Below are positions 1-64,000 of a DNA stretch of 64,000 bases, piece after piece. Position numbers and translations under genes: made by a program. The stretch lies in the sequence record MF158044. One strand, 5' to 3'. The notes below the pieces were generated by a model, which was not told where the DNA came from, searched no databases, and saw only the letters and a list, made by a program, of their open reading frames with translations. Positions within the stretch are counted from its first letter, which is position 1. The number at the start of each line of letters is the position of its first letter. This DNA comes from Shigella phage Sf18.

Positions 1-1
1 G

Positions 2-1678
2 CTCTACACATATCTATCTGACCTGAAGATTAATGCCCCTACACCGTATCTGAATGGTCTGAGAGCTACAAAATCTGGCTACGCTTCATGCTGCCTAATT
101 AAAGCAAATGATACTGCTGAATCTCTTGGCATTGCTACAAAAGTAGCTTATGACATGACAACTAAGCAAGCAGGTATTGGTATGCTGATGGAGACCAGAA
201 CAATTGGTGATGGAATCCGACAAAACACTATTGAGCATATGGGAAAACTCCCTTATTATAAGCTTGTACGTGCTGCTGTAGAGGCTAATAAGCAGAAGAG
301 TCGTGGTGGTTCAGCTAATAACTTCTTCACTGCATTAGACCCACAGATTGAGGATTTGCTACGCTTGAAGCACCCTACAACGGTTCCTGCAAAGCGTATT
401 AATGAAATGGATTACTCATTTGGTGCAAATGATTACTTCTGGCAATGTGTACAGTACGATACAGATTGGTTGCTATTCTCTTACAAAGATGCACCAAGAC
501 TGTATGATATGTTCTACACAGCAAGTGCTGATGAATTTGCTATGGCAGTAGGTCACGCAGTTCATACAGGTGTTAAACATAAACGTGTAAAGGCTCGTGA
601 AGTTGCCAAGTTGTTTATCCAGCAACGTTATGCTACAGGGCGTATTTACCCGTTCTTTACTAACAACGCAAACTATCATACACCTTTCAAAGAACCTTTG
701 AAAATGTCAAACCTGTGTATGGAGATTGTCTTACCAGTTCACGGTTTTGAGGATGAAAGAGACCTGTATAGCTACACAGCCAAGAAAGAAGACGGTGAAG
801 TTGCTCTTTGCTTCTTAGCTAGTTTGGTTGCAGGGAGAATCACAGAAGATGAATACGCTGACGTTGCTTATTATGCTCTTGCAATGGTTGACTCCGTTAT
901 TGACCTTATGGATTATCCGTATCCGTCAATGCGTAACCATGTTCAGAAACGTCGTTCTGTTGGTATTGGTCTTACTAATGTGGCTCATTACCTTGCGAAG
1001 AACTATGTGAATTACTCATCAAGGGCTGGTAAAACTAAACTTCATGAGTTGGCTGAGATGCACTCTTACTTCTTGCATGAAGCATCTTTAAGACTCGCAA
1101 AAGAGCGTGGTGTACCAGAGTACATGCAGTTTACTAAGTACCCTGACGGTTGGGTTCCACCAAAGACTGCTAACAAGAAAATTGATGAAAAGCACGATGC
1201 AAAACTTCGTTATGATTGGGATGACCTGTCACATCGAATTAAAGAAAATGGTGGTATTCGTAACTCTGTGTTAGAGGCTTACATGCCTAATGAGAGTTCT
1301 TCTCTGGCAACTAACACGACAAACGGCCTGTACCCTATTCGTGACTTCATCTTAACTAAGAAGTCTGCAACTGGTAACGTTCTGTTTATTGTACCTGACT
1401 ATGAAGAGTTGAAGTATGTATATGAAATTGCTTGGGATATTGACACATTTGATATGATTGATTGCTATGCAATTGTTCAAAAATTCACTGGTCAAGCTAT
1501 CTCTTCAGATTTCTATGTTGACTACTCGAAGTCTAAGAAGGTATCATTAGAGCAAGCTTTGAAGTACATGATTTATGCAAACCTTGTTGGTTTGAAAACT
1601 ATGTACTACCTTAACAGTCGTATCGGTGTTGGTAAATCAGCACTACAAGATGCCTACTGTGAGGGTTGCGGCGTTTAG
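2..1678 (+). CDS. nrdA: ribonucleotide reductase class I large subunit (5' end lies upstream of window)
   Basis: Frame open from window start; catalytic-site motif SNLCMEI; immediately followed by nrdB. Confidence 0.85.
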   Translation, partial: LYTYLSDLKINAPTPYLNGLRATKSGYASCCLIKANDTAESLGIATKVAYDMTTKQAGIGMLMETRTIGDGIRQNTIEHMGKLPYYKLVRAAVEANKQKSRGGSANNFFTALDPQIEDLLRLKHPTTVPAKRINEMDYSFGANDYFWQCVQYDTDWLLFSYKDAPRLYDMFYTASADEFAMAVGHAVHTGVKHKRVKAREVAKLFIQQRYATGRIYPFFTNNANYHTPFKEPLKMSNLCMEIVLPVHGFEDERDLYSYTAKKEDGEVALCFLASLVAGRITEDEYADVAYYALAMVDSVIDLMDYPYPSMRNHVQKRRSVGIGLTNVAHYLAKNYVNYSSRAGKTKLHELAEMHSYFLHEASLRLAKERGVPEYMQFTKYPDGWVPPKTANKKIDEKHDAKLRYDWDDLSHRIKENGGIRNSVLEAYMPNESSSLATNTTNGLYPIRDFILTKKSATGNVLFIVPDYEELKYVYEIAWDIDTFDMIDCYAIVQKFTGQAISSDFYVDYSKSKKVSLEQALKYMIYANLVGLKTMYYLNSRIGVGKSALQDAYCEGCGV

Positions 1679-1733
1679 TTTGAATAACTATGAGGGTCGT
1701 AAAAGACCCTCTAAAATTAACTTGGAGAAAGGT

Positions 1734-2009
1734 ATGCTAGATTTAATTCGCAATGCGAGAATACGTAGCAAAGATAACTCACTATATTTATTTTATATTC
1801 CAAGACGGTCTTTGTATTATATTGCAGACTTAGACTTAAAAGTTAAGATGCCAGATGGTTCTTGGAAAGAACATATACGATATATTGATTGTTTTAATCC
1901 AAAGCAAACATATGCAAGACCACTTGATATGTTCAACAAGGACAAATGGGTTGTTATGACAACAACTGAAGCCAGAAACTTTCTAGATACAGGAATCTTA
2001 CCAGAATGA
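1734..2009 (+). CDS. hypothetical protein
   Basis: ORF with GGAG RBS about 8 nt upstream; stop overlaps nrdB start (ATGA); ORF-track start 1626 overlaps nrdA. Confidence 0.45.
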   Translation: MLDLIRNARIRSKDNSLYLFYIPRRSLYYIADLDLKVKMPDGSWKEHIRYIDCFNPKQTYARPLDMFNKDKWVVMTTTEARNFLDTGILPE

Positions 2010-3079
2010 TTAACCCACATCCAATTTTCTTAGGCGGTGAACGAAAAACTTTCGATTCACTGAATAAACACTATCCAAAAATCTTTGAACTGTATAAGCA
2101 GCAGAAAGCACAAGACTGGTCTGAAGATGAGTTCCCATTTGAACAGTCACGTTTAGACTTTGAGAGTGTCCCTCAGTCAATGTCTGGTGTAATGCTTGAG
2201 ATTCTGAAATGGCAATGGGAAGCAGATACACAGGTTGCTAAGAGTTTAGCTTTTGCCTTTGCACCATTCATCTCTGATGATATCTATGCAACTGCTATCA
2301 TGAAGCAATCAGAAATTGAGAACCTTCATGCACTAACTTATTCAGAGATTGTTCGTCAGTGTATCAAGAACCCTGAAACAATCCTTGATGAGATTAACCA
2401 GAATGCTGCTGTTCAGGACAGATTGAAGACTGTGAACAGAGCACTGGCAGAATTACTTGACGAAGGTATTAACTATCGTTTAAGCTATGTTCGTCAAGAG
2501 TTAATGGAGAAAGACCCTTTACACTTCCACAAAGTAATCTTGAAAGGTCTCTTTGCAGTAACAGCACTTGAGGGTATTTCCTTCATGGCATCCTTTGCAT
2601 GTACCTTTGCACTTGATGCACAAGATAAATTCCAAGGGATTGCACAAGCAGTACAGAAAATTATGCTTGACGAAATCATTCACACAAAGATTGATATCGA
2701 AGCATTAAAAGAAACTTTGAAAGATGAAGAGTGGCAAGAAGCTTTCCGTCAAGTACTCCCAGAAATTAAAGTAATTCTGGATGAAGTAGTTGAAAGTGAA
2801 GAGAAATGGTCTTATTATATCTTCTCTGAAGGACGTGCTGTTGTAGGTTTGAATACAAAACTTCTTCACGAATGGGTTTACTACAACGCTGCTCCATTGT
2901 ATGATATGTTTGGTATTCCAAGAGACTTTGTAGCTCCTAAAGAACCACCTTTGAAATATATGATTAAGAAGATGGAAATTGATAAAGAGCAAAACGCTAA
3001 CCAAGAACAACAAAATGGTGCGTACCTTTTGAATACTGTTGTTGATGATTTAAATTCAGGATTTTTAGAGGTTCCTTAA
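2006..3079 (+). CDS. nrdB: ribonucleotide reductase class I small subunit
   Basis: 357 aa; position directly after nrdA; ferritin-like helical protein; family assignment by recognition. Confidence 0.8.
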   Translation: MINPHPIFLGGERKTFDSLNKHYPKIFELYKQQKAQDWSEDEFPFEQSRLDFESVPQSMSGVMLEILKWQWEADTQVAKSLAFAFAPFISDDIYATAIMKQSEIENLHALTYSEIVRQCIKNPETILDEINQNAAVQDRLKTVNRALAELLDEGINYRLSYVRQELMEKDPLHFHKVILKGLFAVTALEGISFMASFACTFALDAQDKFQGIAQAVQKIMLDEIIHTKIDIEALKETLKDEEWQEAFRQVLPEIKVILDEVVESEEKWSYYIFSEGRAVVGLNTKLLHEWVYYNAAPLYDMFGIPRDFVAPKEPPLKYMIKKMEIDKEQNANQEQQNGAYLLNTVVDDLNSGFLEVP

Positions 3080-3321
3080 TGACTTATGTAATTTACTCAA
3101 AAGATGGATGCCCACAGTGTGTGACTGCTAAGAACTTTGCTCAGGCTCGTGGCTTAGACCATGTTGTAAGAATGCTTGGGAAAGATTATGAGCTAAGTGA
3201 CCTGATGGATATTGCAAAGATACCTGTTCGTCAGATGCCTTTCATTATGAAGGTTGAAGACAATGAAATGAAACCTGTTGGAACACTACAGAACTTTATG
3301 GCAGAGGTGAATAATGCTTAA
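3079..3321 (+). CDS. glutaredoxin/thioredoxin-like redoxin
   Basis: 80 aa with CPQC active-site motif near N-terminus; located in nrd cluster. Confidence 0.65.
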   Translation: MTYVIYSKDGCPQCVTAKNFAQARGLDHVVRMLGKDYELSDLMDIAKIPVRQMPFIMKVEDNEMKPVGTLQNFMAEVNNA

Positions 3322-3514
3322 ACGTTTATGGGATGGTTTTGTTGAAGATGCTCCGATGATTGCTCTGGCATTCATGGTTACTAGCCTGTTTACTGATTTA
3401 AAACAAGGTGCTCTATTTGGAGCTATGCTAGTATGGGTTATCTTTGAGATATTAGATATCAAACATGATTTGAGTGGAAAGCTTAAAAAGCTTATTGAAA
3501 AGTTTTCTAAGTAG
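3314..3514 (+). CDS. small hydrophobic protein
   Basis: 66 aa ORF overlapping previous stop; hydrophobic core; followed by terminator. Confidence 0.35.
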   Translation: MLKRLWDGFVEDAPMIALAFMVTSLFTDLKQGALFGAMLVWVIFEILDIKHDLSGKLKKLIEKFSK

Positions 3515-3525
3515 AATTAATATAA

Positions 3526-3548
3526 GGGTCTCTTCGGAGACCTTTTTT
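3526..3548 (+). terminator. rho-independent terminator
   Basis: GGTCTC-ttcg-GAGACC hairpin followed by TTTTTT. Confidence 0.6.
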
Positions 3549-3563
3549 GCATTAGGAGTCAGA

Positions 3564-5708
3564 ATGGTTAAAGTACAAATTATTAAGAAAGACGGTTCAC
3601 TGGAAAACCCAAATGTAAATAAAATCGTCGAAGCAGTTACCAAGTCAGCTAATAGAGTTGGCTACAAAGAGTTACCACTAGAAGTTATCCATGCTCTTGA
3701 ATCAGCCTTTATGAGACTGCTTGTCAGAGCAACTAATCAGAATGCTATGCTCATCTCTGTAGATGATGTTCACAGTATTGTGGAAGGAACTCTGGCAGAG
3801 GTAAACCATGAAATCTATGAGTCATATTCAACCTACAGAAACTATCGTAAAGAGGTTGCACAGAATTGGGATGAACTTTACCAGAAAACTAAAGACACAC
3901 TCTTCTTAGGTGACCGTGAGAATGCTAACTTTGATAGTAGCTTAATCTCTACAAAAGGTTCAATCATCCGTGGGTATCTGACAAAAGAAATCTTTAAGCA
4001 GTATCACTTGACACCAGAAGAAGCAAGTGCTATTGAAGATGGTTTCATTTATATCCATGACTTAAGAGATTTAATCTTCGGTGGTATTAACTGTTGCTTG
4101 TTTGACATTGGAAGCGTCTTGAAAGGTGGTTTTGAAATGTCCGGCATTGAATACTGCGAACCAAAGTCTGTACTTTCAGCTTTACAGGTTATTGGTGACG
4201 TTGTACTCTCAGCAACTGCACAGCAATTTGGTGGATTTACTATCCCAGAGATTGACAAGGTTCTTGTGCCATATGCTAAGAAGTCTTTTGAGTATCATCT
4301 GGAGAAAGCAAAGCAGTATAATATCACAGGGAGAGGTGGTGCATACCACTATGCTAAAGAGCAACTCCAGATTGAACTGACCCAAGGTTTCCAATCTCTG
4401 GAAATGAAGCTAAACACTGTCCCTTGCAGCCGTGGTGACTTTGCATTTACAACATTAACATTTGGTTTACTTGAACCAGATATGGCTAGTGAAGACAACC
4501 GATTGCAATTTATGATTGCGAAGACTATTCTTGATGTGAGAATGAATGGTCAAGGTAAGTCTAAGAAGCCTGTTGTATTCCCTAAACTGGTTTACATTTA
4601 TGATGAGACAAGACATATGCTAGACCCTTGGCAGGGAACTCTTTATGACAAAGCTATTGAGTGCTGTTCTAAAGCTATGTACCCAGACTTCTTAAGTGTT
4701 TCTGGTCATGGTTCTGTTGCAGAAGCTTTTGAGCGTTCAGGTGCAGTCATCTCTCCAATGGGTTGCAGAGCTTTCTTATCACCATATTATGATGAAGATG
4801 GTAAAGAGTTCTACACAGGGCGAGCAAACATTGGTGCAGTATCTCTTAATCTGCCAATGATTTACAAGTATTCTGAAGAGAATTGTTTAGACTTCTGGAC
4901 AGAACTTGACAAGTATCTTGAGATGATTAGAAGCTTCCATAAAAAACGTTATGAGATGATTGCTAATATGCCAGCAAGCTCTAACCCTCTAGCATTCACA
5001 CAAGGTGGTTTGTATAAAGGTCATAAGAAGCCAACTGACAAGATTGGTTGGGATACTGTGAAATCTTTTACAGCCTCTTTTGGTGTCACTGCATTGGATG
5101 AGTTAACAGTACTTGCACAAGGTAAAAGATTACATGAGTCAGACGGTGATATTGCAAGTAAGGTTTTAAACTACCTGAATGGCAAACTGGAGCAGTTTAA
5201 ACAGGAAGATGGTTTCTTGTATGCCCTCTATGGTACACCTGCTGAGAGCCTTTGTGGTACGCAATTGAAGCAGTTTAGAAACATGTTTGGAGTTGTTAAA
5301 GGTGTATCTGATAAAGAATACTTTACAAACAGCTTCCACATGAATGTTGGTGCAGATATTACACCATTTGAAAAGCAAGACTTAGAAGAACCTTTCTTCC
5401 ATGCTTGTAATGGTGGTCATATCCAGTACGTTCGTATTGCTAATCCAGAGAATCATAAAGCTATTAGGGCTTGTGTGACAAGAGGTATGGGTAAAGGTTT
5501 CTATCAAGGTGTTAACTTTGACTTGGCAATCTGTGAGAATTGTGGTCACCGTCCAAGTGCAGATGTTGAATTGTGTCCTAAGTGCAACTCACACGATATC
5601 TCTGTGATTAACCGTGTTTGTGGTTATCTTGGCTGGACTAAGATTAAAGGTACTTCCAGAATGAATGATGCAAAAATTGCTGAAATTCAGGATAGAAAAT
5701 CTATGTAA
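3564..5708 (+). CDS. nrdD: anaerobic ribonucleoside-triphosphate reductase (class III)
   Basis: ATG with AGGAG RBS (ORF-track start 3474 lies inside terminator); C-terminal glycyl-radical motif RVCGYLG and CxxC...CxxC zinc ribbon. Confidence 0.9.
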   Translation: MVKVQIIKKDGSLENPNVNKIVEAVTKSANRVGYKELPLEVIHALESAFMRLLVRATNQNAMLISVDDVHSIVEGTLAEVNHEIYESYSTYRNYRKEVAQNWDELYQKTKDTLFLGDRENANFDSSLISTKGSIIRGYLTKEIFKQYHLTPEEASAIEDGFIYIHDLRDLIFGGINCCLFDIGSVLKGGFEMSGIEYCEPKSVLSALQVIGDVVLSATAQQFGGFTIPEIDKVLVPYAKKSFEYHLEKAKQYNITGRGGAYHYAKEQLQIELTQGFQSLEMKLNTVPCSRGDFAFTTLTFGLLEPDMASEDNRLQFMIAKTILDVRMNGQGKSKKPVVFPKLVYIYDETRHMLDPWQGTLYDKAIECCSKAMYPDFLSVSGHGSVAEAFERSGAVISPMGCRAFLSPYYDEDGKEFYTGRANIGAVSLNLPMIYKYSEENCLDFWTELDKYLEMIRSFHKKRYEMIANMPASSNPLAFTQGGLYKGHKKPTDKIGWDTVKSFTASFGVTALDELTVLAQGKRLHESDGDIASKVLNYLNGKLEQFKQEDGFLYALYGTPAESLCGTQLKQFRNMFGVVKGVSDKEYFTNSFHMNVGADITPFEKQDLEEPFFHACNGGHIQYVRIANPENHKAIRACVTRGMGKGFYQGVNFDLAICENCGHRPSADVELCPKCNSHDISVINRVCGYLGWTKIKGTSRMNDAKIAEIQDRKSM

Positions 5709-5720
5709 GTAGTTGACAAG

Positions 5721-5757
5721 GTGGTGTAGGTCTTGATAGGCTTACATCACCTTTTTT
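5721..5757 (+). terminator. rho-independent terminator after nrdD
   Basis: 11-bp stem (two G-U pairs), 9-nt loop, TTTTTT. Confidence 0.55.
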
Positions 5758-5777
5758 ATTGAGTATGGAATTAACGT

Positions 5778-6035
5778 ATGAGCTATGATTTTTGGCCTAA
5801 ATTTTGGTTATGGTTTCTTGGGATTGCATTAGTAATTCTGATAGGTTTTGCTGTGTATGACAGTTACCACACTAAGCTTTGGATGACTGCAAACCATTGT
5901 CAGCAAACGTCACAGAGTAGAAATTACCTATACTATATGACAGTCATATCAGGCAACACTACAATCATCGTCCCACAAATCGGGACAGAGTACCTGTATG
6001 TTTGTGATAACAACCAAACAATATGGTGGTATTGA
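5778..6035 (+). CDS. hypothetical membrane protein
   Basis: 85 aa ORF with N-terminal hydrophobic helix (FWLWFLGIALVILIGFAV). Confidence 0.35.
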   Translation: MSYDFWPKFWLWFLGIALVILIGFAVYDSYHTKLWMTANHCQQTSQSRNYLYYMTVISGNTTIIVPQIGTEYLYVCDNNQTIWWY

Positions 6036-6131
6036 TGATGATTAAGACATTCTTGTTAGTCACCTTAGTAGGCTCTGTCTTACTAGGTTTCTTGTTAGGG
6101 CTTTTATACAACACATTGAAAGGAAAGAGAA

Positions 6132-6524
6132 ATGACTAAATTAAATAAAAATCAAATGAACTGGCTTAAAGACTATGCTTTAGAGTGTGGCTCTTGTGAG
6201 AAAACTCACAGAAAATACTCAGAGTTTTACATAGCATGTACCCTTTTAATAACTGATTCTGTTATTGATGATGCAAAGGATGATGACATTGAACTCCCTG
6301 CGGAGTTGAGTGATAAAGTCTTAGTAGTAACTGGAACATGGTCAGATTCATATGGTACAGAGATTGGTGACCTGTCATTCTACAGCATTGAACAAACAAT
6401 GAATCCTAAGTACGTTGCTTTGATGACTCGTGCTCAGGAAGATGAACTGCTTCAGGAATTTATTAAAGAGCATTGTGAAGAGTACGTCACAAAACATGTA
6501 AGTTTTGAAGTTGAGGTGTGCTAA
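6132..6524 (+). CDS. hypothetical protein
   Basis: 130 aa ORF; stop overlaps nrdG start (TAATG). Confidence 0.4.
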   Translation: MTKLNKNQMNWLKDYALECGSCEKTHRKYSEFYIACTLLITDSVIDDAKDDDIELPAELSDKVLVVTGTWSDSYGTEIGDLSFYSIEQTMNPKYVALMTRAQEDELLQEFIKEHCEEYVTKHVSFEVEVC

Positions 6525-7009
6525 TGAACTACATGGAAATACGAAAATTCGATACAGCAAACGGGGAAGGTGCTCGTGTCAGTCTTTTTGTAGCTGGCTG
6601 CAAGCATCACTGTGAAGGTTGTTTTAACAAGGAATCTTGGAAGTTTAATGCTGGTAAAGAGTTTACTTATGCAAACCTTTATGGCATTATGCAGATAATG
6701 AATGATGATGGAATCAGTGGTCTATCTATCCTTGGTGGAGAGCCACTTGATGATAGGAATGTTCAGACAGTAACAAATATCTGTAAGCGGATTAAAACCG
6801 TATACCCAGACAAATCTATATGGTTATGGACAGGTTACCAGCTACATGAAAAAATTAACTTAGAAGTGATGAAATATGTTGACGTGGTAATAGATGGCAA
6901 GTATGATGCTTCTAAACCAACACACAAACCATATCGTGGGTCTGACAATCAAATACTTTGGAGAAAAGAATATGGCTGGCAAGGCGACTGTCAATGGAGA
7001 GCAGAATAG
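6524..7009 (+). CDS. nrdG: anaerobic ribonucleotide reductase activating protein (radical SAM)
   Basis: CKHHCEGC (CxxxCxxC) cluster motif; downstream of nrdD; ATG at 6524 chosen over GTG at 6518. Confidence 0.8.
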   Translation: MNYMEIRKFDTANGEGARVSLFVAGCKHHCEGCFNKESWKFNAGKEFTYANLYGIMQIMNDDGISGLSILGGEPLDDRNVQTVTNICKRIKTVYPDKSIWLWTGYQLHEKINLEVMKYVDVVIDGKYDASKPTHKPYRGSDNQILWRKEYGWQGDCQWRAE

Positions 7010-7034
7010 AGCGGGTTTTCGAAGAGGTGAGATT

Positions 7035-7292
7035 ATGACCATCTCTTGCAATAGCTCACTGTTTGGAGAGTATAAGGTTAACCCTAACACTCTTGAAGAT
7101 TGGCAGAAGTACACAAAGAGTCTTTTTGATACAACTGGATTAGACGCTTTAAAAAAGCTTGCAGAAGTTGAAGTTTTCAGAGTAAAATATAAGTCACACA
7201 TGTCAAACTTCTACGCAACAAATATTGTTGAAGATGACAAAGTGGTTTCCGTAACAGAAGAAGAACTGAAGCAGTTCTGTATTAAACTTTAA
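7035..7292 (+). CDS. hypothetical protein
   Basis: In-frame ATG with GAGGTGA RBS; ORF-track start 6894 overlaps nrdG; start uncertain (6972 also possible). Confidence 0.35.
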   Translation: MTISCNSSLFGEYKVNPNTLEDWQKYTKSLFDTTGLDALKKLAEVEVFRVKYKSHMSNFYATNIVEDDKVVSVTEEELKQFCIKL

Positions 7293-7309
7293 TAGAGAGA
7301 GATATTAAA

Positions 7310-7573
7310 ATGGGAATTTTTTCAAACATGAAAGCAGGTTTCTTAGCAGCTCTGGCAAAAGCAGCAGCTATCGTTTCAATGACTGGTAAGCAGGTTGGAG
7401 TAGACGCTTCAGCAGTTGCACAGGTTCTTGCAAGCCAGATTGAACAGCAACCTTACATCCATGTTGGACGTGGTAAAGGTGGTAAGAAGCAAGCTCATCG
7501 CCAAACTGGTGCAGCAGCAATTAAACGTGCAGCTAAAAAAGCTCGCAACCGCAACCGTAAACGTAGCAAGTAA
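7310..7573 (+). CDS. hypothetical protein with highly basic C-terminus
   Basis: 87 aa ORF; Ala-rich N-terminus, KRAAKKARNRNRKRSK tail. Confidence 0.4.
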   Translation: MGIFSNMKAGFLAALAKAAAIVSMTGKQVGVDASAVAQVLASQIEQQPYIHVGRGKGGKKQAHRQTGAAAIKRAAKKARNRNRKRSK

Positions 7574-7584
7574 GGATTATTAAA

Positions 7585-7896
7585 ATGGAAAAGATTTATA
7601 ACACTCGTAAAATTCAGATTTCTATCCTGTGCCAGTTTATGGCTGATAAACACAACTCCCACTATTGTGGTACAGGTTTCCTTACTCTAGGTGGTGGCTA
7701 CATTAGCTTCAAAGAAGCTGTGAAGATATATAATGAGCACCCTGAAGATGATAAAGAGTTAAAACAACTGAAGCTTACTTATGACAAGAAGCGTAAGAAA
7801 ATCATTTGTTTAAACAACCTTATCAAGCCAACTGAAAACGTTTATGATGCAATTGGTGAAGAAGGTTTCTTAAAAGTCTTGAAAATAGCTCAGTAA
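7585..7896 (+). CDS. hypothetical protein
   Basis: 103 aa ORF followed by rho-independent terminator. Confidence 0.4.
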   Translation: MEKIYNTRKIQISILCQFMADKHNSHYCGTGFLTLGGGYISFKEAVKIYNEHPEDDKELKQLKLTYDKKRKKIICLNNLIKPTENVYDAIGEEGFLKVLKIAQ

Positions 7897-7908
7897 ACGT
7901 ATATGATT

Positions 7909-7938
7909 AGGGAACTGTAAAAGGTTCCCTTTTTATTT
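7909..7938 (+). terminator. rho-independent terminator
   Basis: AGGGAAC-tgtaaaag-GTTCCCT then TTTTATTTT. Confidence 0.6.
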
Positions 7939-7948
7939 TGGAGAAATC

Positions 7949-8464
7949 ATGTACCATTCAAATCTGAAACGTGCTGCTGCAATGTCTGTTCTTCGTCTTG
8001 ATTTTGATGAGCGTCAAGAGTTCATCGAGTCACATCAGTATGACCCCTCAAATTCTAATCACATGGTGCTTTGGAACCGTGGTAAGTTCCGTGATAGTGC
8101 CTTGTTCCAGTACTACCCTCATTACACTATTGACAACCTCTATGAATACTGCGTTGTCAAGAACACTATTGCAACCCTTAATAAGCTTTGTAGATATTCT
8201 GGAAAGAAAGCTTTCACATTAGGCCACCATAAGCCCGTGACAAAAGGTGGAGAGCACCATTGCTCTAACTGGTTTATCCAGACTCAAGAGGATAACCAGA
8301 AGCAGGGAGAGAAGCTTCCAGAAGCCCCTAAGATGACTTGGGAAGAACAGAAAGCATATCTTAAAAATAATATGCCACCAATGCTTGACAGAGAATACGC
8401 ATTTCTGGCAATATCACTCTTGTTGAAGCTTGAGACAGTTTATGAGGCAACTTATCATGGCTAG
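7949..8464 (+). CDS. HNH endonuclease-like protein
   Basis: Motif GHHKPVTKGGEHHCSNW...N..K resembles HNH nuclease core. Confidence 0.5.
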   Translation: MYHSNLKRAAAMSVLRLDFDERQEFIESHQYDPSNSNHMVLWNRGKFRDSALFQYYPHYTIDNLYEYCVVKNTIATLNKLCRYSGKKAFTLGHHKPVTKGGEHHCSNWFIQTQEDNQKQGEKLPEAPKMTWEEQKAYLKNNMPPMLDREYAFLAISLLLKLETVYEATYHG

Positions 8465-8735
8465 AGAACAATGGGATATCAAAGAGCTTATTAGCGAAGC
8501 TGGAAATGGTAGTGAGATGTATATGATACGTGGTCACGTCCCAGATGCACTTGCTATTGAGATGATAGACCACTACTCCAACGGATTCTATAAAGAGTTT
8601 GGAGAGCCAAATATTGAACGTACTTGGACAAAACCAGTACCAGACGGAACAGGAAACTGTTCAGTTATCTACCACATTGTAGACCCAAAGAAATGTAAAT
8701 CAGCTATGGCTGTAACATTTGTAACTTTTGACTGA
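8457..8735 (+). CDS. hypothetical protein
   Basis: In-frame ATG at 8457 overlapping previous stop; ORF-track start 8430. Confidence 0.4.
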   Translation: MAREQWDIKELISEAGNGSEMYMIRGHVPDALAIEMIDHYSNGFYKEFGEPNIERTWTKPVPDGTGNCSVIYHIVDPKKCKSAMAVTFVTFD

Positions 8736-8747
8736 GAGAGAGATATT

Positions 8748-9629
8748 ATGAAAACTACTATTCGAGTTCTACTTAATTCAAATTCCAAAGGTTCTCATCA
8801 AGAGACCTTCAACATTATCCAGTTCCCTTCTGGGGAGATTGGTGGTAACTTCTCAGAAGACTTAGTAGACTTTGCTGAACATGCTGCTGGTAAGATTGAA
8901 AACGTAATATTCACTGTACAAGGTTATGACAAAGACACACTCTTTGCATTGGCTATGGCTAAAGAGGCTATTGACCGTTTGATTCCTCAGAAAGCAACCA
9001 TGAAAACTGTTCTTTTTGGATTCTTACCAAATGCTCGCTATGACCGTCACATGTTTAAAGGCGATTCAGCAGCACTTAAAGTCTTTGCAAATCTTGTAAA
9101 TGCTATGGGGTTTGATGCAGTATGTGCTCTGGATACTCACAGTAATGTAGCAGAGAACTTGTTTAAGTGCTTCTACAACATCCCTCAAAAAGAGGCAGCA
9201 GTCCACTTTGCAAGTGACCCACGCATTGATTACTTAGTGGCTCCAGATGCAGGTGCAGCTAAGAAGACTGAAGAGGCTGCTAAAGAGGTTGAGAAACCTT
9301 ATATCACAATGGCAAAGGTACGAAACCTGAAAACTGGTGAAATCACTGGTATGCGAATCCTTGATGATGTAGACTTAACAGGTAAGACTGTTATGATTCT
9401 GGATGATATCTGTGATGGTGGTCGAACCTTTATCGAGGCTGCAAAGTATCTTCGTGAAGCTGGAGCAGAACGTGTAGAGCTTTATGTTACTCATGGGATT
9501 TTCTCTAAAGGTGTTGAAAATCTTCTTGACAATGGCATCGACCATATCTACACTACAGACTCACTAGGGGATGAAAAAGACCGTGGTCTTTCCCACTTCT
9601 CACAAGTGACAGTAGCAAATATTGAATAA
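8748..9629 (+). CDS. ribose-phosphate pyrophosphokinase (Prs)-like protein; candidate ADPR-pyrophosphate synthetase
   Basis: PRPP-synthetase family motifs FPSGEIGG, LPNARYDR, VAPDAGAAKK, ILDDICDGGRT, THGIFS. Confidence 0.75.
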   Translation: MKTTIRVLLNSNSKGSHQETFNIIQFPSGEIGGNFSEDLVDFAEHAAGKIENVIFTVQGYDKDTLFALAMAKEAIDRLIPQKATMKTVLFGFLPNARYDRHMFKGDSAALKVFANLVNAMGFDAVCALDTHSNVAENLFKCFYNIPQKEAAVHFASDPRIDYLVAPDAGAAKKTEEAAKEVEKPYITMAKVRNLKTGEITGMRILDDVDLTGKTVMILDDICDGGRTFIEAAKYLREAGAERVELYVTHGIFSKGVENLLDNGIDHIYTTDSLGDEKDRGLSHFSQVTVANIE

Positions 9630-9673
9630 CAACTTTAGGGGCTGAAAAGCCCCACTTTGAGAGAGATAAAAAG

Positions 9674-11491
9674 ATGACTAAATCAATCTATGCAGTACCA
9701 GCAGGTCTTAATGCAGATGCTTATAAAGCGGGTCATATCTATCAGTATCCAGATGCTACACAGTATCTTATGTTGAACTTAACACCTCGTGGAGATAAAT
9801 GGTTTAACTCTCCGTTAGAGATTGATGGTGTTGTAGCTTTTGGTATTCAGCGTTTTGTAAAAGACTATCTGGTAGACCACTGGAATGCAACGTTCTTTGA
9901 ACGTGATAAGAAAGAAGCCATTGACGAAATCTTGGAAATCATGAATGGTGTCCTTGGTGCAGATGCTATTGGTCGTCAACATTGGGAAGAACTTCATGAC
10001 TTGGGTTACCTGCCTGTTGAAGTCTACTCTGTAGAGGAAGGTACAATTGTCCCTATGCGTGTCCCGATGATTGTCTTCAAAAACACTGTAGAAGGATTCC
10101 ATTGGGTAGCTGGTTATCTTGAAGATGCTTTCTCTGCTGAAATCTGGAAGGCTTGTACGATTGCAACTATTGCACTGCATTACAAACGTATCTGTAAGCA
10201 ATGGGCTGATAAGACCTGTGACAATGACTTCCATTTACCTTGGCAGTGTCATGACTTTGCAATGCGTGGTATGTCTGGCTTCACAGATGATGCGTTTAAC
10301 GCAGTAGGTCACCTGACAAGTTTTAAAGGTACTGACAGCTTCCCTGCTGTATATACAGCTAAACGTGCATATGGTCAGTTTATGAATGTAGGTGAGATTG
10401 GTAACTCTGTCCCAGCTACTGAGCACTCTGTGATGTGTGCAAACATCTCATGGAACAGTCTTAACAAAGAGGTAAGTGATTGGCATCTATCGCATTCTGA
10501 CAACTTACTTGATGCAATGCGTTGGCGTGGTGAGGTAGAAACTTTCCATCGCCTTCTGACAGAAGTTTACCCAACTGGTATTGCAAGTGCCGTATCAGAT
10601 ACTTACAACTTCTGGCGTACTGTTACACAGATTCTGCCAGAGCTACGTAATGTAATTCTGAATCGTGATGGTAAGTTGGTAATTCGTCCAGACTCTGGAG
10701 ACCCTGTTCACATTGTTACAGGTTACAAAGCCATTGAATGGGAAACTGCTAAGTCAATGTTCTATAAGCACATGAAAGAGCTTGCACCGAACAATACACA
10801 TCTGCATGACACAATCTTGAATTGTGAAATGTCTGATATTGGCTTTGGGTTCTCTGCTTGGCTAATCTCTGAAGGTTATGAGATGGTTGTTGATAAAGAA
10901 GATTTTGAATCTGCTGATACAATCAACCTTATTACTGCTCAGAAGACTGGACAGTTTACTGTGAAGCGTATGCTGACAGCAGAAATTGACGGAGCTATCC
11001 ACACGCTGTATAACATCTTTGGTGGCACTGTTAACTCCAAAGGGTACAAAGTACTGGATGAGCACATTGGGCTAATCTACGGTGATTCTATCACTCTGGA
11101 AAGGGCTAATGATATTCTGTCACGTCTTGCTGATAAAGGTTTTGCAAGTTCTAACGTAGTGTTTGGTGTAGGTTCATACACCTATCAGTACCTGACTCGT
11201 GACACCTTTGCATTTGCTGTTAAAGCAACTCTTGCACAGATGGATGGTCAAGAAATTATGCTGGCTAAAGACCCTAAAACTGACAGCGGTCTTAAGAAGT
11301 CTGCTTTTGGTGGAGTTGTCCCTATGTGGGATGGTGACAAGCTGGTAGCTGTAGATGGTTTTGGCTTTGCAGAGTTTGAAGGTGCAATTGACAATTGTCA
11401 TAGTGCTTTGAAACTGGTATTTAGCAACTCGCAACCTTATGGTTACGTTAACCTGCGTGATGTTCGAAATACTATTGACAAGCAACTTTAA
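9674..11491 (+). CDS. nicotinamide phosphoribosyltransferase (Nampt)-like protein; candidate nicotinamide ADPR transferase
   Basis: NAMPT motifs DAYKAGHIYQYP, HDFAMRGMSG, FKGTDS, EHSVM, VSDTYNFW, IRPDSGDP; 605 aa, longer than typical ~490 aa. Confidence 0.85.
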   Translation: MTKSIYAVPAGLNADAYKAGHIYQYPDATQYLMLNLTPRGDKWFNSPLEIDGVVAFGIQRFVKDYLVDHWNATFFERDKKEAIDEILEIMNGVLGADAIGRQHWEELHDLGYLPVEVYSVEEGTIVPMRVPMIVFKNTVEGFHWVAGYLEDAFSAEIWKACTIATIALHYKRICKQWADKTCDNDFHLPWQCHDFAMRGMSGFTDDAFNAVGHLTSFKGTDSFPAVYTAKRAYGQFMNVGEIGNSVPATEHSVMCANISWNSLNKEVSDWHLSHSDNLLDAMRWRGEVETFHRLLTEVYPTGIASAVSDTYNFWRTVTQILPELRNVILNRDGKLVIRPDSGDPVHIVTGYKAIEWETAKSMFYKHMKELAPNNTHLHDTILNCEMSDIGFGFSAWLISEGYEMVVDKEDFESADTINLITAQKTGQFTVKRMLTAEIDGAIHTLYNIFGGTVNSKGYKVLDEHIGLIYGDSITLERANDILSRLADKGFASSNVVFGVGSYTYQYLTRDTFAFAVKATLAQMDGQEIMLAKDPKTDSGLKKSAFGGVVPMWDGDKLVAVDGFGFAEFEGAIDNCHSALKLVFSNSQPYGYVNLRDVRNTIDKQL

Positions 11492-11503
11492 AACAGTATG
11501 ATA

Positions 11504-11528
11504 AGAGGCTCCTACGGGAGCCTTTTTA
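11504..11528 (+). terminator. rho-independent terminator after Nampt-like gene
   Basis: GAGGCTCC-tacg-GGAGCCTT then TTTT. Confidence 0.6.
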
Positions 11529-11544
11529 ATTTGTGGAGAAGAGT

Positions 11545-11760
11545 ATGAGATTTAACACGGATTTATTTTATACAGATAGCACTGGATTCTTTGGGGGATA
11601 TTGTGTAGCATCTTGGCAGCTATGGTTCTCAGAAGAGTACAGAGGTGATATGCAGGTTTTTGTAGAAGATTATAAGTTTCCTGCAAAACCTACTAAACGC
11701 CAGATTAGAAAGCTTCGCAGAGAGTTTCGTAAAACTTGCAAAAGGATTAACAAACTATGA
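11545..11760 (+). CDS. hypothetical protein
   Basis: ATG with GGAGAAG RBS; ORF-track GTG start 11533. Confidence 0.4.
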   Translation: MRFNTDLFYTDSTGFFGGYCVASWQLWFSEEYRGDMQVFVEDYKFPAKPTKRQIRKLRREFRKTCKRINKL

Positions 11761-12092
11761 AAATTAAACAGATGAATGTTAATTTAATCATTGAAGAACG
11801 TTGGGAAAACATCAAGCGCCCTGAAGATGGCCATAAGTTTATCAATGAACTGTTTCAAGCAGCACAATCAGAGTTAGCTTCTGAGATTTATACAACGGTT
11901 ACTTTGAAGGTCTATATCAAAGGTCTTCCACAGAACCATCAAGAAGCTCTTGATTTGTTTCAAGAAAGGTTTTACAATCCAAACAAAAAGATACTTGAGA
12001 ATAGTTTTGCAGTATCTTCGAGTATTGTTCATGACAGGAGTTTTGTCCTATTCAGAACTATAGGAGATAAGGTATGCAAGGTTATTGGTTAG
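11757..12092 (+). CDS. hypothetical protein
   Basis: 111 aa ORF, start overlaps previous stop (ATGA). Confidence 0.4.
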   Translation: MKIKQMNVNLIIEERWENIKRPEDGHKFINELFQAAQSELASEIYTTVTLKVYIKGLPQNHQEALDLFQERFYNPNKKILENSFAVSSSIVHDRSFVLFRTIGDKVCKVIG

Positions 12093-12253
12093 AAATTGTT
12101 CTTTCACTCGGTTGTATAGTTGCTATTGCAGTGTTACTATGCAAGTACTTCTCAGAGACTGAACCTTGTGATGAGTGTGAAGGTTCTGGGGTAGTTGGTA
12201 TAGGGCATTGTTGCCCTTACTGTAATGGAACTGGAAAGAAATTTAAAAAGTAA
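12074..12253 (+). CDS. membrane-anchored mini-protein with two CxxCxGxG (DnaJ-type zinc-finger) motifs
   Basis: 59-aa ORF below ORF-track cutoff; AGGAG RBS 6 nt upstream; TM helix then CDECEGSG and CPYCNGTG. Confidence 0.35.
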   Translation: MQGYWLEIVLSLGCIVAIAVLLCKYFSETEPCDECEGSGVVGIGHCCPYCNGTGKKFKK

Positions 12254-12315
12254 CTTGACAGTGGCATCTATAAAATTATATAGTTTGCCACATCGACAAC
12301 TAAGGAGATATTCTT

Positions 12316-14688
12316 ATGCGCATGGTAAATGACCACGCAACGGTAATTAAAAGCTCAAGTACACTGGAAACCTCTCAGGCTCAGATTAAGATGACACCTG
12401 AAATGTTCAGTCTTCTAAGCTCAGGTGTTTACACATATAAAGAACGTGCTGTAATTCGTGAATTGTCATGTAACGCAGTAGATGCTCACATTGATTCTGG
12501 TAACGTTGATAAACCTTTCTTGGTTCACTTACCAACTCGTTTCGAGCCATTCTTTGAAGTTCGTGACTTTGGTACAGGGCTGACTCATGATAAAGTTATG
12601 AAACTTTACATGACCTATGGAGAATCTACAAAGAACGATTCAAACGACTACATTGGTGCTATGGGTATCGGTTCAAAGTCACCTTTTGCAATTGCTCAGT
12701 CATTCACTGTATCAAGCTATGTTGATGGTGTAGTTAACAAATACTCAGTTTACCTTGAGAATGGCATCCCTCAAGTAACTAAGTTGACTACTAACCCAAC
12801 TACAGAGCCAAATGGTTTAGCTGTTCGAGTAGCGGTATCCGATAACCGTATCAACAAGTTTCATGAAGAAGCGAGCAATGTATACTCGTACTTTAAAGTT
12901 AAGCCAGAGTGTAATGTTGAGTACTATGACATTCTTGAAGCAATGACTTCCATTTCTCGTGAAGATGGTGTCTATGATGCAATGAAGTACAAAGAGAACT
13001 GGCGTTCAAATAGTAACAGTGTCCATTTCAATGTAATCATGGGTAATATTGCTTATCCTGTTGAAATGGGTGAGTTGCTTGGTTCAGAGTTTACAAGCAT
13101 TCTGCCTCAGTTCTTCCGTAGTGCTGTAGACCTTGTTAACATCTACATGCCAATTGGTTCAGTGGCTATTGCTGCATCTCGTGAAGCATTGCAGATGAAT
13201 GAGACCACTAAGACCAAGATTGTTGAAGCTGTGAAGAAAATCACTAAGACAATCGTAGAAGATGTGGTAAAAGAGATTGCTAACAAGCCAACTCTGATTG
13301 ATGCTGCTCAAGCCTATGATACCATGAGGAAGGAGGCTCGTGAAATCTTTATTCACGTCCAAGATTCTCTGGAATGGCAAGGCCAGAACTTGAAAAAGCT
13401 TGAACAAAAACTGTTAGGTATCCGTCGTGGTCAGTTAACTGAAGCAGATGGTTCTCCATCATTCTTGAAAGATGATGCAGGTAACTTGAGGCTTGACAAA
13501 GATGGTAATCCAGTTCCTAATATTGGTAATCTGTATGAACCTGTAGCATACTACAAGTACAGCAGTCTGGAGAACCGTATTCGAGCAACTTCAGCAACTT
13601 ATTCACAAGATTCAGCAATGTTTAGTATCTTTGGTGCAATGAGTAAAGATAAGTTGAGCAACTATTTGTTCCTTATCAATGACCGTCGAAACAAGAACGG
13701 GTCTGAGAAGACAACTGGTAAAAACCAGATTATCCGTGGAGCTTGCCGTGACCGTGAACAGGAAGACTCTAACTTCCGTCGCTACAACGGTATTGCTTTC
13801 TTGTTCAGCAGTCAGCAGCAATTCGATGAGTTTGTAGATTTGCATATGCTTGACAAGAGTCTGTTAAGTGTGCATACAATGTCATCTAAAGAGCACCACT
13901 ATGAGAAACGTACTATTGTACGTGGTGTTGTAAAACTGTATAAAGCATTTATATGTCCAAATACCGACATAATTCGCTATACAGAGGTTAAAGAGAACTT
14001 TGATGAGATTGAAGAACCACAACTGTATATCAAAGCACAGAGTGATGAAGTGATTGGTGGAATCTTCTCATGTTCACCAGAACGTGCTGCAACGTTGATG
14101 ACAGAGTTAACTGGACAGTCAGTTTATGTCTTCCGTAAAGCCAACTGGAAAAAGATTCCTGAAGATTGGACAGAAGTCAATGAACAAGTATTGAAAGATT
14201 TTATTGATGCCACACATTGGATTGAGTATCATCGTTTCTTGACTCACCAGTATATGACAAATAATCACGATATCACTGATTGTAATGTTATTTCTCGAAA
14301 CTTTACGTTTGCTGATAAGCGTAAGTCCAGAGGCCACATTTACAGTAAAGATTTTAAGAAGACTATTTTCTTAGAAGGGAATGAAGAAGCTATAGAAGCA
14401 ATGTTTGGACGCTTGGCATACACTGCTGCACCAGTTGCTTACAAAGATATTACCAGCACTCTTGATACCATTCGTAGGAATATGAGAGGTTCTTGTAAGC
14501 CAAGAAAGGTTCTGGATAACGCTAAGAAGCGTCTTGAAAGCAAGTTCAAAGATTACTTTGAGAAACGCCGTAAAGAAAACTTCTTGCTTTCTAATCTGGA
14601 TTGGAATAAAGTATCACCAGTCGAAGTTGGTAAGTTCTTAGGTTTTGATACTAAGAGCATTCCAGAAGACACTGTATGCTGGGATTAA
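12316..14688 (+). CDS. rIIA: rIIA-like protein with N-terminal GHKL-type ATPase fold
   Basis: Bergerat-fold motifs (ELSCNAVDA, RDFGTGL, GAMGIGSKS); 790 aa; followed by rIIB-like gene. Confidence 0.6.
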   Translation: MRMVNDHATVIKSSSTLETSQAQIKMTPEMFSLLSSGVYTYKERAVIRELSCNAVDAHIDSGNVDKPFLVHLPTRFEPFFEVRDFGTGLTHDKVMKLYMTYGESTKNDSNDYIGAMGIGSKSPFAIAQSFTVSSYVDGVVNKYSVYLENGIPQVTKLTTNPTTEPNGLAVRVAVSDNRINKFHEEASNVYSYFKVKPECNVEYYDILEAMTSISREDGVYDAMKYKENWRSNSNSVHFNVIMGNIAYPVEMGELLGSEFTSILPQFFRSAVDLVNIYMPIGSVAIAASREALQMNETTKTKIVEAVKKITKTIVEDVVKEIANKPTLIDAAQAYDTMRKEAREIFIHVQDSLEWQGQNLKKLEQKLLGIRRGQLTEADGSPSFLKDDAGNLRLDKDGNPVPNIGNLYEPVAYYKYSSLENRIRATSATYSQDSAMFSIFGAMSKDKLSNYLFLINDRRNKNGSEKTTGKNQIIRGACRDREQEDSNFRRYNGIAFLFSSQQQFDEFVDLHMLDKSLLSVHTMSSKEHHYEKRTIVRGVVKLYKAFICPNTDIIRYTEVKENFDEIEEPQLYIKAQSDEVIGGIFSCSPERAATLMTELTGQSVYVFRKANWKKIPEDWTEVNEQVLKDFIDATHWIEYHRFLTHQYMTNNHDITDCNVISRNFTFADKRKSRGHIYSKDFKKTIFLEGNEEAIEAMFGRLAYTAAPVAYKDITSTLDTIRRNMRGSCKPRKVLDNAKKRLESKFKDYFEKRRKENFLLSNLDWNKVSPVEVGKFLGFDTKSIPEDTVCWD

Positions 14689-14767
14689 AAATAGTTTGAC
14701 AGGGGCTGAAAAGCCCCTTAGAATACGAACCACTAAGTAATTTTAAACAACAAAGAGAGATATTGAA

Positions 14768-15889
14768 ATGACTACTAAGACTAAAGCACAAATCGACGCA
14801 GAAATCTATGCACTGGTTAAAGAAGGTAAACTGACCAAAACTGCAATTGCTCTGAAGTATAACACTTCAACCCGTTCAGTAGGTCGTGCTGTAGAGCGTC
14901 ATGAAGCAACACTGCTGTCAGGGAAAACCAAAGCAAAACCTGCAAAGACTCTGAAAGATATTGCAAAGAATGCTAAGAAAGCTAAAGCGACCAAGAAAGT
15001 ATCTAAGCAGAAACCTGTTGCAAAAGCTGTTAAAGAAGCAGTCAAAGCAGAGCCTGTAAATGCTCTGCATGAAGCAATGCAGAATAACAGCCAGATTGAA
15101 TACATGATTACTGGTGATTCTGTTATCATGACTTTCGGTGCAGAGTCTGAGATTGTTGAGTCAACTCATCCTAACTACACTGATATTGTAATGGCTGTTG
15201 TTTCAGGTGAGTACAAGAAAGCTTTTGAACTGATGAACATTCGCAAGTCTATTGAGAACTTCACTCAAGGTGCTGTAACCATCAAAGGTGACAACCTGTA
15301 TTACGGTGCTGTTCAGATGCGCTCAACTCTGGTAGACCGTATTCTGGATATGATGAAGAAAGGTGATAATGGTTTTGTTCGACTGATTGAATTCTTTGAA
15401 AAACTGATGGAAAACCCATCAAAAGATTCTGTAGAACAACTTTGGGGCTTTGTATCACACCTTGATGTTGAAATTGATGAAGAAGGTTATATCATCGGCT
15501 GGAAGAAAGTCACAACTCGTGGTGGTAAACTGTTTGACTCTCGTACCTGCAAAGTTCCAAATGATTTGGGTAACATTGTAGAGATGCCACGTTGGATGGT
15601 TGATAATAACCGTCATGTAACCTGCTCTCAGGGTCTGCACGTTGGTGCTTGGGATTATGTAACTAGCTTCTCTGGTGACACTATCCTGAAAGTTCGTGTT
15701 CATCCTCGTGATGTTGTTTCAGTACCAACTGACTACAACGACATGAAAATGCGAGCTTCCCGCTATGAAGTTGCAGCGATTGTAAATAGTCGCCGTGAAG
15801 TCATCAAAGAGTGGGATGGTTCAGAAGCACTCCACGTAGTTGTAGGTACTGCTGGTGAACTGATTTCTCAGCGTAAACGTGAAGTTTAA
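14768..15889 (+). CDS. rIIB: rIIB-like protein
   Basis: 373 aa ORF immediately downstream of rIIA-like gene; assignment by synteny and family recollection. Confidence 0.5.
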   Translation: MTTKTKAQIDAEIYALVKEGKLTKTAIALKYNTSTRSVGRAVERHEATLLSGKTKAKPAKTLKDIAKNAKKAKATKKVSKQKPVAKAVKEAVKAEPVNALHEAMQNNSQIEYMITGDSVIMTFGAESEIVESTHPNYTDIVMAVVSGEYKKAFELMNIRKSIENFTQGAVTIKGDNLYYGAVQMRSTLVDRILDMMKKGDNGFVRLIEFFEKLMENPSKDSVEQLWGFVSHLDVEIDEEGYIIGWKKVTTRGGKLFDSRTCKVPNDLGNIVEMPRWMVDNNRHVTCSQGLHVGAWDYVTSFSGDTILKVRVHPRDVVSVPTDYNDMKMRASRYEVAAIVNSRREVIKEWDGSEALHVVVGTAGELISQRKREV

Positions 15890-15905
15890 TAAGTAAATTC
15901 CTAAA

Positions 15906-15930
15906 GGGGCTGCTTCGGCAGCCTTTTTTA
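15906..15930 (+). terminator. rho-independent terminator after rIIB-like gene
   Basis: GGCTGC-ttcg-GCAGCC then TTTTTTA. Confidence 0.6.
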
Positions 15931-15931
15931 T

Positions 15932-15959
15932 TTGAAAAATGTGCAGGTTAGTGTATAAT
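15932..15959 (+). promoter_or_regulatory. sigma70-like promoter upstream of SLT gene
   Basis: TTGAAA-N16-TATAAT. Confidence 0.55.
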
Positions 15960-15990
15960 TGTCTGCATGTTTAACAAAATAGGAGTGCAA

Positions 15991-16539
15991 ATGAAGAAAT
16001 TTGTTTTAGGTTTGTGCTTATTCTTTACAGCACATTTAGCTACAGCATCTGACTGTCCAGAGCTTACAATCAGCCAGAAAGTTAATATGTTAAAAGCATA
16101 TAACTATGGCGAAGGGCAGATGGGAAAAGGTTGGGGAATCCCTTTAGCAGCTATAGCCTTACAAGAGTCACAATTAGGTGTCATGTTAGAAAATAAAAAG
16201 ACTCATGATTATGGTGTTTTCCAGAATCACTTGAAGACTGTTGTAAAGCGTAACAAGGTATCTCCAAAGGTTGCTAAGAAGAAGCTAGTAAGTGACTTCC
16301 ATTACTCAGCGAAAGAGGCTCATAAAGAGCTATTATTCTGGACTAAGGTTCATGGCAACCCAGATGGAAAGTACTCTATGAAGCGTGTCCTAGCTTCTTA
16401 TAATGCTGGTTACAAATACAAGATTCCAAAGGCTAGACAATACTCTCAAGATGTGTACAATAACATGAAACTGCTTGCTCAATGTGAGTTTGCAACAAAC
16501 ATTAAAAAGGTAAAATATGAGCGAATCAAAACAATTTGA
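15991..16539 (+). CDS. secreted lytic transglycosylase (SLT-domain)-like protein
   Basis: Signal peptide MKKFVLGLCLFFTAHLATA; motifs ALQESQLG, GVFQ, ASYNAGYKY resemble SLT catalytic core. Confidence 0.55.
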   Translation: MKKFVLGLCLFFTAHLATASDCPELTISQKVNMLKAYNYGEGQMGKGWGIPLAAIALQESQLGVMLENKKTHDYGVFQNHLKTVVKRNKVSPKVAKKKLVSDFHYSAKEAHKELLFWTKVHGNPDGKYSMKRVLASYNAGYKYKIPKARQYSQDVYNNMKLLAQCEFATNIKKVKYERIKTI

Positions 16540-17212
16540 CATGGTTCTGTGTCATGCTTATGATATTAAGCCACTTGATTTAGATATCAGTTCTGCAAGT
16601 TGGTCAGATATTACTAAAGCTGACTTTGCAGATACAGCAAGAAATGTTGTATGTAGTTTTGAAGACTTTCATTCAACAAAGACACAGGTTCCTTGTCAGG
16701 ATTTGCTAACAGGTAAAACTGTGTATGTTGGTCGTAACAGCCTTATCTTGGTTGCAAAGAACTTGGAAGAAAAACGTAAAATGGTCTTAGCAGACATTGA
16801 CGGTGTTCTTACAAGCTTTAATAAGGAGCTTAATGCAACTCTGCTAACTGATGGTACTTACTCACAGTACACTGATTTGGTAGAATCTTGCAGAGCTAAA
16901 CCAACATATGTTTTTAACATTCTGTGTGGTATATCAAGAAATGCTGATATAGGATTCTTAACTGCTCGTGGTGAATCACAAAGAGTTGTCACACATCTTT
17001 TCCTGAATGAGAATGTAGACAGTGATTTCCTACTGTTTATGCGTGGATTTGGTGACAATGAGATTAGTGCAGAAAGTTTGAAAGTTCGTATGCTTCAGTC
17101 TTGCATTCTACCTTACTATGATGTAGTATGCTTTATAGAAGATACAGTGAAGAACGTGGCAAAGGTAGAAAGAATCTTACCACACATCAAAACAATGCTT
17201 GTTAAAAACTGA
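16517..17212 (+). CDS. HAD-superfamily phosphatase-like protein
   Basis: HAD motif I-like DIDGVL; RBS before 16517; N-terminal ~90 aa unassigned. Confidence 0.45.
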   Translation: MSESKQFDMVLCHAYDIKPLDLDISSASWSDITKADFADTARNVVCSFEDFHSTKTQVPCQDLLTGKTVYVGRNSLILVAKNLEEKRKMVLADIDGVLTSFNKELNATLLTDGTYSQYTDLVESCRAKPTYVFNILCGISRNADIGFLTARGESQRVVTHLFLNENVDSDFLLFMRGFGDNEISAESLKVRMLQSCILPYYDVVCFIEDTVKNVAKVERILPHIKTMLVKN

Positions 17213-17223
17213 GAGAGTAAACC

Positions 17224-17688
17224 ATGCAAAACATTATTACAGTAGCTATCGATGCTTCCGGTAACAAATCACAGGTAGTTCGTGAGATTATCAAGAGTAA
17301 TTTCGATGGTAAAATCTTTCGTGCAGTAAACGTGAAAGCTGATGGTAACATTCGTGAGTATCGTGCAATGTTGAATGTCACAAAACACGTTAAGGGTGTC
17401 GGTTCAACTACTGCTCATAAAGAAAATCTGATGACTATCTATGATATGGGTATGGCTTCAGAGTTAGGTGCAAAAGGGATTGTACAATCCGGTGCTCCTT
17501 ACCGTTCTTTCAATCTGGAAACTGCTCTTATGCTTTCCTTTACAAGTGGTTCTCAAACTACCACTTACCTCTTCACAGATACTGCAACGGTTTCTGCGAT
17601 TAAGGACAATACCATTAAGGCTGGCGTAGCTGCCGCTTCAAAAGCCTCAACAATGGCAGCAAATGTCCTTGCGAAAGTTCTTGGTTAA
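17224..17688 (+). CDS. hypothetical protein
   Basis: 154 aa ORF followed by terminator. Confidence 0.45.
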   Translation: MQNIITVAIDASGNKSQVVREIIKSNFDGKIFRAVNVKADGNIREYRAMLNVTKHVKGVGSTTAHKENLMTIYDMGMASELGAKGIVQSGAPYRSFNLETALMLSFTSGSQTTTYLFTDTATVSAIKDNTIKAGVAAASKASTMAANVLAKVLG

Positions 17689-17696
17689 AGTTATTA

Positions 17697-17723
17697 TAGA
17701 GGCTCCTTCGGGAGCCTTTTTCA
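17697..17723 (+). terminator. rho-independent terminator
   Basis: AGAGGCTCC-ttcg-GGAGCCT then TTTTT; same sequence as minus-strand terminator at 35041-35069. Confidence 0.6.
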
Positions 17724-17740
17724 TTTCTAGGAGAAGTTAA

Positions 17741-18088
17741 ATGACGTTTAAAGAATTTTGTCAAGCAGCTTTTGCAATCATTTTCTTAACAGGTGTTGGT
17801 GCTTGGGGAGGCTACACTTACAAGACCAGCCAAGTTAATGAAAAGGAGTTAACTAACCAGAGACTTGTGAGTGTTGCTAAAGATGCTTATCAAGAGGGTT
17901 TATCAAATCTTAGCTCCAATTACAAAAATGATTTGAAAGATGTGCTTGCTAAAAACAAACACACCAAAGAGGTATTGAACTATGAAAAAACTAAGACAGT
18001 CTTTATTAATGATTGTGCTACTGAGCCTTATGTCAGGGTGTTCAACGAACAAAGTGAACAGTACCTTCAAAAACTCCCAAGTAAGTGA
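17741..18088 (+). CDS. inner-membrane spanin-like protein
   Basis: N-terminal TM helix; gene overlapped out of frame by lipoprotein ORF (Rz/Rz1-like arrangement). Confidence 0.5.
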   Translation: MTFKEFCQAAFAIIFLTGVGAWGGYTYKTSQVNEKELTNQRLVSVAKDAYQEGLSNLSSNYKNDLKDVLAKNKHTKEVLNYEKTKTVFINDCATEPYVRVFNEQSEQYLQKLPSK

Positions 18089-18248
18089 GAGTGACAAGTA
18101 CACTCAAGAAGAAGCACGGTATGAGGTTAAAGGTACTAAAGGTGAAGACCTTGCAAGTGCTCTTGAGTTTTATCGTGATGGTTACTATGAATGTACTATT
18201 AAGGCAAACAATTTAATTGATATGATTTTGTTAGGGAATAAGCAGTAA
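17982..18248 (+). CDS. outer-membrane lipoprotein spanin-like protein
   Basis: Lipoprotein signal with lipobox LMSGC; starts inside the preceding gene in another frame. Confidence 0.55.
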   Translation: MKKLRQSLLMIVLLSLMSGCSTNKVNSTFKNSQVSESDKYTQEEARYEVKGTKGEDLASALEFYRDGYYECTIKANNLIDMILLGNKQ

Positions 18249-18517
18249 TGACAGAGAAGAATGAAACATTTTTTGTGGAAGGTTATCTTCTGTTACCAAG
18301 ACCAAGTAACACTTACATGAGATTTGACATTATGCCAACGGTTATGGATGATGTAACTTGTCACATCTTTATGCAGGGTGTTTCTGCACAACTTAAACAT
18401 GTTGGAAGAGATTGCAAAATACGTGTTGACAACCATCCTGAAATCAACGAGAATCACTACACATGGTTCGGGGAAGATTCTAAAGAAATCTATGCAGTCC
18501 TTAAAACGAGGAAGTGA
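18248..18517 (+). CDS. hypothetical protein
   Basis: 89 aa ORF. Confidence 0.4.
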   Translation: MTEKNETFFVEGYLLLPRPSNTYMRFDIMPTVMDDVTCHIFMQGVSAQLKHVGRDCKIRVDNHPEINENHYTWFGEDSKEIYAVLKTRK

Positions 18518-18526
18518 GGTTTAGTG

Positions 18527-18853
18527 ATGCAACTAGATGGTAAGAATTATGTAGCCGTCTTTTCAGACGGTGAGAAAGAAATTGGTACAGCACAAGTCTG
18601 TCACAGTGGTAAAGAGTTTCTCTATGGGGTTGTTGCATTCATTGGTACTCGTGGAGATATGAAATCTTTTAAAGATTGTGTTGACAAGCTTGAAGAATCC
18701 ATAGAGAATCATTGGTGTCTGATATGGCTTAATGCAGAGAATGTTAAAGAACGCTATGCAAAAGTTGGTATCCATATTGAAAGCATCGAACATGTTGACC
18801 TGTTTGAGCTAACTGAAAAGGTGATGTATGAAAGCAATTCTGGTAAGAAGTAA
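18527..18853 (+). CDS. hypothetical protein
   Basis: ATG at 18527 (ORF-track GTG 18524). Confidence 0.4.
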   Translation: MQLDGKNYVAVFSDGEKEIGTAQVCHSGKEFLYGVVAFIGTRGDMKSFKDCVDKLEESIENHWCLIWLNAENVKERYAKVGIHIESIEHVDLFELTEKVMYESNSGKK

Positions 18854-19064
18854 AGTTACACGTCAAGTGTTAGTAGGGGCTATATTTGTTGGACGGGATG
18901 AGGTAATACCATTCATGAACCCCTTGATTCACTACAACTTCAAGATAGGGGATTTTAAACACTACCTGAATCCTCTGCTTACAAGATTAAGCTTAGAAGA
19001 GTTTAAGTGTAATTACTCTTATGAAGGTGATACATACTTCCAAGAGGTAATATCAAATGGCTGA
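18828..19064 (+). CDS. hypothetical protein
   Basis: 78 aa ORF overlapping previous gene end. Confidence 0.35.
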   Translation: MKAILVRSKVTRQVLVGAIFVGRDEVIPFMNPLIHYNFKIGDFKHYLNPLLTRLSLEEFKCNYSYEGDTYFQEVISNG

Positions 19065-19257
19065 TTTCTGCACTAAGTGTTCTGTTGAGATGTTTGGAAA
19101 AGACACAGGGGACTTAAAAGGCCTCTTTACAAAAGCAGAGTTTGAAGCTGGTTCAGCAATGCCAGTAATCTGTGAAGGTTGTGGTGCTTTATGGGTAGAC
19201 CATGAAGGTAACCGAGTTAAACCATCTGAAGATAACGAACGTTGGGAGCATTACTAA
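19057..19257 (+). CDS. small Cys-rich (zinc-ribbon-like) protein
   Basis: 66 aa; CxxC ... CxxC spacing. Confidence 0.35.
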   Translation: MADFCTKCSVEMFGKDTGDLKGLFTKAEFEAGSAMPVICEGCGALWVDHEGNRVKPSEDNERWEHY

Positions 19258-19258
19258 T

Positions 19259-20053
19259 ATGGGTATCGTAAAAATTATTAAAGGTGATATCTTTAAAGAC
19301 TTTGATGGTAAGAAATTTGATATCATTGGTCACGGTTGTAACTGCATGAACTTGATGGGTGCAGGTATTGCAGCAACAATTGCTAAACGCTACCCAAAAG
19401 CTTATGAAACTGACGCTGAAGTTTATGCTACAGTAGGTGGTGAAAATCATAACCCTAAGCATCTAATGCTTGGTAACATCTCTGTAGCACGTTTTAAGCA
19501 GGGTCGAATTGCTAACCTTTACACTCAGGTTATCACTGGCAAAGATGCACGATACAACGCCTTAGAAGCAGCTTTACAGCGTCTTAACAACTACTGTAAA
19601 GTTAATCAACTTAAGAAAGTTGGGCTTCCGATGATTGGTGCAGGGATTGGTGGTCTTGATAGCATGGCTGTACTGTCCATTATCAACCAGACTATGAAGG
19701 ATGTTGACGTTTATATGTATGTCTATGAAGATAAGATGTACAGTCAGTTGACTAGTCCTGTTACTGGTTGGGAGAACTTCAGTGAGCCTCAATACTTTGA
19801 TGGTGTTGCTGTGGTAGGCAAGGATAAAGTTACCCTCAAGGTGAAGCGTAATGGCAAGGTACACACCAGTTACCCTCCGGTTGAGAAGTACAATCGAAGT
19901 AACGCTCAAGTTACCCACCCGTTACAAGGTCACCACCACAGAGCGGTAACGTTTAGCGATGATGCAAGTGTATATATCAATGCGACTACAGAAGAGTTTG
20001 CAGAAGATTATATCACACATGAAAACGTAAACTATGTTGAAGCACGTAACTAA
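19259..20053 (+). CDS. macro-domain (ADP-ribose binding/processing) protein with C-terminal extension
   Basis: ATG at 19259; motifs KGDIF, DIIGHGCNCMNLMGAGIAATI, GLPMIGAGIGG align to the macro-domain core. Confidence 0.65.
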   Translation: MGIVKIIKGDIFKDFDGKKFDIIGHGCNCMNLMGAGIAATIAKRYPKAYETDAEVYATVGGENHNPKHLMLGNISVARFKQGRIANLYTQVITGKDARYNALEAALQRLNNYCKVNQLKKVGLPMIGAGIGGLDSMAVLSIINQTMKDVDVYMYVYEDKMYSQLTSPVTGWENFSEPQYFDGVAVVGKDKVTLKVKRNGKVHTSYPPVEKYNRSNAQVTHPLQGHHHRAVTFSDDASVYINATTEEFAEDYITHENVNYVEARN

Positions 20054-20107
20054 TAAGTTACCCAGATAAACATAGACAAGCCCTCCAAAGTTTGAGTTTA
20101 AAATCTC

Positions 20108-20310
20108 AGGTAAGGGGGGCTTTTTCATTTTAAATTTGTGCAGGTATAGTTGCATAGAACTCTGGACAGATTTCTTTAGCTGAACTCCAAAGGGAAAATT
20201 CATTTCAAATTTGTGCAGGTTTAGACTCCAAAGGGATTTTTCATTTTCAATCTGTGCAGATGCAGTTGGACTCCAAAGGGAAAATTCATTTTCAGTTTGT
20301 GCAGGTAGGT
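20108..20310 (+). repeat. four tandem ~40-50-bp direct repeats ending in TTGTGCAGG
   Basis: Units at ~20108, 20186, 20224, 20268 share CTCCAAAGGGAAAATTCATTTT-A--TTGTGCAGG; C-rich tract follows at 20323-20352. Confidence 0.6.
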
Positions 20311-20479
20311 AGCTGTAGGAAACCAGCCCCACCACCCCCTCTTACTCCCCTTCCTCCCAAAAGTCAAGAGAAAAATTTGTAGAGAACTCAAAAATAATTC
20401 TTGACTAGATTCCTGTTTTAGTGTATCCGCATACGTGCGTTCTATTCACGAAGCATCGAAAATATTTTTAAAAATTTTG

Positions 20480-20508
20480 TTGACTTCATAAATCCAGTCT
20501 TATAGTAT
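20480..20508 (+). promoter_or_regulatory. sigma70-like promoter at start of small-gene island
   Basis: TTGACT-N17-TAGTAT. Confidence 0.55.
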
Positions 20509-20557
20509 TTGCATCAACGGGAAACATCCCAACAATCCTAAACTGGAGAATCTAAAA

Positions 20558-20764
20558 ATGTTATATCAACGTGAGTTAATGATTGTTGACAACAACAAAA
20601 CAAATAAACGTCGTTTCTATATGCTAATTTGTGATGTTTGGCAACGTATCTCAGAAAAGGATTTTGATGAATATGTTGATACGTCAATCAGGTCTGATTG
20701 TTATTTGACAACTCACACAAGGCATTACACAAGGCATACAGCCATTTATTACTATAACGTTTAA
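20558..20764 (+). CDS. hypothetical small protein (cassette gene)
   Basis: ATG preceded by conserved CCTAAACTGGAGA leader and TTGACT-N17-TAGTAT promoter. Confidence 0.5.
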   Translation: MLYQRELMIVDNNKTNKRRFYMLICDVWQRISEKDFDEYVDTSIRSDCYLTTHTRHYTRHTAIYYYNV

Positions 20765-20775
20765 AAGGCTTGACA

Positions 20776-20934
20776 ATGGTTAAAGAAAACGATGTAATAC
20801 AATACAAAGATTTAGACGGATACCCAAAAATTGGTAAAGTCTTCTATCTCTATAAGTCTGCTATGGGTAATGATTGTATAGCCCTTACAAATGGCGACAA
20901 AATAACCATGAAAGATTTTATAAAAATTAATTAA
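20776..20934 (+). CDS. hypothetical small protein (52 aa)
   Basis: ORF below ORF-track cutoff, weak RBS, fills gap between cassette genes. Confidence 0.3.
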   Translation: MVKENDVIQYKDLDGYPKIGKVFYLYKSAMGNDCIALTNGDKITMKDFIKIN

Positions 20935-20943
20935 ATAAAGTGC

Positions 20944-20972
20944 TTTACATGGGGTTTAAAAGCTAGTATCTT
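20944..20972 (+). promoter_or_regulatory. type-A cassette promoter with embedded dyad
   Basis: TTTACA-N17-TATCTT; GGGGTTT...AAGCCCC inverted repeat spans spacer and -10. Confidence 0.5.
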
Positions 20973-21023
20973 AAGCCCCCAGATAAAGAGCTTTACCAAC
21001 AATCCTAAACTGGAGAATCTAAA

Positions 21024-21404
21024 ATGAAATATCGTGCGCCTAAATTTATCAACAAAGAAAACTTTCGTAGTATCTTAGAGGAAACTATGAAAGAAAACTT
21101 CAAAGGAAAAATAATTGTTGTTCACGCTTACAATTTTAAGTATGATGTTAATGGTAACCGTATTAACCACTACAAAGCTACTATGCTTGACGGTACATTA
21201 TCCGGTGAAAAAGCTATCATAAATGCTATTGCAGGACGTGGTAAAACTGTGATACGCTGTGAAAAAAGACGCTATCAAGGCGGTAAATATGGGTATGAAG
21301 ATGCAATGTACCATCTTGATAAAATGGGGTATGATGTAGAGAAAGCTGGAGTATCTCAAACTATTGGTAGTGACGGCTACGTTACAGTTTTCAAAATTAA
21401 CTAA
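21024..21404 (+). CDS. hypothetical small protein (cassette gene)
   Basis: Preceded by type-A cassette (promoter with dyad) and CCTAAACTGGAGAATCTAAA-ATG leader. Confidence 0.55.
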   Translation: MKYRAPKFINKENFRSILEETMKENFKGKIIVVHAYNFKYDVNGNRINHYKATMLDGTLSGEKAIINAIAGRGKTVIRCEKRRYQGGKYGYEDAMYHLDKMGYDVEKAGVSQTIGSDGYVTVFKIN

Positions 21405-21413
21405 ATAAAGTCC

Positions 21414-21442
21414 TTTACATGGGGTTTATAGTTAGATAAGAT
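21414..21442 (+). promoter_or_regulatory. type-A cassette promoter with embedded dyad
   Basis: TTTACA-N17-TAAGAT; same cassette recurs before genes at 21845, 22442, 23449, 24263, 25506, 25789. Confidence 0.5.
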
Positions 21443-21495
21443 AAGCCCCAGATAAAGAGCTTTACCAAACAATAACCTAAACTGGAGTATCAAAA

Positions 21496-21753
21496 ATGGC
21501 TACTATCAAAAACATCATTGTATCTGCAAAATCTCGTGATGACGCTCGCGCAACTGCTAAAAAACTAAATGGTAAAGTGGTTGACAACGGAAAAGAATCT
21601 GCTGTAAGATGGGGCGTAAAATGTGATAAGGAAATTACTTTAAAACGTAGTTCCTATGACCTTTTCAAAGGTGTAAAAGCAATCGGTAGAACTAACGTCT
21701 ACACGAAGAAAGGTTATAAAATGCACTTATCATTAACTGACAATTTAATCTGA
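21496..21753 (+). CDS. hypothetical small protein (cassette gene)
   Basis: Type-A cassette upstream. Confidence 0.55.
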   Translation: MATIKNIIVSAKSRDDARATAKKLNGKVVDNGKESAVRWGVKCDKEITLKRSSYDLFKGVKAIGRTNVYTKKGYKMHLSLTDNLI

Positions 21754-21844
21754 TAAAGTGCTTTACATGGGGTTTATAGTTAGATAATATAAGCCCCAGA
21801 TAAAGAGCTTTACTAACCAATAGTCCTAAACTGGAGAATCTAAA

Positions 21845-22357
21845 ATGAATTTTGTTGAAGCTACCTTTGAAGTCCAAAAAGAAAAATTCACTATCATCTA
21901 TGAAGCTGTTAATATTTGTGAAGCATCCCATTGTGTGGAGAATTGGAAGTTTACCGATGAGCACAAAGGCGGGGTTACAATCAAACTTAAAAATCCAGAG
22001 CGTAACGGGTACAAATATGCAATTCCACAGCATTACAGCCTTTCACAATTGATGAGTGATTATGCTAAACAAGGCCGCGAAAATCCATCTATAGAGGCTT
22101 ACAAGAGCTTACAAGATGAATTACAAAGAGATTTAGAGGCTAACAGCTACGTGCTATTTGCAAAGGTAGAAGATAAAGAAGGTAATACAGTATTAAATAG
22201 CTTTTCTCTTGCTTATGGCTTCGATTGGTGCTATCTTGACGGGGAAGATTTAGATTCACGATTAGAAGAGGAAGTGTCGAACTCCGATGGAGAATCTGAA
22301 GTAATGGAACGTTTAGAAGCCTTGAAAGATTCTGTTATGAATATCTTTAATATCTAA
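21845..22357 (+). CDS. hypothetical acidic protein (cassette gene)
   Basis: Type-A cassette upstream; acidic C-terminal half. Confidence 0.55.
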   Translation: MNFVEATFEVQKEKFTIIYEAVNICEASHCVENWKFTDEHKGGVTIKLKNPERNGYKYAIPQHYSLSQLMSDYAKQGRENPSIEAYKSLQDELQRDLEANSYVLFAKVEDKEGNTVLNSFSLAYGFDWCYLDGEDLDSRLEEEVSNSDGESEVMERLEALKDSVMNIFNI

Positions 22358-22441
22358 AAGTGCTTTACATGGGGTTATCAAGTTGATAAGATAGCCCCAG
22401 ATAAAGAGCTTTACAAACAATCCTAAACTGGAGAATCTAAA

Positions 22442-22738
22442 ATGTTTATTGCCGCAAACGTTAGAACTAAATTAAGCCAGCTATTAAGTAATATCCAATT
22501 CATTGAATCTATGCGCCGTACATCTGAAGCCGTAGAGTGGTATCATGGAAAGATTAACAAAAAGGAAGTAATAATTTGTGTATGGAACTTTTGTAAAGAA
22601 TACAAAAAACCATTGCTTCAGGTTGATATCTATGATAACACTAATAAGTCATCGATTAAGACCACTAGAGATATGGTTGATTCATATGAAATTAGTCACA
22701 CTGGTAAACTATTCCACAAAGGTAAAAACAAATGTTAA
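22442..22738 (+). CDS. hypothetical small protein (cassette gene)
   Basis: Type-A cassette upstream. Confidence 0.55.
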   Translation: MFIAANVRTKLSQLLSNIQFIESMRRTSEAVEWYHGKINKKEVIICVWNFCKEYKKPLLQVDIYDNTNKSSIKTTRDMVDSYEISHTGKLFHKGKNKC

Positions 22739-23079
22739 TCACATACGTTGCAATTTTTATCTCTATTGTGGCGCTCTATAAAGCCTTACAAGCGCACAGT
22801 ATAGCTAATAAGGCACTTACAAGGGATTTAAAAATAAACCTTGTACGGGGCTTTCTAGAGCGTTTAAGCTTAGAACAATTGAAACGCTTAGAGATGAGCT
22901 TTCGATTCAAAGCAGAAACATACCGGATTGATAACATCCTAGACGGGGATTTTAAATTAATCAGTGATTATGACATACTTCTTGAGTCAATTCAAGATAT
23001 AAACCTGAAAGATTATTATATCGTGATAGCGCAAGAAATTAATAAAAAAGAGCTTGCAATGCAGAATCAAAACAAGTAA
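22732..23079 (+). CDS. hypothetical membrane protein
   Basis: N-terminal TM helix; 3' end (LAMQNQNK-stop) plus downstream promoter duplicated at 26434-26480. Confidence 0.45.
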   Translation: MLITYVAIFISIVALYKALQAHSIANKALTRDLKINLVRGFLERLSLEQLKRLEMSFRFKAETYRIDNILDGDFKLISDYDILLESIQDINLKDYYIVIAQEINKKELAMQNQNK

Positions 23080-23113
23080 AGTATTCATCAACGGTACTAA
23101 TGACGGTCGAACT

Positions 23114-23359
23114 TTGAACGTAACTTTAAAACACTATATAGACGGTGTATTAAACTTTGAAGAGTTAAGAGCAGAACAGCACCTATTAGATTGGCAAGTA
23201 GCAGGTTTACAAAAAACCGCCACAGGATATGGAAAGAAAATTCCTACATCTTGGAAAGTTCGATACCTTGGAAAGTTACGCAGAATTTATCAAGATGTTT
23301 ACAGTAATAGCGGCGTAAGTTACATTATTGTTAGTGGTAAAAAATTGTATTTAGTCTAA
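23114..23359 (+). CDS. hypothetical protein, possible TTG-initiated or decaying gene
   Basis: Long ORF downstream of TTGCAA-N17-TAAAGT promoter has no in-frame ATG; TTG at 23114 tentative. Confidence 0.25.
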   Translation: MNVTLKHYIDGVLNFEELRAEQHLLDWQVAGLQKTATGYGKKIPTSWKVRYLGKLRRIYQDVYSNSGVSYIIVSGKKLYLV

Positions 23360-23448
23360 TAAATTGCTTTACATGGGGTTATCAAGTTGCTAAGATAGCC
23401 CCAGATAAAGAGATTTATCTAAAACTAACCTAAACTGGAGACTAGAAA

Positions 23449-23856
23449 ATGACTAATGTTAATCACAAAGAAGTTGCAATTTTGAAAGCACGTTTGACCA
23501 TTAACCGCATCAACATTGTAACATCAGCAGCACCAGACGAAACACTACATAATATCATCGGTAAAATTCAGGGCGCAGTAGTAGACACAAAACAGCTTAA
23601 AGAATCCTTGCAAGATGTAGCAGCAGGAGCTATAATTGACGGTGCTCAATATGAGATGAAGGAAATGCTGTCAAAGTCAAAAGTAATGAATAAAGAACTT
23701 GACTTGAAAATGTTTAGATTTGCTGTTAAAGTGTGGCTATGTGTTGATTTTGATGCAAACTTTGCAATTGCTGATTTCTTTGCAACATGGTTACAGCGTA
23801 ACTTACCGGTTGAAGTTTTCCGTGAAATCTGCGATGCAATTTATTCAGAAATTTGA
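23449..23856 (+). CDS. hypothetical protein (cassette gene)
   Basis: Type-A-like cassette upstream. Confidence 0.5.
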   Translation: MTNVNHKEVAILKARLTINRINIVTSAAPDETLHNIIGKIQGAVVDTKQLKESLQDVAAGAIIDGAQYEMKEMLSKSKVMNKELDLKMFRFAVKVWLCVDFDANFAIADFFATWLQRNLPVEVFREICDAIYSEI

Positions 23857-23885
23857 TTGACACTGCAAAAGCATAGTAGTAAAGT
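23857..23885 (+). promoter_or_regulatory. type-C cassette promoter
   Basis: TTGACA-N17-TAAAGT followed by conserved leader. Confidence 0.5.
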
Positions 23886-23928
23886 ACTCATCAGACAACG
23901 AAACAACCCTAAACTGGAGATTCAAAAG

Positions 23929-24177
23929 ATGAAAACAAAAACACAACTCAAAAGTATGATGAAAAATGGTTTTCTCGATGATGTATACAAAGAATGTAGA
24001 CGGTATGGGGAAATAAAAAGTAATTTCGATTTTGAGTACACGTATACAGTGAATTTCAAAACTAACGAACGAAAAACAGACCTTGTAACTGAGATTCAAA
24101 TAGAATACAAAGATTTATTATGGACTTTTGAACTTGTAAAAGGTTTATGCACATCGGCAGGTTATAAAAACATCTAA
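23929..24177 (+). CDS. hypothetical small protein (cassette gene)
   Basis: ATG after CCCTAAACTGGAGA leader; ORF-track TTG start 23857 is the -35 element. Confidence 0.5.
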   Translation: MKTKTQLKSMMKNGFLDDVYKECRRYGEIKSNFDFEYTYTVNFKTNERKTDLVTEIQIEYKDLLWTFELVKGLCTSAGYKNI

Positions 24178-24262
24178 AAGTGCTTTACATGGGGTTTATA
24201 GTTAGATAAGATAAGCCCCAGATAAAGAGCTTTACCAACAATCCTAAACTGGAGAATCTAAA

Positions 24263-24820
24263 ATGAAATGCTTTCATGGTACTACACAAGAAAACTTTGT
24301 AAACCTTATCAATGGCGGTGATAAACCATCAGGAGCTTGGAATTGCTCTGATATGGATGGATGTTTTTACGTCTACCCTGTTAACAAGTTCTATGATGTA
24401 GAGAATCTGGATGACGAACAAATCACAGATGAAGGTATTAGAAACGCGCTTGATAGCGCAAGCATTACAGCAGCCTATCAAATGAAGTCACAAAAGCTTG
24501 TTATCTTGGAACTGGATATTCCAGAAGATGATTTACAAGATGACTGGAGCTGTGAGAACATGAGCGACGTAGCAAGCTTTACAGAATATTTCGATAAAGA
24601 ATGGATTAAAAAGGTTTACACAACTGAATTTAATGCTATGTATGCGCCTTTCTTTGTCCCTAACCTAAACAATAGAAATTTAGGATATGTACCAGACGAA
24701 CTACGCAACATTGCAGAAATAGTCCAACGTAGTGATGGGATGAGCAATGTATATTGTGATATCTTTGACACCATGCAATGCAACGTAACAGAAACGGTTA
24801 TAAACGACTTAACAGCATAA
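24263..24820 (+). CDS. hypothetical acidic protein (cassette gene)
   Basis: Type-A cassette upstream; strongly acidic. Confidence 0.55.
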   Translation: MKCFHGTTQENFVNLINGGDKPSGAWNCSDMDGCFYVYPVNKFYDVENLDDEQITDEGIRNALDSASITAAYQMKSQKLVILELDIPEDDLQDDWSCENMSDVASFTEYFDKEWIKKVYTTEFNAMYAPFFVPNLNNRNLGYVPDELRNIAEIVQRSDGMSNVYCDIFDTMQCNVTETVINDLTA

Positions 24821-24883
24821 ACCATAGAATCACACCAGTTCACTAGAAAAGCCCCGCACAGGGGCTTACAAGAGGCTTAAAAC

Positions 24884-25114
24884 ATGCTTACTACAATCTA
24901 TCTTATTCTATCTATCTGCAATGGTTCACAGTGTGACTTTAAAGGTTTAGAAGAGTTTACAGGTAGCGAAAATAATGCTATTGTTGCCTGTCAGATAGCA
25001 AGGCAAGACTACCCAACATCGGATGATATCCAATGTTACTATAAGTCAGAAGATGATGAAGGTATTTACTTTGATAGTGTGAATGGTGAATATGAGATTC
25101 TTATAGAAAAGTAG
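24884..25114 (+). CDS. hypothetical small protein, possible signal peptide
   Basis: AAGAGG RBS; hydrophobic N-terminus LILSICNG; perfect hairpin upstream. Confidence 0.45.
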   Translation: MLTTIYLILSICNGSQCDFKGLEEFTGSENNAIVACQIARQDYPTSDDIQCYYKSEDDEGIYFDSVNGEYEILIEK

Positions 25115-25143
25115 TTGACACTGAAAACGCAAGAAAGTAAAGT
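25115..25143 (+). promoter_or_regulatory. type-C cassette promoter
   Basis: TTGACA-N17-TAAAGT then GGGAAACATCCC dyad and CCTAAACTGGAGA leader. Confidence 0.5.
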
Positions 25144-25192
25144 ATTCATCAACGGGAAACATCCCAACAATCCTAAACTGGAGATTCAAAAA

Positions 25193-25414
25193 ATGTTGCA
25201 AGTTCTTAACGTAAAAACCATTGATTTTAAATTCTCAAATGTTCGTCGTACCTATTTACAGCCGTTTAGTAAACCTGTTAGGATTCCCAACGATGACGCT
25301 AAAAAGTTGATTGATGAAATTCTAGCTAATGGCGGTTATCTGGCTAGTCATAAGCAGTATAATGATGAGGATGGAAGCCTGATAAATGAGTTTACATATT
25401 ATTACTACAAATAA
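25193..25414 (+). CDS. hypothetical small protein (cassette gene)
   Basis: ATG after conserved leader; ORF-track TTG start 25115 is the -35 element. Confidence 0.5.
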   Translation: MLQVLNVKTIDFKFSNVRRTYLQPFSKPVRIPNDDAKKLIDEILANGGYLASHKQYNDEDGSLINEFTYYYYK

Positions 25415-25505
25415 CTAATAAAGTGCTTTACATGGGGTTTATAGTTAGCTAAGATAAGCCCCAGATAAAGAGCTTTACCAACAATCCTAAACTGGAGAAT
25501 CTAGA

Positions 25506-25703
25506 ATGTTATCACTGATGCAAAAACTTTCTACCTTGTGGTGTTTAAAAGGTGTAGAGTGTAACCTTAACATGGAAGGTTCAAAGATAGACCTAAAAAT
25601 AGTATACAATGGAGAAATACTATTCTCACAGAATAGCAGTCATCCACACTTCAAAGATAATGCAATTATGGCCGTGAATAATCTGATGGATAGAATTTAT
25701 TAA
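25506..25703 (+). CDS. hypothetical small protein (cassette gene)
   Basis: Type-A cassette upstream. Confidence 0.5.
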   Translation: MLSLMQKLSTLWCLKGVECNLNMEGSKIDLKIVYNGEILFSQNSSHPHFKDNAIMAVNNLMDRIY

Positions 25704-25788
25704 AGTGCTTTACATGGGGTTTAAAAGCTAGTATCTTAAGCCCCAGAGAAAGAGCTTTACCAACAATCCTAAACTGGAGAATCTGAAA

Positions 25789-26130
25789 ATGGCCTATGTA
25801 ACAATTATCACCGATAAAGAAAATTCGTCATGGTCTACCCAAGTTAACGACAAAATGAAACCTATGCAGTGTCTCAAGTACTTTGAGCAATGGAACAGGG
25901 GAGAAGATGTAAGCCCCTTTCAAGTGATGCAGATTGTACATGTTGACAATGAAGGGAATAAAACTACCCTTAACACTGAATACTATGCTACACGTTTCGA
26001 AACTCGCAAATCAGCTATGCAGGAGTTAAGAGAAAAGGGATATAGTCACATTGCCGCGCTCATTTGGTCTGATTTGCTTAAAAAACAGTCATTAACCTAT
26101 GTTAAGCCAGAAAAAATCTTTATAAGCTAA
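25789..26130 (+). CDS. hypothetical protein (cassette gene)
   Basis: Type-A cassette upstream. Confidence 0.55.
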   Translation: MAYVTIITDKENSSWSTQVNDKMKPMQCLKYFEQWNRGEDVSPFQVMQIVHVDNEGNKTTLNTEYYATRFETRKSAMQELREKGYSHIAALIWSDLLKKQSLTYVKPEKIFIS

Positions 26131-26327
26131 TCAACAACTTATAAAAAATCTTTTGAAAAACTATTGACAATGCCCCTTGACAAGTGTAACTTTGTTCGAG
26201 GGGGTTTATCTAAAAGGGGTTAACTTAATAGATTCTTTATAGATAAGCGTAAAAAGTACTTGCAAAGGTCTAATCATATCTATATAGTATCTTCAAAAGG
26301 CAACTTCCTAAACTGGAGAATCACTAA

Positions 26328-26468
26328 ATGTTAGATATCATTAAAAACCCTATCCTTTGCGGTATGATTGTTTCTGTTGTGTTGCCATTAGCAATGCTCA
26401 TCATTGGTGAAATCTCAGATAAACTTTTTGATAAAAAACTACTTGCAATGCAGAATCAAAACAAGTAA
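26328..26468 (+). CDS. hypothetical membrane mini-protein (46 aa)
   Basis: ATG after CCTAAACTGGAGA leader; TM helix; C-terminus identical to that of 22732-23079. Confidence 0.35.
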   Translation: MLDIIKNPILCGMIVSVVLPLAMLIIGEISDKLFDKKLLAMQNQNK

Positions 26469-26532
26469 AGTATTCATCAACGGGGAGGGAGACCTCCCCA
26501 CTAAACAAAATTCCTAAACTGGAGAATCTAGA

Positions 26533-27060
26533 ATGAATAAGTTTAATGCTGTTAATGCAATCCGTAGCCGTGAAGTGATGAGCAAGCCTTGTAAAGATAC
26601 TTGGGAATTTACCTTAAAGAGCAAAGTTTTTGCAGTTATCACAAAAGGGGAAGATAAGCAGTTTTATGTACACCGACCAAATGTAAAAGCGGTAACAGCC
26701 AACAACTTTATGGGGGCTATTTCTCTTATTCTGAATGATTATATGGCTATAGTCGCAGAAATTCACGAAATGGCTATTAAGGCAACTAAAAACGAGTTAA
26801 ACCGCTTTAAAATGGCTTATGAGCGCTCTATTAAGTCCCATAATCTTTTTATTGCAATCCACTATACAGGCATGTATGCTATGGGAACGGGTAACCAACA
26901 ATACCCACTCTATGAAGTGGAAAACATCTTTACAAGTGACTACCCAACAACTAATTTTAAAATTACGTTAGGGGAAGCATTAAATAGGGGAATTAGGCTT
27001 TACGAACAATCTTTAAAAAACTTAGAAAATTCCCTTGACGAAATCATCACAAATCTATAA
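26533..27060 (+). CDS. hypothetical protein (cassette gene)
   Basis: Type-B cassette (GGGGAGGGA-gac-CTCCCC dyad plus leader) upstream. Confidence 0.55.
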   Translation: MNKFNAVNAIRSREVMSKPCKDTWEFTLKSKVFAVITKGEDKQFYVHRPNVKAVTANNFMGAISLILNDYMAIVAEIHEMAIKATKNELNRFKMAYERSIKSHNLFIAIHYTGMYAMGTGNQQYPLYEVENIFTSDYPTTNFKITLGEALNRGIRLYEQSLKNLENSLDEIITNL

Positions 27061-27120
27061 AGTACTTATCAACGGGGAGGGAATGACCTTCCCCAACAAT
27101 CCTAAACTGGAGACTAGAAA

Positions 27121-27384
27121 ATGAATAATCAAGAAATCACTATCCTGTTACAAATCGGTACTGACAAAGAAGATATCCAACTTTGCAAACGTATTGAAAG
27201 TGATTGGTTCAACGGTGAAATCATCGCAGAATCTTATGAAGTAGTCGGATTCATGAATGGTGAAATTGTAAGCCATTTCGGTTTAACTAAATCTGAAGCC
27301 GTTGCAAAGTATGACGTTTTATCTTGTGAGATTCTTACAAAATACAATGAAAAAAGACTTGCAACTTATGCAGCAATGAATTAA
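27121..27384 (+). CDS. hypothetical small protein (cassette gene)
   Basis: Type-B cassette upstream. Confidence 0.5.
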   Translation: MNNQEITILLQIGTDKEDIQLCKRIESDWFNGEIIAESYEVVGFMNGEIVSHFGLTKSEAVAKYDVLSCEILTKYNEKRLATYAAMN

Positions 27385-27449
27385 TATTACTTTCAACGGG
27401 GAGGGAGACTTCCCCACTAACCTAAATTCCTAAACTGGAGAATCTGAAA

Positions 27450-27701
27450 ATGGCTACTATCCACGCAACTGTTAACAATTTTGGCTTCCATGTATTAGAT
27501 GTTAAATTTGATATGGTTGGAACTGGCGATGTTTTTGGCATGGTTGATATGTGTCTAAAAGCAACTATTCAGGACTACAATCAATCTGAGTGGTTCTGGA
27601 AAGAAGTAAAACAAGAAGTCTTAAAGGATGGCAAATCCTCTTACTATTGGGGTGATTCTCTTATCACGCTTTACTATGAAGTTGACGGCTTCAATAACTA
27701 A
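27450..27701 (+). CDS. hypothetical small protein (cassette gene)
   Basis: Type-B cassette upstream; followed by terminator. Confidence 0.5.
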   Translation: MATIHATVNNFGFHVLDVKFDMVGTGDVFGMVDMCLKATIQDYNQSEWFWKEVKQEVLKDGKSSYYWGDSLITLYYEVDGFNN

Positions 27702-27743
27702 CAAGTCGCCGCAACGGGGCAAATAGCCCCAGACACCTTTACA

Positions 27744-27767
27744 GCCCCTTAGATGGGGCTTTTTTAC
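27744..27767 (+). terminator. rho-independent terminator ending plus-strand small-gene island
   Basis: AGCCCC-ttagat-GGGGCT then TTTTTT. Confidence 0.6.
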
Positions 27768-27769
27768 GT

Positions 27770-29300
27770 CTTCCTAGAATCTTACCATTGATTCGATAGA
27801 ATCTATCCCATACATTTAGAATAATAACTCTATAGCTTACTCTATATCCTCTTATCAAATCAACTTAAATATAAGCCCATAACCCGAAAGGGAAGGGCAA
27901 TCCCTAAAACGCTCTATAACGCTCTATACGGGCTTATCATCTCATCTTAAGCAATCATATTAACCTGCTCTTAAAAGCCCTTTATAGAGCTTTCTAGAGC
28001 CTTAAAAGAATCTTATAAGGGTATAAGCTTTATTATCTCGTTAGTATCTTGTGAATGGTTAAACAGGGGCTTGATAATAGCTTTAAAGTATGTTATGGAG
28101 TCTTCAAAGTAACGTAAAAGAACCTTAAAAGTAACGTAAAAGTTAGCCCCCTTTACATTCTCTTAACAAAATCTTAACAAATGCTACATAGTTATGCTTG
28201 TTAGCCCCTTGTTAAATCCTTGTTAGAGGTATGTTAAGAGCTTGTTAGCCTCTTTGAAGTCCCTGTATAAGCCCCTAGAAAGCCCTATAAAGAGCTATAC
28301 AGGTAGTTGGGGTGTAGTTACTAGGGAGAACCTTAGAAGAGGCTATATAGAGCTATACAGAGCTTTTAAGAGGGCTTTATAGAGAATCACTAAGAAGGGA
28401 AGGGAACTATAGACCAAGAGATAGTGACCATGTTAATAGCTTGTTAAAAAGGTTTAGAACTTGTTAGCACCTTGTTAATTATCTTAACAAAATAACTCTT
28501 AAGATTTAACTATTTAGCAACTTATAAGCAACTTGTTAGACCCTTGTTAGTAGTGTTACAGACTGGTTAAGCTCTTGTTAGTTCTGTTAAGAGGCTGTTA
28601 AGAACTTTGAAGAGATGTTAAGAGCTTGAGAGAGTTGTTAAGAGATTGTTAATGATATTTTAAGATTTTGCAAAGGGGATGTTACAGGGCTGTTTAGGGC
28701 TACCAAGCAGATATACACCCTAAGTAGATATTTTTCAGATTCTCCAAAGACCCTAAAAAGTAACCTACCTAGTCTATTTTATAAAAATTTTATAATTCTG
28801 AATAACTATCTATACACTATCTTATATAAAACAGGAATTAACAGGCTTATAAGATACCTTGTTAGTACCGTGTTAGACCTTGTAGGATAAGCCTAAGAGG
28901 TTGATTCTTAAGAACAACCGAATCAACTAGAAGGGAATACCTGTTTAGTGTTATATAACAGTCTATATAGAGGCTTAGTAATACCTAGTGATTCTGCTAT
29001 ATAGGGTACTATCGTTTACCTAGAGATTAAGATGGCTATAGGGGCTTCTAAGGGGCTAGGAAGAGGTTAGGAAGGTGATTGTATAGGGTTGATTAATGGT
29101 AGGCTTAGAAGGCTTTATAGAGGGCTATATAGAGAGCACTATTTAGGGACTAAGAGGTTATATAGATACTATATAATACTATATAGAGATGATGCTTAGA
29201 GAGGGTGTTTAGAAGGGTATAGATATTTTATCACATATCATGGTGACCCAAGATGAACGGAGTGAATCCCAAATTTTATAAAAATTATAAATTTCGTAAA
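27770..29300. repeat. ORF-free region dense in short direct repeats (TGTTA(A/G) and TATA-N-AGAG families)
   Basis: No ORF of 60 aa or more on either strand; over 20 TGTTA(A/G) copies, many ~11 bp apart (28197-28248, 28563-28654); bounded by terminators. Confidence 0.7.
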
Positions 29301-29308
29301 TTTTACTC

Positions 29309-29333
29309 AATAAAAAGCCCCAATTAAGGGGCT
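29309..29333 (-). terminator. rho-independent terminator ending minus-strand operon
   Basis: On minus strand AGCCCC-ttaatt-GGGGCT then TTTTTATT. Confidence 0.55.
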
Positions 29334-29341
29334 GTATAGTT

Positions 29342-30013
29342 TTACATCACTTCACTAAGCATAGTTTGCAATGAAGTTTTAGAAGTCTGGAAGAAGTGTG
29401 TGAACCCATTATGACGTTCTCTTACCTGAATCATTATCTGGTCACCCTTAATCGGGTGTGAACTAATATGGTATTCATTCATGTTCAGTACAACACCCAA
29501 ACCATCTATAATGTGTCTGAGTATGTCATATTCAACAAATTCTTCTTTACCTGTGACCTTGATACAAACACCCTTGTTAGTTCTTTTAGGGTTTATATCT
29601 TCCATAACCAGCATTTGTTGTCCACCAAGAGAAATCATAGAGAACTCTTTACGGTTCTGCTGCTTAACATACATCTCGAGTTTCTTCAAAGTATCTTCAT
29701 AGAACGGGTAAGACTTCTTGACAAAGATACCTTCAAGTGGCTCTTTACCTGTTAGATTTCTACGATAATTCATCCGATGAATAAGACGATACAGGTCACT
29801 TTTCTCATCTTTGGTAAAGTGTCTGTCTACATCTTTAACACTAAATGTGATATAATTACTCTCAAGTTCAAACTTTTTCATCTCTATCAAATCCTTAAAG
29901 CATTTCTTAGTAATCGCTTCCCATTCTTCGGAGTTCTTTCTCTTCCTCTTCAGATGGGGAACCATATCTGCTAAGTTCTTCCAACTCTTCTTCAGTAGGT
30001 GTCCCATAATCAC
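29342..30013 (-). CDS. hypothetical protein
   Basis: 223 aa ORF, last gene of minus-strand operon; terminator downstream. Confidence 0.5.
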   Translation of the reverse strand: MIMGHLLKKSWKNLADMVPHLKRKRKNSEEWEAITKKCFKDLIEMKKFELESNYITFSVKDVDRHFTKDEKSDLYRLIHRMNYRRNLTGKEPLEGIFVKKSYPFYEDTLKKLEMYVKQQNRKEFSMISLGGQQMLVMEDINPKRTNKGVCIKVTGKEEFVEYDILRHIIDGLGVVLNMNEYHISSHPIKGDQIMIQVRERHNGFTHFFQTSKTSLQTMLSEVM

Positions 30014-30444
30014 ATCTTAAGTTTGAAAGTGTTTTTACCATTGACCTGAATATACCCATCATTTTCAACTATCCAGTGTGCGGTTGAGAATGCACTATAT
30101 GCGTTTGCTTCACCATAACCAAGGAACTTACCATCACACATACTTTCAATATGTATTGTGCCTACTGGTTCACCTGTATCAACGGTTTCTACAATATAGA
30201 GTGTGTTTAGCTTTATGGAACTAGCCTTAGTCTCTTCTTTGAAGCGTTCAGGTAGAGACATATCAAGCCCTTCAGTTATTACAGATTGCATGTAAGCTTC
30301 TGAACACTCCCAGATAAAGCTATGAAGAAGAACCTTTGCAGCATGTCTTGAACAACCAAGGTCTTCGACGATATCTTTATACATATCATCTTTAGTACCG
30401 TTGTTAAGCAAAGCTTTACGCACTACCTCTTTAACATTCTTCAT
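30010..30444 (-). CDS. hypothetical protein
   Basis: Start moved to internal ATG (MKNVKEV) with GAGG RBS; ORF-track start 30495 overlaps upstream gene. Confidence 0.45.
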   Translation of the reverse strand: MKNVKEVVRKALLNNGTKDDMYKDIVEDLGCSRHAAKVLLHSFIWECSEAYMQSVITEGLDMSLPERFKEETKASSIKLNTLYIVETVDTGEPVGTIHIESMCDGKFLGYGEANAYSAFSTAHWIVENDGYIQVNGKNTFKLKM

Positions 30445-30733
30445 CTTTCCAATCCTCATCTCTCTCAATTTGAAACTCATCAGGTAACTCTGCAATAGCT
30501 TTCAAGTAATAAGCTTCTTGAATACTGCAAAGTTCTTCATAACCACCATTCATAAGCCAGTTGTAACCAGCAGGTACACCATTATCATCGCAGAACCCTG
30601 TGTAGAACATTGCTTTATGAATCATGTTAAGTGGCTTGTAAGCAACTTCAACGATGTAGAAAGTGTTATCTTTCCAACCACCCTTTGGAGGATGGATACC
30701 TTTAACACCTCTGGATTGTGGAGTCATAGTCAA
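30431..30733 (-). CDS. hypothetical protein
   Basis: 100 aa ORF; start overlaps upstream stop. Confidence 0.45.
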   Translation of the reverse strand: MTMTPQSRGVKGIHPPKGGWKDNTFYIVEVAYKPLNMIHKAMFYTGFCDDNGVPAGYNWLMNGGYEELCSIQEAYYLKAIAELPDEFQIERDEDWKDEEC

Positions 30734-31173
30734 CCTTTAGAAATTTTTATATCAATGATATTCAAAAGTGCTTGTCTAGATAACTTACCAGATTTTAAGT
30801 ATGGAAGCAATGGTTCTAGTGCATTATCAATCTTAACAGACATTTCTAAGATTTCTTTTGCAATATCTTCTTGAAGGATACTGTATGTGCAAACCCCACT
30901 TACATCTTTCTCATCAAACATTGCAATCTGGATATCAAAAACTTTGTGGTCAGCATGTGCTATGCCTCTGTACAAGAAGTTTTTATCAAACGTGATAATC
31001 TCCCCGCACTTAAATGTCATTCCTTTATCACCTTCACCAATGATGAAATCATTAGTGAGTTCTACTGAGAATGGATAACGGCCTTGTTCAATGTTTCTGA
31101 CTGTACCAAATGCTACACGCTCTCTCGTTGCATAGTTTACAAGCTCTACTACTTCATACTTCTTAAGTTCCAT
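30730..31173 (-). CDS. hypothetical protein
   Basis: 147 aa ORF with GAGGTAG RBS. Confidence 0.5.
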   Translation of the reverse strand: MELKKYEVVELVNYATRERVAFGTVRNIEQGRYPFSVELTNDFIIGEGDKGMTFKCGEIITFDKNFLYRGIAHADHKVFDIQIAMFDEKDVSGVCTYSILQEDIAKEILEMSVKIDNALEPLLPYLKSGKLSRQALLNIIDIKISKG

Positions 31174-31215
31174 TTTCGCTACCTCTAAACAGGGGCTTTT
31201 ACACCCCTTGACAGA

Positions 31216-31425
31216 TTACTCTTCAGCAGATTCTTTATCTTTCTTTGAAGAAGTCTTTTTATCTTTCTTCTTAGTCTCAGTTGCTGCAATAGCAATGTCA
31301 ACAAGCTGTGCTAAGTCAGATTTAATCACTGTTACTGGTTGTTCGTTGTAGAAACCTTTCTCAAGGTACTCTTTGAACTCTTCCAGAGTGTTAAAGCCAA
31401 AAGGCTTGACAGGTGTTCTAATCAT
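31216..31425 (-). CDS. hypothetical small protein with Lys/acidic C-terminal tail
   Basis: 69 aa ORF. Confidence 0.4.
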   Translation of the reverse strand: MIRTPVKPFGFNTLEEFKEYLEKGFYNEQPVTVIKSDLAQLVDIAIAATETKKKDKKTSSKKDKESAEE

Positions 31426-31495
31426 TTACCCTCCGAGATATCTTTTAAGATTTTCTGGTTAATCATTTCCGCAATAGCATAGCGGATACAAATTA

Positions 31496-32002
31496 CTAAA
31501 ATTTTAGGTTGCATTCTTTACTTACCTCTTCAAACTTACTCTCAAACTCTACAATCTTCTTCTTGTAAGTCGTCATTCTCCAATATGAAAGTATGATACC
31601 AACTATTGGCAGTACAAACAAGTACCAAATCTCAGAAATCTTCTTCTCAGCTTGGTTAAAGGTTAAATCTTGCATGTACACACTTCCAAAAGAGATGATA
31701 CAAATCATAGCAAGAACTACAGAGACCATAATTGCTAGACCTGCCCATCCTCTGGTGTTATACTCAGCATTTCTACGCTTATTTTCAAGATTGATAAGTT
31801 CATTGTAGTCTGCTGAGAAGTCTCTGTAGAAAGCTTTCAAGTACTCTCTGCTGTAACCTTCAAAGCATCCTGTGCCAAACCAATTTTCACCTCCGAAGTG
31901 TGAAATAGTTCCTGCGTCACCGTTTGCTTTCACAATCTTGAAAGATACATGGTGCTTAGATTGCTCATAAGAAATCTGGTCTCTTGAATCTTCATAAATC
32001 AT
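31496..32002 (-). CDS. hypothetical membrane protein (two predicted TM helices)
   Basis: Hydrophobic segments GLAIMVSVVLAMICIISFG and LFVLPIVGIILSYW. Confidence 0.45.
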   Translation of the reverse strand: MIYEDSRDQISYEQSKHHVSFKIVKANGDAGTISHFGGENWFGTGCFEGYSREYLKAFYRDFSADYNELINLENKRRNAEYNTRGWAGLAIMVSVVLAMICIISFGSVYMQDLTFNQAEKKISEIWYLFVLPIVGIILSYWRMTTYKKKIVEFESKFEEVSKECNLKF

Positions 32003-32217
32003 TGTTCAATCCTCTTTAATCGTGCATTCCACTCTCTATCAATCATTCTCTGGAATGTCTTACCTCTGGGAGTAACGTTCTTAAGTGATTCTTCAGTACA
32101 TACTAAGATATCACCTCTGGCAAACTTGCCATAACACTGTTTAGTCTTCTTAGCTCGTCTGTACTGCTCAGAAACAGAGAGCTTCCAGTATTCACCTAAA
32201 GTTGTAAACTTTTTCAT
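31999..32217 (-). CDS. hypothetical small protein
   Basis: 72 aa ORF; overlapping start/stop with neighbours. Confidence 0.4.
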   Translation of the reverse strand: MKKFTTLGEYWKLSVSEQYRRAKKTKQCYGKFARGDILVCTEESLKNVTPRGKTFQRMIDREWNARLKRIEQ

Positions 32218-32954
32218 TCTTTCACCATTGCGTTGTAGAATTGCCTTTGAATCTCTTCAGCAATCTGATAAGGTGTGAAACCAGCTTTTAACATCATTCT
32301 TACTGTGTACTCAATGTCATTCTTATTAACCACATGGTCTGTGACACTGATTGCTTCTTTTAACTCTTCCACATTCTTTTTAGCATCTTCACAAGCGCTG
32401 GTCAACATGGAGTTAAATTTCTTTTGTGGTGTAGTCCAAGCATGACTATGTGGATTTGCATCACAGAAATACTTGAAGTAATCTCTGACGTTATCTACAA
32501 CCAGAGTTTGATGACCGTCCTCTTTAGTTGTGTATCGAGACTCTTGCTCAGGTAAGTCTGCAAGTCTGTGTGTAGGAGCCTCAATAGTAACATCAATCGT
32601 TCTAACCTTTGGAGTTACCTCTTTCTTCAGAGTCGGAGTTGCCTCAAAAGTTGCCTTTTCAGTTTCTTCTTCATCCCCTACCACAGTATCTTGTAAAGAA
32701 ATACCCAGAAGCTTTCTGAAGCTTCCTGTGAAGGTTAAGTTTTCAATATCAGTGGTCGAATAGACTTTACCAGCCCATAAGTGTGCTTCTGGACCAAGTG
32801 ATGTTGCTGGATAAATCTTGAAATGTAATGTCTTCATAGGTCGGAAGTACACAACCCCGCTATCAGACACATACGTAACAAATGCCTTAGTTCTTTGGGC
32901 TGGTGAAGCCTTTACATAAATGTAAATTGTGTCTGTCTCTTTAACTTTAACCAT
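32214..32954 (-). CDS. hypothetical protein
   Basis: Start set at ATG (MVKVKETD) with GGAGAG RBS; ORF-track TTG start 33029. Confidence 0.45.
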   Translation of the reverse strand: MVKVKETDTIYIYVKASPAQRTKAFVTYVSDSGVVYFRPMKTLHFKIYPATSLGPEAHLWAGKVYSTTDIENLTFTGSFRKLLGISLQDTVVGDEEETEKATFEATPTLKKEVTPKVRTIDVTIEAPTHRLADLPEQESRYTTKEDGHQTLVVDNVRDYFKYFCDANPHSHAWTTPQKKFNSMLTSACEDAKKNVEELKEAISVTDHVVNKNDIEYTVRMMLKAGFTPYQIAEEIQRQFYNAMVKE

Positions 32955-33025
32955 TTTATCTCTCCAATAAAAAAAGGGAACCACCTTTCGATAGCTCCCA
33001 TCATACAAAATTCTAGATATTACTG

Positions 33026-33619
33026 TCAAGTATATTTTCTAGGCAGTAATTTACTTTTTCTGCTTCGAACATCTTCAAGGATAGCTATGAAGTCATCAGA
33101 AGCACCCTTCCAAGGGCTGAAGTTTGGGATATGCTGACGAATAGCTTCAATAATCGTCTTCATTCCTGTGTTCTTCATCCACCAATCTGAGCTTGAAGCA
33201 GTCATAACAAAGAACTGCTCATCATCGGTTAAGATGACCTCTTTAGTGAATGGGGAAGTGTACGTAGTGATAACTGAACCACCATTCATGTAATATGTAC
33301 GCTTGTGGACTTTATCAAGCATATCATGTAGGTCACCAAACAGTTTCACAACCTCTTGGTGGTTAATGTCTTTCTCAAGGTCTAAACGATACTTCAGAAG
33401 TGCTTCATCAACTTCTTTAGATGAGAACTTAAAGTACTGTACATCTTCAATGATACATGCAGAGATGTTGTTCACATCCATAGTCAATTTGACAACTTTT
33501 GCTGGTGAGTTAATGTTTGGCTGGAACGCAGCAAGCACACCCTGAACATTACCGTAGTGTTGGACTAATGCAACTTGTGGAGAATCAACTCCACCCTTTT
33601 CTTTAATGTGTACACTCAT
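33026..33619 (-). CDS. hypothetical protein
   Basis: 197 aa ORF. Confidence 0.45.
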   Translation of the reverse strand: MSVHIKEKGGVDSPQVALVQHYGNVQGVLAAFQPNINSPAKVVKLTMDVNNISACIIEDVQYFKFSSKEVDEALLKYRLDLEKDINHQEVVKLFGDLHDMLDKVHKRTYYMNGGSVITTYTSPFTKEVILTDDEQFFVMTASSSDWWMKNTGMKTIIEAIRQHIPNFSPWKGASDDFIAILEDVRSRKSKLLPRKYT

Positions 33620-33620
33620 A

Positions 33621-34058
33621 CTATAACTTCCTCACTAAATACTTTTTAAGTGGTGTCTTTGGTTTTTCAAAGACCTCAATAGAATCTATTTTGATGCCCT
33701 CACCACGCATACCTGTGGATTGGTAGATGTAGAACTCAAGCATCCCTATATTTTTAGCTGGCATATCATGCTTAACAAAGATGGTCACTGACTCTTCACT
33801 TTTAAAGATTACTGTACCATCTTTATACACAAGCTTATCAGGTTGTTTATAGTCAAGCATATCAAACATCAGAAATAGTCTTTGCTGACATTTGTCCAGC
33901 CTTGTTGACAGGGCTTCTTGTATATCTGCAAAATTCTTATAAACAACGATGTGGAGCTTAAGCATCTGCATATTCTCTGACGAAGAAGTAGTTGATTTTG
34001 TTATCAGATACCAGAAGGTCATAGCAAGTAATTTCGAACTTACTCTTTTCAGCATCAT
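33621..34058 (-). CDS. hypothetical protein (start uncertain)
   Basis: ORF-track start overlaps upstream gene by ~100 nt; true start probably internal ATG near 33965-33971. Confidence 0.35.
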   Translation of the reverse strand: MMLKRVSSKLLAMTFWYLITKSTTSSSENMQMLKLHIVVYKNFADIQEALSTRLDKCQQRLFLMFDMLDYKQPDKLVYKDGTVIFKSEESVTIFVKHDMPAKNIGMLEFYIYQSTGMRGEGIKIDSIEVFEKPKTPLKKYLVRKL

Positions 34059-34251
34059 AGCTTGTGTATGGCTCGGAAACTTGCTTTGTTGACACTTTTG
34101 GGTTATTAGGGTTTAAAAGGCCACCATAAAGTTTCTTAATGGCCTTTGTCACCACACTCCAGATAACATCATCAGTGAGTTCTTCGTACAGGTCAAACTC
34201 AGCTTCATAGCTGAAGTCATTAATTGGAAAGATAACCTGTACTTTACTCAT
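33958..34251 (-). CDS. hypothetical protein
   Basis: 97 aa ORF. Confidence 0.4.
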   Translation of the reverse strand: MSKVQVIFPINDFSYEAEFDLYEELTDDVIWSVVTKAIKKLYGGLLNPNNPKVSTKQVSEPYTSYDAEKSKFEITCYDLLVSDNKINYFFVREYADA

Positions 34252-34252
34252 A

Positions 34253-34633
34253 TCAAACTACCTGTGTAACTTGCAACGCTTCTGTTACGGAGATATCACC
34301 GACTTTTTCTTCTTTGATGAAGGTGAAAGTTAGAAGGGTTGGTTCTGAAACCTCATCTTCCAAAGGTACACCATTCAGTTCATCAAAGATAGCCTGTGTA
34401 GTCCAATCTTCCTGACCGTCTGGGTAGTGGTAAGCATATTTGTGAAAATTCAGGTCAAACCATCCAAAAATTGGACAACCATCTGCATCATCACCACGGT
34501 ATGATAGTATGCTACCTGACTCAAACTGCAATTTCAGTCTTCCATTGTCTTGGAAAATAATTGCTTTTGCAAAATCACCAGACTCATCTAAATCGTGACC
34601 GGATGTGTCAACCAATACATCAATCTTATTCAT
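34253..34633 (-). CDS. hypothetical acidic protein
   Basis: Start set at ATG (MNKIDVLV) with GAGAGAGG RBS; ORF-track start 34732 overlaps upstream gene. Confidence 0.45.
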   Translation of the reverse strand: MNKIDVLVDTSGHDLDESGDFAKAIIFQDNGRLKLQFESGSILSYRGDDADGCPIFGWFDLNFHKYAYHYPDGQEDWTTQAIFDELNGVPLEDEVSEPTLLTFTFIKEEKVGDISVTEALQVTQVV

Positions 34634-35036
34634 AATAACCTCTCTCAGCTTTCTCAATTTTATCCAGAAGTTTGATACACTCATTGTTATGGTATGTAGC
34701 CTCACTCTGGTGTAACTTCTTCTTCTGCTCAAGTAGAAATTTATAGTAACCTGATAACTGCTCTCTTGTCAAGGGGTGTTCTGAAATAATATCAAGAGAA
34801 CTTTCACCTAAAGGTGAGAACATACCATTGTCATCCACGTTGTACAGTTCACCAGCAAAGAAGCCTTTGTTAGCCATTGTGATAGGTGAGCGTTCAATGA
34901 CCTCAACAACAAACTTTGTGAGCACCTTGTCACCCATAGTAATCAACTTGGTTCCTGCAATACGAACCTTCATACCACTTCTTGTGTACTTGAAAGTACC
35001 ATTATCATTCGCCCAAAGCTTCATAGTTTTCTCCAT
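34626..35036 (-). CDS. hypothetical protein
   Basis: 136 aa ORF downstream of an internal terminator. Confidence 0.45.
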   Translation of the reverse strand: MEKTMKLWANDNGTFKYTRSGMKVRIAGTKLITMGDKVLTKFVVEVIERSPITMANKGFFAGELYNVDDNGMFSPLGESSLDIISEHPLTREQLSGYYKFLLEQKKKLHQSEATYHNNECIKLLDKIEKAERGYYE

Positions 35037-35040
35037 AGAA

Positions 35041-35069
35041 ATAAAAAAGGCTCCCGAAGGAGCCTCTTA
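35041..35069 (-). terminator. internal rho-independent terminator after endolysin gene
   Basis: On minus strand AGGCTCC-ttcg-GGAGCCT then TTTTTTATTT. Confidence 0.55.
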
Positions 35070-35074
35070 ATCTA

Positions 35075-35545
35075 CTATTTTGGATAAACAGCGTCAAGGT
35101 AAATCTTGGCTTCCAAACTACGTCTATTTTGTAGACCCTTGGAAGTTACTTTTTGACCATTCACTGTAATCTTGTTCCACCACTGCATAGCTTCTGCACA
35201 ACCAGCTTTGTTACCAGCATTGTGACGCTTGATAAAAGTTGAATCCTGCATAGCACCGATGCCAATGTTGTAAGTCTCTACAACAAGTGCGTCAAATTCG
35301 TTCTGCGTAGTTGGAACCTTAATTGCTCTGTTTACTGCACCTACATAGTTCTCAACATCTGCAAGGAGATATTGTTCAGCTTGCTCGGCAGTAATCTTCA
35401 TCCCCATCGTAACAGGTCTTCCGTTGATACGAATTGTACCATAACCAATTGTAGGGATTCCAGCAGAGTCTTTATAGGCTTCTAAACGAAGCCCTTCAAA
35501 GAACTTAATGGCTTCTAAGCCTTTACTTGAGAGTTGCATTATCAA
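35075..35545 (-). CDS. endolysin, T4-lysozyme-like muramidase (GH24)
   Basis: Motif EGLRLEAYKDSAGIPTIGYGT matches the catalytic region of T4 lysozyme family. Confidence 0.9.
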   Translation of the reverse strand: MIMQLSSKGLEAIKFFEGLRLEAYKDSAGIPTIGYGTIRINGRPVTMGMKITAEQAEQYLLADVENYVGAVNRAIKVPTTQNEFDALVVETYNIGIGAMQDSTFIKRHNAGNKAGCAEAMQWWNKITVNGQKVTSKGLQNRRSLEAKIYLDAVYPK

Positions 35546-36426
35546 CCTCCTACTGCGTTAATAACCACCTTGGCAGATTGGGATGTGATTGAGCCACCTA
35601 CACCAGTTACAACACAAGAGTAAGTACCTTCATCATCAGCTTTAGAAGTCGGTGTCTTTTCATATGTTGCAGATGTTGCTGAAGGGATATCTACATCATC
35701 TTTCTTCCACTGATAACCAGTTGCACCAGTGGCTACGATGCTAAGGGTGAGTGTATCTCCCTCTGTAATCTCTTGGTTAGTAGGTTGCTGTGTAATCACA
35801 GGCAGTGCATTCACAGTTACTGTGGCAGCGTTGGAATTAACACTTGAGCCACCTTCACCAGAAACTACACAGGTGTATGCGCCAGCATCAGTAGGGACTA
35901 CGCCATTCTTAGTATATGTTGCAGAGGTTGCTCCAGAGATGTTTGATGCACCTTTCTTCCACTGATAACCAGTTGCACCAGTAGCAACAACTGAAAGTGT
36001 AAGTGTTCCACCCTCGTTAACAGTTTGGTCAGTTGGCTGCTGTGTAATAACTGGAGGTGTGATTGCATCCTTCAACTTTGCATTAAGCATGGAGAAAGGT
36101 TTAACCCTTGCCAACCATTCACAATAAACTGTGTCAACATCCTTCCCATTGATGATTGCATACTGCAAGTCCATGAAGAAGTCAGCAGTCCTCATCTGAG
36201 CACCAACTGAATATAAAAGTTCTTCACTAAATGGAACTGTGTAGTCTGGTGTGTAATTGAAGTCAGTAACTTCTGGAATATCAGACTCAGGCCACGGTGA
36301 GCTATATGTCAGAGGCAGAACGGCCTCTTGATACTTTCTGAAGTCGTATCTTTTGCCAGCTTTAACATTCGCTACAAAGTCTTTAACGAACTCTTTAAAA
36401 TCTGGATATGTCTTTGCTTTAATCAT
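35542..36426 (-). CDS. protein with N-terminal domain paralogous to next gene plus two tandem Ig-like domains
   Basis: Two ~85-aa repeats (PVITQQPT...GATGYQWKK...TVN) typical of Ig-like beta-sandwich repeats. Confidence 0.5.
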   Translation of the reverse strand: MIKAKTYPDFKEFVKDFVANVKAGKRYDFRKYQEAVLPLTYSSPWPESDIPEVTDFNYTPDYTVPFSEELLYSVGAQMRTADFFMDLQYAIINGKDVDTVYCEWLARVKPFSMLNAKLKDAITPPVITQQPTDQTVNEGGTLTLSVVATGATGYQWKKGASNISGATSATYTKNGVVPTDAGAYTCVVSGEGGSSVNSNAATVTVNALPVITQQPTNQEITEGDTLTLSIVATGATGYQWKKDDVDIPSATSATYEKTPTSKADDEGTYSCVVTGVGGSITSQSAKVVINAVGG

Positions 36427-36791
36427 TTCTTAGCCTCTAATCTTGCATTTAGTCTAAAATAACCTTTGTGCTGCGGTGAAACATCACCTACAACAACTCC
36501 GTCAATCTTATAGCCTTTACCCATCACATATTGAATATCCATCAAAAATGTACCAAGACCAACGATATGAAACATTGGGTAAAGAAGTTCTTCAGTATCT
36601 GGTAGAGGAATTTTAGGTGTGTATTCGGAATATGTTTCGGTAGGGTTGATATCCTTCTCAGGCCATTTGCTATCACGCCATGTTAAGGGTGTCGGAAGTA
36701 CATCATCAAGATTATACCTGTCACCTTCTTGAACACTTTGGACATAAGATTGTAGGAAGCAATAAAAGTCTTTTCCACTCTTTGCCTTCAT
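36423..36791 (-). CDS. hypothetical protein, paralog of N-terminal domain of 35542-36426
   Basis: Alignable by eye: shared RY, WPE.DI, YTP, ELLY, FFMD.QY, LNA.L positions. Confidence 0.45.
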   Translation of the reverse strand: MKAKSGKDFYCFLQSYVQSVQEGDRYNLDDVLPTPLTWRDSKWPEKDINPTETYSEYTPKIPLPDTEELLYPMFHIVGLGTFLMDIQYVMGKGYKIDGVVVGDVSPQHKGYFRLNARLEAKK

Positions 36792-36834
36792 TATCTATCC
36801 TTAACAAATAAAAGGGGCTTTCGCCCCATAAAAC

Positions 36835-37425
36835 TTAAGCCATAGTCTTAAGCATGTTTTTAAGTTTTTTGAGATTCATTGTCTCATCCAACTTAAATCC
36901 AAATCCATTGACGTACTCAATGAAATCAGATTTCTTACTCAGAGATAACGCATAGTTCATGTCGAAGTCATTACTTGGAGTGGACTCTGGAGAGGTGTTC
37001 ACATCGAAAGAAATCTCTGTGGAAGTATCTTCAGACTCTCTGAGGTTATCAATCACAACACATGTGTAGTTTGCTGGAGAGAATGATGTTGAACCAGCTA
37101 CATAACTGTATTTAGCATTGTGGATAAGATTTGAGAATACTTTGAAGAATGTTTCTGAATCATGACACACCAGTTTAAATTCACTATTAGCACCTAAAGA
37201 CATAAGTGAATATGGGCTTTCACCATCAATGTTATAATCTGGGTTCATTGACTGAACAGTAACACGCATCAAGTTATTTGCAATTGTTTTCTGTTTAAAT
37301 GAATTAGGTACGTAGTGCATACCTCTTTCACATTGATTGACCAACTCTTTAAGAAGGTCATCAGAATATGGTGAAGTGATTGATACAGACCCATCACCAT
37401 TATAATTAAAACTCACGTTTAACAT
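36835..37425 (-). CDS. hypothetical protein
   Basis: 196 aa ORF. Confidence 0.45.
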   Translation of the reverse strand: MLNVSFNYNGDGSVSITSPYSDDLLKELVNQCERGMHYVPNSFKQKTIANNLMRVTVQSMNPDYNIDGESPYSLMSLGANSEFKLVCHDSETFFKVFSNLIHNAKYSYVAGSTSFSPANYTCVVIDNLRESEDTSTEISFDVNTSPESTPSNDFDMNYALSLSKKSDFIEYVNGFGFKLDETMNLKKLKNMLKTMA

Positions 37426-54172: not shown

Positions 54173-55525
54173 ATGTGGAATCCAATTGTTAATGTAGATA
54201 TTACATTGAACACAGCAGGAACTACAAGAGAAGGTTTTGGTTTACCATTATTCCTTGCTTCAACAGATAACTTTGAAGAAAGAATCCGTGGTTATACTTC
54301 ATTAACAGAAGTAGCTGAAGACTTTGATGAAAGTACTGCTGCGTATAAAGCTGCAAAACAGCTATGGAGCCAAACTCCAAAAGTAACTCAACTGTATATT
54401 GGTAGAAGAACTATGCAATATACTGTTTCTATTCCTGACACAGTGGCTGAAGGAAGTGAATATTCATTGACAGTTGCTATCGGTGGTGGTGTTTCTCAGC
54501 CATTCCAATACACTGCAAAAGAAAACGACACAGCACTTATTGTCTTGAATGAGTTTAAATCACAGATTGAAGCAAGCCCAACAATTAAAGATGGTGTTAA
54601 TGCTAGTGTAACAGGTACTGGTGCTTCTGCGACGATGATTATTACTAAAGCTGGTGATAATGACTTCGTAAAAGTAACATCTATTACACCTACAACGTCT
54701 ATTGCAGCAACAACTGCTGACACGGCTTCCGCTGCTCTGGCATCCATTGAAACATATTCAACAGATTGGTACTTCATCTCAGCAGAAGACAGAACTCAAC
54801 AGTTTGTCTTGGCAATGGCTTCAGAGATTCAGGCTCGTAAGAAGATTTTCTTCACAGCTAATGCTGACGTTAAGGCTCTGCAAGGCACTGATTTGACCTC
54901 TGCAACAGATGTTCCGGCACAGTTAGCTAAGAGCAAGTACACTCGTACAGTTTGCTTGTGGCATCACACAGCCGAGTTTGACTACCCAGAAATGGCTTAC
55001 ATTGCATATGGTGCTCCATACGATGCAGGTTCAATTGCTTGGGGTAACGCTCAGTTAACTGGTGTTGCAGCATCCCTACAACCTGCTAACCAGAGACCAC
55101 TGACAAGCATTCAGAAGTCAGCTTTGGATACCCGTAGCTGTAACTTCATTGACCTTGATGGTGGGGTTCCTGTAGTGCGCAGAGGTATCACTTCTGGTGG
55201 TGAATGGATTGATATTGTACGTGGTGTTGATTGGCTTGAATCTGATTTGAAAACATCTCTGAGAGACTTGCTAATTAATCAGAAGGGTGGTAAGATTACT
55301 TATGATGATACTGGTATTACCCGTATTCGTCAGGTCATTGAAACATCTCTTCAGCGAGCAGTTAACAGAAACTTTTTGTCAACTTACACCGTTACTGTTC
55401 CTAAAGCCTCACAAGTTGCATTGGCAGATAAGAAAGCACGTATCCTGAAAGACATTACCTTCCACGGTATTCTTGCAGGGGCTATCTTGGATGTTGACTT
55501 GAAAGGCACAGTGGCTTACGAATAA
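54173..55525 (+). CDS. tail sheath protein (putative)
   Basis: 450 aa ORF followed by tube-sized gene, chaperone pair and tape measure. Confidence 0.55.
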   Translation: MWNPIVNVDITLNTAGTTREGFGLPLFLASTDNFEERIRGYTSLTEVAEDFDESTAAYKAAKQLWSQTPKVTQLYIGRRTMQYTVSIPDTVAEGSEYSLTVAIGGGVSQPFQYTAKENDTALIVLNEFKSQIEASPTIKDGVNASVTGTGASATMIITKAGDNDFVKVTSITPTTSIAATTADTASAALASIETYSTDWYFISAEDRTQQFVLAMASEIQARKKIFFTANADVKALQGTDLTSATDVPAQLAKSKYTRTVCLWHHTAEFDYPEMAYIAYGAPYDAGSIAWGNAQLTGVAASLQPANQRPLTSIQKSALDTRSCNFIDLDGGVPVVRRGITSGGEWIDIVRGVDWLESDLKTSLRDLLINQKGGKITYDDTGITRIRQVIETSLQRAVNRNFLSTYTVTVPKASQVALADKKARILKDITFHGILAGAILDVDLKGTVAYE

Positions 55526-55539
55526 AGGAGTAATTAGGA

Positions 55540-55986
55540 ATGGCTATGTATCAGCAATATTCCCCTAAAGATGTAGTTTGTAGCTGGAATGGCATTGCCA
55601 TTGAAGGTTTTGCACCAGACTCATTCTTGCGTCTTCAGAGAAACTCTCCACTTGTTACGCAAGTTGTAGGTGCAGGTGGTCAAGTGGCTCTGACAAGAAA
55701 TGCAGACAAGACAGGTACGATTGAGATTGAGCTAATGCAGACTTCTCTATCAAACCAGATGCTTTCTGCAATTCAAGCTAAACAAGATGACATGGAACTT
55801 GAAGAAGATATCTCATCTAACTTTGTAATTTACGACCCATCTGGTTCAGTTCTGGCAACAGGTATCAATGCTTGGTTGCAAGAGCTTCCACAGATTGAAT
55901 TAGGTCGTGACCAGAACTCGAAAACTTGGATTTTCGGTTGTGAGAAGTTAGACTACACTTCAACAATCCCTGCGTCAAGCGTTTAA
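55540..55986 (+). CDS. tail tube protein (putative)
   Basis: 148 aa ORF after sheath; terminator downstream. Confidence 0.5.
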   Translation: MAMYQQYSPKDVVCSWNGIAIEGFAPDSFLRLQRNSPLVTQVVGAGGQVALTRNADKTGTIEIELMQTSLSNQMLSAIQAKQDDMELEEDISSNFVIYDPSGSVLATGINAWLQELPQIELGRDQNSKTWIFGCEKLDYTSTIPASSV

Positions 55987-55997
55987 CAAATCCTAAT

Positions 55998-56037
55998 AAG
56001 GGGGAGACTGTAAAAGGTCTTCCCCTTTTGTGTTTTT
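55998..56037 (+). terminator. rho-independent terminator after tail tube gene
   Basis: AAGGGGGAGAC-tgtaaaag-GTCTTCCCCTT then T-runs. Confidence 0.55.
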
Positions 56038-56062
56038 ATAGCATAACTTTTAAGGAATCACA

Positions 56063-56464
56063 ATGAAGACTGAAACTAAAATGATTAACGGCAAGAAGGT
56101 AACTATTATTCTTCTTGGAGCAAGAGATGGTATTCGTATCTCTATGAAACTTGGTAAAGCAGTTGTACCAGCATTTGCACAGATGTTCTCTGGTTTAACC
56201 TCTAAAGATGGGGAAGCTAAAATCCCATTTAAAGAACTCGTTGAAGCTTGCTTTGAAAAGGTTGATGAACTAGATATTGATGCAATGGCAGAGACACTAT
56301 TTCAGGGGGCAACAGTTAATGACTTCCCACTGAAAATTGATAGTTACTTCCAAGCGAACTACGGTGAATTTATTGACTTCTTAGCTTTTGCTTTGGAGGC
56401 AAACTTCGGAAGTTTTTTCGAGGCAAGCATTTTCAAAAGCCTAACTTCTCAGCAGGAAGCTTAA
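56063..56464 (+). CDS. tail assembly chaperone (putative)
   Basis: 133 aa ORF immediately upstream of tape-measure gene. Confidence 0.4.
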   Translation: MKTETKMINGKKVTIILLGARDGIRISMKLGKAVVPAFAQMFSGLTSKDGEAKIPFKELVEACFEKVDELDIDAMAETLFQGATVNDFPLKIDSYFQANYGEFIDFLAFALEANFGSFFEASIFKSLTSQQEA

Positions 56465-56472
56465 GTTATTCT

Positions 56473-56700
56473 ATGCAGACCCCGCTGACTGACGGGGCTG
56501 TAAAGGCAACTTATGATGAAGCAGATGAGATGAAATTTGTGCTTGCTATTTATGGTATGGATGGGTGTAAAGAAACACTCAACCAACTTTTTGATATGAC
56601 CTTCGTTGATTTATTATCTCTACGTCAATATTTAGAAATCCAGAAGTCATATAAAGAAGAAATGGCTTACAACGAACTCAGAAAAGCAGGTAAAATTTAA
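56473..56700 (+). CDS. tail assembly chaperone partner (putative)
   Basis: 75 aa ORF whose stop overlaps tape-measure start. Confidence 0.35.
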   Translation: MQTPLTDGAVKATYDEADEMKFVLAIYGMDGCKETLNQLFDMTFVDLLSLRQYLEIQKSYKEEMAYNELRKAGKI

Positions 56701-58936
56701 TGGCACAATATACAGTTGATAGTTTTATTGTTGAACTTGGATTCAGTGAAAAGGTTGTTAAGGGTTTGCAAAGAGTTGAGAAAATGGCTATGCAGTCTGC
56801 TCAACGTATCGAACGCAATATCAATAAAGCCTTTGATGTGAAGCCTAATAGAAGTTCACAAGACGCTCTAAACAGACTTGTAAAAAACGCTCAGACTGCT
56901 TCAGGCAGAATCAATAAATCCCTAAACAATGCTATGAATTTAGATTCACAAGGTGTAAAATCACTTCGTAGATTAGAAACACAGGGTAAGAAAACAGCCA
57001 AAGAAATTAATAAGGCTCTAAGACAAGCTATGAATGTTGAAGGTAAAGTCAATGTTCGTGGTGGAGTTGGTAGAGGCCGTGGTAACACTATCCCTCCGGT
57101 TGGAGGTGGTGGTTCACCTAGAGTTAGACCTGATATTGCTCAAAGACAGATGGAAAGAATGTTTAATAACAACTTCTACTCTGGTTTGACTCGTCGTCTT
57201 GAAACAATTGGTGGACAAGGTAACCAAATGGCTACTTCCTTCAGAGGAAGCTTACAAGGAATCTATAATAAGTACAAAGGTAGTGGTAAAGTTGGTGAGT
57301 ATGAGATGGAAGTCAAGAAACTCATTGACACTACCAAACGTTGGGTTATTGCAGAAAATGCTAGACTTAAGGCAGTCAGAGAGTCAGCTTGGTTACAAGA
57401 CAGAGCAAACTCTTCACTAAGACAGCTTGTAGGTGGTTTTGTTTCAGCGTATGCTATGCTGGAATTAGCTCAGAAGACTATTGATGCAGGTGTAAAGAGA
57501 CAGTCTGCACAGTTAGCCTCAACAGCTATCTTTGGAGGGGATACACAGCAAGCTAGAATGTTCGCTGCTACGTTCTCTCACCAGATTGGTCAGAACTACA
57601 CAGACACTATGAAGCAGTACTCAAACTTCGCTGCTGGTGCTCAACCAGAGTTAGGTTTTAAAGGGACTCAAGAGTTCTATAAGAATGCTGCTATGTTCTC
57701 ACGTATTCGTGGTGCTTCTGATGAAGACTTGAAAGGTATCATGGTTGCTTTCCAGCAAATGGCATCTAAAGGTAAGATTCAGGCTGAAGAACTTCGTGGA
57801 CAGTTAGGTGACCGTTTGGCAGGTGCTGTTCAGTTATTCTCTGATGCTATTGGTAAAACTCCACAAGAACTTGACAAGATGATGAAAGATGGTCAGCTTC
57901 TTGCTAAAGACGTTCTACCAAAAGTCTCAGAAAAAATGAGAGAGCTTGTTGAAGCAGCAGGTGGTATGAATGCAGTTTCTAAGCAGACAGCCACCTCTAT
58001 GGGTCAAGCAAAAGCTATGTGGGATAACACTCTTGTAGCACTTTTCAACAACTCTAGCGAAGGTATTTCACAACTCTCTAACTCAGTTGCAATGTTCTTG
58101 CAAGGTTCCCTTGGTACATCTGAAGCACTTGGTACAGGTATTGGTTACCTTTTAAAAGGTGCTAGTAACCTTCTAGACTTCGTGACAGATATCATGTACC
58201 GCATTTCTTCATTGTACTATACCTCAATGGGCTATTTCAAGGAATTAGATGCTAGTCAACAGAAACTAATCAAGGATTCTGCTGAGTTAGTTGCTACGTT
58301 CACCGCTATTGGTGTCTCAATTGCAGCTATTACAAAAGTCGCTAAAATCTTTGGTGGTACTGTAGCATTTGTCAAGAGTATCTTTGAAGAAGGTATCTTA
58401 GCTAAGATTGCACAGAAGTTTGGATTAACTACAGCAGCAGAAACAGCAGCTACAACGGCTGGTGTATCAGCAACCAGAATGGCTCTTGGTGTAGGTGGTT
58501 CTGCATTAATGTTATCTGGTTCAGTTGACAAGAATGCTGGAAAGAGATTTAACGAGGTTAACACACCTAATCCTTTCAATGAAGCTGTTTCAGGAATCAC
58601 TAATCCAAAACGTCCAATGTTCTTTGACCAGAATGGACAACTTCAGTTTGCACAATATACCACAGACACTTCTGGAAATATTCAGAGAGTTGATAATGGT
58701 TTGTCAAATTGGGATATTATCATGAACAACCTGTCTGAGTCTCTAAATAACTTTGCAAACAAGTTTAACCAGACACCTATGATGATGACTCCTTCTGGAC
58801 TACCATTGCAAACTAAGCAGACGCTTCACGTTTCCTTTAATCTGGATGGTAAGCAGATTGCTACTAAGATGGTGGATATCACTGATAAGAGTCAGGAAGA
58901 TATTCTGTTAAACTCTAGCTACCCAGAGGATGAATA

Positions 58937-58937
<1 letters not shown>
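56700..58937 (+). CDS. tail tape measure protein
   Basis: 745 aa, helical Ala/Gln/Lys-rich with Gly-rich stretch, hydrophobic central segments; canonical position. Confidence 0.65.
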
Positions 58938-61698
<2,761 letters not shown>

Positions 61699-61699
<1 letters not shown>

Positions 61700-62115
61700 T
61701 GAAAACAGATTTTGCAATCAATCTTGGTGGTGACTACGTAGCTAAATTAGGAAATGATTCTGTATACGTTGCTCACGGAGATTTAAAAATTACGGGTAAT
61801 CAGATTAGAATTATCCCAGAAGACGATAAAGCTACTCAGGTAGCTCAAAGATTACATATTAGGTGTCTTCTAAGGGCTGGAGAGGTATTCTTTAATACAT
61901 CTGCTGGATTCCCTTATTTACAGCTTGCTAAGTTCAAGCAGAAGACCTCTATTTTTGATAATTATATGAAAGGTTACCTTGTTGAAACGAGAGATGTAAC
62001 AAACATCTACAACTACTCTTCAACAATGGATAATGCAATGAGAAAAGTGTCAGTAAGATTTAATGCAACGACAACTGCTGACGATGTTGAAATTAATACA
62101 GAGGTAAACATTTAA
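61699..62115 (+). CDS. small baseplate protein (gpW-like position)
   Basis: 138 aa ORF directly before J-like gene. Confidence 0.4.
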
Positions 62116-64000
62116 TGGCTGGATTAACAACTACAGGTTTACAAACAAAAAGATATCAAGAAATCTTGGATGATGTTAAAGCAAGTCTGTATAGAGATAT
62201 CTCACCAAACCTTGATGTTTCTGAAGATAGCGAACTTGGGTTATTCTTAGCTTCTGTTTGCCGAGGTCTTGCAGACGTTCATGAAATCTTGTCAGAAATC
62301 TATGATGGTGGTACTATTGACAAAGCTGAAGGATTCAGTTTAGATGATGTAACAGCTTTGAATGCTGTATACAGATATGTGGCACAGGCTACAAGAGGTC
62401 AAGCTGAGTTCACTGGTAATTCTGGTGCTTCTGTACCAGCCACTACAAGATTAAGAAGCACAGCAGGTAACATCTTTTACCCTGTGTCAACTTTCACACT
62501 GACTCCATCTTACTGTGTAGAGGCAAACTTAGAAGTTAACTCTTTACGAACAGATGCAAACTATGTTATTATCATTGACAACATTGAGTATTCATATCAG
62601 CCGACTAGTTCTGATACCATTACAACATTGCTACAGAAACTTGCAGATGCTATTAATGGTGGTATTATTGCAAAGGCTGAAGTTACTAATGATGGTTCAG
62701 TTCTGAGAATCTATAAAGACACTGGAGATATCATTGCCAGAACTAACCCTATGGTTGTTACTGCAACGACATTCTTAACATTTACAAAGATTACTTCAAT
62801 CAGTGACGTTGTAGCAGATGAAACTGGAGCTATCCAGACTCTTGCAGGAACCTTGATTGAGATTGAAACAACTGTAGATGGTCTCGATAGTGTTTTCAAC
62901 AGATATGACTTGACAACAGGTCGTGATGAGGAAACTGACACAGAACTGAGACAACGTTACTTAGAATCTCTGGCTGTTACTGGTGTAGGTACTCTAGATG
63001 CTATTGTAGCTGCTGTCAAGAGAGTTCAAGGACCATTACAACATTGCTACAGAAACTTGCAGATGCTATTAATGGTGGTATTATTGCAAAGGCTGAAGTT
63101 ACTAATGATGGTTCAGTTCTGAGAATCTATAAAGACACTGGAGATATCATTGCCAGAACTAACCCTATGGTTGTTACTGCAACGACATTCTTAACATTTA
63201 CAAAGATTACTTCAATCAGTGACGTTGTAGCAGATGAAACTGGAGCTATCCAGACTCTTGCAGGAACCTTGATTGAGATTGAAACAACTGTAGATGGTCT
63301 CGATAGTGTTTTCAACAGATATGACTTGACAACAGGTCGTGATGAGGAAACTGACACAGAACTGAGACAACGTTACTTAGAATCTCTGGCTGTTACTGGT
63401 GTAGGTACTCTAGATGCTATTGTAGCTGCTGTCAAGAGAGTTCAAGGTGTGTCTGATGCTTCTGGTGTAGAAAATGATACTGAGACAACAAACTCTGATG
63501 GTCTTCCTCCGAAGTCTTTTAAGATTGTTGTAGTTGGTGGTCAGAATGATAATATTGCACAGGCAATCTGGGACACGAAACCTGCTGGTATTCGCCCATA
63601 TGGTTCAATCTTTGGGACTGCATATGACTTAGGTTCTCTCCCTCACGACGTTTACTTTAGTAGACCAATGCCTAAATACGTTTTTGTCAAGGTTACTTAC
63701 TCTCTTTACGATGAAGAAACTCTTAACATCCCTGAGCAGGATATTCATGACAGAATTGTTCAAGGTATTAATGCCTACGGTAGAACTTTGAAAGTTGGTA
63801 ACGATGTAATCCCTAACAGAATCTATGGACATATCTATGATGTGATTCAAGGTATCGAGATTAATGAGATTAAGGTTGCACTTTCAAATAACCAAGCAAT
63901 TCCACCTGCTGAGGGGCAGTACACAACCTCAAGAATCACTATTGATGGTGACCAGTACACTGTTTGGGAAAGCTCACAGTATACAATTACCAAGGAGTAA
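62115..64000 (+). pseudogene. baseplate J-like protein gene interrupted by a 416-bp tandem duplication
   Basis: N-terminal frame stops at 63122 after junction; original frame resumes and runs to TAA at 63998-64000; deleting one copy restores ~489-aa ORF. Confidence 0.6.
62616..63447 (+). repeat. perfect tandem direct duplication, 2 x 416 bp
   Basis: 62616-63031 identical by eye to 63032-63447; identical translations in ORF track on both strands. Confidence 0.85.

Follow-up and report, generated by a model that had tools for sequence, protein, structure and literature searches.

A Prs-family and Nampt-family gene pair as the probable core NARP1 operon of an Ounavirinae phage

Genes for a Prs-family and a Nampt-family enzyme lie side by side in Shigella phage Sf18 (sequence record MF158044). 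The question raised by this locus is whether the two enzymes would salvage nicotinamide by the classical route, or whether they would rebuild NAD+ from ADP-ribose (ADPR) and nicotinamide and so counter NAD+-depleting immunity, as a preliminary description of this DNA had proposed. In this study, the gene pair and its surroundings were analysed within the window, that is, the whole stretch of 64,000 nucleotides. With a probability of roughly 90%, we conclude that these genes form the core operon of NAD+ reconstitution pathway 1 (NARP1) in a phage of the Ounavirinae. The assignment rests on the close identity of the proteins to known NARP1 enzymes, on conserved synteny, and on the active-site residues and specificity motifs that the two sequences contain. 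NARP1 was discovered in Bas63 (accession MZ501086 in the supplement of Osterman et al.), a Felixounavirus of the same subfamily, as genes 79 and 80 (Osterman et al. 2024, bioRxiv 10.1101/2024.02.11.579819). Tables S1 and S2 of the same study list the gene pair of Shigella phage Sf17, with the Prs/Adps entry marked 'Namat within 10 genes = Yes' and the Namat entry marked 'Adps-associated'.

Operon layout and phage context

The source of the window is a myophage of the Ounavirinae (Mooglevirus), and its sequence is ~99% identical to Sf17, including across the gene pair. Both ORFs were found on the strand and at the coordinates (8748-11491) that the preliminary description had given them. The features of the locus are as follows.

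7879-7907, + strand: promoter-like site TTGAAA-17-TATGAT (consensus scan)
7909-7930, + strand: terminator-like hairpin abutting this promoter-like site (consensus scan)
7949-8464, + strand: 171-aa ORF, upstream neighbour (PHROG 3500, weak HNH-like)
8457-8735, + strand: 92-aa ORF, immediate upstream neighbour, context only (PHROG 4726)
8748-9629, + strand: adps, predicted ADP-ribose pyrophosphokinase (ADPR-PP synthetase) of the Prs family, 293 aa
9638-9653, + strand: GC-rich hairpin GGGGCT-GAAA-AGCCCC, -12.8 kcal/mol, in the adps-namat gap
9674-11491, + strand: namat, predicted nicotinamide ADPR-transferase of the Nampt family, 605 aa
11475-11502, + strand: promoter-like site TTGACA-16-TATGAT for the next unit, overlapping the namat stop codon and abutting the terminator
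11503-11526, + strand: strong intrinsic terminator ending the operon (10-bp stem with 5 G-C pairs, then a T-run)

The adps and namat genes share the + strand and are directly adjacent, so that a Namat gene lies within 10 genes of adps. They are separated by 44 nt containing a hairpin, whereas in Bacillus phage SPbetaL1 (Adps WIT26982, Namat WIT26983; PDB 9w5w/9w5x), where the order of the two NARP1 genes is the same, the genes overlap. Linkage of Adps and Namat is also retained in the distant phages phiEa21-4 and Klebsiella 05F01. Moreover, the synteny of the nrdG...rIIA neighbourhood is common to Bas63 and the window: the NARP1 locus of Bas63 (JohannRWettstein; bas63_0079 and bas63_0080) has the same gene order of nrdG, small ORFs, adps, namat and rIIA, although Bas63 is a Felixounavirus and the window phage a Mooglevirus. 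The region around the pair is rich in genes of nucleotide metabolism (nrdAB, nrdDG and a dNMP kinase).

The promoter-like site and hairpin at 7879-7930 likely form the upstream edge of the transcription unit holding the operon. This arrangement is kept in Bas63, and it is one of two promoter-plus-hairpin fusions among the 16 promoter-like sites in the window. At the other end, the terminator that the preliminary description had assigned to both genes was confirmed; it starts 12 nt past the namat stop codon, its stem is the same in Bas63 and Sf17, and the annotation of Erwinia phage phiEa21-4 shows a terminator in this position as well. The hairpin between the two genes went unmentioned in that description. 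It has no proper T-run and is followed by GAGAGAGA, the ribosome-binding stretch of namat; Bas63 has the identical core stem (GGGGC/GCCCC) with different flanking bases. This hairpin is a candidate partial terminator or RNA-stability element.

We also asked whether the two upstream ORFs, which may be transcribed together with the operon, act as accessory genes. This was rejected, since Pfam and PHROGs showed neither a Macro nor an RyR domain, nor any other domain that would be informative, in either of them. The 92-aa ORF has no Pfam match and is confined to Felixounavirus/Mooglevirus phages. The 171-aa ORF is possibly co-transcribed with the operon, but is treated here as context and not as a NARP1 component. 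Its homologues in Stephanstirmvirinae phages adjoin helicase and nrd genes, and in one of these phages, nieznany, no Prs or Nampt gene was found within 20 kb on either side of the homologue.

Family assignment and specificity features of the two enzymes

The motifs quoted in the preliminary description were found in both translations (FPSGEIGG, LPNARYDR, VAPDAGAAKK and ILDDICDGGRT in the first; DAYKAGHIYQYP, HDFAMRGMSG, FKGTDS, EHSVM and IRPDSGDP in the second), and its assignment of the ORFs to Prs-like and Nampt-like families is far beyond chance. Adps matched PF00156 (2e-11), PF14572 (6.5e-10), TIGR01251 (7e-39) and PHROG 619 (3e-100); Namat matched PF04095, PF18127, NF006629 (2e-139) and PHROG 448 (2e-199). 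In a PADLOC scan, the only matches were weak ones to ShosT and PsyrT through the generic PRTase domain, and these are uninformative.

Adps is 81% identical to Bas63_0079 across all 293 residues, the two proteins being of equal length and aligning without a gap, and it differs from Sf17 gp105 at 3 residues. Profile-HMM comparison, which the preliminary description had proposed as a check, placed Adps below every NCBIfam Prs equivalog cut-off: the best Prs-specific models scored 104-107 bits against cut-offs of 296-297, among them the Prs subfamily model PRK01259 (104 bits; cut-off 297). SPbetaL1 Adps (94.7 bits) was a closer match for Adps than E. coli Prs (72 bits) was, and its best 120 database relatives were 185-310 aa long, all shorter than the 315-aa Prs. 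Judged by its sequence, the first enzyme sits in the phage Adps clade and not with cellular Prs; this placement was defined by identity to Bas63 Adps, which is clade-defining, together with the HMM cut-offs. Adps shares superfamily and fold with bacterial Prs and keeps its catalytic His and KxR flexible-loop motif. However, the C-terminal helix of Prs (the last ~22 residues of the E. coli enzyme) has no counterpart in Adps, and the bacterial loop DDMIDTGGT reads DDICDGGRT here. Lys190 (in MAKVRN) aligns with K162 of SPbetaL1 Adps, which is essential in that enzyme and equivalent to K197 of B. subtilis Prs, and is the predicted catalytic lysine.

Namat is 75% identical to Bas63_0080 and differs from Sf17 gp106 at 2 residues. 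Identity to the SPbetaL1 proteins is lower (~34% for Adps and ~41-43% for Namat). Nonetheless, when Namat was aligned to the SPbetaL1 reference core (D13, Y15, F189, R192, D215, A242, the catalytic His, R306 and D308), the corresponding D15, Y17, F195, R198, D221, A248, H251, R338 and D340 were all conserved. Each SPbetaL1 Namat residue that touches nicotinamide or NAD+ was likewise conserved or conservatively replaced. Relative to bacterial NadV/NAMPT, with which it shares superfamily and fold, Namat keeps the catalytic His and the nicotinamide pocket and adds an adenine-binding clamp, which comprises two elements.

9797-9802, + strand: stacking pair K42-W43 of the selectivity-clamp loop (SCL; by alignment)
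11171-11203, + strand: selectivity-clamp helix (SCH) motif GSYTYQYLTRD, residues 500-510

According to the published rule for the SCL, adenine is stacked by Arg at position 3, or by residue 4 when position 3 is Lys or Tyr (PMC12774641). The loop in the window protein, G40-D41-K42-W43, reads DKWFNSPL as in Bas63 and aligns with R40-V41 of SPbetaL1, where Arg40 stacks on adenine in place of the Lys-Trp pair seen here; in the published AF3 model of Bas63 Namat, it is SCL residue 4 that stacks (PMC12774641). The published Namat SCH signature is GSX-phi-X-phi-X-phi-TRD (PMC12774641). The SCH of the window protein contains the aromatic residues Y502 and Y506, with Leu at the third phi position, where Asn or Val is commoner, and it is nearly identical to that of Bas63, the difference being Leu in place of Met at position 8. 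In contrast, phiAS4 Nampt, used as the NARP2-type control, reads GMGGGLLQMVNRD in this part of the protein, with GGGLLQMVNRD where the window protein has its clamp motif, and lacks the aromatic residues. As judged from these alignments, the sequence features later tied to ADPR-PP specificity are all present in the window pair.

Structural comparison, another check that had been proposed, agreed with the sequence data. The AF2 model of Namat (pLDDT 91.7) was searched against the PDB with Foldseek, and the Namat crystal structures 9w5x/9w5w occupied ranks 1-7 (E 1e-53; target-normalised TM 0.93-0.95), above HdNadV (E 2e-46) and human NAMPT (E 5e-38). The modelled fold is thus closer to Namat structures than to Nampt/NadV. 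It is the fold of SPbetaL1 Namat (target-normalised TM 0.94), which also shares the catalytic and adenine-clamp residues of the window protein.

The second ORF had been described as about 110 aa longer than typical Nampt, and this was borne out: Namat has 605 aa, compared with 491 aa for SPbetaL1 Namat and 492 aa for phiAS4 Nampt, and the excess of ~114 aa is made up of two insertions.

10445-10531, + strand: insertion 1 (Ins1), residues ~258-286, helical, just past catalytic His251 (alignment and model secondary structure)
10727-10981, + strand: insertion 2 (Ins2), residues ~352-436, an alpha/beta subdomain directly after the RPDSGDP active-site strand

Both insertions are lineage-specific, being confined to Ounavirinae-type Namat enzymes, and SPbetaL1 Namat has neither. 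Bas63 Namat (593 aa) has both, but its Ins1 is 11-12 residues shorter than that of the window protein; Ins1 is absent from SPbetaL1 Namat, bacterial homologues and Nampt. In the model, Ins2 is an independently folding domain of ~85 aa that is confidently folded. It has no detectable structural relative and almost no invariant polar residues. When the insertions and the flanking ORFs were searched with Pfam and PHROGs, neither Macro nor RyR domains nor any further ligand-binding family turned up.

Proposed pathway and rival explanations

In the proposed mechanism, an NAD+-depleting defence (SIR2-HerA/Nezha, type I Thoeris, DSR1/2, SEFIR, Kongming and others) would split NAD+ into ADP-ribose and nicotinamide. 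Adps would then transfer pyrophosphate from ATP to the terminal ribose of ADP-ribose, yielding ADPR-PP, and Namat would exchange the pyrophosphate of ADPR-PP for nicotinamide, giving NAD+ directly, without NMN or an adenylyltransferase. We infer that the published results for Bas63 and SPbetaL1 would carry over to the window phage. Deletion of the Bas63 operon (genes 79-80) sensitised the phage to SIR2-HerA. The in vitro conversion of ADPR to ADPR-PP and then to NAD+, as well as the crystal structures, come from the SPbetaL1 proteins only, because the Bas63 protein (Adps) 'did not purify well'.

The accessory genes of extended NARP1 forms were sought around the pair. NARP1-AP, with the Macro-domain phosphatase Adpp, and RyDEP-extended NARP1 have the Adps and Namat core in common with the window, but carry an additional Macro (PF01661, PF14519, PF20016) or RyR (PF02026) gene in or beside the operon. 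No Macro domain of these three families was found in the nine flanking ORFs by Pfam hmmscan (E up to 1) or PHROGs, a search less sensitive than the HHpred used in the original study, and Pfam hmmscan of the flanking ORFs found no RyR domain. The locus is therefore assigned to the core two-gene form of NARP1. The preliminary description had also reported no NMN adenylyltransferase (NMNAT) in the window, and this was confirmed as far as NadD/NadR-like enzymes are concerned: of the two E. coli queries used in tblastn, NadD had no match and NadR none better than E=2.9. The InterPro-based annotation of the complete, 99%-identical Sf17 genome likewise contains no NMNAT. A phiAS4 'nucleotidyltransferase' probe also had no match in the window, although its sequence looks like a kind of nucleotidyltransferase other than NMNAT.

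The names that Pfam, NCBIfam and GenBank attach to these proteins, PRPP synthetase and Nampt, agree with classical salvage, in which the first ORF would be a true PRPP synthetase and the second a true Nampt/NadV producing NMN, to be converted to NAD+ by host NadR or PncC/NadD. So does the location in a nucleotide-metabolism region. Moreover, Namat homologues make NMN from PRPP in vitro, so that some classical activity may persist. However, when offered both donors, Namat formed only NAD+. SPbetaL1 Adps, the only Adps tested in vitro, made ADPR-PP from ADPR, while the control for Prs activity gave no measurable product. In Bas63 infections ADPR-PP built up only when the operon was present, and counter-defence persisted in a host without pncC and nadR. 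The window proteins themselves also argue against classical salvage, with the first ORF scoring under all Prs equivalog cut-offs and the second possessing the adenine clamp that Nampt lacks. We thus regard this explanation as very unlikely. The same genomic setting, with ribonucleotide reductase and other nucleotide-metabolism genes around the pair, would fit enzymes that chiefly serve phage DNA synthesis by enlarging the pools of PRPP and pyridine nucleotides, with or without an active defence. A precedent is NARP2 (Nampt plus Nmnat; Vibrio phage KVP40 and T4-like relatives), which, like NARP1, acts against NAD+-depleting defences by means of a Nampt-family enzyme, and which lifts NAD+ even without a defence system. 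But NARP2 needs PRPP and an NMNAT, which was not detected here, and has no Adps; its Nampt (phiAS4) is ~26-32% identical to the window protein and lacks the aromatic clamp, and both motif and structure group the window protein with Namat and not with Nampt. In addition, no phage in the published survey carried NARP1 and NARP2 together, and NAD+ from NARP1 was reported only when ADPR was available. A pool-raising role is accordingly given very little credence.

It is also conceivable that the Namat insertions or the upstream ORFs add an activity, such as use of ADPR-1''-phosphate or cyclic ADPR. The presence of a confidently folded extra domain without known relatives beside the active-site strand is in keeping with this idea, as is the repeated attachment of the accessory functions Adpp and RyDEP to NARP1. 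It is opposed by the negative domain searches of the insertions and flanking ORFs, by the near absence of invariant polar residues from Ins2, and by the lack of linkage between the 171-aa ORF and NARP1 in other phages, and among the explanations considered we rate it the least probable. A different contribution of Ins2, together with Ins1, to an undescribed NARP1 function (docking of Adps with channelling of labile ADPR-PP, regulation, or shielding from a host counter-measure) is also unlikely, but merits mention as a tentative suggestion. Taken together, the identity to Bas63 and Sf17, the synteny and the specificity motifs support the view, put forward in the preliminary description, that the two enzymes would turn ADPR and nicotinamide into NAD+ as a counter-defence rather than act in classical salvage, and this route is NARP1.

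Meaning of the locus for the phage

Since the literature already covers the pathway together with its mechanism and structure, and records it in this phage lineage, the finding is known and not a discovery; this lineage is in fact the type example of NARP1. Because it has no Macro-domain phosphatase, the module would be expected to be ineffective against aRES-type defences, whose product is ADPR-1''-phosphate; the missing Adpp thus points to a weakness of the phage against aRES defence. NARP1 reverses an end-point common to many unrelated defences (Thoeris, DSR1/2, SIR2-HerA, SEFIR and Kongming), and an intact copy therefore helps to predict phage host range. The carrier in this case is a Shigella/Citrobacter/E. 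coli myophage of a therapeutically used group.

Gene pair, coordinates and transcription signals

The two genes were found on the + strand at 8748-9629 and 9674-11491, as had been proposed in the preliminary description, and all peptide motifs quoted there were recovered in their translations. The family assignments were borne out by Pfam, NCBIfam and PHROG profile matches: ORF1 (adps, ADP-ribose pyrophosphokinase) matched Prs-family profiles (PF00156, 2e-11; PF14572, 6.5e-10; TIGR01251, 7e-39; PHROG 619, 3e-100), and ORF2 (namat, nicotinamide ADPR-transferase) matched Nampt-family profiles (PF04095, 1e-31; PF18127; NF006629, 2e-139; PHROG 448, 2e-199).

Features in and around the gene pair (window coordinates)
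7879-7930: promoter-like site fused to a terminator hairpin, flanking the gene block
7949-8464: 171-aa ORF (PHROG 3500), weak HNH-endonuclease-like similarity (E 2e-5)
8748-9629, + strand: ORF1 (adps), 293 aa, Prs family
9638-9653: hairpin in the 44-nt adps-namat gap, GGGGCT-GAAA-AGCCCC, -12.8 kcal/mol, GC-rich, without a proper T-run
9674-11491, + strand: ORF2 (namat), 605 aa, Nampt family
10445-10531: Ins1, Namat residues ~258-286, directly after the catalytic His
10727-10981: Ins2, Namat residues ~352-436, directly after the RPDSGDP strand
11475-11526: promoter-like site fused to a terminator hairpin, flanking the gene block
11503-11526: intrinsic terminator, 10-bp stem and T-run
12316-14688 and downstream: three small ORFs (DUF7279; unknown; CxxC-rich membrane peptide) between NARP1 and rIIA/rIIB

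The terminator expected after the pair proved to be intrinsic and to lie 12 nt past the ORF2 stop. At both fusions, a terminator hairpin follows the end of a strong sigma-70-like promoter by 0-1 nt; of the window's 16 promoter-like sites, only these two are so arranged. Transcripts from the fused promoters would start within or just past the hairpin. Given that the gap between the upstream 92-aa ORF and adps is 12 nt, and that a window promoter scan returned no strong promoter-like site immediately 5' of adps, adps and namat probably share a transcript with the two small ORFs that precede them; these ORFs have no NARP1 linkage elsewhere. The 171-aa ORF has homologues of 41-47% identity in Stephanstirmvirinae phages of ~150 kb. 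In phage nieznany, the one that was checked, the homologue adjoins nrd genes and a UvrD-type helicase rather than NARP1. The hairpin between adps and namat may serve to attenuate transcripts or to control RNA stability, and in this way determine the ratio of Adps to Namat. Its core stem and the terminator stem are both identical in phage Bas63, where the neighbouring bases differ.

Substrate-specificity determinants

ORF1 scored below every NCBIfam Prs equivalog cut-off (e.g., 107 bits versus 296), and the broad TIGR01251 subfamily model was the only NCBIfam model that it passed. Where Prs carries the ribose-5-phosphate loop DDMIDTGGT, the window Adps reads DDICDGGRT; it also lacks a C-terminal stretch of ~22 residues found in Prs. 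It retains the catalytic His (LDTHS) and the ARYDR motif, and its Lys190 aligned to the essential K162 of Adps from Bacillus phage SpbetaL1.

Structures of SpbetaL1 Namat, solved with nicotinamide and with NAD+, revealed a catalytic core like that of Nampt and, in addition, an adenine "selectivity clamp" (Lan et al., PMC12774641). The clamp helix (SCH) has the motif GSX-phi-X-phi-X-phi-TRD, in which the X residues are aromatic, and a variable beta1-beta2 loop (SCL) provides one stacking residue (PMC12774641). When the published specificity residues were mapped onto the window Namat, the catalytic core was complete (D15, Y17, F195, R198, D221, A248, H251, R338, D340 and G470-D471-S472), and residues 500-510 formed an SCH (GSYTYQYLTRD). 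The SCL (...PRGDKWFNSPL...) contained the K-W pair as in Bas63, for which the published model assigns stacking to SCL residue 4 (PMC12774641). In contrast, a control Nampt of the NARP2 type (Nampt plus Nmnat), from Aeromonas phage phiAS4, had GMGGGLLQMVNRD at the SCH place and a short loop. The window Namat, modelled with AlphaFold2 (pLDDT 91.7, pTM 0.90), had the Namat crystal structures 9w5x and 9w5w as its best matches (E 1e-53, target-normalised TM 0.93-0.95), with HdNadV and human and mouse NAMPT ranking below them.

Relation to the published NARP1 pathway

NARP1, in which Adps and Namat convert ADPR via ADPR-PP to NAD+, was discovered in BASEL phage Bas63 (JohannRWettstein, Felixounavirus, MZ501086), starting from genes 79 and 80, a "Prs + Nampt" pair (Osterman et al., bioRxiv 10.1101/2024.02.11.579819). 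Deletion of that pair reduced plaques ~20-fold and deepened NAD+ depletion on SIR2-HerA hosts; rescue was independent of host pncC and nadR, and ADPR-PP, a new metabolite, was present solely in wild-type infections (10.1101/2024.02.11.579819). Because the Bas63 protein "did not purify well", the chemistry was demonstrated with the SpbetaL1 homologues: Adps made ADPR-PP from ADPR and ATP, with no measurable product in the Prs-activity control reaction, and Namat made NAD+ from ADPR-PP and nicotinamide, NAD+ being the sole product when PRPP was also supplied (10.1101/2024.02.11.579819).

The window ORF1 is 81% identical to Bas63_0079 across all 293 residues without gaps, and ORF2 is 75% identical to Bas63_0080. 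The order nrdD, nrdG, small ORFs, adps, namat, three small ORFs, rIIA, rIIB is common to the window, Bas63 and Shigella phage Sf17 (Ounavirinae, Mooglevirus). The gene-pair region matched 256 phage records, with 99.0% DNA identity to Sf17 and 94-99% to a number of phages of Shigella, Citrobacter and Escherichia; the window proteins differ from Sf17 gp105 and gp106 by 3 and 2 residues, respectively. MF327004_00132 is entered as "Adps-associated" in Table S2 of the discovery study (10.1101/2024.02.11.579819). Since the Sf17 pair is in the published NARP1 tables, the window operon, bar 5 amino-acid changes, is already catalogued as NARP1. Among more distant phages, adps and namat are adjacent in Erwinia phage phiEa21-4, with a terminator annotated after nadV, and are linked with two small ORFs between them in Klebsiella phage 05F01. 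In Escherichia phage phiSUSP1 (KT454805.2 53344-56559), the match is split in two with a "putative homing endonuclease" annotated inside; some relatives may thus receive mobile endonuclease insertions at the NARP1 locus.

No NMN adenylyltransferase was detected in the window by tblastn (E. coli NadD, no match; NadR, best E=2.9) or in the annotation of the full Sf17 genome. This agrees with the preliminary description and is consistent with the published finding that NARP1 and NARP2 occur together in no phage (10.1101/2024.02.11.579819). Two extensions have been published: NARP1-AP, with a Macro-domain ADPR-1''-phosphate phosphatase ≤2 genes from the operon, and RyDEP, which is an RyR-domain cADPR glycosidase. 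Neither domain was found in the nine flanking ORFs (Pfam at E up to 1; PHROGs), so the window has the core two-gene form, which should lack protection against aRES. Taken together, the match to the Bas63 operon, the published tables and the specificity residues support the proposed NAD+ reconstitution; we consider it very likely (probability about 0.9) that the pair functions as NARP1 in this phage.

Namat insertions and chromosomal homologues

The excess length of ORF2 over a typical Nampt, already noted from the sequence, was traced to Ins1 and Ins2, which together add ~114 residues relative to SpbetaL1 Namat, bacterial homologues and Nampt. Bas63 has both, as do all Ounavirinae-like "long form" proteins (about 590-610 aa) with identities as low as ~44%, and shorter versions occur in two metagenomic proteins (560 and 573 aa). 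Given that Bas63 NARP1 is active in vivo, the insertions are compatible with function; no mention of them was found in the two NARP1 publications searched. In the Namat model, Ins2 forms a compact beta-alpha-alpha-alpha-beta-beta-alpha-beta unit; when modelled in isolation, it was again confidently folded as a small alpha/beta domain (pLDDT 91.2, pTM 0.81), with no structural relatives in PDB or BFVD. Almost no polar residues are invariant in Ins2, evidence against a second catalytic site and in favour of a part in structure or interactions.

The nearest Namat homologues of short form (496 aa, GSFTYQYNTRD) are encoded on the chromosomes of Klebsiella, Phytobacter, Kosakonia and relatives. At the Klebsiella michiganensis locus examined (L014 4211-7491, GCA_023685665.1), the gene lies 3' of a 289-aa Prs-like gene, between crp/prkB and kefB/slyD and outside prophage, and an NrtR-type regulator (Nudix + WHD_NrtR) is divergently transcribed from the locus. 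This locus looks like an ADPR-regulated bacterial NARP1; no mention of NrtR was found in the two NARP1 publications searched.

NARP1 itself is already known, and the window's phage lineage is its type example.

Follow-up and report, generated by a model that had tools for sequence, protein, structure and literature searches.

Gene organization between nadV and rIIA

The analyzed window is a 64,000-nucleotide stretch of the genome of Shigella phage Sf18 (sequence record MF158044), of which the region 11500-12800 shows 98.5% identity to Shigella phage Sf17 (Ounavirinae, genus Mooglevirus, Felix O1-like). In this region, PRPP synthetase is followed by nadV, a 75-aa ORF, a 111-aa ORF, a 59-aa mini-ORF, rIIA and rIIB, in this order. 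The mini-ORF is located on the plus strand at positions 12074..12253, starts with ATG and ends with TAA, and its translation is identical to the 59-aa sequence given in a preliminary description of this DNA that was made from the letters alone. The same description placed an AGGAG ribosome-binding site (RBS) 6 nt upstream of the start codon; reading the sequence directly, we found this Shine-Dalgarno element at 12062..12066 (+), but the spacing to the ATG is 7 nt.

The start of the mini-ORF overlaps the 3' end of the 111-aa ORF (11757..12092, +) by 19 nt (12074..12092, +); the overlap recurs in the annotations of Sf17, Mijalis, Felix O1, SUSP2 and SUSP1, and translational coupling of the mini-ORF to the 111-aa ORF is suggested. 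The two small upstream ORFs, namely the 75-aa ORF (DUF7279, PHROG 2375) and the 111-aa ORF (PHROG 4262), together span positions 11533..12092 (+). The DUF7279 ORF is missing from 3HA14, Felix O1 and SUSP2, both small ORFs are missing from Pectobacterium phage Arno162, and no similarity was detected between the 111-aa ORF and the ORF that occupies the same slot in Erwinia phage phiEa21-4. Given this dissimilarity in phiEa21-4 and the absence from Arno162, we rejected the 111-aa ORF as an obligate companion of the mini-ORF.

The preliminary description noted a rIIA-like gene just downstream, and the ORF at 12316..14688 (+) indeed matches PHROG 612 (rIIA, E = 1e-184; maximum KD19 1.43) and is followed by rIIB at 14768..15889 (+; PHROG 609, E = 5e-85; maximum KD19 0.78); no transmembrane (TM) segment is predicted in either rIIA or rIIB. 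Two sigma-70-like promoters were detected in this region. The first (TTGACA-16-TATGAT, 11475..11526, +) abuts the nadV terminator hairpin, which has an annotated counterpart at this position in Mijalis and Mordin, and lies 5' of the three small ORFs, where it is the probable early promoter of the cluster 11533..12253. The second (TTGACA-18-TATAGT, 11/12; 12255..12284, +) is located in the 62-nt gap between the mini-ORF and rIIA and is conserved in Mijalis, Mordin and phiSUSP1. In Felix O1, the corresponding gap is only 28 nt long and no promoter was found in it, so in Felixounavirus the mini-ORF is probably co-transcribed with rIIA. Judging from the sigma-70-like promoters and from the position among nucleotide-metabolism and rII genes, the mini-ORF is probably expressed early.

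The combination of one TM segment with two CxxCxGxG motifs, on which the preliminary description was centered, is readily recognized in the mini-protein. The TM helix comprises residues 5-23 (WLEIVLSLGCIVAIAVLLC; 12086..12142, +), with a mean Kyte-Doolittle hydropathy (KD19) of 2.53, and is the sole strongly hydrophobic segment encoded in the local gene cluster. It is followed by the motifs CDECEGSG (C32, D, E, C35, E, G37, S, G39; 12167..12190, +) and CPYCNGTG (C47, P, Y, C50, N, G52, T, G54; 12212..12235, +), and the protein ends with a charged tail, KKFKK. These are the only two CxxCxGxG motifs in the six-frame translation of the entire 64-kb window, whereas 100 shuffles of the window produced a mean of 0.11 single motifs and the double motif in none (0/100).

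Annotation, conservation and distribution of the mini-ORF

The mini-ORF had been taken to be unannotated, but as an ORF it is not new: its product is already catalogued, as a hypothetical protein, for hundreds of phages of the Felix O1 type. The identical protein is already listed in Sf17 (gp109, 'predicted membrane protein') and Mijalis (gp001, 'putative cytoplasmic membrane protein'), and UniProt/BFVD already contain the identical protein of Sf18 itself. The orthologs in Felix O1 (ORF131, Felix01p243, 'hypothetical membrane protein') and SUSP1 (AVU07_agp080) represent the same gene, with 52-100% identity across this set and an unchanged location between nadV and rIIA; all correspond to PHROG 3931, the HMM of which matches the mini-protein over the full length (E = 2.2e-33, 115 bits, residues 1-59 on profile positions 1-59 of 59). 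In some records, the homologs are named 'dnaJ: chaperone protein', 'chaperone protein' or 'heat shock protein', and a few GenBank records omit the mini-ORF or call another ORF in its place. Literature searches, which covered the locus tags, transcriptomic work on Felix O1 and any characterized DnaJ-like zinc-finger mini-protein of a phage, yielded genome-annotation mentions only, and we found no published paper that assigns a function to this gene.

A tblastn search detected matches to the protein in 256 phage records, with coverage of 80% or above in 252 of these; the identity is 100% for Sf14 and 3HA14 but has dropped to about 52% for Felix O1. Conservation of the reading frame upstream of rIIA in related phages, which the preliminary description had named as a check, is thus borne out in approximately 256 Ounavirinae records, and the gene fills the slot before rIIA in all Ounavirinae lineages examined: in the window, Sf17, Mijalis, Felix O1, SUSP2, SUSP1, Mordin, Arno162 and phiEa21-4, it is found after nadV and immediately 5' of rIIA. 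In several genera, the frame, the start codon and the RBS are retained even where identity has fallen to about 35-50%. The purine-rich RBS is kept in all relatives examined, with a GGAG/GAGG-type sequence in the same position in Mijalis, Mordin, phiSUSP1, SUSP2, CHB7 and Felix O1. For 8 aligned orthologs, the dN/dS values are 0.03-0.23 in close pairs (dS about 0.27-0.47) and 0.1-0.6 in distant pairs. Frameshifted or truncated copies are present in a few singleton sequences (P0006-P0010) and may reflect sequencing errors or occasional loss. The comparison of the homologous sequences strongly supports the prediction that the mini-ORF is a genuine protein-coding gene under purifying selection.

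The SUSP1 ortholog agp080 (86% identical to the mini-protein) was included in a transcriptome-wide dCas13d knock-down screen, where, with 7 guides, it showed a fitness of 1.05 (KS p = 0.11) and was classified as 'Not Fit', whereas the adjacent rIIA gene had a fitness of 1.83 and was classified as 'Semi-Fit' (PMC11879866). In the same phage, knock-down of rIIA/rIIB had an effect solely on RexAB-expressing cells (PMC11879866). Dispensability of this close ortholog on a defense-poor laboratory host is strongly supported. Together with the very short length of the ORF and the frameshifted or truncated copies in a few phages, this dispensability could be taken to indicate a spurious ORF without a function; however, this reading is effectively refuted by the conservation data, that is, the dN/dS values in close pairs and the retention of frame, start codon and RBS across several genera, and the failure of shuffled windows to yield the double motif argues against it as well.

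Extending the analysis with an exhaustive profile search against 1.84 billion representatives, we identified only a handful of full-length relatives in addition to generic multi-repeat CxxCxGxG proteins. In Arno162, the gene series after nadV ends with orf146 (52 aa), and orf1, at the genome start, is rIIA (37% identity). In phiEa21-4, rIIA is directly preceded by gp117 (54 aa), a type that is represented in 37 Kolesnikvirus-type records. RB49p046 (52 aa), which is found in about 60 T4-like Krischvirus genomes, is located between gp55.2 and nrdH and overlaps nrdH by 11 nt, with rIIA about 30 kb away. Among the metagenomic homologs, P0087 has an 11-nt overlap with a glutaredoxin-like ORF, and the neighbors of P0077 have no PHROG or Pfam match. 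A profile constructed from core Ounavirinae sequences only matched 5 of the 5 distant members over the TM segment and the finger, with 29-40 bits. RB49p046, gp117 and orf146 resemble the mini-protein in size (52-54 aa) and in layout (a TM helix, a basic residue, CxxCxGxG, 5-7 residues and (C)CxxCxGxG), and the first two are its nearest BFVD structures. The distant homologs differ from it in that the TM sequences are not conserved and the RB49 copy follows nrdH instead of preceding rIIA.

The alignment of 16 sequences, which covers Felixounavirus, Mooglevirus, Suspvirus, Kolesnikvirus and the unclassified Arno162 (all Ounavirinae), Krischvirus and two metagenomic members, contains eight invariant columns: M1 and, all of them within the two motifs, C32, C35, G37, C47, C50, G52 and G54. 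C46 (in P0003) and G39 are not invariant. The surface features of the family are not uniform, given that phiSUSP1 carries G39D in the first motif and that the tail of the phiEa21-4 homolog is acidic instead of basic.

The main rival to the interpretation that we favor is that the mini-protein is a third, membrane-anchoring component of the rII system of Ounavirinae, which would tether or regulate rIIA/rIIB at the inner membrane and help to counter Rex-type abortive infection. No gene separates the mini-ORF from rIIA in Mooglevirus, Felixounavirus, Suspvirus, Kolesnikvirus or the Arno162 group, however much the ORFs 5' of it vary, the Felixounavirus gap to rIIA is short and promoterless, and neither rII protein has a TM segment of its own. 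Furthermore, like the rII genes of SUSP1, the mini-ORF is dispensable on a Rex-free host, and its fitness value tops those of its 'Not Fit' neighbors, next to the 'Semi-Fit' rIIA. However, adjacency to rIIA is not found wherever the gene occurs; the link is lineage-specific, the RB49-type copy being distant from rIIA and overlapping nrdH, and the divergent metagenomic copy being coupled to a glutaredoxin-like ORF. The rII functions of T4 are exerted without such a protein: T4 encodes rIIA and rIIB but no counterpart of the mini-protein, and rIIA.1, which we considered as a positional equivalent, is unrelated and has neither a TM segment nor cysteines. The synteny within Ounavirinae is itself weak evidence because these genomes are collinear throughout, and in the window rIIA has a promoter-like site of its own. 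We therefore consider the rII role unlikely; if true, a 70-year-old puzzle would gain a membrane component and would be open to testing in SUSP1.

Predicted membrane topology and zinc-finger fold

In 16 of the 16 family members, there are no lysines or arginines N-terminal of the helix and 2-8 such residues C-terminal of it. Under the positive-inside rule, this distribution predicts an N-out/C-in topology, with the finger in the cytoplasm. The opposite orientation, with a periplasmic finger (N-in/C-out), was rejected as contrary to the positive-inside rule and as incompatible with the expectation that a Zn(Cys)4 site is stable in the cytoplasm but not in the oxidizing periplasm.

The AF2 model of the mini-protein (pLDDT 71) consists of a helix (residues 3-28) followed by short hairpins. 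In a Foldseek search of the PDB, the top 12 matches are all DnaJ-type zinc fingers, including anti-TRAP, the DnaJ cysteine-rich (CR) domain 1exk, DnaJA2 and BSD2, with rmsd of 1.0-2.0 Å, although the E-values of only 0.3-2 are not significant alone because the domain is tiny; the best matches are anti-TRAP (rmsd 1.0-1.3 Å over 30 residues, probability 0.97-0.98), DnaJ CR and BSD2. At the sequence level, the family profile matches 1exk with E = 4e-5 (motif pairs 1-2 and 3-4) and anti-TRAP with E-values of 0.04-0.12. The DnaJ-type zinc-finger signature seen in the preliminary description is thereby corroborated. A fold search of BFVD retrieved phiEa21-4 gp117 and RB49p046 first, followed by many short phage DnaJ-like zinc-finger proteins. 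Such short proteins without a J domain are common in phages, as judged from BFVD, and are mentioned in passing in genome papers.

The modeling and profile data strongly support the prediction that residues from about 30 to 56 form a hairpin of the DnaJ-CR/anti-TRAP type with four invariant cysteines, in which both motifs together would make up one predicted Zn(Cys)4 center. With paired motifs, invariant cysteines and glycines, and a superposable model, the mini-protein can be assigned to the DnaJ-type zinc-finger fold class, as far as the predicted structure goes.

A cysteine-rich finger encoded next to nucleotide-metabolism genes raises the question of a thiol-redox role, either as a membrane-bound thiol-disulfide oxidoreductase or as a redox partner of NrdH/ribonucleotide reductase. 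The DnaJ Cys-rich domain and the plant protein LQY1 show oxidoreductase or protein disulfide isomerase (PDI) activity in vitro (PMC5818400), the gene is translationally coupled, via the 11-nt overlap, to the nrdH glutaredoxin in RB49 and in the divergent relative, and the Ounavirinae neighborhood includes PRPP synthetase and nadV, with nrdA-like genes in phiEa21-4. Several points speak against this possibility, which we regard as a minor and improbable rival: the Ounavirinae have no redoxin neighbor, a redox role gives no reason for the membrane anchor, a structural Zn(Cys)4 site is indicated by the hairpin of the anti-TRAP type and by the invariance of the CxxCxGxG pairs, and the chaperone activity of ZnJ2 is thiol-independent (PMC5818400).

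The small size, the single TM helix and the charged C-terminus, as would be expected of a holin, bring up the other minor rival, namely that the mini-protein is the missing holin of Ounavirinae or an antiholin-like lysis regulator. No holin has been identified in Ounavirinae, that is, the Felix O1-like phages (PMC11879866, PMC4837284), a spanin-like pair is located about 5.5 kb downstream of the mini-ORF, and lysis genes would escape the read-out of the knock-down screen (PMC11879866). Nevertheless, the mini-ORF is found not in a late-gene or lysis cassette but in an early-type context, between nadV and rIIA and behind sigma-70-like promoters, and the lysin of Felix O1-like genomes is located elsewhere (PMC4837284). 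Moreover, the 4-residue periplasmic end that follows from the predicted topology would provide no periplasmic sensing domain. The RB49-like phages possess a homolog and yet, being T4-type phages (Straboviridae), are expected to have a T4-type holin of their own, and a Zn(Cys)4 finger is not known from any holin class. A role in lysis thus appears highly improbable.

A putative membrane-tethered zinc knuckle and its known counterparts

The interpretation that we favor, with a probability of roughly 0.45, is that the mini-ORF is an early accessory gene encoding a membrane-tethered zinc knuckle, that is, a J-independent protein-binding module at the cytoplasmic face of the inner membrane. Under this scenario, the product would be bitopic, with its first 4 residues in the periplasm, followed by one TM helix and a cytoplasmic tail of about 35 residues that would bind one zinc ion via C32, C35, C47 and C50. 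The tethered knuckle might hold, sequester or block a partner independently of any J domain, with anti-TRAP, BSD2/ZnJ2 and plant FIP, each bound to its specific target, as models of partner binding. Because the gene occurs in two lineages with differing neighbors (rIIA in one, nrdH in the other), an autonomous role is favored, and the partner would more likely be a host component common to Enterobacterales than the product of a neighboring gene. Several observations speak against this interpretation: the cutoffs of the curated families in Pfam and NCBIfam were all missed, the Foldseek E-values are not significant alone, the surface features vary within the family, and a phage-encoded partner might be the reason why the gene is strictly adjacent to rIIA in every lineage of Ounavirinae.

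A more specific and, in our assessment, improbable version is that the mini-protein is a phage counterpart of FIP that docks early in infection on an inner-membrane quality-control machine of the host (FtsH or membrane-recruited DnaK) and reprograms host proteolysis or chaperoning, a strategy that the Felix O1-like and the RB49-like myoviruses of Enterobacterales would have in common. If a host membrane machine is indeed targeted, the mini-protein would represent a compact inhibitor or adaptor of natural origin. No part of phage genomes is less well understood than the small membrane proteins, and the one described here is encoded by a core gene of the therapeutically used Felix O1-like subfamily that also occurs in a T4-like genus. 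The main gain from the present analysis is a cleaner annotation: a predicted inner-membrane protein of bitopic topology that would expose one zinc center of the DnaJ type to the cytoplasm and that lacks a J domain. 'Zinc-binding regulator', one of the two labels offered in the preliminary description, is a fair, if putative, one; the other, 'chaperone-mimic', is overstated.

With the CR domain of DnaJ (PF00684), the mini-protein shares the CxxCxGxG motif and the local fold, but DnaJ contains four motifs, two interleaved zinc centers, a J domain and substrate-binding domains, whereas the mini-protein contains two motifs, one predicted center and a TM anchor. Four CxxCxGxG repeats of the DnaJ type were sought, but only two are present in the mini-ORF and in the entire window; Pfam and NCBIfam searches detected no J domain with an HPD motif in the mini-protein, the first 28 residues of which are taken up by the TM helix. 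Lacking a J domain and having only one zinc center, the mini-protein is not a DnaJ, and membership in DnaJ/Hsp40 type I was rejected (PF00684, 18.2 bits against a cutoff of 32.7; TIGR02349, 14.6 against 377). The DjlA protein of E. coli is another piece of the DnaJ toolkit that is anchored in the inner membrane and faces the cytoplasm; it has a J domain and no zinc finger, so that DjlA and the mini-protein represent converse halves, a J domain without the finger and a finger without the J domain.

The closest structural match is anti-TRAP (RtpA) of Bacillus, a small protein of 53 aa that binds one target and contains a single Zn(Cys)4 hairpin formed by two adjacent DnaJ-like motifs; the spacing of 14 residues between the first and the third cysteine is the same as in the Felix O1 variant. 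The mini-protein scores far below the cutoffs of the anti-TRAP families (PF15777, 11.8 bits against 32; NF058604, RtpA, 16.9 against 65), and membership was rejected. Anti-TRAP is soluble, with an N-terminal finger followed by an oligomerization helix, and its target, TRAP, is missing from enterobacteria; in the mini-protein, the finger instead follows the helix, which, as its hydropathy indicates, anchors the protein in the membrane.

A similar design is that of Arabidopsis FIP (At5g02160), which combines a TM segment with two CXXCXGXG motifs and, with its finger in the stroma, binds the membrane protease FtsH5 (PMC5915565). Mature FIP, with a short lumenal end, one TM segment, a two-motif finger on the stromal side and no J domain (PMC5915565), corresponds to the mini-protein in architecture and in predicted topology; unlike it, FIP is eukaryotic and organellar and carries a transit peptide. 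The likeness, which was assessed by comparing descriptions, is one of design only, and convergence appears as likely as homology. Other plastid J-less relatives in design are LQY1 and BSD2/ZnJ2, and BSD2 is also among the fold matches of the mini-protein. ZnJ2 (BSD2) is a DnaK-independent holding chaperone with one client, and the characterized J-less DnaJ-like zinc-finger proteins are, in general, target-specific binders that act independently of DnaK (PMC5818400). The mini-protein is a phage, membrane-anchored addition to this known class of J-less DnaJ-type zinc-finger proteins.

Sigma-70-like promoter, terminator and small ORFs between nadV and rIIA

A near-consensus sigma-70-like promoter (TTGACA-16-TATGAT) is followed by the terminator hairpin downstream of nadV (together 11475-11526); the hairpin has a 10-bp stem and begins 1 nt past the promoter. 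Judging from this arrangement, a transcript initiating approximately 7 nt past the -10 element would carry an incomplete hairpin and could escape termination. The next ORF (11533..11760; 75 aa) belongs to the DUF7279 family of Pfam and to PHROG 2375, and shows a presence/absence polymorphism among the relatives: it is found in Sf17, SUSP1, Mordin and CHB7 and, among the genomes compared, is absent from the 3HA14/Sf14-type Moogleviruses, Felix O1 and SUSP2. The 111-aa ORF that follows (11757..12092; PHROG 4262) overlaps the mini-ORF (12074..12253, plus strand) by 19 nt, and searches of Pfam and NCBIfam with its product returned no matches. Of two distant Ounavirinae relatives, Erwinia phage phiEa21-4 has gp116 (113 aa) in the equivalent slot, with no detectable similarity to the 111-aa protein, and Pectobacterium phage Arno162 has no ORF there.

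ORFs downstream of rIIB

Directly 3' of rIIB lies a 190-aa ORF (15967..16539) with an N-terminus, FVLGLCLFFTAHLATASDC, that resembles a signal peptide; its SUSP1 ortholog is a member of PHROG 600, a family without a known function. Two overlapping ORFs (17741..18088 and 17982..18248) look like an i-spanin/o-spanin pair, and their SUSP1 orthologs carry the label 'lysis'. The 115-aa member of this putative pair has a hydrophobic segment at its N-terminus, and the 88-aa member contains a lipobox-like LMSGC. A 66-aa ORF (19057..19257) with the pattern CxxC...CxxC (MADFCTKC...CEGCG) encodes another putative small zinc-ribbon protein, as predicted from these motifs; CxxC-x5-25-CxxC pairs number 5 in the six frames of the window versus 0.68 in shuffled sequences.

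The mini-ORF in close and distant relatives

The mini-ORF is intact in Shigella phage vB_SflM_004 (1575-1751 of its locus, L008), where it is unannotated, and in phage CHB7 (1574-1747 of L009), for which the record instead lists another ORF, of 46 aa, that overlaps the beginning of rIIA. A few Felix O1-type versions of the mini-protein (P0006-P0010) are singletons that are frameshifted or N-terminally truncated (e.g., phiWec177, NJ12 and GE_vB_B3), which may reflect sequencing errors or occasional gene loss. In the T4-like phage RB49 (29883..30300; L022 17884-18301), the start of the mini-ORF overlaps the 3' end of an nrdH/glutaredoxin-like gene by 11 nt, and the same overlap with such a gene is present in a divergent metagenomic relative (L016 255-699). 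This shared gene arrangement suggests that, in these two relatives, the mini-ORF is translationally coupled to the redoxin.

Follow-up and report, generated by a model that had tools for sequence, protein, structure and literature searches.

Within the 64,000-nucleotide stretch of DNA from Shigella phage Sf18 that was analyzed (sequence record MF158044, referred to as the window), one open reading frame encodes a protein composed of an N-terminal macrodomain and a C-terminal domain that has no counterpart in known families (Table 1). This open reading frame is a real gene, which reads ATG at 19259 and TAA at 20051−20053. Directly upstream is an open reading frame for 66 residues with a CxxC...CxxC pattern (19057−19257, stop codon at 19255−19257). 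A longer in-frame start at 19202 was considered and dismissed; the start is assigned to 19259 because translation from 19202 would overlap the upstream frame and because the equivalent Met is the first residue of all homologues, namely of each of the 20 two-domain homologues and of each of the 29 copies on viral contigs. The N-termini of these homologues read MGIVK, or MAIVK, MSIVK and similar. A match to phrog_335 spans the full length of the 264-residue protein (E 2e-106). Its Shigella phage Sf13 orthologue, gp59, is labelled "phosphatase" and carries the note "macro domain-containing protein; pfam01661"; therefore, the gene and its macro domain were already annotated in public records.

Table 1. 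Features of the macrodomain locus and of the NAD+ module in the window
Feature	Position	Strand	Description or basis
Two-domain macro protein, coding sequence	19259..20053	+	264 aa plus TAA stop; open reading frame list and translation
Shine-Dalgarno-like GGGAG	19244..19248	+	10 nt 5' of the ATG; read directly from the sequence
Macrodomain, aa 1−157	19259..19729	+	Poa1p/TARG1/DarG branch, Tk.4/AdfM type
Codon for Q90, at the position of the TARG1 catalytic Lys K84	19526..19528	+	Profile alignment, high posterior probability
Orphan C-terminal domain, aa 158−264	19730..20050	+	Short helix, six beta-strands, terminal helix
Inter-domain motif N173-x-S-x-P177-x-x-F180-D-G182	19775..19804	+	Alignment A1 and per-column conservation count
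PRPP-synthetase-like gene	8748-9629		NAD+ module, inside the window
Nampt gene	9674-11491		NAD+ module, inside the window

A megablast search with positions 18500−21000 identified the Shigella phages Henu11, Sf13 and Sf15 over the full length at 97−98% identity, and the Citrobacter phages BSwM KMM2, KMM4, Michonne and Mordin at 91−98% identity. These phages belong to the genus Mooglevirus of the subfamily Ounavirinae, i.e., the Felix O1-like myoviruses, and the window is derived from a Mooglevirus-like member of this subfamily. The NAD+ module that the initial annotation had placed in the same genome is present within the window, and a pair of PRPP-synthetase and Nampt genes is likewise annotated in Sf13. 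The macro gene follows this module at a distance of ~7.8 kb, beyond rIIA and rIIB. A polynucleotide kinase gene (annotation taken from the Sf13 orthologue) is found ~2 kb upstream of the macro gene. The phage also carries 25 tRNA genes.

The 66-residue upstream frame adjoins the macro gene in all 29 loci that harbor the C-terminal domain of the type found here (subtype 1), and it was considered as a conserved partner. This adjacency is nonspecific evidence because the whole block from the polynucleotide kinase gene onward is syntenic and because the frame is absent beside the gene that harbors a second C-terminal subtype (subtype 2, see below). Across the 29 subtype-1 loci and the subtype-2 locus, no neighboring gene specifically linked to the macro protein was found. 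A Pfam scan of five flanking open reading frames gave no match, and an Rfam scan of 18800−21000 gave nothing above threshold. In the whole Sf13 genome neither an ADP-ribosyltransferase (including an adjacent darT) nor Tpt1/KptA, an RNA ligase or a 2H phosphoesterase is annotated, and on these grounds an ADP-ribosyltransferase or RNA-repair pathway of the phage itself was rejected as the source of the substrate.

Fold and family of the macrodomain

The macro-domain call for the N-terminal ~150 residues was originally made from three motifs, all of which are found in the protein, i.e., KGDIF at residues 8−12, DIIGHGCNCMNLMGAGIAATI at residues 21−41 and GLPMIGAGIGG at residues 122−132. This call is borne out by sequence profiles as well as by the predicted fold. 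Residues 25−141 align with positions 2−117 of the 118 positions of the Pfam Macro profile (PF01661) at 32.9 bits (E 7e-8), which is above the gathering score of 22, and the match is therefore well beyond chance. Among NCBIfam models, only the DarG antitoxin (NF048014, E 1e-14) is meaningfully matched, in its macro part, and the single match among the PADLOC defense-system models is also DarG (PDLC02990, E 6e-15). DarG2, the best defense-related model for the macro half, likewise has two domains, the first of which is a macrodomain, but only its macro part is matched, i.e., model positions 2−153 of 338 (NCBIfam) and 5−147 of 329 (PADLOC), and with 54.6 bits the protein falls well short of the NCBIfam equivalog cutoff of 250 bits. 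Furthermore, DarG2 is encoded beside darT, while the neighbors of the gene discussed here are small phage genes with no adjacent darT.

A profile built from 21 homologues was used for the structural and PDB comparisons. Against PDB sequences it identified TARG1/OARD1 (E 1e-13) and DarG macrodomains (E 5e-10 and 4e-9). The AlphaFold model of the full-length protein, which is based on the 21-homologue alignment, has a mean pLDDT of 86.8 and a pTM of 0.87 and displays the three-layer alpha/beta/alpha macro fold. When this model was compared with the PDB using Foldseek, a check proposed in the initial annotation, a macro fold was recovered with human TARG1/OARD1 as the closest solved structure (TM 0.82−0.84, target-normalized), followed by the DarG proteins of T. 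aquaticus and M. tuberculosis and then by yeast Poa1p (TM 0.74). In total, 240 matches were obtained at E<=0.001, and the best 50 of these 240 are all macrodomains or macro-scaffold designs. The sequence identity to TARG1 is 22%.

The residues that characterize the macro half are D10, H25-G-C-N28-C, G34-A-G-I-A, N86-L-Y-T-Q90 and P124-x-I-G-A-G-I-G-G. Among homologues, the Gly-rich loops G34-A-G-I-A and G127-A-G-I-G-G are invariant or almost so, D10 is retained in 19 of 20, and both N28 (the macro Asn) and H25 (equivalent to His23 of Poa1p) are invariant across the family. By homology, the macrodomain would bind an ADP-ribose moiety such that D10 is likely to contact the adenine, the two Gly-rich loops are predicted to accommodate the diphosphate, with H25 and N28 placed beside the distal ribose.

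A tblastn search with the macro half identified 2,680 phage records, only ~250 of which span the full length of the two-domain protein; the single-domain relatives include Tk.4 of the T-even phages. The protein belongs to the Tk.4 family. T6 Tk.4 is 40% identical over residues 3−131 (E 7e-19; the macro-half identity is 32−40% for T4 and T6) and is itself matched by phrog_335 (E 1e-64). In an alignment with T4 and T6 Tk.4 (A5), 18 columns are invariant, and the residues shared with T4 Tk.4 include H25, G26, C27, N28, C29, M33, G36, A38, P46, N86, L87, T89, Q90, P124, G127 and G129. Hence the signatures HGCNC, NLYTQ and PxIGAG (PxIGAGIG in T4 Tk.4) are common to these proteins. The T4 gene and the gene in the window each have early or accessory genes as neighbors, and both phages are virulent myoviruses of enterobacteria. 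The proteins differ in that Tk.4 is a single domain of 154−155 residues, whereas the window protein harbors an additional 107-residue C-terminal domain as well as an insertion of ~7−10 residues near residues 60−70.

Catalytic-site residues

In the profile alignment, Lys84 and Asp125, the catalytic dyad of TARG1, align with Gln90 and Gly131, respectively; an invariant Asp, D134, is found three residues beyond G131. Every one of the 20 two-domain homologues has Gln90, and so do T4 and T6 Tk.4. The replacement of Lys by Gln is read from the alignment with TARG1, because no residue-level alignment with DarG was obtained; no annotated DarG was found among the best 30 of 82 plasmid matches. Lys84 of TARG1 is the equivalent of K80 in T. 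aquaticus DarG, and by way of this correspondence the K80 position would also be occupied by Gln90. Because the Lys is absent both in the window protein and in Tk.4, the chemistry of the Tk.4 branch, the window protein included, cannot, as judged from the aligned sequences, be that of the Lys-dependent TARG1/DarG mechanism. The explicit recognition that the whole branch is devoid of this Lys is new.

The presence of Gln instead of Lys and of Gly instead of Asp125 are points against a role directed at DarT2. The only phage macrodomain with activity in vitro, AdfM of phage PhiKZ, retains the Lys (K78), paired with N23 as in DarG (PMC13309987), while the window protein has a Gln at the Lys position, a comparison made without direct alignment of the two proteins.

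The absence of the Lys that DarG and TARG1 use on macromolecular substrates would also be consistent with a protein that acts, perhaps in conjunction with NAD+ salvage, on a small ADP-ribose derivative; candidates are ADP-ribose-1''-phosphate, O-acetyl-ADP-ribose and immune signals made from NAD+ (e.g., the Thoeris products gcADPR and His-ADPR). This alternative, which we consider rather improbable, draws on the similarity to Poa1p, the best match in a single-sequence PDB search (E 3e-5) and the source of the "phosphatase" label on phrog_335. The two proteins share the N-terminal motif H-x-C-N-C...G-x-G-I-A, including the equivalent of His23 (H25), a residue that is mutated in PDB 6LFS. The phage also harbors Nampt and Prs, a polynucleotide kinase and the tRNA genes. 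Among the Poa1p residues probed by mutation, H23 corresponds to the conserved H25, S30 aligns with L32 and F152 aligns with G131. However, the sequence similarity to Poa1p is limited to ~57 residues (aa 4−60). A pathway that produces ADP-ribose-1''-phosphate is not evident in the phage, where the enzymes that would generate it (Tpt1/KptA, RNA ligase, 2H phosphoesterase) are not annotated in Sf13, and the homologous Tk.4 displays a DarTG2 phenotype. ADP-ribose is not used by Nampt or Prs. The earlier suggestion that the protein processes ADP-ribose from NAD+ cleavage in concert with these enzymes thus found no specific support, also considering the distance between the macro gene and the NAD+ module.

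The C-terminal domain

The ~110-residue C-terminal extension was described as unrecognized in the initial annotation, and it is still without relatives after much deeper searching. Pfam, NCBIfam, PADLOC and PDB sequences gave no match to this domain, and the only PHROGs match is phrog_335. At the level of the fold, Foldseek identified nothing similar in the PDB, i.e., no known effector fold, and among viral predicted structures only the orthologue from SUSP2, a Felix O1-like phage. When 1.8 billion representative proteins were searched exhaustively with phmmer, one genuine cluster emerged. The same search listed a few giant proteins with Ig-like and WD40 repeats, a lead that was dropped because the E-values are sums over 4−14 weak repeat matches, each contributing 6−8 bits. 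A profile search with the C-domain alignment gave no match, and a search with the subtype-2 C-domain failed to recover even its own source protein; both queries are short, and these results probably reflect a word-index limit. A search for related loci with subtype 2 found none.

The C-terminal domain is confined to Felix O1-like phages, and in every case it has a macrodomain fused to it. This fusion is seen in 29 of 29 loci on viral contigs, where the protein comprises 259−264 residues; the contigs are 52−94 kb in size, mostly 81−94 kb, which is the range of Felix O1-type phages. A shorter, second subtype is found in related phages of ~86 kb, and the two subtypes are homologous (hhalign probability 94.7%, E 6e-8).

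Within the full-length model the domain is predicted with pLDDT values of mostly 83−91 in blocks of 10 residues, falling to 73 and 70 in places; modeled on its own, it reaches a pLDDT of 81 and a pTM of 0.72. The pTM of the full-length model suggests that both domains form one rigid body.

Both halves of the protein are under purifying selection, but the C-domain is less constrained, with a median dN/dS of 0.31 (maximum 0.66) as compared to 0.13 for the macro half. The mean pairwise identity is 30% for the C-domain and 58% for the macro half, the former being lower in 99% of pairs. The C-domain diverges at about twice the rate of the macro half. Only the N173−G182 motif and Y239 are well conserved in the C-terminal half, and the column conservation among two-domain homologues revealed no conserved polar or catalytic residues. 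That the residues retained (N173, P177, F180, G182 and Y239) are all of a structural type argues against a second catalytic site. From this pattern and the negative search results, the domain most likely serves as an accessory module without catalytic activity of its own. Its net charge across the family ranges from −6 to +6, and with no consistent electrostatic signal a nucleic-acid binder or a DNA mimic was set aside.

If catalysis were lost altogether, the macrodomain could act as a reader of ADP-ribose that binds modified DNA or protein, or sequesters the ligand, with the C-domain serving as an effector or for recruitment. The replacement of the TARG1 dyad by Gln and Gly would be in line with such a role, as would the repeated loss of macrodomain catalysis in other lineages to which the title of PMC10221186 refers, and a second domain of unassigned function is consistent with it. 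We nevertheless consider this possibility distinctly remote, since N28, H25 and both Gly-rich loops, the usual companions of catalysis, are invariant in the family, since the C-domain offers neither conserved polar or catalytic residues nor a known effector fold, and since a stoichiometric binder would be poorly suited to opposing a toxin that is an enzyme.

Homology of the C-domain to the C-terminal, DarT-binding domain of DarG was also considered and rejected; the C-terminal part of the DarG models is unmatched and there is no fold match. Both the catalytic Lys and the DarT-binding domain of DarG2 are thus missing from the window protein. This rejection concerns homology; a DarG-like function by analogy would be conceivable. 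According to a rather speculative proposal, to which we assign a low probability, the C-domain would be a quickly evolving module that binds a host protein, most plausibly DarT2, such that the two-pronged logic of DarG has been rebuilt convergently on an unrelated fold not seen before. In that case, enzymatic reversal and direct neutralization of the toxin would be combined in one phage protein, and the two barely alignable C-domain subtypes would have arisen in an arms race against different variants of the toxin.

Proposed role of the two-domain protein

Phage macrodomains are common, but have only lately been given a concrete role, i.e., that of AdfM against DarTG2; the function of the AdfM/Tk.4 family was published in 2025−2026, at a time when the macro domain itself had previously been annotated. 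In phage T4, transposon screening together with a clean knock-out of tk.4 demonstrated that loss of this gene leads to DarTG2 sensitivity, and the authors named the protein AdfM (bioRxiv 10.1101/2025.11.20.689424). For Tk.4, the single specific hit was against DarTG2; hydrolysis by Tk.4 was presumed by the authors, and the protection is documented by genetic evidence (bioRxiv 10.1101/2025.11.20.689424). In vitro, the AdfM of the chimallivirus PhiKZ (gp104) strips DNA of the ADP-ribose that DarT2 attaches, and it protects the phage (PMC13309987). Like the window protein, it is an orphan phage macrodomain that falls in the DarG-like branch, and the DNA de-ADP-ribosylation demonstrated for it is the role proposed here.

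Because the macro half belongs with Tk.4/AdfM, whose relatives counter DarTG2, the role of the window protein is most likely reversal or neutralization of DarT2-type ADP-ribosylation of phage DNA. The initial annotation suggested a plausible tool against ADP-ribosylating toxins, with a challenge on DarTG-type hosts as one check, and with the data on Tk.4 and PhiKZ AdfM this is now the best-supported reading, noting that for phrog_335 members the anti-DarTG2 activity has been demonstrated genetically for Tk.4 only. A search of the literature found no link between Felixounavirus and DarTG2, nor a biochemical or genetic DarTG2 test of the window protein or of Felix O1-type phages. To the full reading, in which an anti-DarT2 macrodomain of the AdfM/Tk.4 type is combined with a lineage-specific, non-catalytic accessory domain that is packed on the macro core and modulates targeting, we assign a probability of about 0.5. 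The two-domain protein would be expressed from the early gene region of the phage, and its macrodomain would remove or otherwise neutralize DarT2-type ADP-ribose on thymidines of single-stranded phage DNA, which would allow replication to proceed on DarTG2 hosts. The C-domain, which is predicted to be rigidly packed on the macro core, may tune targeting to a partner or a substrate.

Macrodomains of the TARG1 branch are promiscuous, with TARG1 accepting ADP-ribose linked to protein, DNA or RNA. It is therefore conceivable, if doubtful, that the macrodomain reverses adducts other than those made by DarT2, on protein or RNA (e.g., the mRNA modification of CmdTAC-type systems, or that of other toxins), with the C-domain selecting the target. 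A quickly evolving extra domain would suit target recognition, and macro domains are present in 41% of myoviruses (PMC9503650), which is wider than a single defense system explains. On the other hand, T4 Tk.4, the only phrog_335 member with experimental characterization, gave one specific hit, against DarTG2 (bioRxiv 10.1101/2025.11.20.689424), DarG is the sole defense model that matches the protein, and T-even phages that carry Tk.4 are still sensitive to CmdTAC, as stated in the abstract of PMC11618068.

With removal of DarT2-type adducts as the preferred reading, the locus brings Felix O1-type phages into the range of the AdfM/Tk.4 family and predicts that these are resistant to DarTG2. Typing and therapy of Salmonella, E. 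coli and Shigella make use of such phages. The novelty lies in a two-domain Ounavirinae variant whose orphan C-domain is under selection and diverges quickly; the general picture is unchanged by this variant, while a comparison with the single-domain Tk.4 could reveal how an orphan antitoxin-like enzyme acquires specificity. A phage nucleus has been described in chimalliviruses, to which the Ounavirinae do not belong. The two settings differ in this respect, as PhiKZ AdfM is imported into the phage nucleus (PMC13309987).

The 3' boundary of the macro gene

The macro gene is followed directly by a 500-nt gap (20054-20557), which holds four direct copies of a ~43-nt element at spacings of 75, 41 and 45 nt. 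The 22-nt core of this element yields five matches over the whole window, where none is expected by chance; the fifth copy, at 15927, is degenerate. In the annotation of the closely related Shigella phage Sf13, the repeat stretch is assigned to a hypothetical gene on the minus strand, gp58. The repeat structure suggests instead that this stretch is regulatory, non-coding DNA; a search against Rfam returned no match to it. Further downstream, a predicted sigma-70-like promoter, graded good, is located upstream of the next plus-strand gene at 20558, which suggests, as judged from sequence, that the macro gene is the last of its transcription unit. A scan of 18900-20800 revealed no intrinsic terminator.

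Features around the macro gene and elsewhere in the window
Feature	Position	Strand	Details
NAD+ salvage pair	8748-11491	+	PRPP-synthetase-like protein and Nampt
Orthologue of Sf13 gp67	16517-17212	+	annotated "polynucleotide kinase"
66-aa ORF	19057-19257	+	zinc-ribbon-like; two CxxC pairs
Direct repeats	20103-20306		~43-nt element, four copies; core ACTCCAAAGGGAAAATTCATTTnnAAnTTGTGCAGGT
C-rich tract	20327-20352		3' of the four repeat copies
Predicted sigma-70-like promoter	20480-20508	+	TTGACT, 17-nt spacer, TAGTAT
tRNA cluster	40075-45003	+	25 genes (ARAGORN)

Genes upstream of the macro gene

The 66-aa CxxC ORF, which has no Pfam match, ends 1 nt 5' of the macro gene ATG. It adjoins the macro gene in all 29 subtype-1 loci, i.e., viral-contig loci with a macro protein like that of the window, but this adjacency is not evidence of a specific partnership because the entire block is syntenic. 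In the two most distant loci (L033 and L034) the ORF is 74-75% identical, compared to ~43% for the macro protein. In L002, the locus of a related 86-kb phage with the subtype-2 protein, the ORF is replaced by an HNH_3/AP2 homing-endonuclease-like gene. This gene (5694-6023 in contig logan:SRR33471206_14612) overlaps the macro gene start.

The gp67 orthologue gave no Pfam match at E<=0.01, and its L002 counterpart matches only HAD_PNKP, weakly. The kinase annotation, considered at the sequence level, may be doubtful.

tRNA cluster and NAD+ salvage pair

A tRNA gene cluster is typical of Felix O1-like phages. The Sf13 annotation lists an additional tRNA-Tyr, which is absent from the ARAGORN predictions for the window. 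The PRPP-synthetase-like protein (domains Pribosyltran and Pribosyl_synth) and the 605-aa Nampt (NAPRTase and NAMPT_N) form a pair similar to phage NAD+-reconstitution modules, which counteract NAD+-depleting defences.

Follow-up and report, generated by a model that had tools for sequence, protein, structure and literature searches.

What is the function of the direct repeats that stand in front of the small early genes of Shigella phage Sf18, and do they belong to a gene, to a set of promoters or terminators, to a replication origin or to a regulatory element? The window, by which we mean the whole stretch of 64,000 nucleotides (64 kb) analysed here from sequence record MF158044, represents a Mooglevirus genome (Felix O1-like, Ounavirinae), and the repeats lie inside a 504-bp gap with a macro-domain gene on one side and the small early-gene island on the other. 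This 0.5-kb gap shows the strongest non-coding conservation among the family DNA examined. Both the transcription timing and the replication start of the Felix O1-like phages were stated as open by Whichard 2010 (PMC3185647). The array is neither described nor covered by data in the genome papers of Felix O1, wV8 and UAB_Phi87 and in the Bas63 PhageMaP preprint, and we found no description of it in the searchable literature. As the sequence comparisons given below show, it is kept almost unchanged across the subfamily.

Organisation of the repeat array

Four units were identified on the + strand. They share a bipartite core, A/T5-TCATTT-N7-GTGCAG, within a 28-base motif:

20119-20146, + strand: core of unit 1, GCTTTTTCATTTTAAATTTGTGCAGGTA (41.6 bits with the position-weight matrix, PWM)
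20147-20175, + strand: spacer between units 1 and 2 (mean pairwise identity 0.73)
20194-20221, + strand: core of unit 2, GAAAATTCATTTCAAATTTGTGCAGGTT (PWM 33.9 bits; identity 1.0 for TCATTT and 0.99 for GTGCAG)
20235-20262, + strand: core of unit 3, GATTTTTCATTTTCAATCTGTGCAGATG (PWM 38.3 bits)
20280-20307, + strand: core of unit 4, GAAAATTCATTTTCAGTTTGTGCAGGTA (PWM 36.0 bits)

A repeat search placed 43-nt copies at 20103, 20178, 20219 and 20264 (67-88% identity to the reference; spacing 75/41/45), while exact TCATTT-N7-GTGCAG cores start at 20125, 20200, 20241 and 20286. TRF detected units 2-4 only (20184-20306, period 45, 2.9 copies, score 147). The number of units thus agrees with the four tandem repeats of ~40 bp described in an earlier note on this DNA, but the ~40-bp tandem arrangement applies to units 2-4 and not to unit 1, which lies 75 bp upstream. 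The repeat unit and the common ending claimed there do not hold for all copies either: unit 3 terminates in CTGTGCAGA instead of ...CAGG, and unit 1 lacks CTCCAAAGGG, its upstream half being the 3' arm of a terminator hairpin. Ahead of TCATTT, units 1 and 3 carry T5, and units 2 and 4 an A-rich tract. The spacer that separates units 1 and 2 contains TTGCATAGAACTCTGGACAG, which is similar to the unit end TTGTGCATAGGAACTGGCAAC of Erwinia phage Pistou and may be what is left of an additional unit.

The degenerate 20-mer TCATTTYMARNNYGTGCAGR matches all four units with 0 mismatches, and at up to 3 mismatches it has 7 matches in the window where 1.6 are expected, a number reached in none of 100 shuffles. 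The bare 8-mer TGTGCAGG, recommended in the earlier note for a motif search, gives no significant result (4 matches vs 1.9 expected; 14 of 100 shuffles reach 4). With the PWM, which was derived from 12 phages, the four units score 33.9-41.6 bits, and the maximum over 20 shuffles is 15.8. That four units far beyond chance all lie on the transcribed strand supports an array of binding sites.

Unit 1 and the terminator of the macro-domain gene

Unit 1 is a genuine intrinsic terminator, and the only unit in which a hairpin is combined with a U-tract:

20078-20133, + strand: intrinsic terminator, hairpin 20078-20122 followed by TTTTTCATTTT (fold -20.4 kcal/mol, z -3.5)

The T-tract of unit 1 doubles as the U-tract of this terminator, which closes the transcription unit of the macro-domain gene and is equivalent to t13 of Felix O1, as contained in the terminator listing of Whichard 2010 (PMC3185647). 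Orthologous hairpins with different stem sequences occur in Felix O1 (-23.6 kcal/mol), phiWec174 (-22.9 kcal/mol) and Pistou (-12.5 kcal/mol), and G-U pairs restrict the hairpin to the + strand. No stable hairpin is formed by units 2-4 (-1.2 to -7.6 kcal/mol, z ~0 or above; for unit 2, -3.5 kcal/mol and z +0.5).

The whole locus might be a compound transcription barrier that would shield the early island from polymerases reading through from upstream: behind the strong terminator there would be three U-rich modules of the pause or 'decapitated terminator' kind, and then a C-rich tract for Rho loading (rut). Such a barrier would make use of the real terminator in unit 1, of the sequence TTTTYATTT, which is carried by all units and forms the tail behind the other terminators of the phage, and of the untranslated 70 nt 3' of unit 4, where the + strand has 26 C vs 12 G; units 2-4 even resemble terminators with collapsed stems (CTCC-AAA-GGGA). 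However, besides the missing hairpins of units 2-4, the tracts of units 2 and 4 are A-rich and not U-rich, the invariant GTGCA box plays no part in intrinsic termination, a rut site would be expected ahead of the pause sites and lies here behind them, and the C-rich tract is missing in ~40% of relatives. We therefore consider the barrier unlikely.

Unit 1 also contains a weak sigma-70-like match (TTTTCA-N17-TATAGT, 20122-20150, + strand, 9/12 in the promoter scan), and a TAnnnT hexamer follows 2 nt past its GTGCA in 20/33 relatives. The earlier note had supposed a regulator-binding or promoter array at the entry to the small-gene island. Its location and the regulator-binding part fit our results, as discussed below, but the promoter array does not. 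If each unit were a promoter for host RNA polymerase, perhaps with a phage factor replacing -35/-10 recognition, the sigma-70-like hexamer pairs at unit 1 and at a further copy at 15.9 kb would be explained, and so would the 'TA' after GTGCA(GG) in most units. Against this, the match in unit 1 is the only one in the array, units 2-4 have no hexamer pair 16-18 bp apart with A at -11 and T at -7 and no -10 at a fixed distance, the hexamers behind GTGCA are variable and in most genomes without the T at -7, and the conserved bases fall off the -35/-10 positions. The position of GTGCAG relative to the -10 differs between unit 1 and the 15.9-kb promoter, a sigma-54 GG/GC geometry could not be read from the sequence, and the motif is found in none of the other promoters of the genome, nor is it repeated ahead of other Felix O1 genes. 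Tandem promoters accordingly seem very improbable. A general promoter class was rejected as well, since scanning the window and the complete Felix O1 genome with the PWM revealed no further strong sites (in the 86-kb Felix O1 genome, four strong sites and one weak copy after rIIB, with no others of at least 12 bits).

Conservation of the array among relatives

The relatives were checked for the repeats, and the array is kept in all 255 matching phage records. All 12 phages that were picked by BLAST for an alignment covering three genera have exactly four in-register units. The copy number is 3 or 4, and three units are found in 6/34 relatives, generated by one 39-bp (unit-length) deletion across units 2-3; this tolerated loss of a whole unit is as expected of redundant binding sites. 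The mean pairwise identity of TCATTT and GTGCAG is 0.97-1.0, values that are inflated by selection because the IMG/VR loci behind them were found by the two-core pattern, and the same comparison gives 0.65 in the adjacent gene at third codon positions and 0.69-0.80 in inter-unit spacers. The higher identity of the cores indicates selection on the DNA sequence, and core blocks that stay invariant while neighbouring third codon positions have diverged are what a regulator-binding array would show. Moreover, the swap between A-tract and T-tract keeps the DNA shape but not the RNA sequence, which points to recognition of DNA.

The bipartite 23-nt core is near-identical in four genera, whose hosts are Escherichia, Salmonella, Citrobacter, Shigella and Erwinia. 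In Pistou (Kolesnikvirus), four units occupy the equivalent place; the core of unit 1 there, TTTTTCATTTTCAATTTGTGCA, is identical to unit 3 of the window at 21/22 bases, although the neighbouring macro-domain protein is only 35% identical. The Felix O1 counterpart of unit 4 (GGGCAAGAAAAATCATTTT...) is in turn nearly identical to unit 3 of Pistou. Unit spacing is not in constant helical phase between genera (39-45 bp vs 37-39 bp), so a fixed higher-order complex is not implied. A scan of IMG/VR for two adjacent cores yielded Felix-like contigs only (51-94 kb, most ~85-90 kb), plus one chance match outside the subfamily, an unrelated tandem duplication.

The array is non-coding. Open frames of 33-105 codons run across it on both strands in every genome, and annotators have called them as genes (GenBank Mordin_126, Sf15_gp10, Moogle115 and EcSzw2_16, - strand; wV8 gene 13, + strand). 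A small protein gene is nevertheless hardly credible: from genome to genome these open frames change in strand, in start codon, in frame and in length (33-105 aa), the difference in spacing (75/41/45 vs 73/39/45) puts orthologous units out of frame between clades, and in wV8 the loss of 2 nt alters the frame once more. Ribosome-binding sites are lacking, and conservation peaks in the cores with no three-base periodicity. Several 'hypothetical proteins' placed over the array in databases are probably not genes.

A structured RNA was also rejected, as there is no stable fold (z +0.09 on the + strand and -0.25 on the - strand) and a double change is seen in 3/70 predicted pairs, none of them within units, with no covariation. 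Scanning 18-23 kb against Rfam with E values up to 1 gave only a chance miRNA match elsewhere and none below E = 0.5. We also considered a non-coding RNA with four repeated modules, acting as a sponge or antisense regulator and starting either rightward from the weak promoter of unit 1 or leftward from TTGACT-N17-TAAGAG/TAGCCT. Candidate promoters at conserved positions on both strands would suit it, as would the CCUCC motifs of the + strand, which resemble anti-Shine-Dalgarno sequences, and the 'ORF14' region of Felix O1 is transcribed according to RT-PCR (maximum at 25 min; the signal does not tell the strand). We still find such an RNA improbable, because neither strand has a stable or covarying structure or an Rfam family, the A5/T5 swap alters the RNA sequence, one allele would give a G-rich leader and the other a C-rich one, and the leftward transcript would have no terminator and its promoter is absent in Pistou. 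Taken together, the failure of coding, RNA structure, Rfam and hairpins in units 2-4 supports the binding-site array.

Two further candidates were discarded. A CRISPR-like mini-array or RNA anti-CRISPR does not agree with the period of 37-45 bp and variable parts of 13-17 nt vs ~32-nt spacers, the units are presumably unlike type I-E/I-F CRISPR repeats, and 5,426 E. coli genomes contained no match. A genome terminus or packaging site is contradicted by the terminal repeat of UAB_Phi87, which maps to the tRNA cluster at ~43.3-43.85 kb, 23 kb off; the tRNA scan of the window placed 25/25 tRNAs at 40-45 kb. The ends of the UAB_Phi87 record share an exact repeat of 542 bp, and the terminal repeat is given as 608 bp in PMC4837284.

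A weaker copy after rIIB

One weaker copy of the motif is located about 4 kb upstream of the array:

15922-15949, + strand: fifth copy, TTTTTTATTTGAAAAATGTGCAGGTT (PWM 21.9 bits), within a feature of hairpin, copy and promoter at 15907-15959

The hairpin of the rIIB terminator (15907-15924) directly precedes this copy, which extends across the -35 and spacer of TTGAAA-N16-TATAAT, a promoter at 15932-15959 (11/12 in the promoter scan). The earlier note had seen the repeat box in this promoter spacer; the link is confirmed, with the complete 28-nt motif and not the 8-mer as its basis. The same arrangement of rIIB terminator, copy and promoter is found in Felix O1 and 8 other relatives. A copy over the -35 and spacer of a near-consensus promoter, where operators sit, supports an operator reading of the motif. 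It counts against the array model, however, that the copy is not invariant (GTGTAG in 2/10) and was not found when looked for in Pistou.

Between the array and the early genes

The array lies after the terminator of the macro-domain gene and ahead of the first early-island promoters, which are ~95-175 bp downstream, and so occupies the island entry as had been proposed. The following features were found on this side:

20327-20358, either strand: polypyrimidine (+) / polypurine (-) tract CCCCACCACCCCCTCTTACTCCCCTTCCTCCC, lowest conservation of the gap (0.60)
20339-20367, - strand: candidate leftward promoter, TTGACT (20367-20362)-N17-TAAGAG (20344-20339), from the census of relatives
20359-20406, either strand: most conserved block of the gap, AAAAGTCAAGAG-N-TTCTTGACT (mean pairwise identity 0.947; invariant alignment columns)
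20401-20429, + strand: candidate rightward promoter, TTGACT-N17-TATCCG, from the hexamer census of 33 relatives and the alignment
20455-20508, + strand: A/T-rich UP-like tract AAAATATTTTTAAAAATTTT (20455-20479) and first strong early promoter, TTGACT-N17-TAGTAT (20480-20508), from the promoter scan
20531-20560, + strand: conserved early leader and ribosome-binding site, CAACAATCCTAAACTGGAG, with the ATG of the first small early gene at 20558

The polypyrimidine tract reported earlier is real and extends over 20327-20358, but it is not a fixed part of the element. It is present in 18/34 relatives and is replaced in 13/34 by an unrelated segment of the same length that aligns gap-free to the Felix O1 form in the 12-phage alignment. 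The tract is rut-like on the + strand RNA, where those 13 relatives have 13-15 C vs 19-21 G instead. Its complement on the - strand is the sole canonical G3 quadruplex motif on both strands of the window.

The candidate leftward promoter would transcribe this G-rich tract and the array antisense. It reads TTGACT-N17-TAAGAG in 15 relatives and TTGACT-N17-TAGCCT in 13, with spacer and -10 segments that are not homologous; its weak points are the G at -7 in the TAAGAG form and the lack of an equivalent in Pistou. The conserved block contains two back-to-back -35-like hexamers, which lie in an 8-bp inverted repeat (AGTCAAGA / TCTTGACT) with an A/T-rich core between; the pairing of its arms is reported by RNAalifold without covariation. 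The -10-like hexamer of the candidate rightward promoter always starts with TA and usually ends in G, and the first strong early promoter has TTGACT/TAGTAT or TAATAT in 26/32 relatives. The early leader is repeated ahead of most island genes and is annotated as repeat_region plus RBS in the record of phage Mordin.

These surroundings bring in the main rival to a binding-site array, a replication origin, which we nonetheless rate as rather unlikely. The units would be iterons for an initiator or for loading a T7-like primase-helicase, the A/T-rich tract would be the unwinding element, and transcription from the adjacent promoters would serve for priming, possibly with an R-loop stabilised by the G-rich/C-rich tract. 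The 3-4 direct repeats at a single locus per genome (iterons call for at least three), the A/T-rich tract with strong promoters <200 bp away, and the window's only quadruplex-capable tract just downstream of the candidate leftward promoter are all consistent with this, and the phage family has T7-like replication genes and none of its origins is known. The Pistou unit end GTGCATAG/A fits the relaxed DnaA box TGTGNAWAA at 8/9 positions, but the match is only 6/9 in the Felix and Moogle types, and the array of the window has neither a DnaA nor an IHF consensus. Moreover, no initiator gene is adjacent and the nearby proteins have no DNA-binding domain matches, the G/C-rich tract is replaced in 13 of the 34 genomes, and a promoter 4 kb away contains the fifth copy. 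GC skew is not inverted at 20 kb, an observation of little weight since the genes there are all in one orientation. A more specific scenario, which we hold to be quite doubtful, would combine the array, the back-to-back promoters and the quadruplex tract into an R-loop-primed origin of the Felix O1-like phages: a leftward transcript made by the host polymerase would stay on the G-rich tract as a stable R-loop or hybrid quadruplex, as at mitochondrial CSBII or ColE1. DNA synthesis primed in this way would run into the four units, whose role would be to load or position the T7-like primase-helicase.

Proposed function of the array

We favour, with a probability of roughly 0.38, an operator- or iteron-like array that would be bound by a putative conserved protein and control transcription at the boundary between the terminator and the early promoters. 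The array would be a cis-acting DNA element with 3-4 same-orientation sites for a putative sequence-specific DNA-binding protein, each site having the core TCATTT(T)-N6/7-GTGCA with an A5 or T5 tract in front, and it would act directly 3' of the intrinsic terminator that ends the rII-to-macro-domain transcription unit. The bound protein could block or modulate read-through and the weak promoter of unit 1, and/or set how active the neighbouring back-to-back promoters are. The post-rIIB promoter would be a further target in the Felix, Moogle and Susp clades, through the single copy over its -35 and spacer. Many other early-island promoters are devoid of the motif, hence any regulation would be local.

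A core so nearly identical in phages infecting five host genera speaks for a partner that is itself very conserved; it might come from the host or be one of the core proteins of the phages. If the partner is of phage origin, the HTH_3 protein ORF85 of Felix O1 is one candidate. It speaks against the array model that the core fits none of the consensus sequences of IHF, DnaA, CRP, Fur, LexA, ArgR and Fis; a search with these and with the oriC 13-mer found nothing above background. Sites for MarA/SoxS/Rob, OmpR, sigma-54 and sigma-E, judged by eye, agreed poorly in spacing or key bases. As a check for host mimicry, similarity to the array was looked for in 5,426 complete E. coli genomes and none was found. 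The near-identical core provides a concrete probe for fishing out the regulator or initiator, and with a partner of host origin the array would show which host factor is needed at the start of infection. Felix O1-like phages serve for typing Salmonella, for biocontrol and for therapy, and one of the group, Bas63, has become an engineering model.

Comparison with known systems

The array can be compared with several known arrangements. The injection-stop-signal region of phage T5 is repeat-rich and non-coding and bounds the earliest genes; similarly, the array is ~23 kb from the physical right end as inferred from UAB_Phi87, but unlike in T5, late genes (endolysin, tail protein) lie between the array and that end. 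We know of no report of two-step DNA transfer for Felix O1-like phages. R-loop-primed origins with G-rich elements, such as ColE1 RNA II and mitochondrial LSP-CSBII, resemble the locus in that a promoter-like element is directly followed by a non-template tract rich in runs of G5-6 (GGGGGGAGGGGGAG... in Felix O1), and the phage has a replisome of the T7 or mitochondrial type. Unlike in these origins, the -10 is poor here (TAAGAG) and the tract is replaced in 13/34.

With tandem intrinsic terminators the array shares the hairpin and U-tract of unit 1 and the TTTTYATTT tail of all units, but units 2-4 are hairpin-free, two units have A-tracts, and the invariant GTGCA is unrelated to termination. 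At rrnB P1, with its UP element and three Fis sites, and in T7, with its tandem early promoters A1-A3, several sites also stand in a row upstream of strong early promoters with A/T-rich UP-like DNA; unlike these, the array has no Fis consensus, its units are not promoters, and a 50-nt G/C-rich tract intervenes.

Promoter-early stem-loop (PeSL) cassettes of T4-type phages, reportedly described by Arbiol et al. 2010, resemble our locus in the association of repeated regulatory cassettes with a plastic small early-gene island. PeSL-like cassettes composed of TTTACA-N17-TAAGAT, a stem-loop and the conserved leader are present in the island itself, which extends to the right of the array at 20.9-25.8 kb. 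In contrast, the array units have no promoter hexamers, units 2-4 have no stem-loop, and the units are clustered in one gap and not dispersed.

Iteron and operator arrays include the lambda ori iterons, plasmid iterons, lambda OR/OL and the Mu operators, and iterons are spaced by ~20-24 bp. The array differs from iteron arrays in its bipartite core of ~23-28 bp, its spacing of 37-45 bp (first interval 73-75), the lack of an adjacent gene for the binding protein and of DnaA/IHF sites, and the fusion of unit 1 to the U-tract of a terminator. Yet, as in iteron and operator arrays, 3-4 direct sequence-specific repeats, here putative binding sites, are gathered at one locus with A/T-rich DNA and promoters adjoining, a single extra copy lies over a promoter, and the copy number varies by one unit.

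Genomic setting of the array

Over the 3 kb surrounding the array, identity reaches 97-98% with Shigella phages Henu11, Sf15 and Sf13 and 88-91% with Citrobacter phage Mordin and Escherichia phage SUSP1, and is about 75% with many Felix O1-like phages, which identifies the window as a Mooglevirus genome (Ounavirinae). All genes from 155 to about 28,000 lie on the + strand, and the array sits in a 504-bp non-coding gap (20054-20557) between a 283-aa macro-domain protein (19202-20053; Pfam Macro), labelled 'phosphatase' in relatives' records, and many small genes, the first from 20558. From left to right the gap comprises:

20078-20122, + strand: long terminator hairpin, then TTTTTCATTTT
+ strand: unit 1, its T-tract doubling as the terminator's U-tract
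spacer of 29 nt, unit 1 to unit 2
+ strand: units 2, 3 and 4
C-rich tract, after unit 4
20359-20406: 47-bp block with the top conservation in the gap (mean pairwise identity 0.947)
A/T-rich UP-like tract, then a good promoter, TTGACT-N17-TAGTAT (20480-20508, + strand)
leader CAACAATCCTAAACTGGAG, common to most island genes

The hairpin with TTTTTCATTTT is the Felix O1 terminator t13 (PMC3185647). In the 47-bp block, back-to-back -35-like hexamers AGTCAAGA...TCTTGACT flank A/T-rich DNA; they form an 8-bp inverted repeat. Each has a -10-like partner, TAAGAG for the leftward and TATCCG for the rightward one, with a final G in place of T.

The small-gene island (20944-25790) holds near-identical cassettes, e.g. 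at 20944, 21414, 21762, 22364, 23368, 24184, 25427 and 25709, ordered AAAGTGC-TTTACA-N17-TAAGAT, AAGCCCCAGATAAAGAGCTTTACC (a stem-loop pairing better on the - strand) and leader CAACAATCCTAAACTGGAG. They match the 57-bp repeats noted for Felix O1 (PMC3185647) and Mordin's annotated 14-bp 'repeat_region' features, and are reminiscent of the promoter-early stem-loop cassettes known from T4-type phages. Elsewhere, at 62616-63447, 416 bp are duplicated in tandem without a mismatch (2.0 copies, 100% identity). This length is not divisible by 3, and the ORF from 62115 stops at 63122 within the second copy, so that the baseplate-wedge gene, 489 aa long in Felix O1, appears to be split; the duplication is either an artefact of assembly or real and disruptive.

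Repeat units and their distribution

Direct sequence reading, repeat search and TRF agree with the earlier note on four units, which all lie on one strand. Their cores, TCATTT-N7-GTGCAG, begin at 20125, 20200, 20241 and 20286 (spacing 75, 41 and 45). A degenerate 20-mer fits all four with 0 mismatches and, with up to three allowed, matches seven times in the window, more than in any of 100 shuffles; a position-weight matrix from 12 phages gives the units 34-42 bits, whereas shuffled sequence never exceeds 15.8 bits. Some details of that description need correction: the end of unit 3 reads CAGA, CTCCAAAGGG is missing from unit 1, and TGTGCAGG has no significance as a bare 8-mer. The polypyrimidine tract does exist, at 20327-20358, and neither strand of the 64 kb has a canonical G3 quadruplex motif other than its complement.

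Apart from the four units, no site in the complete Felix O1 genome reaches 12 bits with the matrix. When 2.9 million viral contigs were searched for a pair of adjacent cores, all hits but one were Felix-like contigs (51-94 kb, most about 85-90 kb); the exception was an unrelated tandem duplication. The 5,426 E. coli genomes searched held no similarity to the array. A weaker fifth copy, TTTTTTATTTGAAAAATGTGCAGG (21.9 bits), lies immediately 3' of the rIIB terminator and overlaps the -35 and spacer of a promoter, TTGAAA-N16-TATAAT. This arrangement recurs in Felix O1 and eight further relatives (with GTGTAG in two) and is absent after rIIB in Erwinia phage Pistou.

Conservation among relatives

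As sole query, the gap matched 255 phage records across Felixounavirus, Suspvirus and Mooglevirus, 235 of them covering at least 80% of it. Exactly four in-register units occur in all 12 phages picked from the BLAST list; in six of 34 relatives a clean deletion of one unit has left three. Among 33 distinct sequences, which include IMG/VR loci retrieved by a pattern demanding two cores, mean pairwise identity is 0.97-1.0 for TCATTT, 0.99-1.0 for GTGCAG, 0.68-0.82 for the intervening N7 and 0.69-0.80 for inter-unit spacers; in the macro-domain gene it is 0.65 at third codon positions.

The comparison with Pistou (Kolesnikvirus), whose macro-domain protein is just 35% identical, is the strongest single result. 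Four units (W5-YATTTT-N6-YGTGCATAG; spacing 37, 37 and 39 bp) follow a terminator, and a C-rich tract, GTCAAG, A/T-rich DNA and a TTGACT promoter come after them, in the layout of the window; Pistou unit 1 differs from unit 3 of the window at one position of the 22-base core. Pistou also has an annotated ProQ-like RNA chaperone gene between nadV and rIIA (L051, its locus here, 2192-2653), and in Felix O1-type phages the gene for a Ro60-like RNA-binding protein lies directly upstream of the tRNA genes clustered there.

Terminator at unit 1

The terminator at unit 1 is real. Its hairpin folds at -20.4 kcal/mol (z -3.5) and G-U pairs make it specific to the + strand; the orthologous hairpins (Felix O1 -23.6, phiWec174 -22.9, Pistou -12.5 kcal/mol) fold despite different stem sequences, so the structure has been kept through sequence change. 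Units 2-4 form no stable hairpin (-1.2 to -7.6 kcal/mol, z about 0 or above) and were rejected as terminators on these folds. Since all units carry the tail TTTTYATTT, which also follows the other terminators of this phage, they look like terminator tails stripped of their stems, to which a GTGCA box has been added. A compound terminator with a Rho site would account for the terminator-like tails and the C tract, but leaves GTGCA, the A-tracts and the element order unexplained, and we regard it as rather improbable.

Several terminators, at 17698-17727, 35047 (- strand), 7930 and 15907, share identical hairpins (GGCTCCTTCGGGAGCC, GGGAACTGTAAAAGGTTCCC) and the TTTTYATTT tail, which suggests that the genome copies or homogenises such cassettes. 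In the unit-1 hairpin, the 3' arm contains a near-perfect Shine-Dalgarno (TAAGGGGGG, 20108-20117; TAAGGAGG in Felix-type phages, as in the Felix O1 locus L016, 7972-7981), and CCTCC is present in the C-rich tract downstream; folding runs gave no support for long-range pairing between the two.

Readings of the array

Coding was rejected, as ORFs crossing the array vary in strand, start, length (33-105 aa) and frame, and spacing of 75/41/45 in the window versus 73/39/45 in the Felix clade puts orthologous units in different frames. A small protein encoded here is hence poorly supported and hardly credible, and the hypothetical proteins annotated over the array are probably spurious. Those over 20054-20400 in KT363872, MF158041, NC_027293, MH791400, ON528732 and EU877232 are mutually inconsistent (61-102 aa on the - strand, 54 aa on the + strand), and RefSeq Felix O1 has none across the array.

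The promoter array that the earlier note proposed as one of two options fared poorly: promoter scan, unit alignment, hexamer census and matrix scans rejected the units as a promoter class, and tandem promoters seem very unlikely. Rfam, folding and covariation results rejected a structured RNA. A non-coding RNA bearing the repeats would fit candidate promoters on both strands, the leftward one (TTGACT-N17-TAAGAG or TAGCCT) keeping its position in 28 of 33 relatives on non-homologous segments of two forms; it would lack structure and a terminator, however, and the leftward candidate has no Pistou equivalent, so that we consider it improbable. RT-PCR, not strand-resolved, detected transcripts of the Felix O1 interval ('ORF14') that peak at 25 min, as do those of the upstream operon.

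The C-rich tract has two allelic forms. The C-rich one, with a quadruplex motif on the minus strand, occurs in 18 of 34 relatives; in 13, its place is taken by an unrelated segment of equal length that carries G-runs on the plus strand. No particular sequence is therefore required here, but the constant length suggests that the distance from unit 4 to the promoter block is constrained. A replication origin would fit the iteron-like repeats, A/T-rich tract, promoters and R-loop-prone tract, but the G/C tract is replaceable, and the array shows no DnaA or IHF sites, adjacent initiator gene or skew signal; we consider it unlikely. A genome end was rejected: the experimentally determined terminal repeat of UAB_Phi87 (PMC4837284), a 542-bp repeat at both ends of its record, maps about 23 kb away in the tRNA cluster. 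In the window this corresponds to about 43300-43850, between tRNA-Arg and tRNA-Gln/Leu, where the physical ends of this phage type probably lie.

The evidence points instead to recognition of the array as double-stranded DNA by a putative sequence-specific protein. Two invariant blocks stand about one helical turn apart; the A5/T5 flanking tract is interchangeable, keeping DNA shape and not RNA sequence; all sites share one orientation at a single locus; loss of one unit leaves the phage viable; and the extra copy occupies an operator position inside a promoter. None of the consensus sites tried for known host factors matched the array, and a core so nearly identical among phages infecting five host genera suggests that the putative partner is itself highly conserved. 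Given its place at the front of the early region, just after a strong terminator, the array may serve in transcriptional control or as an insulator at this boundary, exerted by the protein that would bind it; this is the reading we prefer, with a confidence of 0.38.

The array is not described in the genome papers on Felix O1, wV8 and UAB_Phi87 or in the Bas63 essentiality study. This previously undescribed cis element, present throughout the subfamily, belongs to a well-known general type, the repeated binding-site array; its unusual traits are its fusion to a terminator tail and the depth of its conservation.

Follow-up and report, generated by a model that had tools for sequence, protein, structure and literature searches.

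Promoter-early stem-loops (PeSLs) have been described in the T4-type phages RB49/phi1, T4/PST and KVP40/nt-1 (Arbiol et al. 2010, PMC2839356; Comeau et al. 2014, PMC4122927), and their promoter and terminator/attenuator activity was measured for RB49/phi1 only (PMC2839356). In Felix O1, 57-bp and 39-bp 'direct repeats' were listed without interpretation (PMC3185647). The window analysed here, a DNA stretch of 64,000 nucleotides, is of this Felix O1-like lineage (Ounavirinae), close to Shigella phage Sf13, and it carries a ~7-kb block of 19 small ORFs (46–185 aa; 20558..27701, + strand), most of them preceded by a repeated cassette; both the count of 19 genes and the cassette sequences given in a first-pass annotation were correct. 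We found the 57-bp Felix O1 repeat to be the core of our type A cassette and the 39-bp repeat to be the promoter of types B and C, and the GenBank record of wV8 annotates the same elements as DR_1 to DR_9; promoter, hairpin and shuffling roles were not proposed in either case. We consider it likely that the cassettes are the Ounavirinae counterpart of the T4-type PeSL, serving early expression, insulation of neighbouring genes and recombination, and the block is best read, with the same degree of confidence, as a hyperplastic early-gene region whose genes are self-contained expression modules. The cassettes are thus real yet largely expected, since T4-like phages are known to have a shuffling device of this kind; the shuffling role, the published PeSL precedent and the longer type A hairpin are what is added to the first-pass annotation.

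The hairpin at the upstream border corresponds to Felix O1 terminator t13 (PMC3185647), and the terminator at the downstream border is the sole canonical one on the + strand 3' of the island's first gene; no canonical terminator was found inside the island, only at its two borders (20080-20125 and 27743-27766). Sixteen cassettes of ~90 nt, all in one orientation, are restricted to 20480-27449, and a repeat search recovered them as families D1-D6, D13 and D14. Type A has eight copies (starting near 20936, 21406, 21754, 22356, 23360, 24176, 25419 and 25701), with the layout TAAAGTGCTTTACA-N17-TAAGAT (or TATCTT, TAATAT), a dyad GGGGTTTAT...ATAAGCCCC, and then AGATAAAGAGCTTTACC and the leader. Type B has three copies (26444, 27035, 27363) and a truncated one at 23053-23094; type C has two (20480, 25115) and a further copy at 23857 that has promoter and leader without a hairpin; and a plain promoter with leader, without a dyad, lies at 26260. 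The features are as follows:

20080..20125, + strand: upstream border, terminator-like hairpin GCCCTCC...GGGGGGC then TTTTT, after a macro-domain gene (sequence reading)
20480..20557, + strand: type C cassette, TTGACT-N17-TAGTAT, CATCAAC, hairpin GGGAAACATCCC, leader CCTAAACTGGAG; genes 20558-20764 and 20776-20934
20936..21023, + strand: type A cassette, -10 TATCTT, dyad GGGGTTTAA/TTAAGCCCC; gene 21024-21404
21406..21495, + strand: type A cassette; gene 21496-21753
21754..21844, + strand: type A cassette; gene 21845-22357
22356..22441, + strand: type A cassette, dyad GGGGTTATC/GATAGCCCC; gene 22442-22738 and overlapping gene 22732-23079
23053..23094, + strand: truncated type B cassette (family D13), promoter TTGCAA-N17-TAAAGT inside the end of gene 22732-23079
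23360..23448, + strand: type A cassette, AAAT...ATTT outer-helix variant; gene 23449-23856
23857..23928, + strand: type C-like cassette, TTGACA-N17-TAAAGT and leader, without hairpin; gene 23929-24177
24176..24262, + strand: type A cassette, reference copy; genes 24263-24820 and 24884-25114
25115..25192, + strand: type C cassette; gene 25193-25414
25419..25505, + strand: type A cassette; gene 25506-25703
25701..25788, + strand: type A cassette; gene 25789-26130
26260..26327, + strand: promoter TTGCAA-N17-TATAGT and leader, without dyad; gene 26328-26468
26444..26532, + strand: type B cassette, hairpin GGGGAGGGAGACCTCCCC, promoter within the end of gene 26328-26468; gene 26533-27060
27035..27120, + strand: type B cassette; gene 27121-27384
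27363..27449, + strand: type B cassette; gene 27450-27701
27743..27766, + strand: downstream border, canonical intrinsic terminator AGCCCCTTAGATGGGGCT then TTTTTT

A search for the leader CCTAAACTGGAG with at most one mismatch identified 15 copies in the 64-kb window, where shuffled sequence gives a mean of 0.31 and a maximum of 2; every one is on the + strand and falls within 20537-27440. Every copy lies 8–10 nt 5' of an ATG that opens an ORF, GGAG standing 8–10 nt before the ATG in 15/15; the leader is near-identical across copies and its GGAG pairs with an upstream CCU. The first-pass statement that nearly every gene stands behind a cassette holds for 15 of the 19 genes, which have the leader, and not for the other four. 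Genes 20776, 22732 and 24884 have no cassette of their own and follow the upstream gene, while ahead of ORF 23095-23359 a deletion of ~55 nt took the 3' half of the cassette (hairpin and leader) together with the ATG and two codons, so that this ORF has no start of its own. The stop codon of gene 26328-26468 is the TAA of the -10 of the cassette at 26444..26532.

The first-pass reading of the repeats as composite promoter, dyad and ribosome-binding-site cassettes was borne out. A sigma-70 scan picked up every cassette, the predicted promoters of all types reading, at the level of sequence, TTTACA or TTGACA or TTGCAA, N17-18 and TAnnnT, with an AT-rich stretch 5' of the promoter that reads AATAAAG or TTTTTAAAAA. 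When 87 distinct type A copies, taken from 18 genomes, were compared, the -35 TTTACA was unchanged except for one base, and in the -10 (TAnnnT) the key positions are held (T1 in 86/87, A2 and T6 each in 87/87) as the middle three bases vary freely; the spacer is 17 nt in 81 copies and 18 nt in six. This is the sigma-70 pattern of conservation, from which we would expect host RNA polymerase to start at every cassette soon after infection. Each module would then be headed by a ~90-nt cassette comprising a host sigma-70 promoter, a G+C-rich stem-loop and a standard leader with a GGAG ribosome-binding site. T4 middle promoters carry a MotA box, (a/t)(a/t)(a/t)TGCTT(t/c)A, centred at -30 and 11–13 bp upstream of the -10. 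We rejected a MotA-dependent middle promoter here: GTGCTTTA is present, yet 19 bp separate its end from the -10, and it overlaps an ordinary -35 spaced at 17 bp. The timing of transcription in Felix O1 would count against the PeSL-like account, as RT-PCR detected ORFs 16, 20, 21 and 22 at 5 min and ORFs 17, 19 and 23 at 25 min (PMC3185647), though this table discriminates poorly because head genes were likewise detected at 5 min (PMC3185647) and these ORFs are split between the two times.

In type A, the GGGG...CCCC dyad makes up the inner half of a longer hairpin, in which the -35 region is paired with the transcript's first bases. The whole consists of an outer helix of 12 bp, a 2x2 internal loop, an inner helix of 10 bp and a loop of 10–11 nt (~22 bp in all), with the -35 and -10 hexamers both inside it. 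Pairing was seen in 90.1% of 1892 cells, against 35–57% with the partners slid, and the covariation score of 0.104 (at most 0.036 when slid) was reached in 0/500 shuffles; the copies are related via descent and gene conversion, and these covariation counts are not independent events. The compensated pairs are 20-46 (GC 83, UA 4), 22-43 (UG 56, CG 29, UA 1), 26-39 (UA 26, AU 17, UG 15, GC 2, CG 1) and 7-59 (GC 65, UA 14, AU 1, GU 2). In four window copies the minimum-energy fold is exactly the two-helix hairpin (-19 to -25 kcal/mol, z -3 to -6.2), and the antisense strand is 4–7 kcal/mol weaker in 3/4 type A copies. The outer helix is supported mostly by one covarying pair, and its two arms, which are copies of one near-palindrome, could be conserved as protein sites instead. 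No T-run follows any cassette hairpin; due to this classical intrinsic termination is not predicted, and we rejected the cassette hairpins as intrinsic (Rho-independent) terminators, T-runs being found only at 20080-20125 and 27743-27766. The two-part hairpin would form only in RNA reading through from the upstream gene, where it most likely insulates adjoining modules, either by attenuating read-through or as a processing and 3'-protection site.

A refinement of the PeSL-like account, not exclusive of it, would make the type A hairpin an RNase III-type processing signal such as lies between T7 early genes: cleavage of read-through RNA at or close to the internal loop would give monocistronic mRNAs, each with a protective 3' hairpin and a 5' end near that of the primary transcript. 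We regard this as a tentative possibility. The 12-bp lower stem, 2x2 loop and 10-bp upper stem (~22 bp, -19 to -25 kcal/mol), the position between consecutive early-type cistrons, the missing U-tract and the preference for the sense strand all argue for it, and the hairpin presumably resembles T7 signals of the R1.1 type. However, the requirement for about two turns of double-stranded RNA with an internal loop, placed between cistrons, agrees with type A only, as the hairpins of types B and C (4–8 bp) are too short for RNase III and yet occupy the same position; in addition, an Rfam search returned no matching family, and the PeSL work ascribed the effect on lacZ to termination (PMC2839356).

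The hairpins of types B and C, which are short, single helices of 4–8 bp, begin exactly after CAAC and ~10 nt past the -10, the offset being fixed (93/113 collected sites, from a search that also caught some type A copies) and the sequences many and different. The hairpins of type C are weak (-7.9 kcal/mol, z about -1 to -1.5), and none is present in two of the cassettes (23857, 26260). The first-pass annotation had offered the dyads as either operators or 5' stabilising hairpins, and the second option, that the hairpins are solely 5'-terminal stem-loops stabilising their own mRNA, is doubtful for the cassettes as a whole, though plausible for types B and C. E. coli mRNAs are known to be protected by 5' stem-loops, and with a start at the purine 7–8 nt downstream of the -10 the B/C hairpin would follow ~3 nt after it, at a position that is held as the hairpin sequence varies. 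In the eight type A cassettes, however, the dyad's 3' arm runs to 7 nt past the -10 and no farther than the expected start, so that a transcript from the cassette's own promoter would hold only one arm of each helix and the dyad is no 5' hairpin of that transcript. Under the PeSL-like account the B/C hairpin, which closely follows the predicted start, would in addition cap that cassette's mRNA at its 5' end.

We judge the first of those options improbable, namely that a regulator from phage or host binds the dyads and the repeated ATAAAGnGCTTTA palindromes as double-stranded DNA operators and so turns all early promoters off, or co-activates them, together. Early shut-off regulators are common in virulent phages, and each type A cassette has two copies of ATAAAG(T/A)GCTTTAC, one on either side of the promoter core (at about -45 to -31 and about +3 to +17), both among the stretches most conserved across genera; for these outer ATAAAGnGCTTTA repeats, which are conserved in sequence, protein binding could still apply. 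The inner dyad, however, changes sequence and keeps complementarity (GGGG/CCCC to GGTG/CACC, TTTAT/ATAAG to TTATC/GATAG), G.U pairs make the DNA halves non-symmetric (56/87 at pair 22-43, 78/87 at pair 8-58), and a G7-to-T change in the upstream palindrome is matched by C59-to-A in the other palindrome and not within the same one; we identified no candidate regulator. The conservation of complementarity over sequence, the G.U pairs possible in the sense strand only and the longer hairpin are evidence against a protein operator in type A and for RNA pairing in read-through transcripts.

Evidence for the shuffling role comes from comparison of genomes. The cassette is present in ~290 relatives (287 phage records by BLAST), and the matches listed are all to Ounavirinae of 83–90 kb, save one Staphylococcus-labelled record of 147 kb that we take to be a mislabel or chimera; that record aside, no similarity to the cassette outside Ounavirinae was found among the matches listed. 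When the island was compared with 17 relatives, 104/149 homology ends fell in cassettes, which make up 18.4% of it, although intergenic breakpoints are expected under any mechanism because selection removes broken genes. Island gene number ranges from 9 (Felix O1) to 20 (Michonne) across relatives; one slot holds any of three alternative genes or none, depending on the relative, gene 23929-24177 replaces a different gene at the same slot in Sf13, and three gene families change slot from phage to phage. Genes that lack a cassette always move together with the upstream gene, and the same gene can have different cassette types in different phages. At the junction of a tandem duplication in Michonne, the end of one cassette is fused to the start of the next. 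Cassettes in front of different genes in one genome are 85.2% identical and those at orthologous positions in different genera 82.4%; as judged from these identities, the copies evolve in concert. With 16 copies of these ~90 nt running in one direction, the cassettes would also act as homology linkers, recombination between them deleting, duplicating, swapping or relocating modules with expression intact. This recombination role is shown, at the level of genome comparison, by the comparative evidence, and the transcriptional and RNA roles we infer. That the cassettes are instead selfish repeats, miniature mobile elements spreading without a role in expression, would agree with their many copies and concerted evolution but is highly improbable, as they have a single orientation, each fits exactly into the interval from a stop codon to the following ATG, with a correctly spaced ribosome site, none was found within genes or in the rest of the 64 kb, their conservation is that of a promoter, and they have neither terminal inverted repeats nor target duplications.

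The proteins encoded by the modules were described in the first-pass annotation as unrecognisable, and our searches agree: no Pfam match was found for the 19 island proteins, each of which has a full-length match to a PHROG of unknown function. Its description of them as often acidic or membrane-anchored was overstated; 5/19 have a pI below 5 and two or three have a hydrophobic N-terminus (the 46-aa product of gene 26328-26468 has a membrane segment), but 5/19 have a pI above 9. The early host-takeover or anti-defence role that the same annotation suggested for them stays putative. The product of gene 24263-24820 is the sole one of the 19 to give matches to the ADP-ribosyltransferase fold, and these are weak (AF2 model, mean pLDDT 67). 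Taking as the mark of such an enzyme an ART fold with an H-Y-E type triad, we found H5-G-T and Y36 kept in at least 90% of 48 distant homologues and E83 invariant only among 15 close homologues, and a profile search against PDB sequences gave only a weak match to Tpt1 (E = 0.41).

The closest likeness is to the PeSLs, which are also repeated intergenic cassettes clustered in a hyperplastic region of small genes of unknown function, with the same order of upstream stop codon, AT-rich stretch, sigma-70 promoter, GGGG...CCCC stem-loop, Shine-Dalgarno sequence and ATG. In both, the stem-loop has G-T pairs and lies over or beside the -10, it occurs at several positions relative to the promoter, and insertions, deletions and replacements between relatives are bounded by cassettes. 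The lineages are unrelated, the cassettes being those of Ounavirinae, so that this is a likeness of kind and not of descent. Unlike in PeSLs, a second helix, pairing the -35 region with the transcript start, surrounds the stem-loop of type A, and the leader is near-identical in all copies, with its GGAG paired to an upstream CCU; measured promoter activity and termination, and mini-circles formed by recombination between adjacent cassettes, belong to the description of PeSLs, whereas the Ounavirinae cassettes are described here at the level of sequence. The RNase III processing sites of T7 resemble type A in being hairpins of two stems and an internal loop, placed between successive early cistrons that host RNA polymerase transcribes. 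In T7, however, these sites are separate from the promoters, which lie at the left end only, whereas in type A hairpin and promoter share the same DNA and cleavage is a tentative prediction. Lambdoid morons (units of promoter, gene and terminator; PMC2839356) resemble the modules in that accessory genes, inserted among others, are expressed as autonomous units, but they are single, unrelated insertions with their own signals and have no repeated linker in common through which homologous exchange is driven.

A search of the 64-kb window with the leader 12-mer CCTAAACTGGAG, allowing at most one mismatch, identified 15 copies, all on the + strand and all within 20537-27440, whereas dinucleotide shuffles held a mean of 0.31 copies and a maximum of 2. 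Each leader copy is followed 8–10 nt downstream by an ATG that opens an ORF, and 15 of the 19 small ORFs of this island have their own cassette (a ~90-nt unit of promoter, hairpin and leader). The first-pass annotation had sorted these cassettes into three classes (types A, B and C); all three were recovered, and the cassette repeat is real and far beyond what chance would produce.

Cassettes and flanking features of the island (coordinates where given, strand, description)
19202-20053: macro-domain gene, upstream flank of the island
20080-20125: terminator-like hairpin after the macro-domain gene, on the island's upstream side
Island, + strand: eight type A cassettes
Island, + strand: three complete type B cassettes and a fourth ending short at 23094
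Island, + strand: two type C cassettes and a third, without hairpin, at 23857
26260, + strand: plain promoter and leader
27743-27766, + strand: canonical terminator, the only one of the region on this strand, on the island's downstream side

Genes 20776, 22732 and 24884 lie directly behind an upstream gene and have no cassette of their own. Near ORF 23095-23359, about 55 nt that are present in phages Sf13, Moogle and Michonne are absent (23053-23130); this deletion removed the hairpin, the leader, the ATG and the first two codons of the homolog of Sf13 gp50, leaving the ORF without its own start or ribosome site, so that a pseudogene and an assembly error at the gap are both possible. The type B promoter extends into the preceding coding sequence, where TTGCAATGCAGAATCAAAACAAGTAAAGT supplies the last codons of the upstream genes; because of this the membrane proteins encoded by 22732-23079 and 26328-26468, which are otherwise unrelated, both end in LAMQNQNK. 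Each of the three complete type B cassettes has a -10 box whose TAA doubles as the stop codon of the upstream gene.

The promoter was analyzed in 96 type A copies (87 distinct) from the window and 17 relatives. Among the distinct copies the -35 TTTACA shows a single deviation, of one base in one copy, and the -10 box keeps T1 (86/87), A2 (87/87) and T6 (87/87) while its middle three bases vary freely; 81 copies have a 17-nt spacer and the other six an 18-nt one. As T1 and A2 occupy unpaired positions of the hairpin loop, their conservation is not explicable by pairing, and we read the overall pattern, on sequence grounds, as a sigma-70 signature. A published RT-PCR table for Felix O1 lists ORFs 16, 20, 21 and 22 at 5 min and ORFs 17, 19 and 23 at 25 min (PMC3185647); our search of the transcription literature on Felix O1-like phages found nothing beyond this table. 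We rejected a MotA-box reading of GTGCTTTA, which lies 19 bp from the -10 instead of 11–13 bp, with a normal -35 at that place.

The dyad described in the first-pass annotation is the inner helix (H2) of a larger type A structure. H2 has 10 bp, with pairing kept by changes on both sides, e.g., GGTG/CACC in place of GGGG/CCCC in an Erwinia phage, a wobble pair 22-43 (56 copies U.G, 29 C-G, one U-A), and a pair 26-39 that occurs as five standard pair types. It is enclosed by a 12-bp outer helix (H1), separated from it by a 2x2 internal loop, in which the arm ATAAAGTGCTTTA, containing the -35, pairs with AGATAAAGAGCTTTA directly after the predicted start site. For both helices together, 90.1% of cells pair versus 35–57% with slid partners, and the covariation score of 0.104 (at most 0.036 when slid) was reached by none of 500 shuffles; for H1 alone the values are 89.9% versus at most 52% and 0.078 versus at most 0.028, this signal coming mainly from pair 7-59 (GC 65, UA 14, AU 1, GU 2). 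In the MAFFT alignment, 22 copies of the GGGGTTATC/GATAGCCCC variant have one compensated base-pair deletion at the wrong place, and the paired fractions at pairs 24-41, 25-40 and 26-39 are too low as a result. RNAfold returned exactly H1 plus H2 for four window copies (-19 to -25 kcal/mol, z-scores -3 to -6.2), the antisense strand being 4–7 kcal/mol weaker in three of the four, and the frequent G.U pairs work only in the sense strand. An Rfam scan of 19800-29500 (E up to 1) gave only a chance miRNA match.

Since the 3' arm of H2 reaches no further than 7 nt past the -10, the full hairpin can form only in RNA reading through from upstream and not in the cassette's own transcript. A role for RNase III at this hairpin is an attractive prediction. 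The first-pass annotation had proposed that the dyads are either operators or 5' stabilising hairpins; with pairing that is maintained by changes on both sides and depends in part on sense-strand G.U pairs, we consider a DNA operator unlikely for the inner dyad; the outer repeats may have such a function.

The hairpins of types B and C vary widely in sequence and begin right after CAAC, ~10 nt past the -10 (an offset seen at 93 of 113 sites, some type A copies being among those that the search collected). No cassette hairpin has a U-tract, and for this reason we rejected the reading of these hairpins as classical terminators. In the leader, the variants CCT-TAAACT-GG and CCTT-AAACT-AGG differ by one T and one A; these two insertions occur together in 43 copies, never alone, and are both missing from 161. 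This co-occurrence, and the versions found in Erwinia phages (CCTTATAAAGG and CCTCAAAGAGG), indicate that an upstream CCU is paired with the ribosome-binding GGAG in every case.

A megablast search with the window identified Felix O1-like phages (Ounavirinae: Mooglevirus, Suspvirus and Felixounavirus), the closest being Shigella phage Sf13, which is 97–98.5% identical and, one gene apart, collinear. By itself, the type A cassette matched 1489 places in 287 phage records, Erwinia phages among them, and the type B cassette 1193 places in 245 records; among the matches listed, all were Ounavirinae of 83–90 kb except one 147-kb record labelled Staphylococcus, which we take to be a mislabel or chimera. 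When the island was compared with those of 17 relatives, 104 of 149 ends of homology lay inside cassettes (18.4% of the island's sequence), and most of the others were only a few bases from one. Gene number in the island ranges from nine (Felix O1) to 20 (Michonne). The slot between the homologs of 23449 and 24263 is either empty or occupied by one of three unrelated genes, the gene families 23929, 25506 and f44 are found in slots that differ from phage to phage, and the cassette-less genes always travel with their upstream gene. Cassette type also varies at a given gene: depending on the phage, 25193 has a type C or a type A cassette and 26533 a type B or a type A cassette. In Michonne, a tandem duplication has a junction where one cassette, ending in ...TCTAAAATG, passes directly into the following one, which starts with CTTTACA. 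Cassettes before different genes of one genome are more alike (85.2% identity) than those at the same gene across genera (82.4%), a hallmark of concerted evolution by exchange between copies; between Mooglevirus and Felixounavirus, identity is 82.2% at orthologous and 81.8% at non-orthologous positions. We also noted that the start of the type A cassette at 21404-21425 (CTAAATAAAGTCCTTTACA) is closely similar to the post-hairpin leader of Felixounavirus type B cassettes (CTAAATAAAGTCCTTAAAC; Felix O1, 5020-5045), and that the leader end ATCTAAAATG is similar to the start of some type A cassettes, ATCTAAAAGTG. Cassette parts may have derived from one another, and such similarities provide extra crossover points.

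None of the 19 island proteins had a Pfam match above threshold, and the product of 21845-22357 gave a good structural model with no recognisable fold. Each of the 19 matches one PHROG of unknown function along its whole length, and we therefore take them to be products of real, conserved phage genes; the label of host take-over or anti-defence proteins, as put forward in the first-pass annotation, is a guess. The 76-residue acidic product of 24884-25114, a gene always found with the ADP-ribosyltransferase (ART)-like gene upstream, starts MLTTIYLILSICNGSQC, resembling a signal peptide that may include a lipoprotein cysteine. Between this gene and 24263-24820 is a hairpin without a T-run, AGCCCCGCACAGGGGCT (24848-24870), and the corresponding site in phage wV8 is annotated as a Rho-independent terminator.

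Downstream of the terminator at 27743-27766, ~1.6 kb (27767-29340) contain no ORF of at least 50 aa and are followed by minus-strand genes. This stretch, the counterpart of which is gene-less in all relatives too, is full of short repeats with a period of 10–12 bp (CTTGTTAG, TATAGAGCT, TGTTAAGAG and AAAGTAACGTA). Because several GenBank records of relatives begin or end 1.4–2.3 kb from the last cassette, it may be the site of an origin or of the genome termini; the UAB_Phi87 record opens in the tRNA region and does not place the physical genome end relative to the island. On the other side, three to four tandem copies of a 41–45-nt unit, ACTCCAAAGGGAAAATTCATTTTCAATTTGTGCAGGT (20124-20306), lie between the upstream terminator-like hairpin and the first cassette and are followed by a C-rich run, CCCCACCACCCCCTCTTACTCCCCTTCCTCCC (20328-20359); relatives annotate a small minus-strand ORF in this region. 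Elsewhere in the window there are direct repeats at 62607-62906 and 63023-63322 (300 nt, 99% identity, copies 416 nt apart) and at 35655-35807 and 35907-36059 (153 nt, 75% identity, copies 252 nt apart), and repeat families D7, D8, D12 and D15-D17 form a cluster of tRNA-like T-arm repeats at 40100-45050, in keeping with the tRNA gene cluster of Felix O1-like phages.

The cassettes are best explained as the Ounavirinae counterpart of the promoter-early stem-loop (PeSL) cassettes of T4-type phages. Each would combine an early promoter, an RNA hairpin separating neighbouring modules and a standard leader, and the same repeated sequence would act as a linker for modular recombination. The comparative data support the recombination role, while promoter use and hairpin function are what we infer from sequence features. 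The notion that the cassettes are selfish repeats was considered and rejected. A more far-reaching version of the PeSL-like reading, which we offer as a speculation with the odds against it, is that type A is dual-coded. As DNA it would be a sigma-70 promoter; as RNA, only in transcripts reading through from the upstream module, the same bases would fold into the 22-bp two-part hairpin, in which the -35 hexamer pairs with what are also the first 15 nt of the transcript that the cassette itself starts, and RNase III or some other activity specific for double strands would cleave this hairpin. The monocistronic, 3'-protected mRNA of each small gene would in this way be the same regardless of the promoter used, and the invariant leader, with its GGAG paired to the upstream CCU, would be a shared handle for global translational control or shut-off of early mRNAs.

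Felix O1-like phages are used in typing and biocontrol of Salmonella, E. coli and Shigella, and the cassettes provide a map of 16 likely early promoters and module borders that can aid engineering, e.g., gene insertion or swapping at cassette borders, and the choice of small early genes for tests of host take-over or anti-defence functions. A promoter that overlaps a conserved two-part RNA hairpin is also a compact example of a sequence under double constraint.

Some of these elements have been seen before. The Felix O1 genome paper reported, without interpretation, 57-bp and 39-bp direct repeats between genes 15/16, 19/20, 18/19 and 20/21 (PMC3185647). The 57-bp repeat is the type A core and the 39-bp repeat the type B/C promoter; the same elements are annotated as DR_1 to DR_9 in the wV8 GenBank record, and the wV8 paper makes no mention of them. 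The cassettes explain the uninterpreted repeats of both genomes. PeSLs were described by Arbiol et al. from the T4-type phages RB49 and phi1 as intergenic cassettes of hyperplastic regions that run from the upstream gene's stop codon through an AT-rich stretch, a sigma-70 promoter, a GGGG...CCCC stem-loop and a Shine-Dalgarno sequence to the ATG; the stem-loop has G-T pairs, is mostly placed over the -10 or in the spacer between the two promoter hexamers, and lowered downstream lacZ as much as rrnB T1. Promoter strength was very high, and PeSLs recombined with one another, giving indels and mini-circles (PMC2839356; PMC4122927). The commonest layout of T4-type PeSLs also occurs outside the island: at 14696-14724, between ORFs of 790 and 373 aa, presumably rIIA and rIIB (of the two, relatives have a label for rIIB only), is a promoter with a hairpin wholly within its spacer, TTGACA-GGGGCTGAAAAGCCCC-T-TAGAAT, and a similar site is present in Felixounavirus AN17P8 (near 1473). 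Our literature search found no paper connecting PeSLs to Felix O1-like phages. The present analysis carries the PeSL idea beyond T4-type phages, into an unrelated phage group that is widely used, and PeSL-like cassettes in such a lineage suggest convergent evolution of one way to build a plastic accessory-gene region. Relative to the literature, what is new here is the lineage itself (Ounavirinae), the outer helix H1 that ties the -35 region to the transcript start, and the paired ribosome site in the leader.

Follow-up and report, generated by a model that had tools for sequence, protein, structure and literature searches.

The window, that is the whole 64,000-nucleotide stretch of DNA analysed here, comes from a Felix O1-like myophage of the genus Mooglevirus (Ounavirinae) and matches Shigella phage Sf18; across 24 kb it is 98% identical to Sf17. 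Between positions 20,537 and 27,452 lies an array of 15 small genes, the early, accessory-gene block of Sf18. It is tightly packed, with several ORFs terminating in or at the promoter of the next gene, and the six genes tested all fall into PHROG families of unknown function. The genes are preceded by copies of a cassette made up of a sigma-70-type promoter, a G/C-clamped stem-loop and an invariant leader, CCTAAACTGGAGA, which includes a GGAG Shine-Dalgarno sequence and is followed, after 6-10 nt, by an ATG; this is the start codon of all 15 leader-bearing genes. The 15 cassette copies are concentrated in 7 kb, and the rest of the 64-kb window contains no cassette with this leader, of which 0.08 occurrences would be expected by chance.

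Two types of cassette can be distinguished. In type A the promoter (CTTTACA..TAAGAT) lies within a long hairpin, the stem-loop being formed around the spacer and the -10 hexamer, while in type B the stem-loop is found downstream of the -10. The type A promoters at 21,414, 22,364, 23,368, 24,184 and 25,427 (TTTACA-17-TAAGAT) match the sigma-70 consensus at 9 of 12 positions, and the type B promoters at 23,857 and 25,115 (TTGACA-17-TAAAGT) at 10 of 12. The latter two are stronger paralogues of a variant, TTGCAA-17-TAAAGT, which was read by eye and, with a match at 8 of 12 positions, stayed below the threshold of the promoter scan (9 of 12), which therefore did not list it. All of these are putative promoters, recognised by their match to the consensus. 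The predicted folding energy of a type A module is -27.1 kcal/mol (z = -4.3) and that of the type B 5' UTR of copy 2, described below, is -19.2 kcal/mol (z = -3.3); the hairpin keeps a constant position across modules and genomes even though stem and loop sequences differ. An Rfam scan of the region from 19.5 to 29 kb gave nothing relevant. No T-run trails the type B stem-loops, which therefore resemble hairpins of a 5' UTR more than terminators. Stem-loops at the very 5' end, such as that of the ompA 5' UTR, stabilise bacterial mRNAs against 5'-end-dependent decay, and the geometry here is alike, with the stem-loop about 3-5 nt after the predicted transcription start, so a similar effect on stability may be envisaged; alternatively, the type B hairpins could have their effect on transcripts that read through from upstream.

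The features discussed below are these:

20,537-27,452, plus strand: array of 15 small genes, each with the leader CCTAAACTGGAG(A/T) upstream, then ATG, and a promoter of type A or type B
22,732-23,079, plus strand: 115-aa gene (phrog_4375) with a hydrophobic N-terminal stretch, upstream of site J1
23,039-23,094, plus strand: type B module copy 1, site J1 (repeat family D8); exact core 23,053-23,094; -35 TTGCAA at 23,054-23,059, -10 TAAAGT at 23,077-23,082
23,094/23,095, no strand: deletion junction, where 52 nt of close relatives are missing: GGCAAGATAGAAGCCCCAACAATCCTAAACTGGAGAATCTGAAAATGTATAC
23,095-23,359, plus strand: 5'-truncated remnant of a conserved 90-aa gene (phrog_3436), codons 4-90 in frame from 23,096, stop at 23,357-23,359
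23,100-23,117, plus strand: out-of-frame mini-ORF ATG ACG GTC GAA CTT TGA, holding the first AUG on the predicted transcript; Shine-Dalgarno pairing -3.0 kcal/mol
25,100-25,195, plus strand: diverged third type B cassette, with TTGACA-N17-TAAAGT, a small GGG/CCC hairpin, the leader and an ATG at 25,193; the 18-nt string TAAAGTATTCATCAACGG is held in common, exactly
26,328-26,468, plus strand: 46-aa gene (phrog_7482) with a hydrophobic core, ending ...KKLLAMQNQNK inside module copy 2
26,428-26,535, plus strand: type B cassette copy 2, site J2, intact; -35 at 26,443-26,448, -10 at 26,466-26,471
26,482-26,499, plus strand: stem-loop of copy 2, GGGGAGGGAGACCTCCCC, within the preceding feature
26,513-26,525, plus strand: leader of copy 2, CCTAAACTGGAGA, then the ATG of a 175-aa gene at 26,533

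The first-pass annotation of this region had drawn attention to a duplicated 42-nt string, described as a gene end joined to a promoter, and to a downstream gene lacking an ATG, and had explained both by cassette shuffling through recombination. The duplication is real: there are exactly two exact copies in the window, with none expected (100 shuffles), though they lie at 23,053-23,094 and 26,442-26,483 and not, as was given, at 23,041-23,082 and 26,439-26,480. When mismatches are allowed the repeat grows to 56 nt (23,039-23,094 and 26,428-26,483, 93% identical); a third copy, 70% identical, lies at 25,100-25,155. Both exact copies do carry the proposed TTGCAA-N17-TAAAGT promoter sequence; the match of the J1 promoter, only 8 of 12, is a counterpoint to the explanation preferred below. 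Transcription from J1 would start near 23,089-23,091.

The string is indeed a gene end as well as a promoter, closing two different ORFs with ...LAMQNQNK-stop: that of the 115-aa gene, whose last nine codons (ELAMQNQNK) and stop lie inside the module, with its TAA at 23,077-23,079 opening the -10 hexamer, and that of the 46-aa gene, whose homologues in KPS64, Sf13 and Sf17 are annotated as predicted membrane proteins. The two genes are unrelated, and they share the tail because both ORFs read the cassette in the same frame as far as the TAA of TAAAGT; it is thus the product of read-in to a promoter and no functional motif. The homologue of the 115-aa gene ends, in KMM4 and SFPB, with a TAG that immediately precedes CTTGCAA, and that of Silverhawkium (gp119) terminates earlier still, ahead of the module, from which it follows that the tail of the 115-aa gene arose by loss of a stop codon, TAG to GAG. 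A recent duplication of the 42-nt copies within Sf18 is out, both sites holding the module even in the distant Silverhawkium and CHB7. In most genomes J1 and J2 carry common lineage-specific variants (the Sf group has AATGCAGAAT, Michonne and Mordin have AATAAAGAAT, Silverhawkium and CHB7 have AAAGGCAAAT). With SFPB and mistaenkt discordant, the idea that both promoter copies evolve strictly in concert was rejected as stated, and the pattern of variants is better accounted for by occasional conversion or mosaic exchange.

Copy 2 continues into a stem-loop, the leader and an ATG, and copy 1 does not: as had been observed, hairpin and leader are missing after it, both being absent before 23,095, where the array rule of leader plus ATG breaks down. 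Every BLAST alignment to relatives breaks between 23,094 and 23,095, with 51-52 nt absent, colinearity on both sides and no foreign sequence. In some 20 distinct relatives or contigs the gene order is the same and the hairpin, leader, GGAG and ATG are intact, followed by MYTTN(D/N)G... In Sf18 the stem-loop is gone, together with the leader and its GGAG Shine-Dalgarno, the ATG and the first eight coding bases of the 90-aa gene. The deletion starts at the 5' base of the stem-loop, and its junction shows no microhomology (0 nt). The junction string was not found among GenBank phages, IMG/VR, JGI metagenome contigs or GTDB genome contigs, and the deletion is carried by one deposited sequence of one isolate.

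The remaining 265 nt of the gene do not differ at all from the intact alleles of L017, L020 and L022; compared with Moogle there are 43 nucleotide differences, which amount to only eight amino-acid changes. Against the phrog_3436 profile the remnant aligns over positions 4-90 of 90 (E = 5e-48), positions 1-3, including the initiator methionine, being deleted, and it is a member of that family, though an incomplete one. It was deposited as Sf18_gp78 (ATE86352.1), with 101 aa counted from a TTG at 23,054. That protein, with its altered N-terminus, is a singleton among about 15 billion sequences; neither the exact 101-aa form nor the 81-aa form that would start at the TTG at 23,114 is present in the contig index, the 101-aa form being identified as ATE86352.1 by homology search. 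A Pfam search of the 90-aa protein gave no match, and PHROGs label it "unknown function". AlphaFold predicts a confident all-beta fold (pLDDT 81), for which comparison with the PDB found no significant match (best E = 0.23, TM < 0.45). Frameshifted alleles of the gene occur in two other contigs of about 87 kb (P0041 and P0042), and in the Felixounavirus Bas63 roughly two-thirds of the genes are non-essential (PMC11482910); the 90-aa gene would be a dispensable accessory gene.

The initiation signals left to the remnant are weak. All 15 canonical leaders pair with the anti-Shine-Dalgarno sequence at -5.9 to -6.4 kcal/mol, while the values for the TTGs at 23,054 and 23,114 are -0.9 and -2.5 kcal/mol, levels reached by 44% of all positions. 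The J1 promoter itself probably still fires, giving a transcript that would start about 5 nt before the junction. Such a transcript would lack both a ribosome-binding site and an in-frame AUG, so that the gene is most likely translationally silent, the remnant probably going untranslated in Sf18. The explanation we favour, and hold to be probable, is that the 52-nt deletion at the J1 cassette removed the start signals and has left the 90-aa gene silent. Sf18_gp78 would then be a very recent pseudogene, and its deposited TTG start is almost certainly mis-called, an annotation artefact. In this it resembles other mis-called phage starts, where the annotator has extended to the nearest upstream NTG, and ordinary 5'-truncated pseudogenes, in which the frame is kept while the ribosome-binding site and ATG are gone; we see no material difference from these.

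Could the gene nevertheless be translated from a non-canonical start? As the first-pass annotation stated, the ORF ending at 23,359 has no in-frame ATG and the TTG at 23,114 is in frame, and its view that the canonical start is absent also stands, the leader, GGAG and ATG all being deleted; the ORF is open further upstream, to the TTG at 23,054 that serves as the deposited start. Use of 23,054 would give 101 aa with a new 14-residue N-terminus and use of 23,114 would give 81 aa, in which case ribosomes might re-initiate once they had terminated at the upstream stop or at the end of the MTVEL mini-ORF. From 23,054 on the reading frame is open and otherwise intact, residues 1-4 of the family are predicted to be disordered (pLDDT < 50), so that a changed N-terminus might be tolerated, and both the ATG at 23,100 and the TTGA overlap at 23,114-23,117 exist in the sequence. 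We nonetheless consider such a start unlikely. The pairing at all three sites is at background (-0.9, -2.5 and, for the mini-ORF, -3.0 as against -6.4 kcal/mol for a canonical leader), and the GAG before the TTG at 23,054 is just 1 nt away from it; this TTG is moreover the first three bases of the J1 -35 box, so transcripts from the J1 promoter omit it. Starting at 23,114 drops residues 1-9, replaces residue 10 and cuts into the first predicted strand (residues 9-18). The mini-ORF, whose TGA overlaps the in-frame TTG at 23,114, consists of bases that are ordinary coding sequence in all relatives, and the arrangement is probably coincidental. (The ORF is open for 41 nt 5' of the junction and shows no further damage, a counterpoint to the idea of a silent gene in that weak non-canonical initiation is possible.) A programmed +1 frameshift out of the 115-aa gene, yielding a fusion protein, is hardly credible: the truncated ORF does overlap the end of that gene by 26 nt (23,054-23,079) in the +1 frame, but neither a slippery heptamer nor a stimulatory Shine-Dalgarno or structure is present in this stretch, TTGCAATGCAGAATCAAAACAAGTAA, AAG-TAA-A allows no re-pairing in the +1 frame, and the overlap is itself a product of the deletion. 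The fusion of the 115-aa gene with the remnant was rejected for want of a slippery site.

As to how the leader was lost, the first-pass annotation had held that an intact ATG in the same arrangement in related genomes would speak for a sequencing difference and against decay, and every relative examined shows just that. This points to a change seen only in Sf18, be it a genuine deletion or an error in the sequence, rather than to recombination between cassettes. That the 42-nt copies or their cassettes recombined, joining a foreign upstream gene to the ORF and removing the leader, is highly improbable, even though exchange at cassettes does cause gain and loss of genes in the array and the J1 and J2 promoter alleles are mostly of one class within a genome, which implies exchange. 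In all relatives examined for gene order J1 is flanked by the same two genes, the 115-aa gene and then the 90-aa gene, so the idea that shuffling had joined a different gene at this site has to be given up; exchange between direct copies would delete or duplicate the intervening 3.4 kb, a segment present once; and the junction falls outside the repeat, in unique coding sequence, without homology. Because the deletion comes from a single record of one isolate, an artefact of assembly or of the stock has to be reckoned with, the true Sf18 genome holding the 52 nt and the deposited record having lost them. In favour of this, the deletion was found in a single genome, what is left of the gene matches intact alleles exactly, and the lost stretch begins with a G/C-rich stem-loop and includes a leader found 15 times in the genome; in the analogous cassettes of T4-type phages, stem-loops are reported to block sequencing reactions (PMC2839356). 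Against this, the endpoints lie in non-repeated sequence without homology, where collapse of a repeat would give a different junction, the remaining 14 cassettes of the same record are intact, and the sister phage Sf17 has two similar small deletions at the same module positions, which means that such deletions recur in deposited genomes of this lineage. An error of this kind seems quite unlikely to us. As judged from these comparisons, then, J1 carries a recent, Sf18-only deletion, assembly error being less likely and cassette shuffling not the cause. It is ordinary phage genome wear that will not surprise a phage genomicist, and we infer that it came about by replication slippage or by breakage at the hairpin.

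Shuffling does take place elsewhere in the array, and to that extent the earlier proposal was sound, though it did not make the start-less gene. Gene content between cassettes varies among relatives. Sf14 lacks the three genes at about 21,027-22,356, and its single module there is a chimera of the flanking Sf18 modules at 20,938 and 22,356; the loss, to go by that chimera, is a crossover inside one cassette. The cassette array thus accounts for the large differences in gene content found here among phages that are otherwise nearly identical.

Three independent small deletions, one in Sf18 (52 nt, at J1) and two in its sister phage Sf17 (30 nt at J1, 45 nt at J2), occur at the base of the module stem-loop, each with one endpoint inside the same 6-7-nt stretch and with a microhomology of 0-1 nt. 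Each would disable part of the control region of an accessory early gene, those of Sf17 the promoter and that of Sf18 the translation signals. The probability of such clustering by chance is about 0.01-0.02, a rough, post-hoc figure based on three events only. It is conceivable, though doubtful, that the 5' base of the stem-loop (CAAC/GG/GG/A; CAACGGGG), beside the presumed transcription start, is a hotspot for small homology-free deletions. Were that true, hairpin-directed breakage would be a fast way to tune or silence single early genes, and might serve, for example, to evade a host defence that recognises the product of such a gene.

The closest known counterparts of these cassettes are the promoter-early stem-loops (PeSLs) of T4-like phages (Arbiol et al., 2010, PMC2839356; Comeau et al., 2014, PMC4122927). 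Both are short, repeated intergenic units combining a sigma-70-like early promoter with a G/C-rich stem-loop, extending from the upstream stop codon to the Shine-Dalgarno and start of the next gene, clustered in plastic regions before small genes of unknown function, and divisible into subclasses by the position of the stem-loop relative to the -35 and -10. In Sf18 the hexamers are spaced 17 nt apart, within the 16-18 nt expected of such a cassette, and, as in PeSLs, the stem-loop is stable, the repeats lie in a plastic region and recombination between cassettes leads to gain or loss of whole genes (Sf14 versus Sf18). The lineages differ, however, Sf18 belonging to the Ounavirinae and not to the T4-like phages, and its cassettes have no sequence similarity to the described PeSLs; they also possess an additional, strictly conserved 13-nt leader. 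For PeSLs, promoter and terminator activity and mini-circles have been shown experimentally; the Sf18 promoters are predicted from sequence. The resemblance, as far as this comparison goes, is one of architecture and behaviour and not of family membership. With the early array of a Felix O1-like phage composed of PeSL-like promoter/stem-loop/leader cassettes, this manner of accessory-gene shuffling extends to another subfamily.

Direct repeats, which as in Sf18 lie between small early genes, were reported for the genome of Felix O1 (Whichard et al., 2010, PMC3185647) as repeats only, with no functional or evolutionary reading and no gene-end overlap or deletion described. The 57-bp Felix O1 repeat, CTTTACATGGGGCTTAAAAGTCTGTAAAGTAAGCCCCAGATAAAGAGCTTTACCACT, is the counterpart of the type A module, and the 39-bp repeat, TTGACACTGG...ACACATCAAC, that of the type B promoter, the Sf18 copies having diverged.

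The window belongs to a Felix O1-like myophage of the genus Mooglevirus. Its bases 1-24269 are 98% identical to Shigella phage Sf17, and the region from 21.5 to 27.5 kb gives mosaic matches to many Mooglevirus and Suspvirus genomes, with only one record covering at least 80% of it in a single stretch. From 20537 to 27441 the small-gene array here has 15 copies of the leader CCTAAACTGGAG(A/T), all of them on the + strand (0.08 copies expected by chance), with an ATG 6-10 nt downstream of each copy and a module of one of two types, A or B, upstream. The elements discussed are as follows.

Type A module: AAAGTGCTTTACATGGGGTT...TAAGATAAGCCCCAGATAAAGAGCTTTAC, with TTTACA-N17-TAAGAT within a long hairpin
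Type B module: TTGACA/TTGCAA/TTGACG-N17-TAAAGT-ATTCATCAACGG, a G/C-clamped stem-loop, and the leader
22732-23079: 115-aa ORF (phrog_4375), ending in copy 1 of a 42-nt repeat
23053-23094: copy 1, at J1, the cassette site after the 115-aa gene; promoter hexamers TTGCAA (23054-23059) and TAAAGT (23077-23082), 17-nt spacer
25100-25155: third repeat copy, 70% identical
26328-26468: 46-aa ORF (phrog_7482), ending in copy 2
26442-26483: copy 2, at J2, the cassette site after the 46-aa gene

On folding, the type A hairpin gives -27.1 kcal/mol (z = -4.3) and the 5' UTR of copy 2, which is type B, -19.2 kcal/mol (z = -3.3). Genes of the array adjoin or overlap the next predicted promoter: the stop codons at 23856 and 25114 lie immediately 5' of a -35 hexamer, those at 23079, 26468 and 27060 provide the TAA with which a TAAAGT -10 box begins, and the stop at 27384 likewise opens TAATAT, taken as the -10 box of the 27352-27387 module. 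A "gene end plus promoter" shared between sites is accordingly how this array is normally built and does not indicate a recent duplication. The 87-aa gene at 27121-27384 is a third gene ending in a related promoter, CTTGCAA-N17-TAATAT (window 27352-27445), with a stem-loop and leader after the 27352-27387 promoter that share 94% identity with their copy 2 counterparts; promoter-embedded gene ends are thus a general feature of the array.

The exact 42-nt repeat reported in the first-pass annotation does occur twice in the window (0 expected by chance), though its copies had been placed 12 and 3 nt away from their true positions; allowing mismatches, it extends to 56 nt at 93% identity. As had been claimed, it supplies the final codons and stop of two different ORFs, which are unrelated, together with a promoter. 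It is the promoter half of the type-B module, matching the consensus at 8 of 12 positions, under the promoter-scan threshold; the paralogous promoters at 23857 and 25115 match at 10 of 12. Both the repeat and the missing start downstream of it are real, and the explanation of the repeat is an ordinary one.

In the relatives, J1 and J2 both carry the module. The homologue of the 115-aa protein in Silverhawkium and CHB7 (gp119, 109 aa) ends upstream of the module, which is fully intergenic, and that of KMM4 and SFPB has its TAG stop immediately 5' of CTTGCAA. The Sf group, Moogle, Michonne, Mordin and SUSP1 have GAG at the position of this stop codon and read nine further codons, ending at the -10 box TAA. 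In every lineage the 46-aa gene terminates within the module (for example ...KKLAKANQNK in Silverhawkium). The LAMQNQNK ending shared by the two proteins arises incidentally, from two ORFs that run into one promoter sequence in the same frame. The J1 and J2 promoter alleles are usually of one class per genome (AATGCAGAAT in the Sf group, AATAAAGAAT in Michonne and Mordin, AAAGGCAAAT in Silverhawkium and CHB7), and are discordant in SFPB and mistaenkt. Strict concerted evolution is not favoured, given these two discordant genomes; the distribution of alleles points to occasional exchange between the sites.

The ORF ending at 23359 indeed lacks an in-frame ATG, and hairpin and leader are missing after copy 1. 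It is open upstream as far as TTG 23054, and its translation from 23054 to 23359 is exactly ATE86352.1, "hypothetical protein Sf18_gp78 [Shigella phage Sf18]", which identifies the window as Sf18 DNA. Every relative has the 115-aa gene, a spacer of 55-99 nt (58-59 nt in the Sf group) and then a 273-nt gene whose product, MYTTN(D/N)G(R/N)TLNV..., has 90 aa and belongs to phrog_3436. Comparison of gene order, as the first-pass annotation had proposed, gave this same order with full hairpin, leader, GGAG and ATG before the 90-aa gene in all 12 GenBank relatives checked, and in nine of the ten contigs shown with an identical 115-aa protein, the tenth stopping short of the gene. All BLAST alignments to the window are interrupted at 23094|23095, where 52 nt, GGCAAGATAGAAGCCCCAACAATCCTAAACTGGAGAATCTGAAAATGTATAC, are absent from Sf18 (51 nt relative to locus L015, whose leader is 1 nt shorter, like those of Sf15 and Sf13); there is no microhomology at this junction.

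The first-pass annotation had attributed the missing start to cassette shuffling. Shuffling was not the cause: on both sides of J1 every genome is colinear, and the junction falls within unique sequence. The junction string was not found in GenBank phages, IMG/VR, JGI metagenomes or GTDB genomes, and the protein of the 101-aa ORF forms a singleton cluster. The 265 nt of the start-less remnant are identical to three intact alleles, and its 43 nt differences from Moogle cause only 8 amino-acid changes. An assembly error is less likely; judged from these alignments, the missing start is due to a deletion seen only in Sf18, and the remnant is a real gene under purifying selection, very recently damaged. 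Frameshifted alleles of the 90-aa gene (P0041 and P0042, homologous to window 23096-23356) are carried by other phage contigs, of ~86-88 kb; their reading frame breaks down in the GGAAAGAAAATTCC run that follows GYGK, and either this gene is repeatedly damaged or the homopolymer run is error-prone.

Pairing of Shine-Dalgarno (SD) and anti-SD sequences ranges from -5.9 to -6.4 kcal/mol over the 15 canonical leaders, against -0.9 for TTG 23054, -2.5 for TTG 23114 and -3.0 for the out-of-frame ATG 23100; a value of -2 kcal/mol is attained by ~44% of all positions in the region. TTG 23054 coincides with the start of the -35 hexamer, whose first three bases it forms, and so is not on transcripts from that promoter. 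TTG 23114, the start suggested earlier, is in frame; its use would remove residues 1-9, replace residue 10 and cut into the first predicted beta-strand (residues 9-18). ATG 23100 opens a 5-codon ORF whose TGA overlaps TTG 23114, an overlap treated as coincidence because the relatives use the same bases as ordinary coding sequence. The inferred J1 transcript is unstructured on folding. No slippery site was found for a frameshift fusion of the remnant with the 115-aa gene. Most likely, by its sequence, the remnant is transcribed but untranslated. Because the gene that follows (23449) is served by a type-A cassette of its own, a polar effect is not expected.

Shuffling does occur within the array. 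Sf14 is without three genes at ~21027-22356, and its single module there matches the Sf18 module 20938 on the left and module 22356 on the right, with the switch point inside a shared CCCCAGATAAAGAGCTTTAC; whole-cassette differences are also seen among other relatives. At window 23893-24177, the 135-aa gene is followed by an 82-aa gene (ATG 23929) without any nucleotide match to its 82-aa positional counterpart in the closest relatives, where the alignments have gaps; it looks like a cassette replacement, with a type-B module on its left and a type-A on its right. KPS64 (L005, MK562502.1) has, on the reverse strand at ~4876-5130 of the oriented locus, a 127-nt tandem duplication spanning the end of the 46-aa gene and the entire type-B cassette (window 26405-26530), a further private rearrangement at J2.

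Sf17, the closest relative, has deletions of 30 nt at J1 and 45 nt at J2, each removing the promoter (L008, MF327004.1, 2299-2380 and 5615-5690, corresponding to window 23053-23094 and 26442-26486). The former takes out the stop, and gp127 reads across hairpin and leader to end 2 nt before the next ATG. These two deletions and that of Sf18 J1 have 0-1 nt of microhomology, and each has one endpoint within CAACGGGGA, the 5' base of the stem-loop, which may be a structure-linked deletion hotspot, a pattern of three events noticed post hoc.

In T4-like phages, promoter-early stem-loops (PeSLs) combine sigma-70 early promoters with a stem-loop, extend from the stop codon of one gene to the SD and ATG of the next, cluster where the genome is hyperplastic and bring about modular shuffling (PMC2839356; PMC4122927). 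The Sf18 cassettes resemble them in architecture and behaviour but differ in phage lineage and sequence; for these reasons, and since their function is predicted from sequence, we call them PeSL-like only. The Felix O1 genome paper lists 57-bp and 39-bp direct repeats, uninterpreted (PMC3185647), which are the counterparts of types A and B, respectively. About two-thirds of genes were non-essential in a knockout screen of the Felixounavirus Bas63 (PMC11482910), with which a tolerated loss of the 90-aa gene is consistent. What is new is confined to the recognition of PeSL-like cassettes in Ounavirinae and the possible deletion hotspot.

At the left border, a ~480-nt non-coding stretch immediately upstream of the first array cassette holds four copies of a ~43-nt unit (20103-20306; consensus about GACTCCAAAGGGAAAATTCATTTTCARTTTGTGCAGGT), possibly with a regulatory or origin-like role; a C-rich tract comes next, at 20325-20360. 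At the other border (window 27743-28560), a strong intrinsic terminator, AGCCCCTTAGATGGGGCTTTTTT (27743-27765), closes the array. Beyond the terminator lie at least 800 nt, apparently non-coding and rich in short repeats (CTTGTTAG, CTATA(C/T)AGAGC, and aaaagtaacgtaaaag twice); as several relatives' records begin or stop nearby, a genome terminus or packaging region may lie here.
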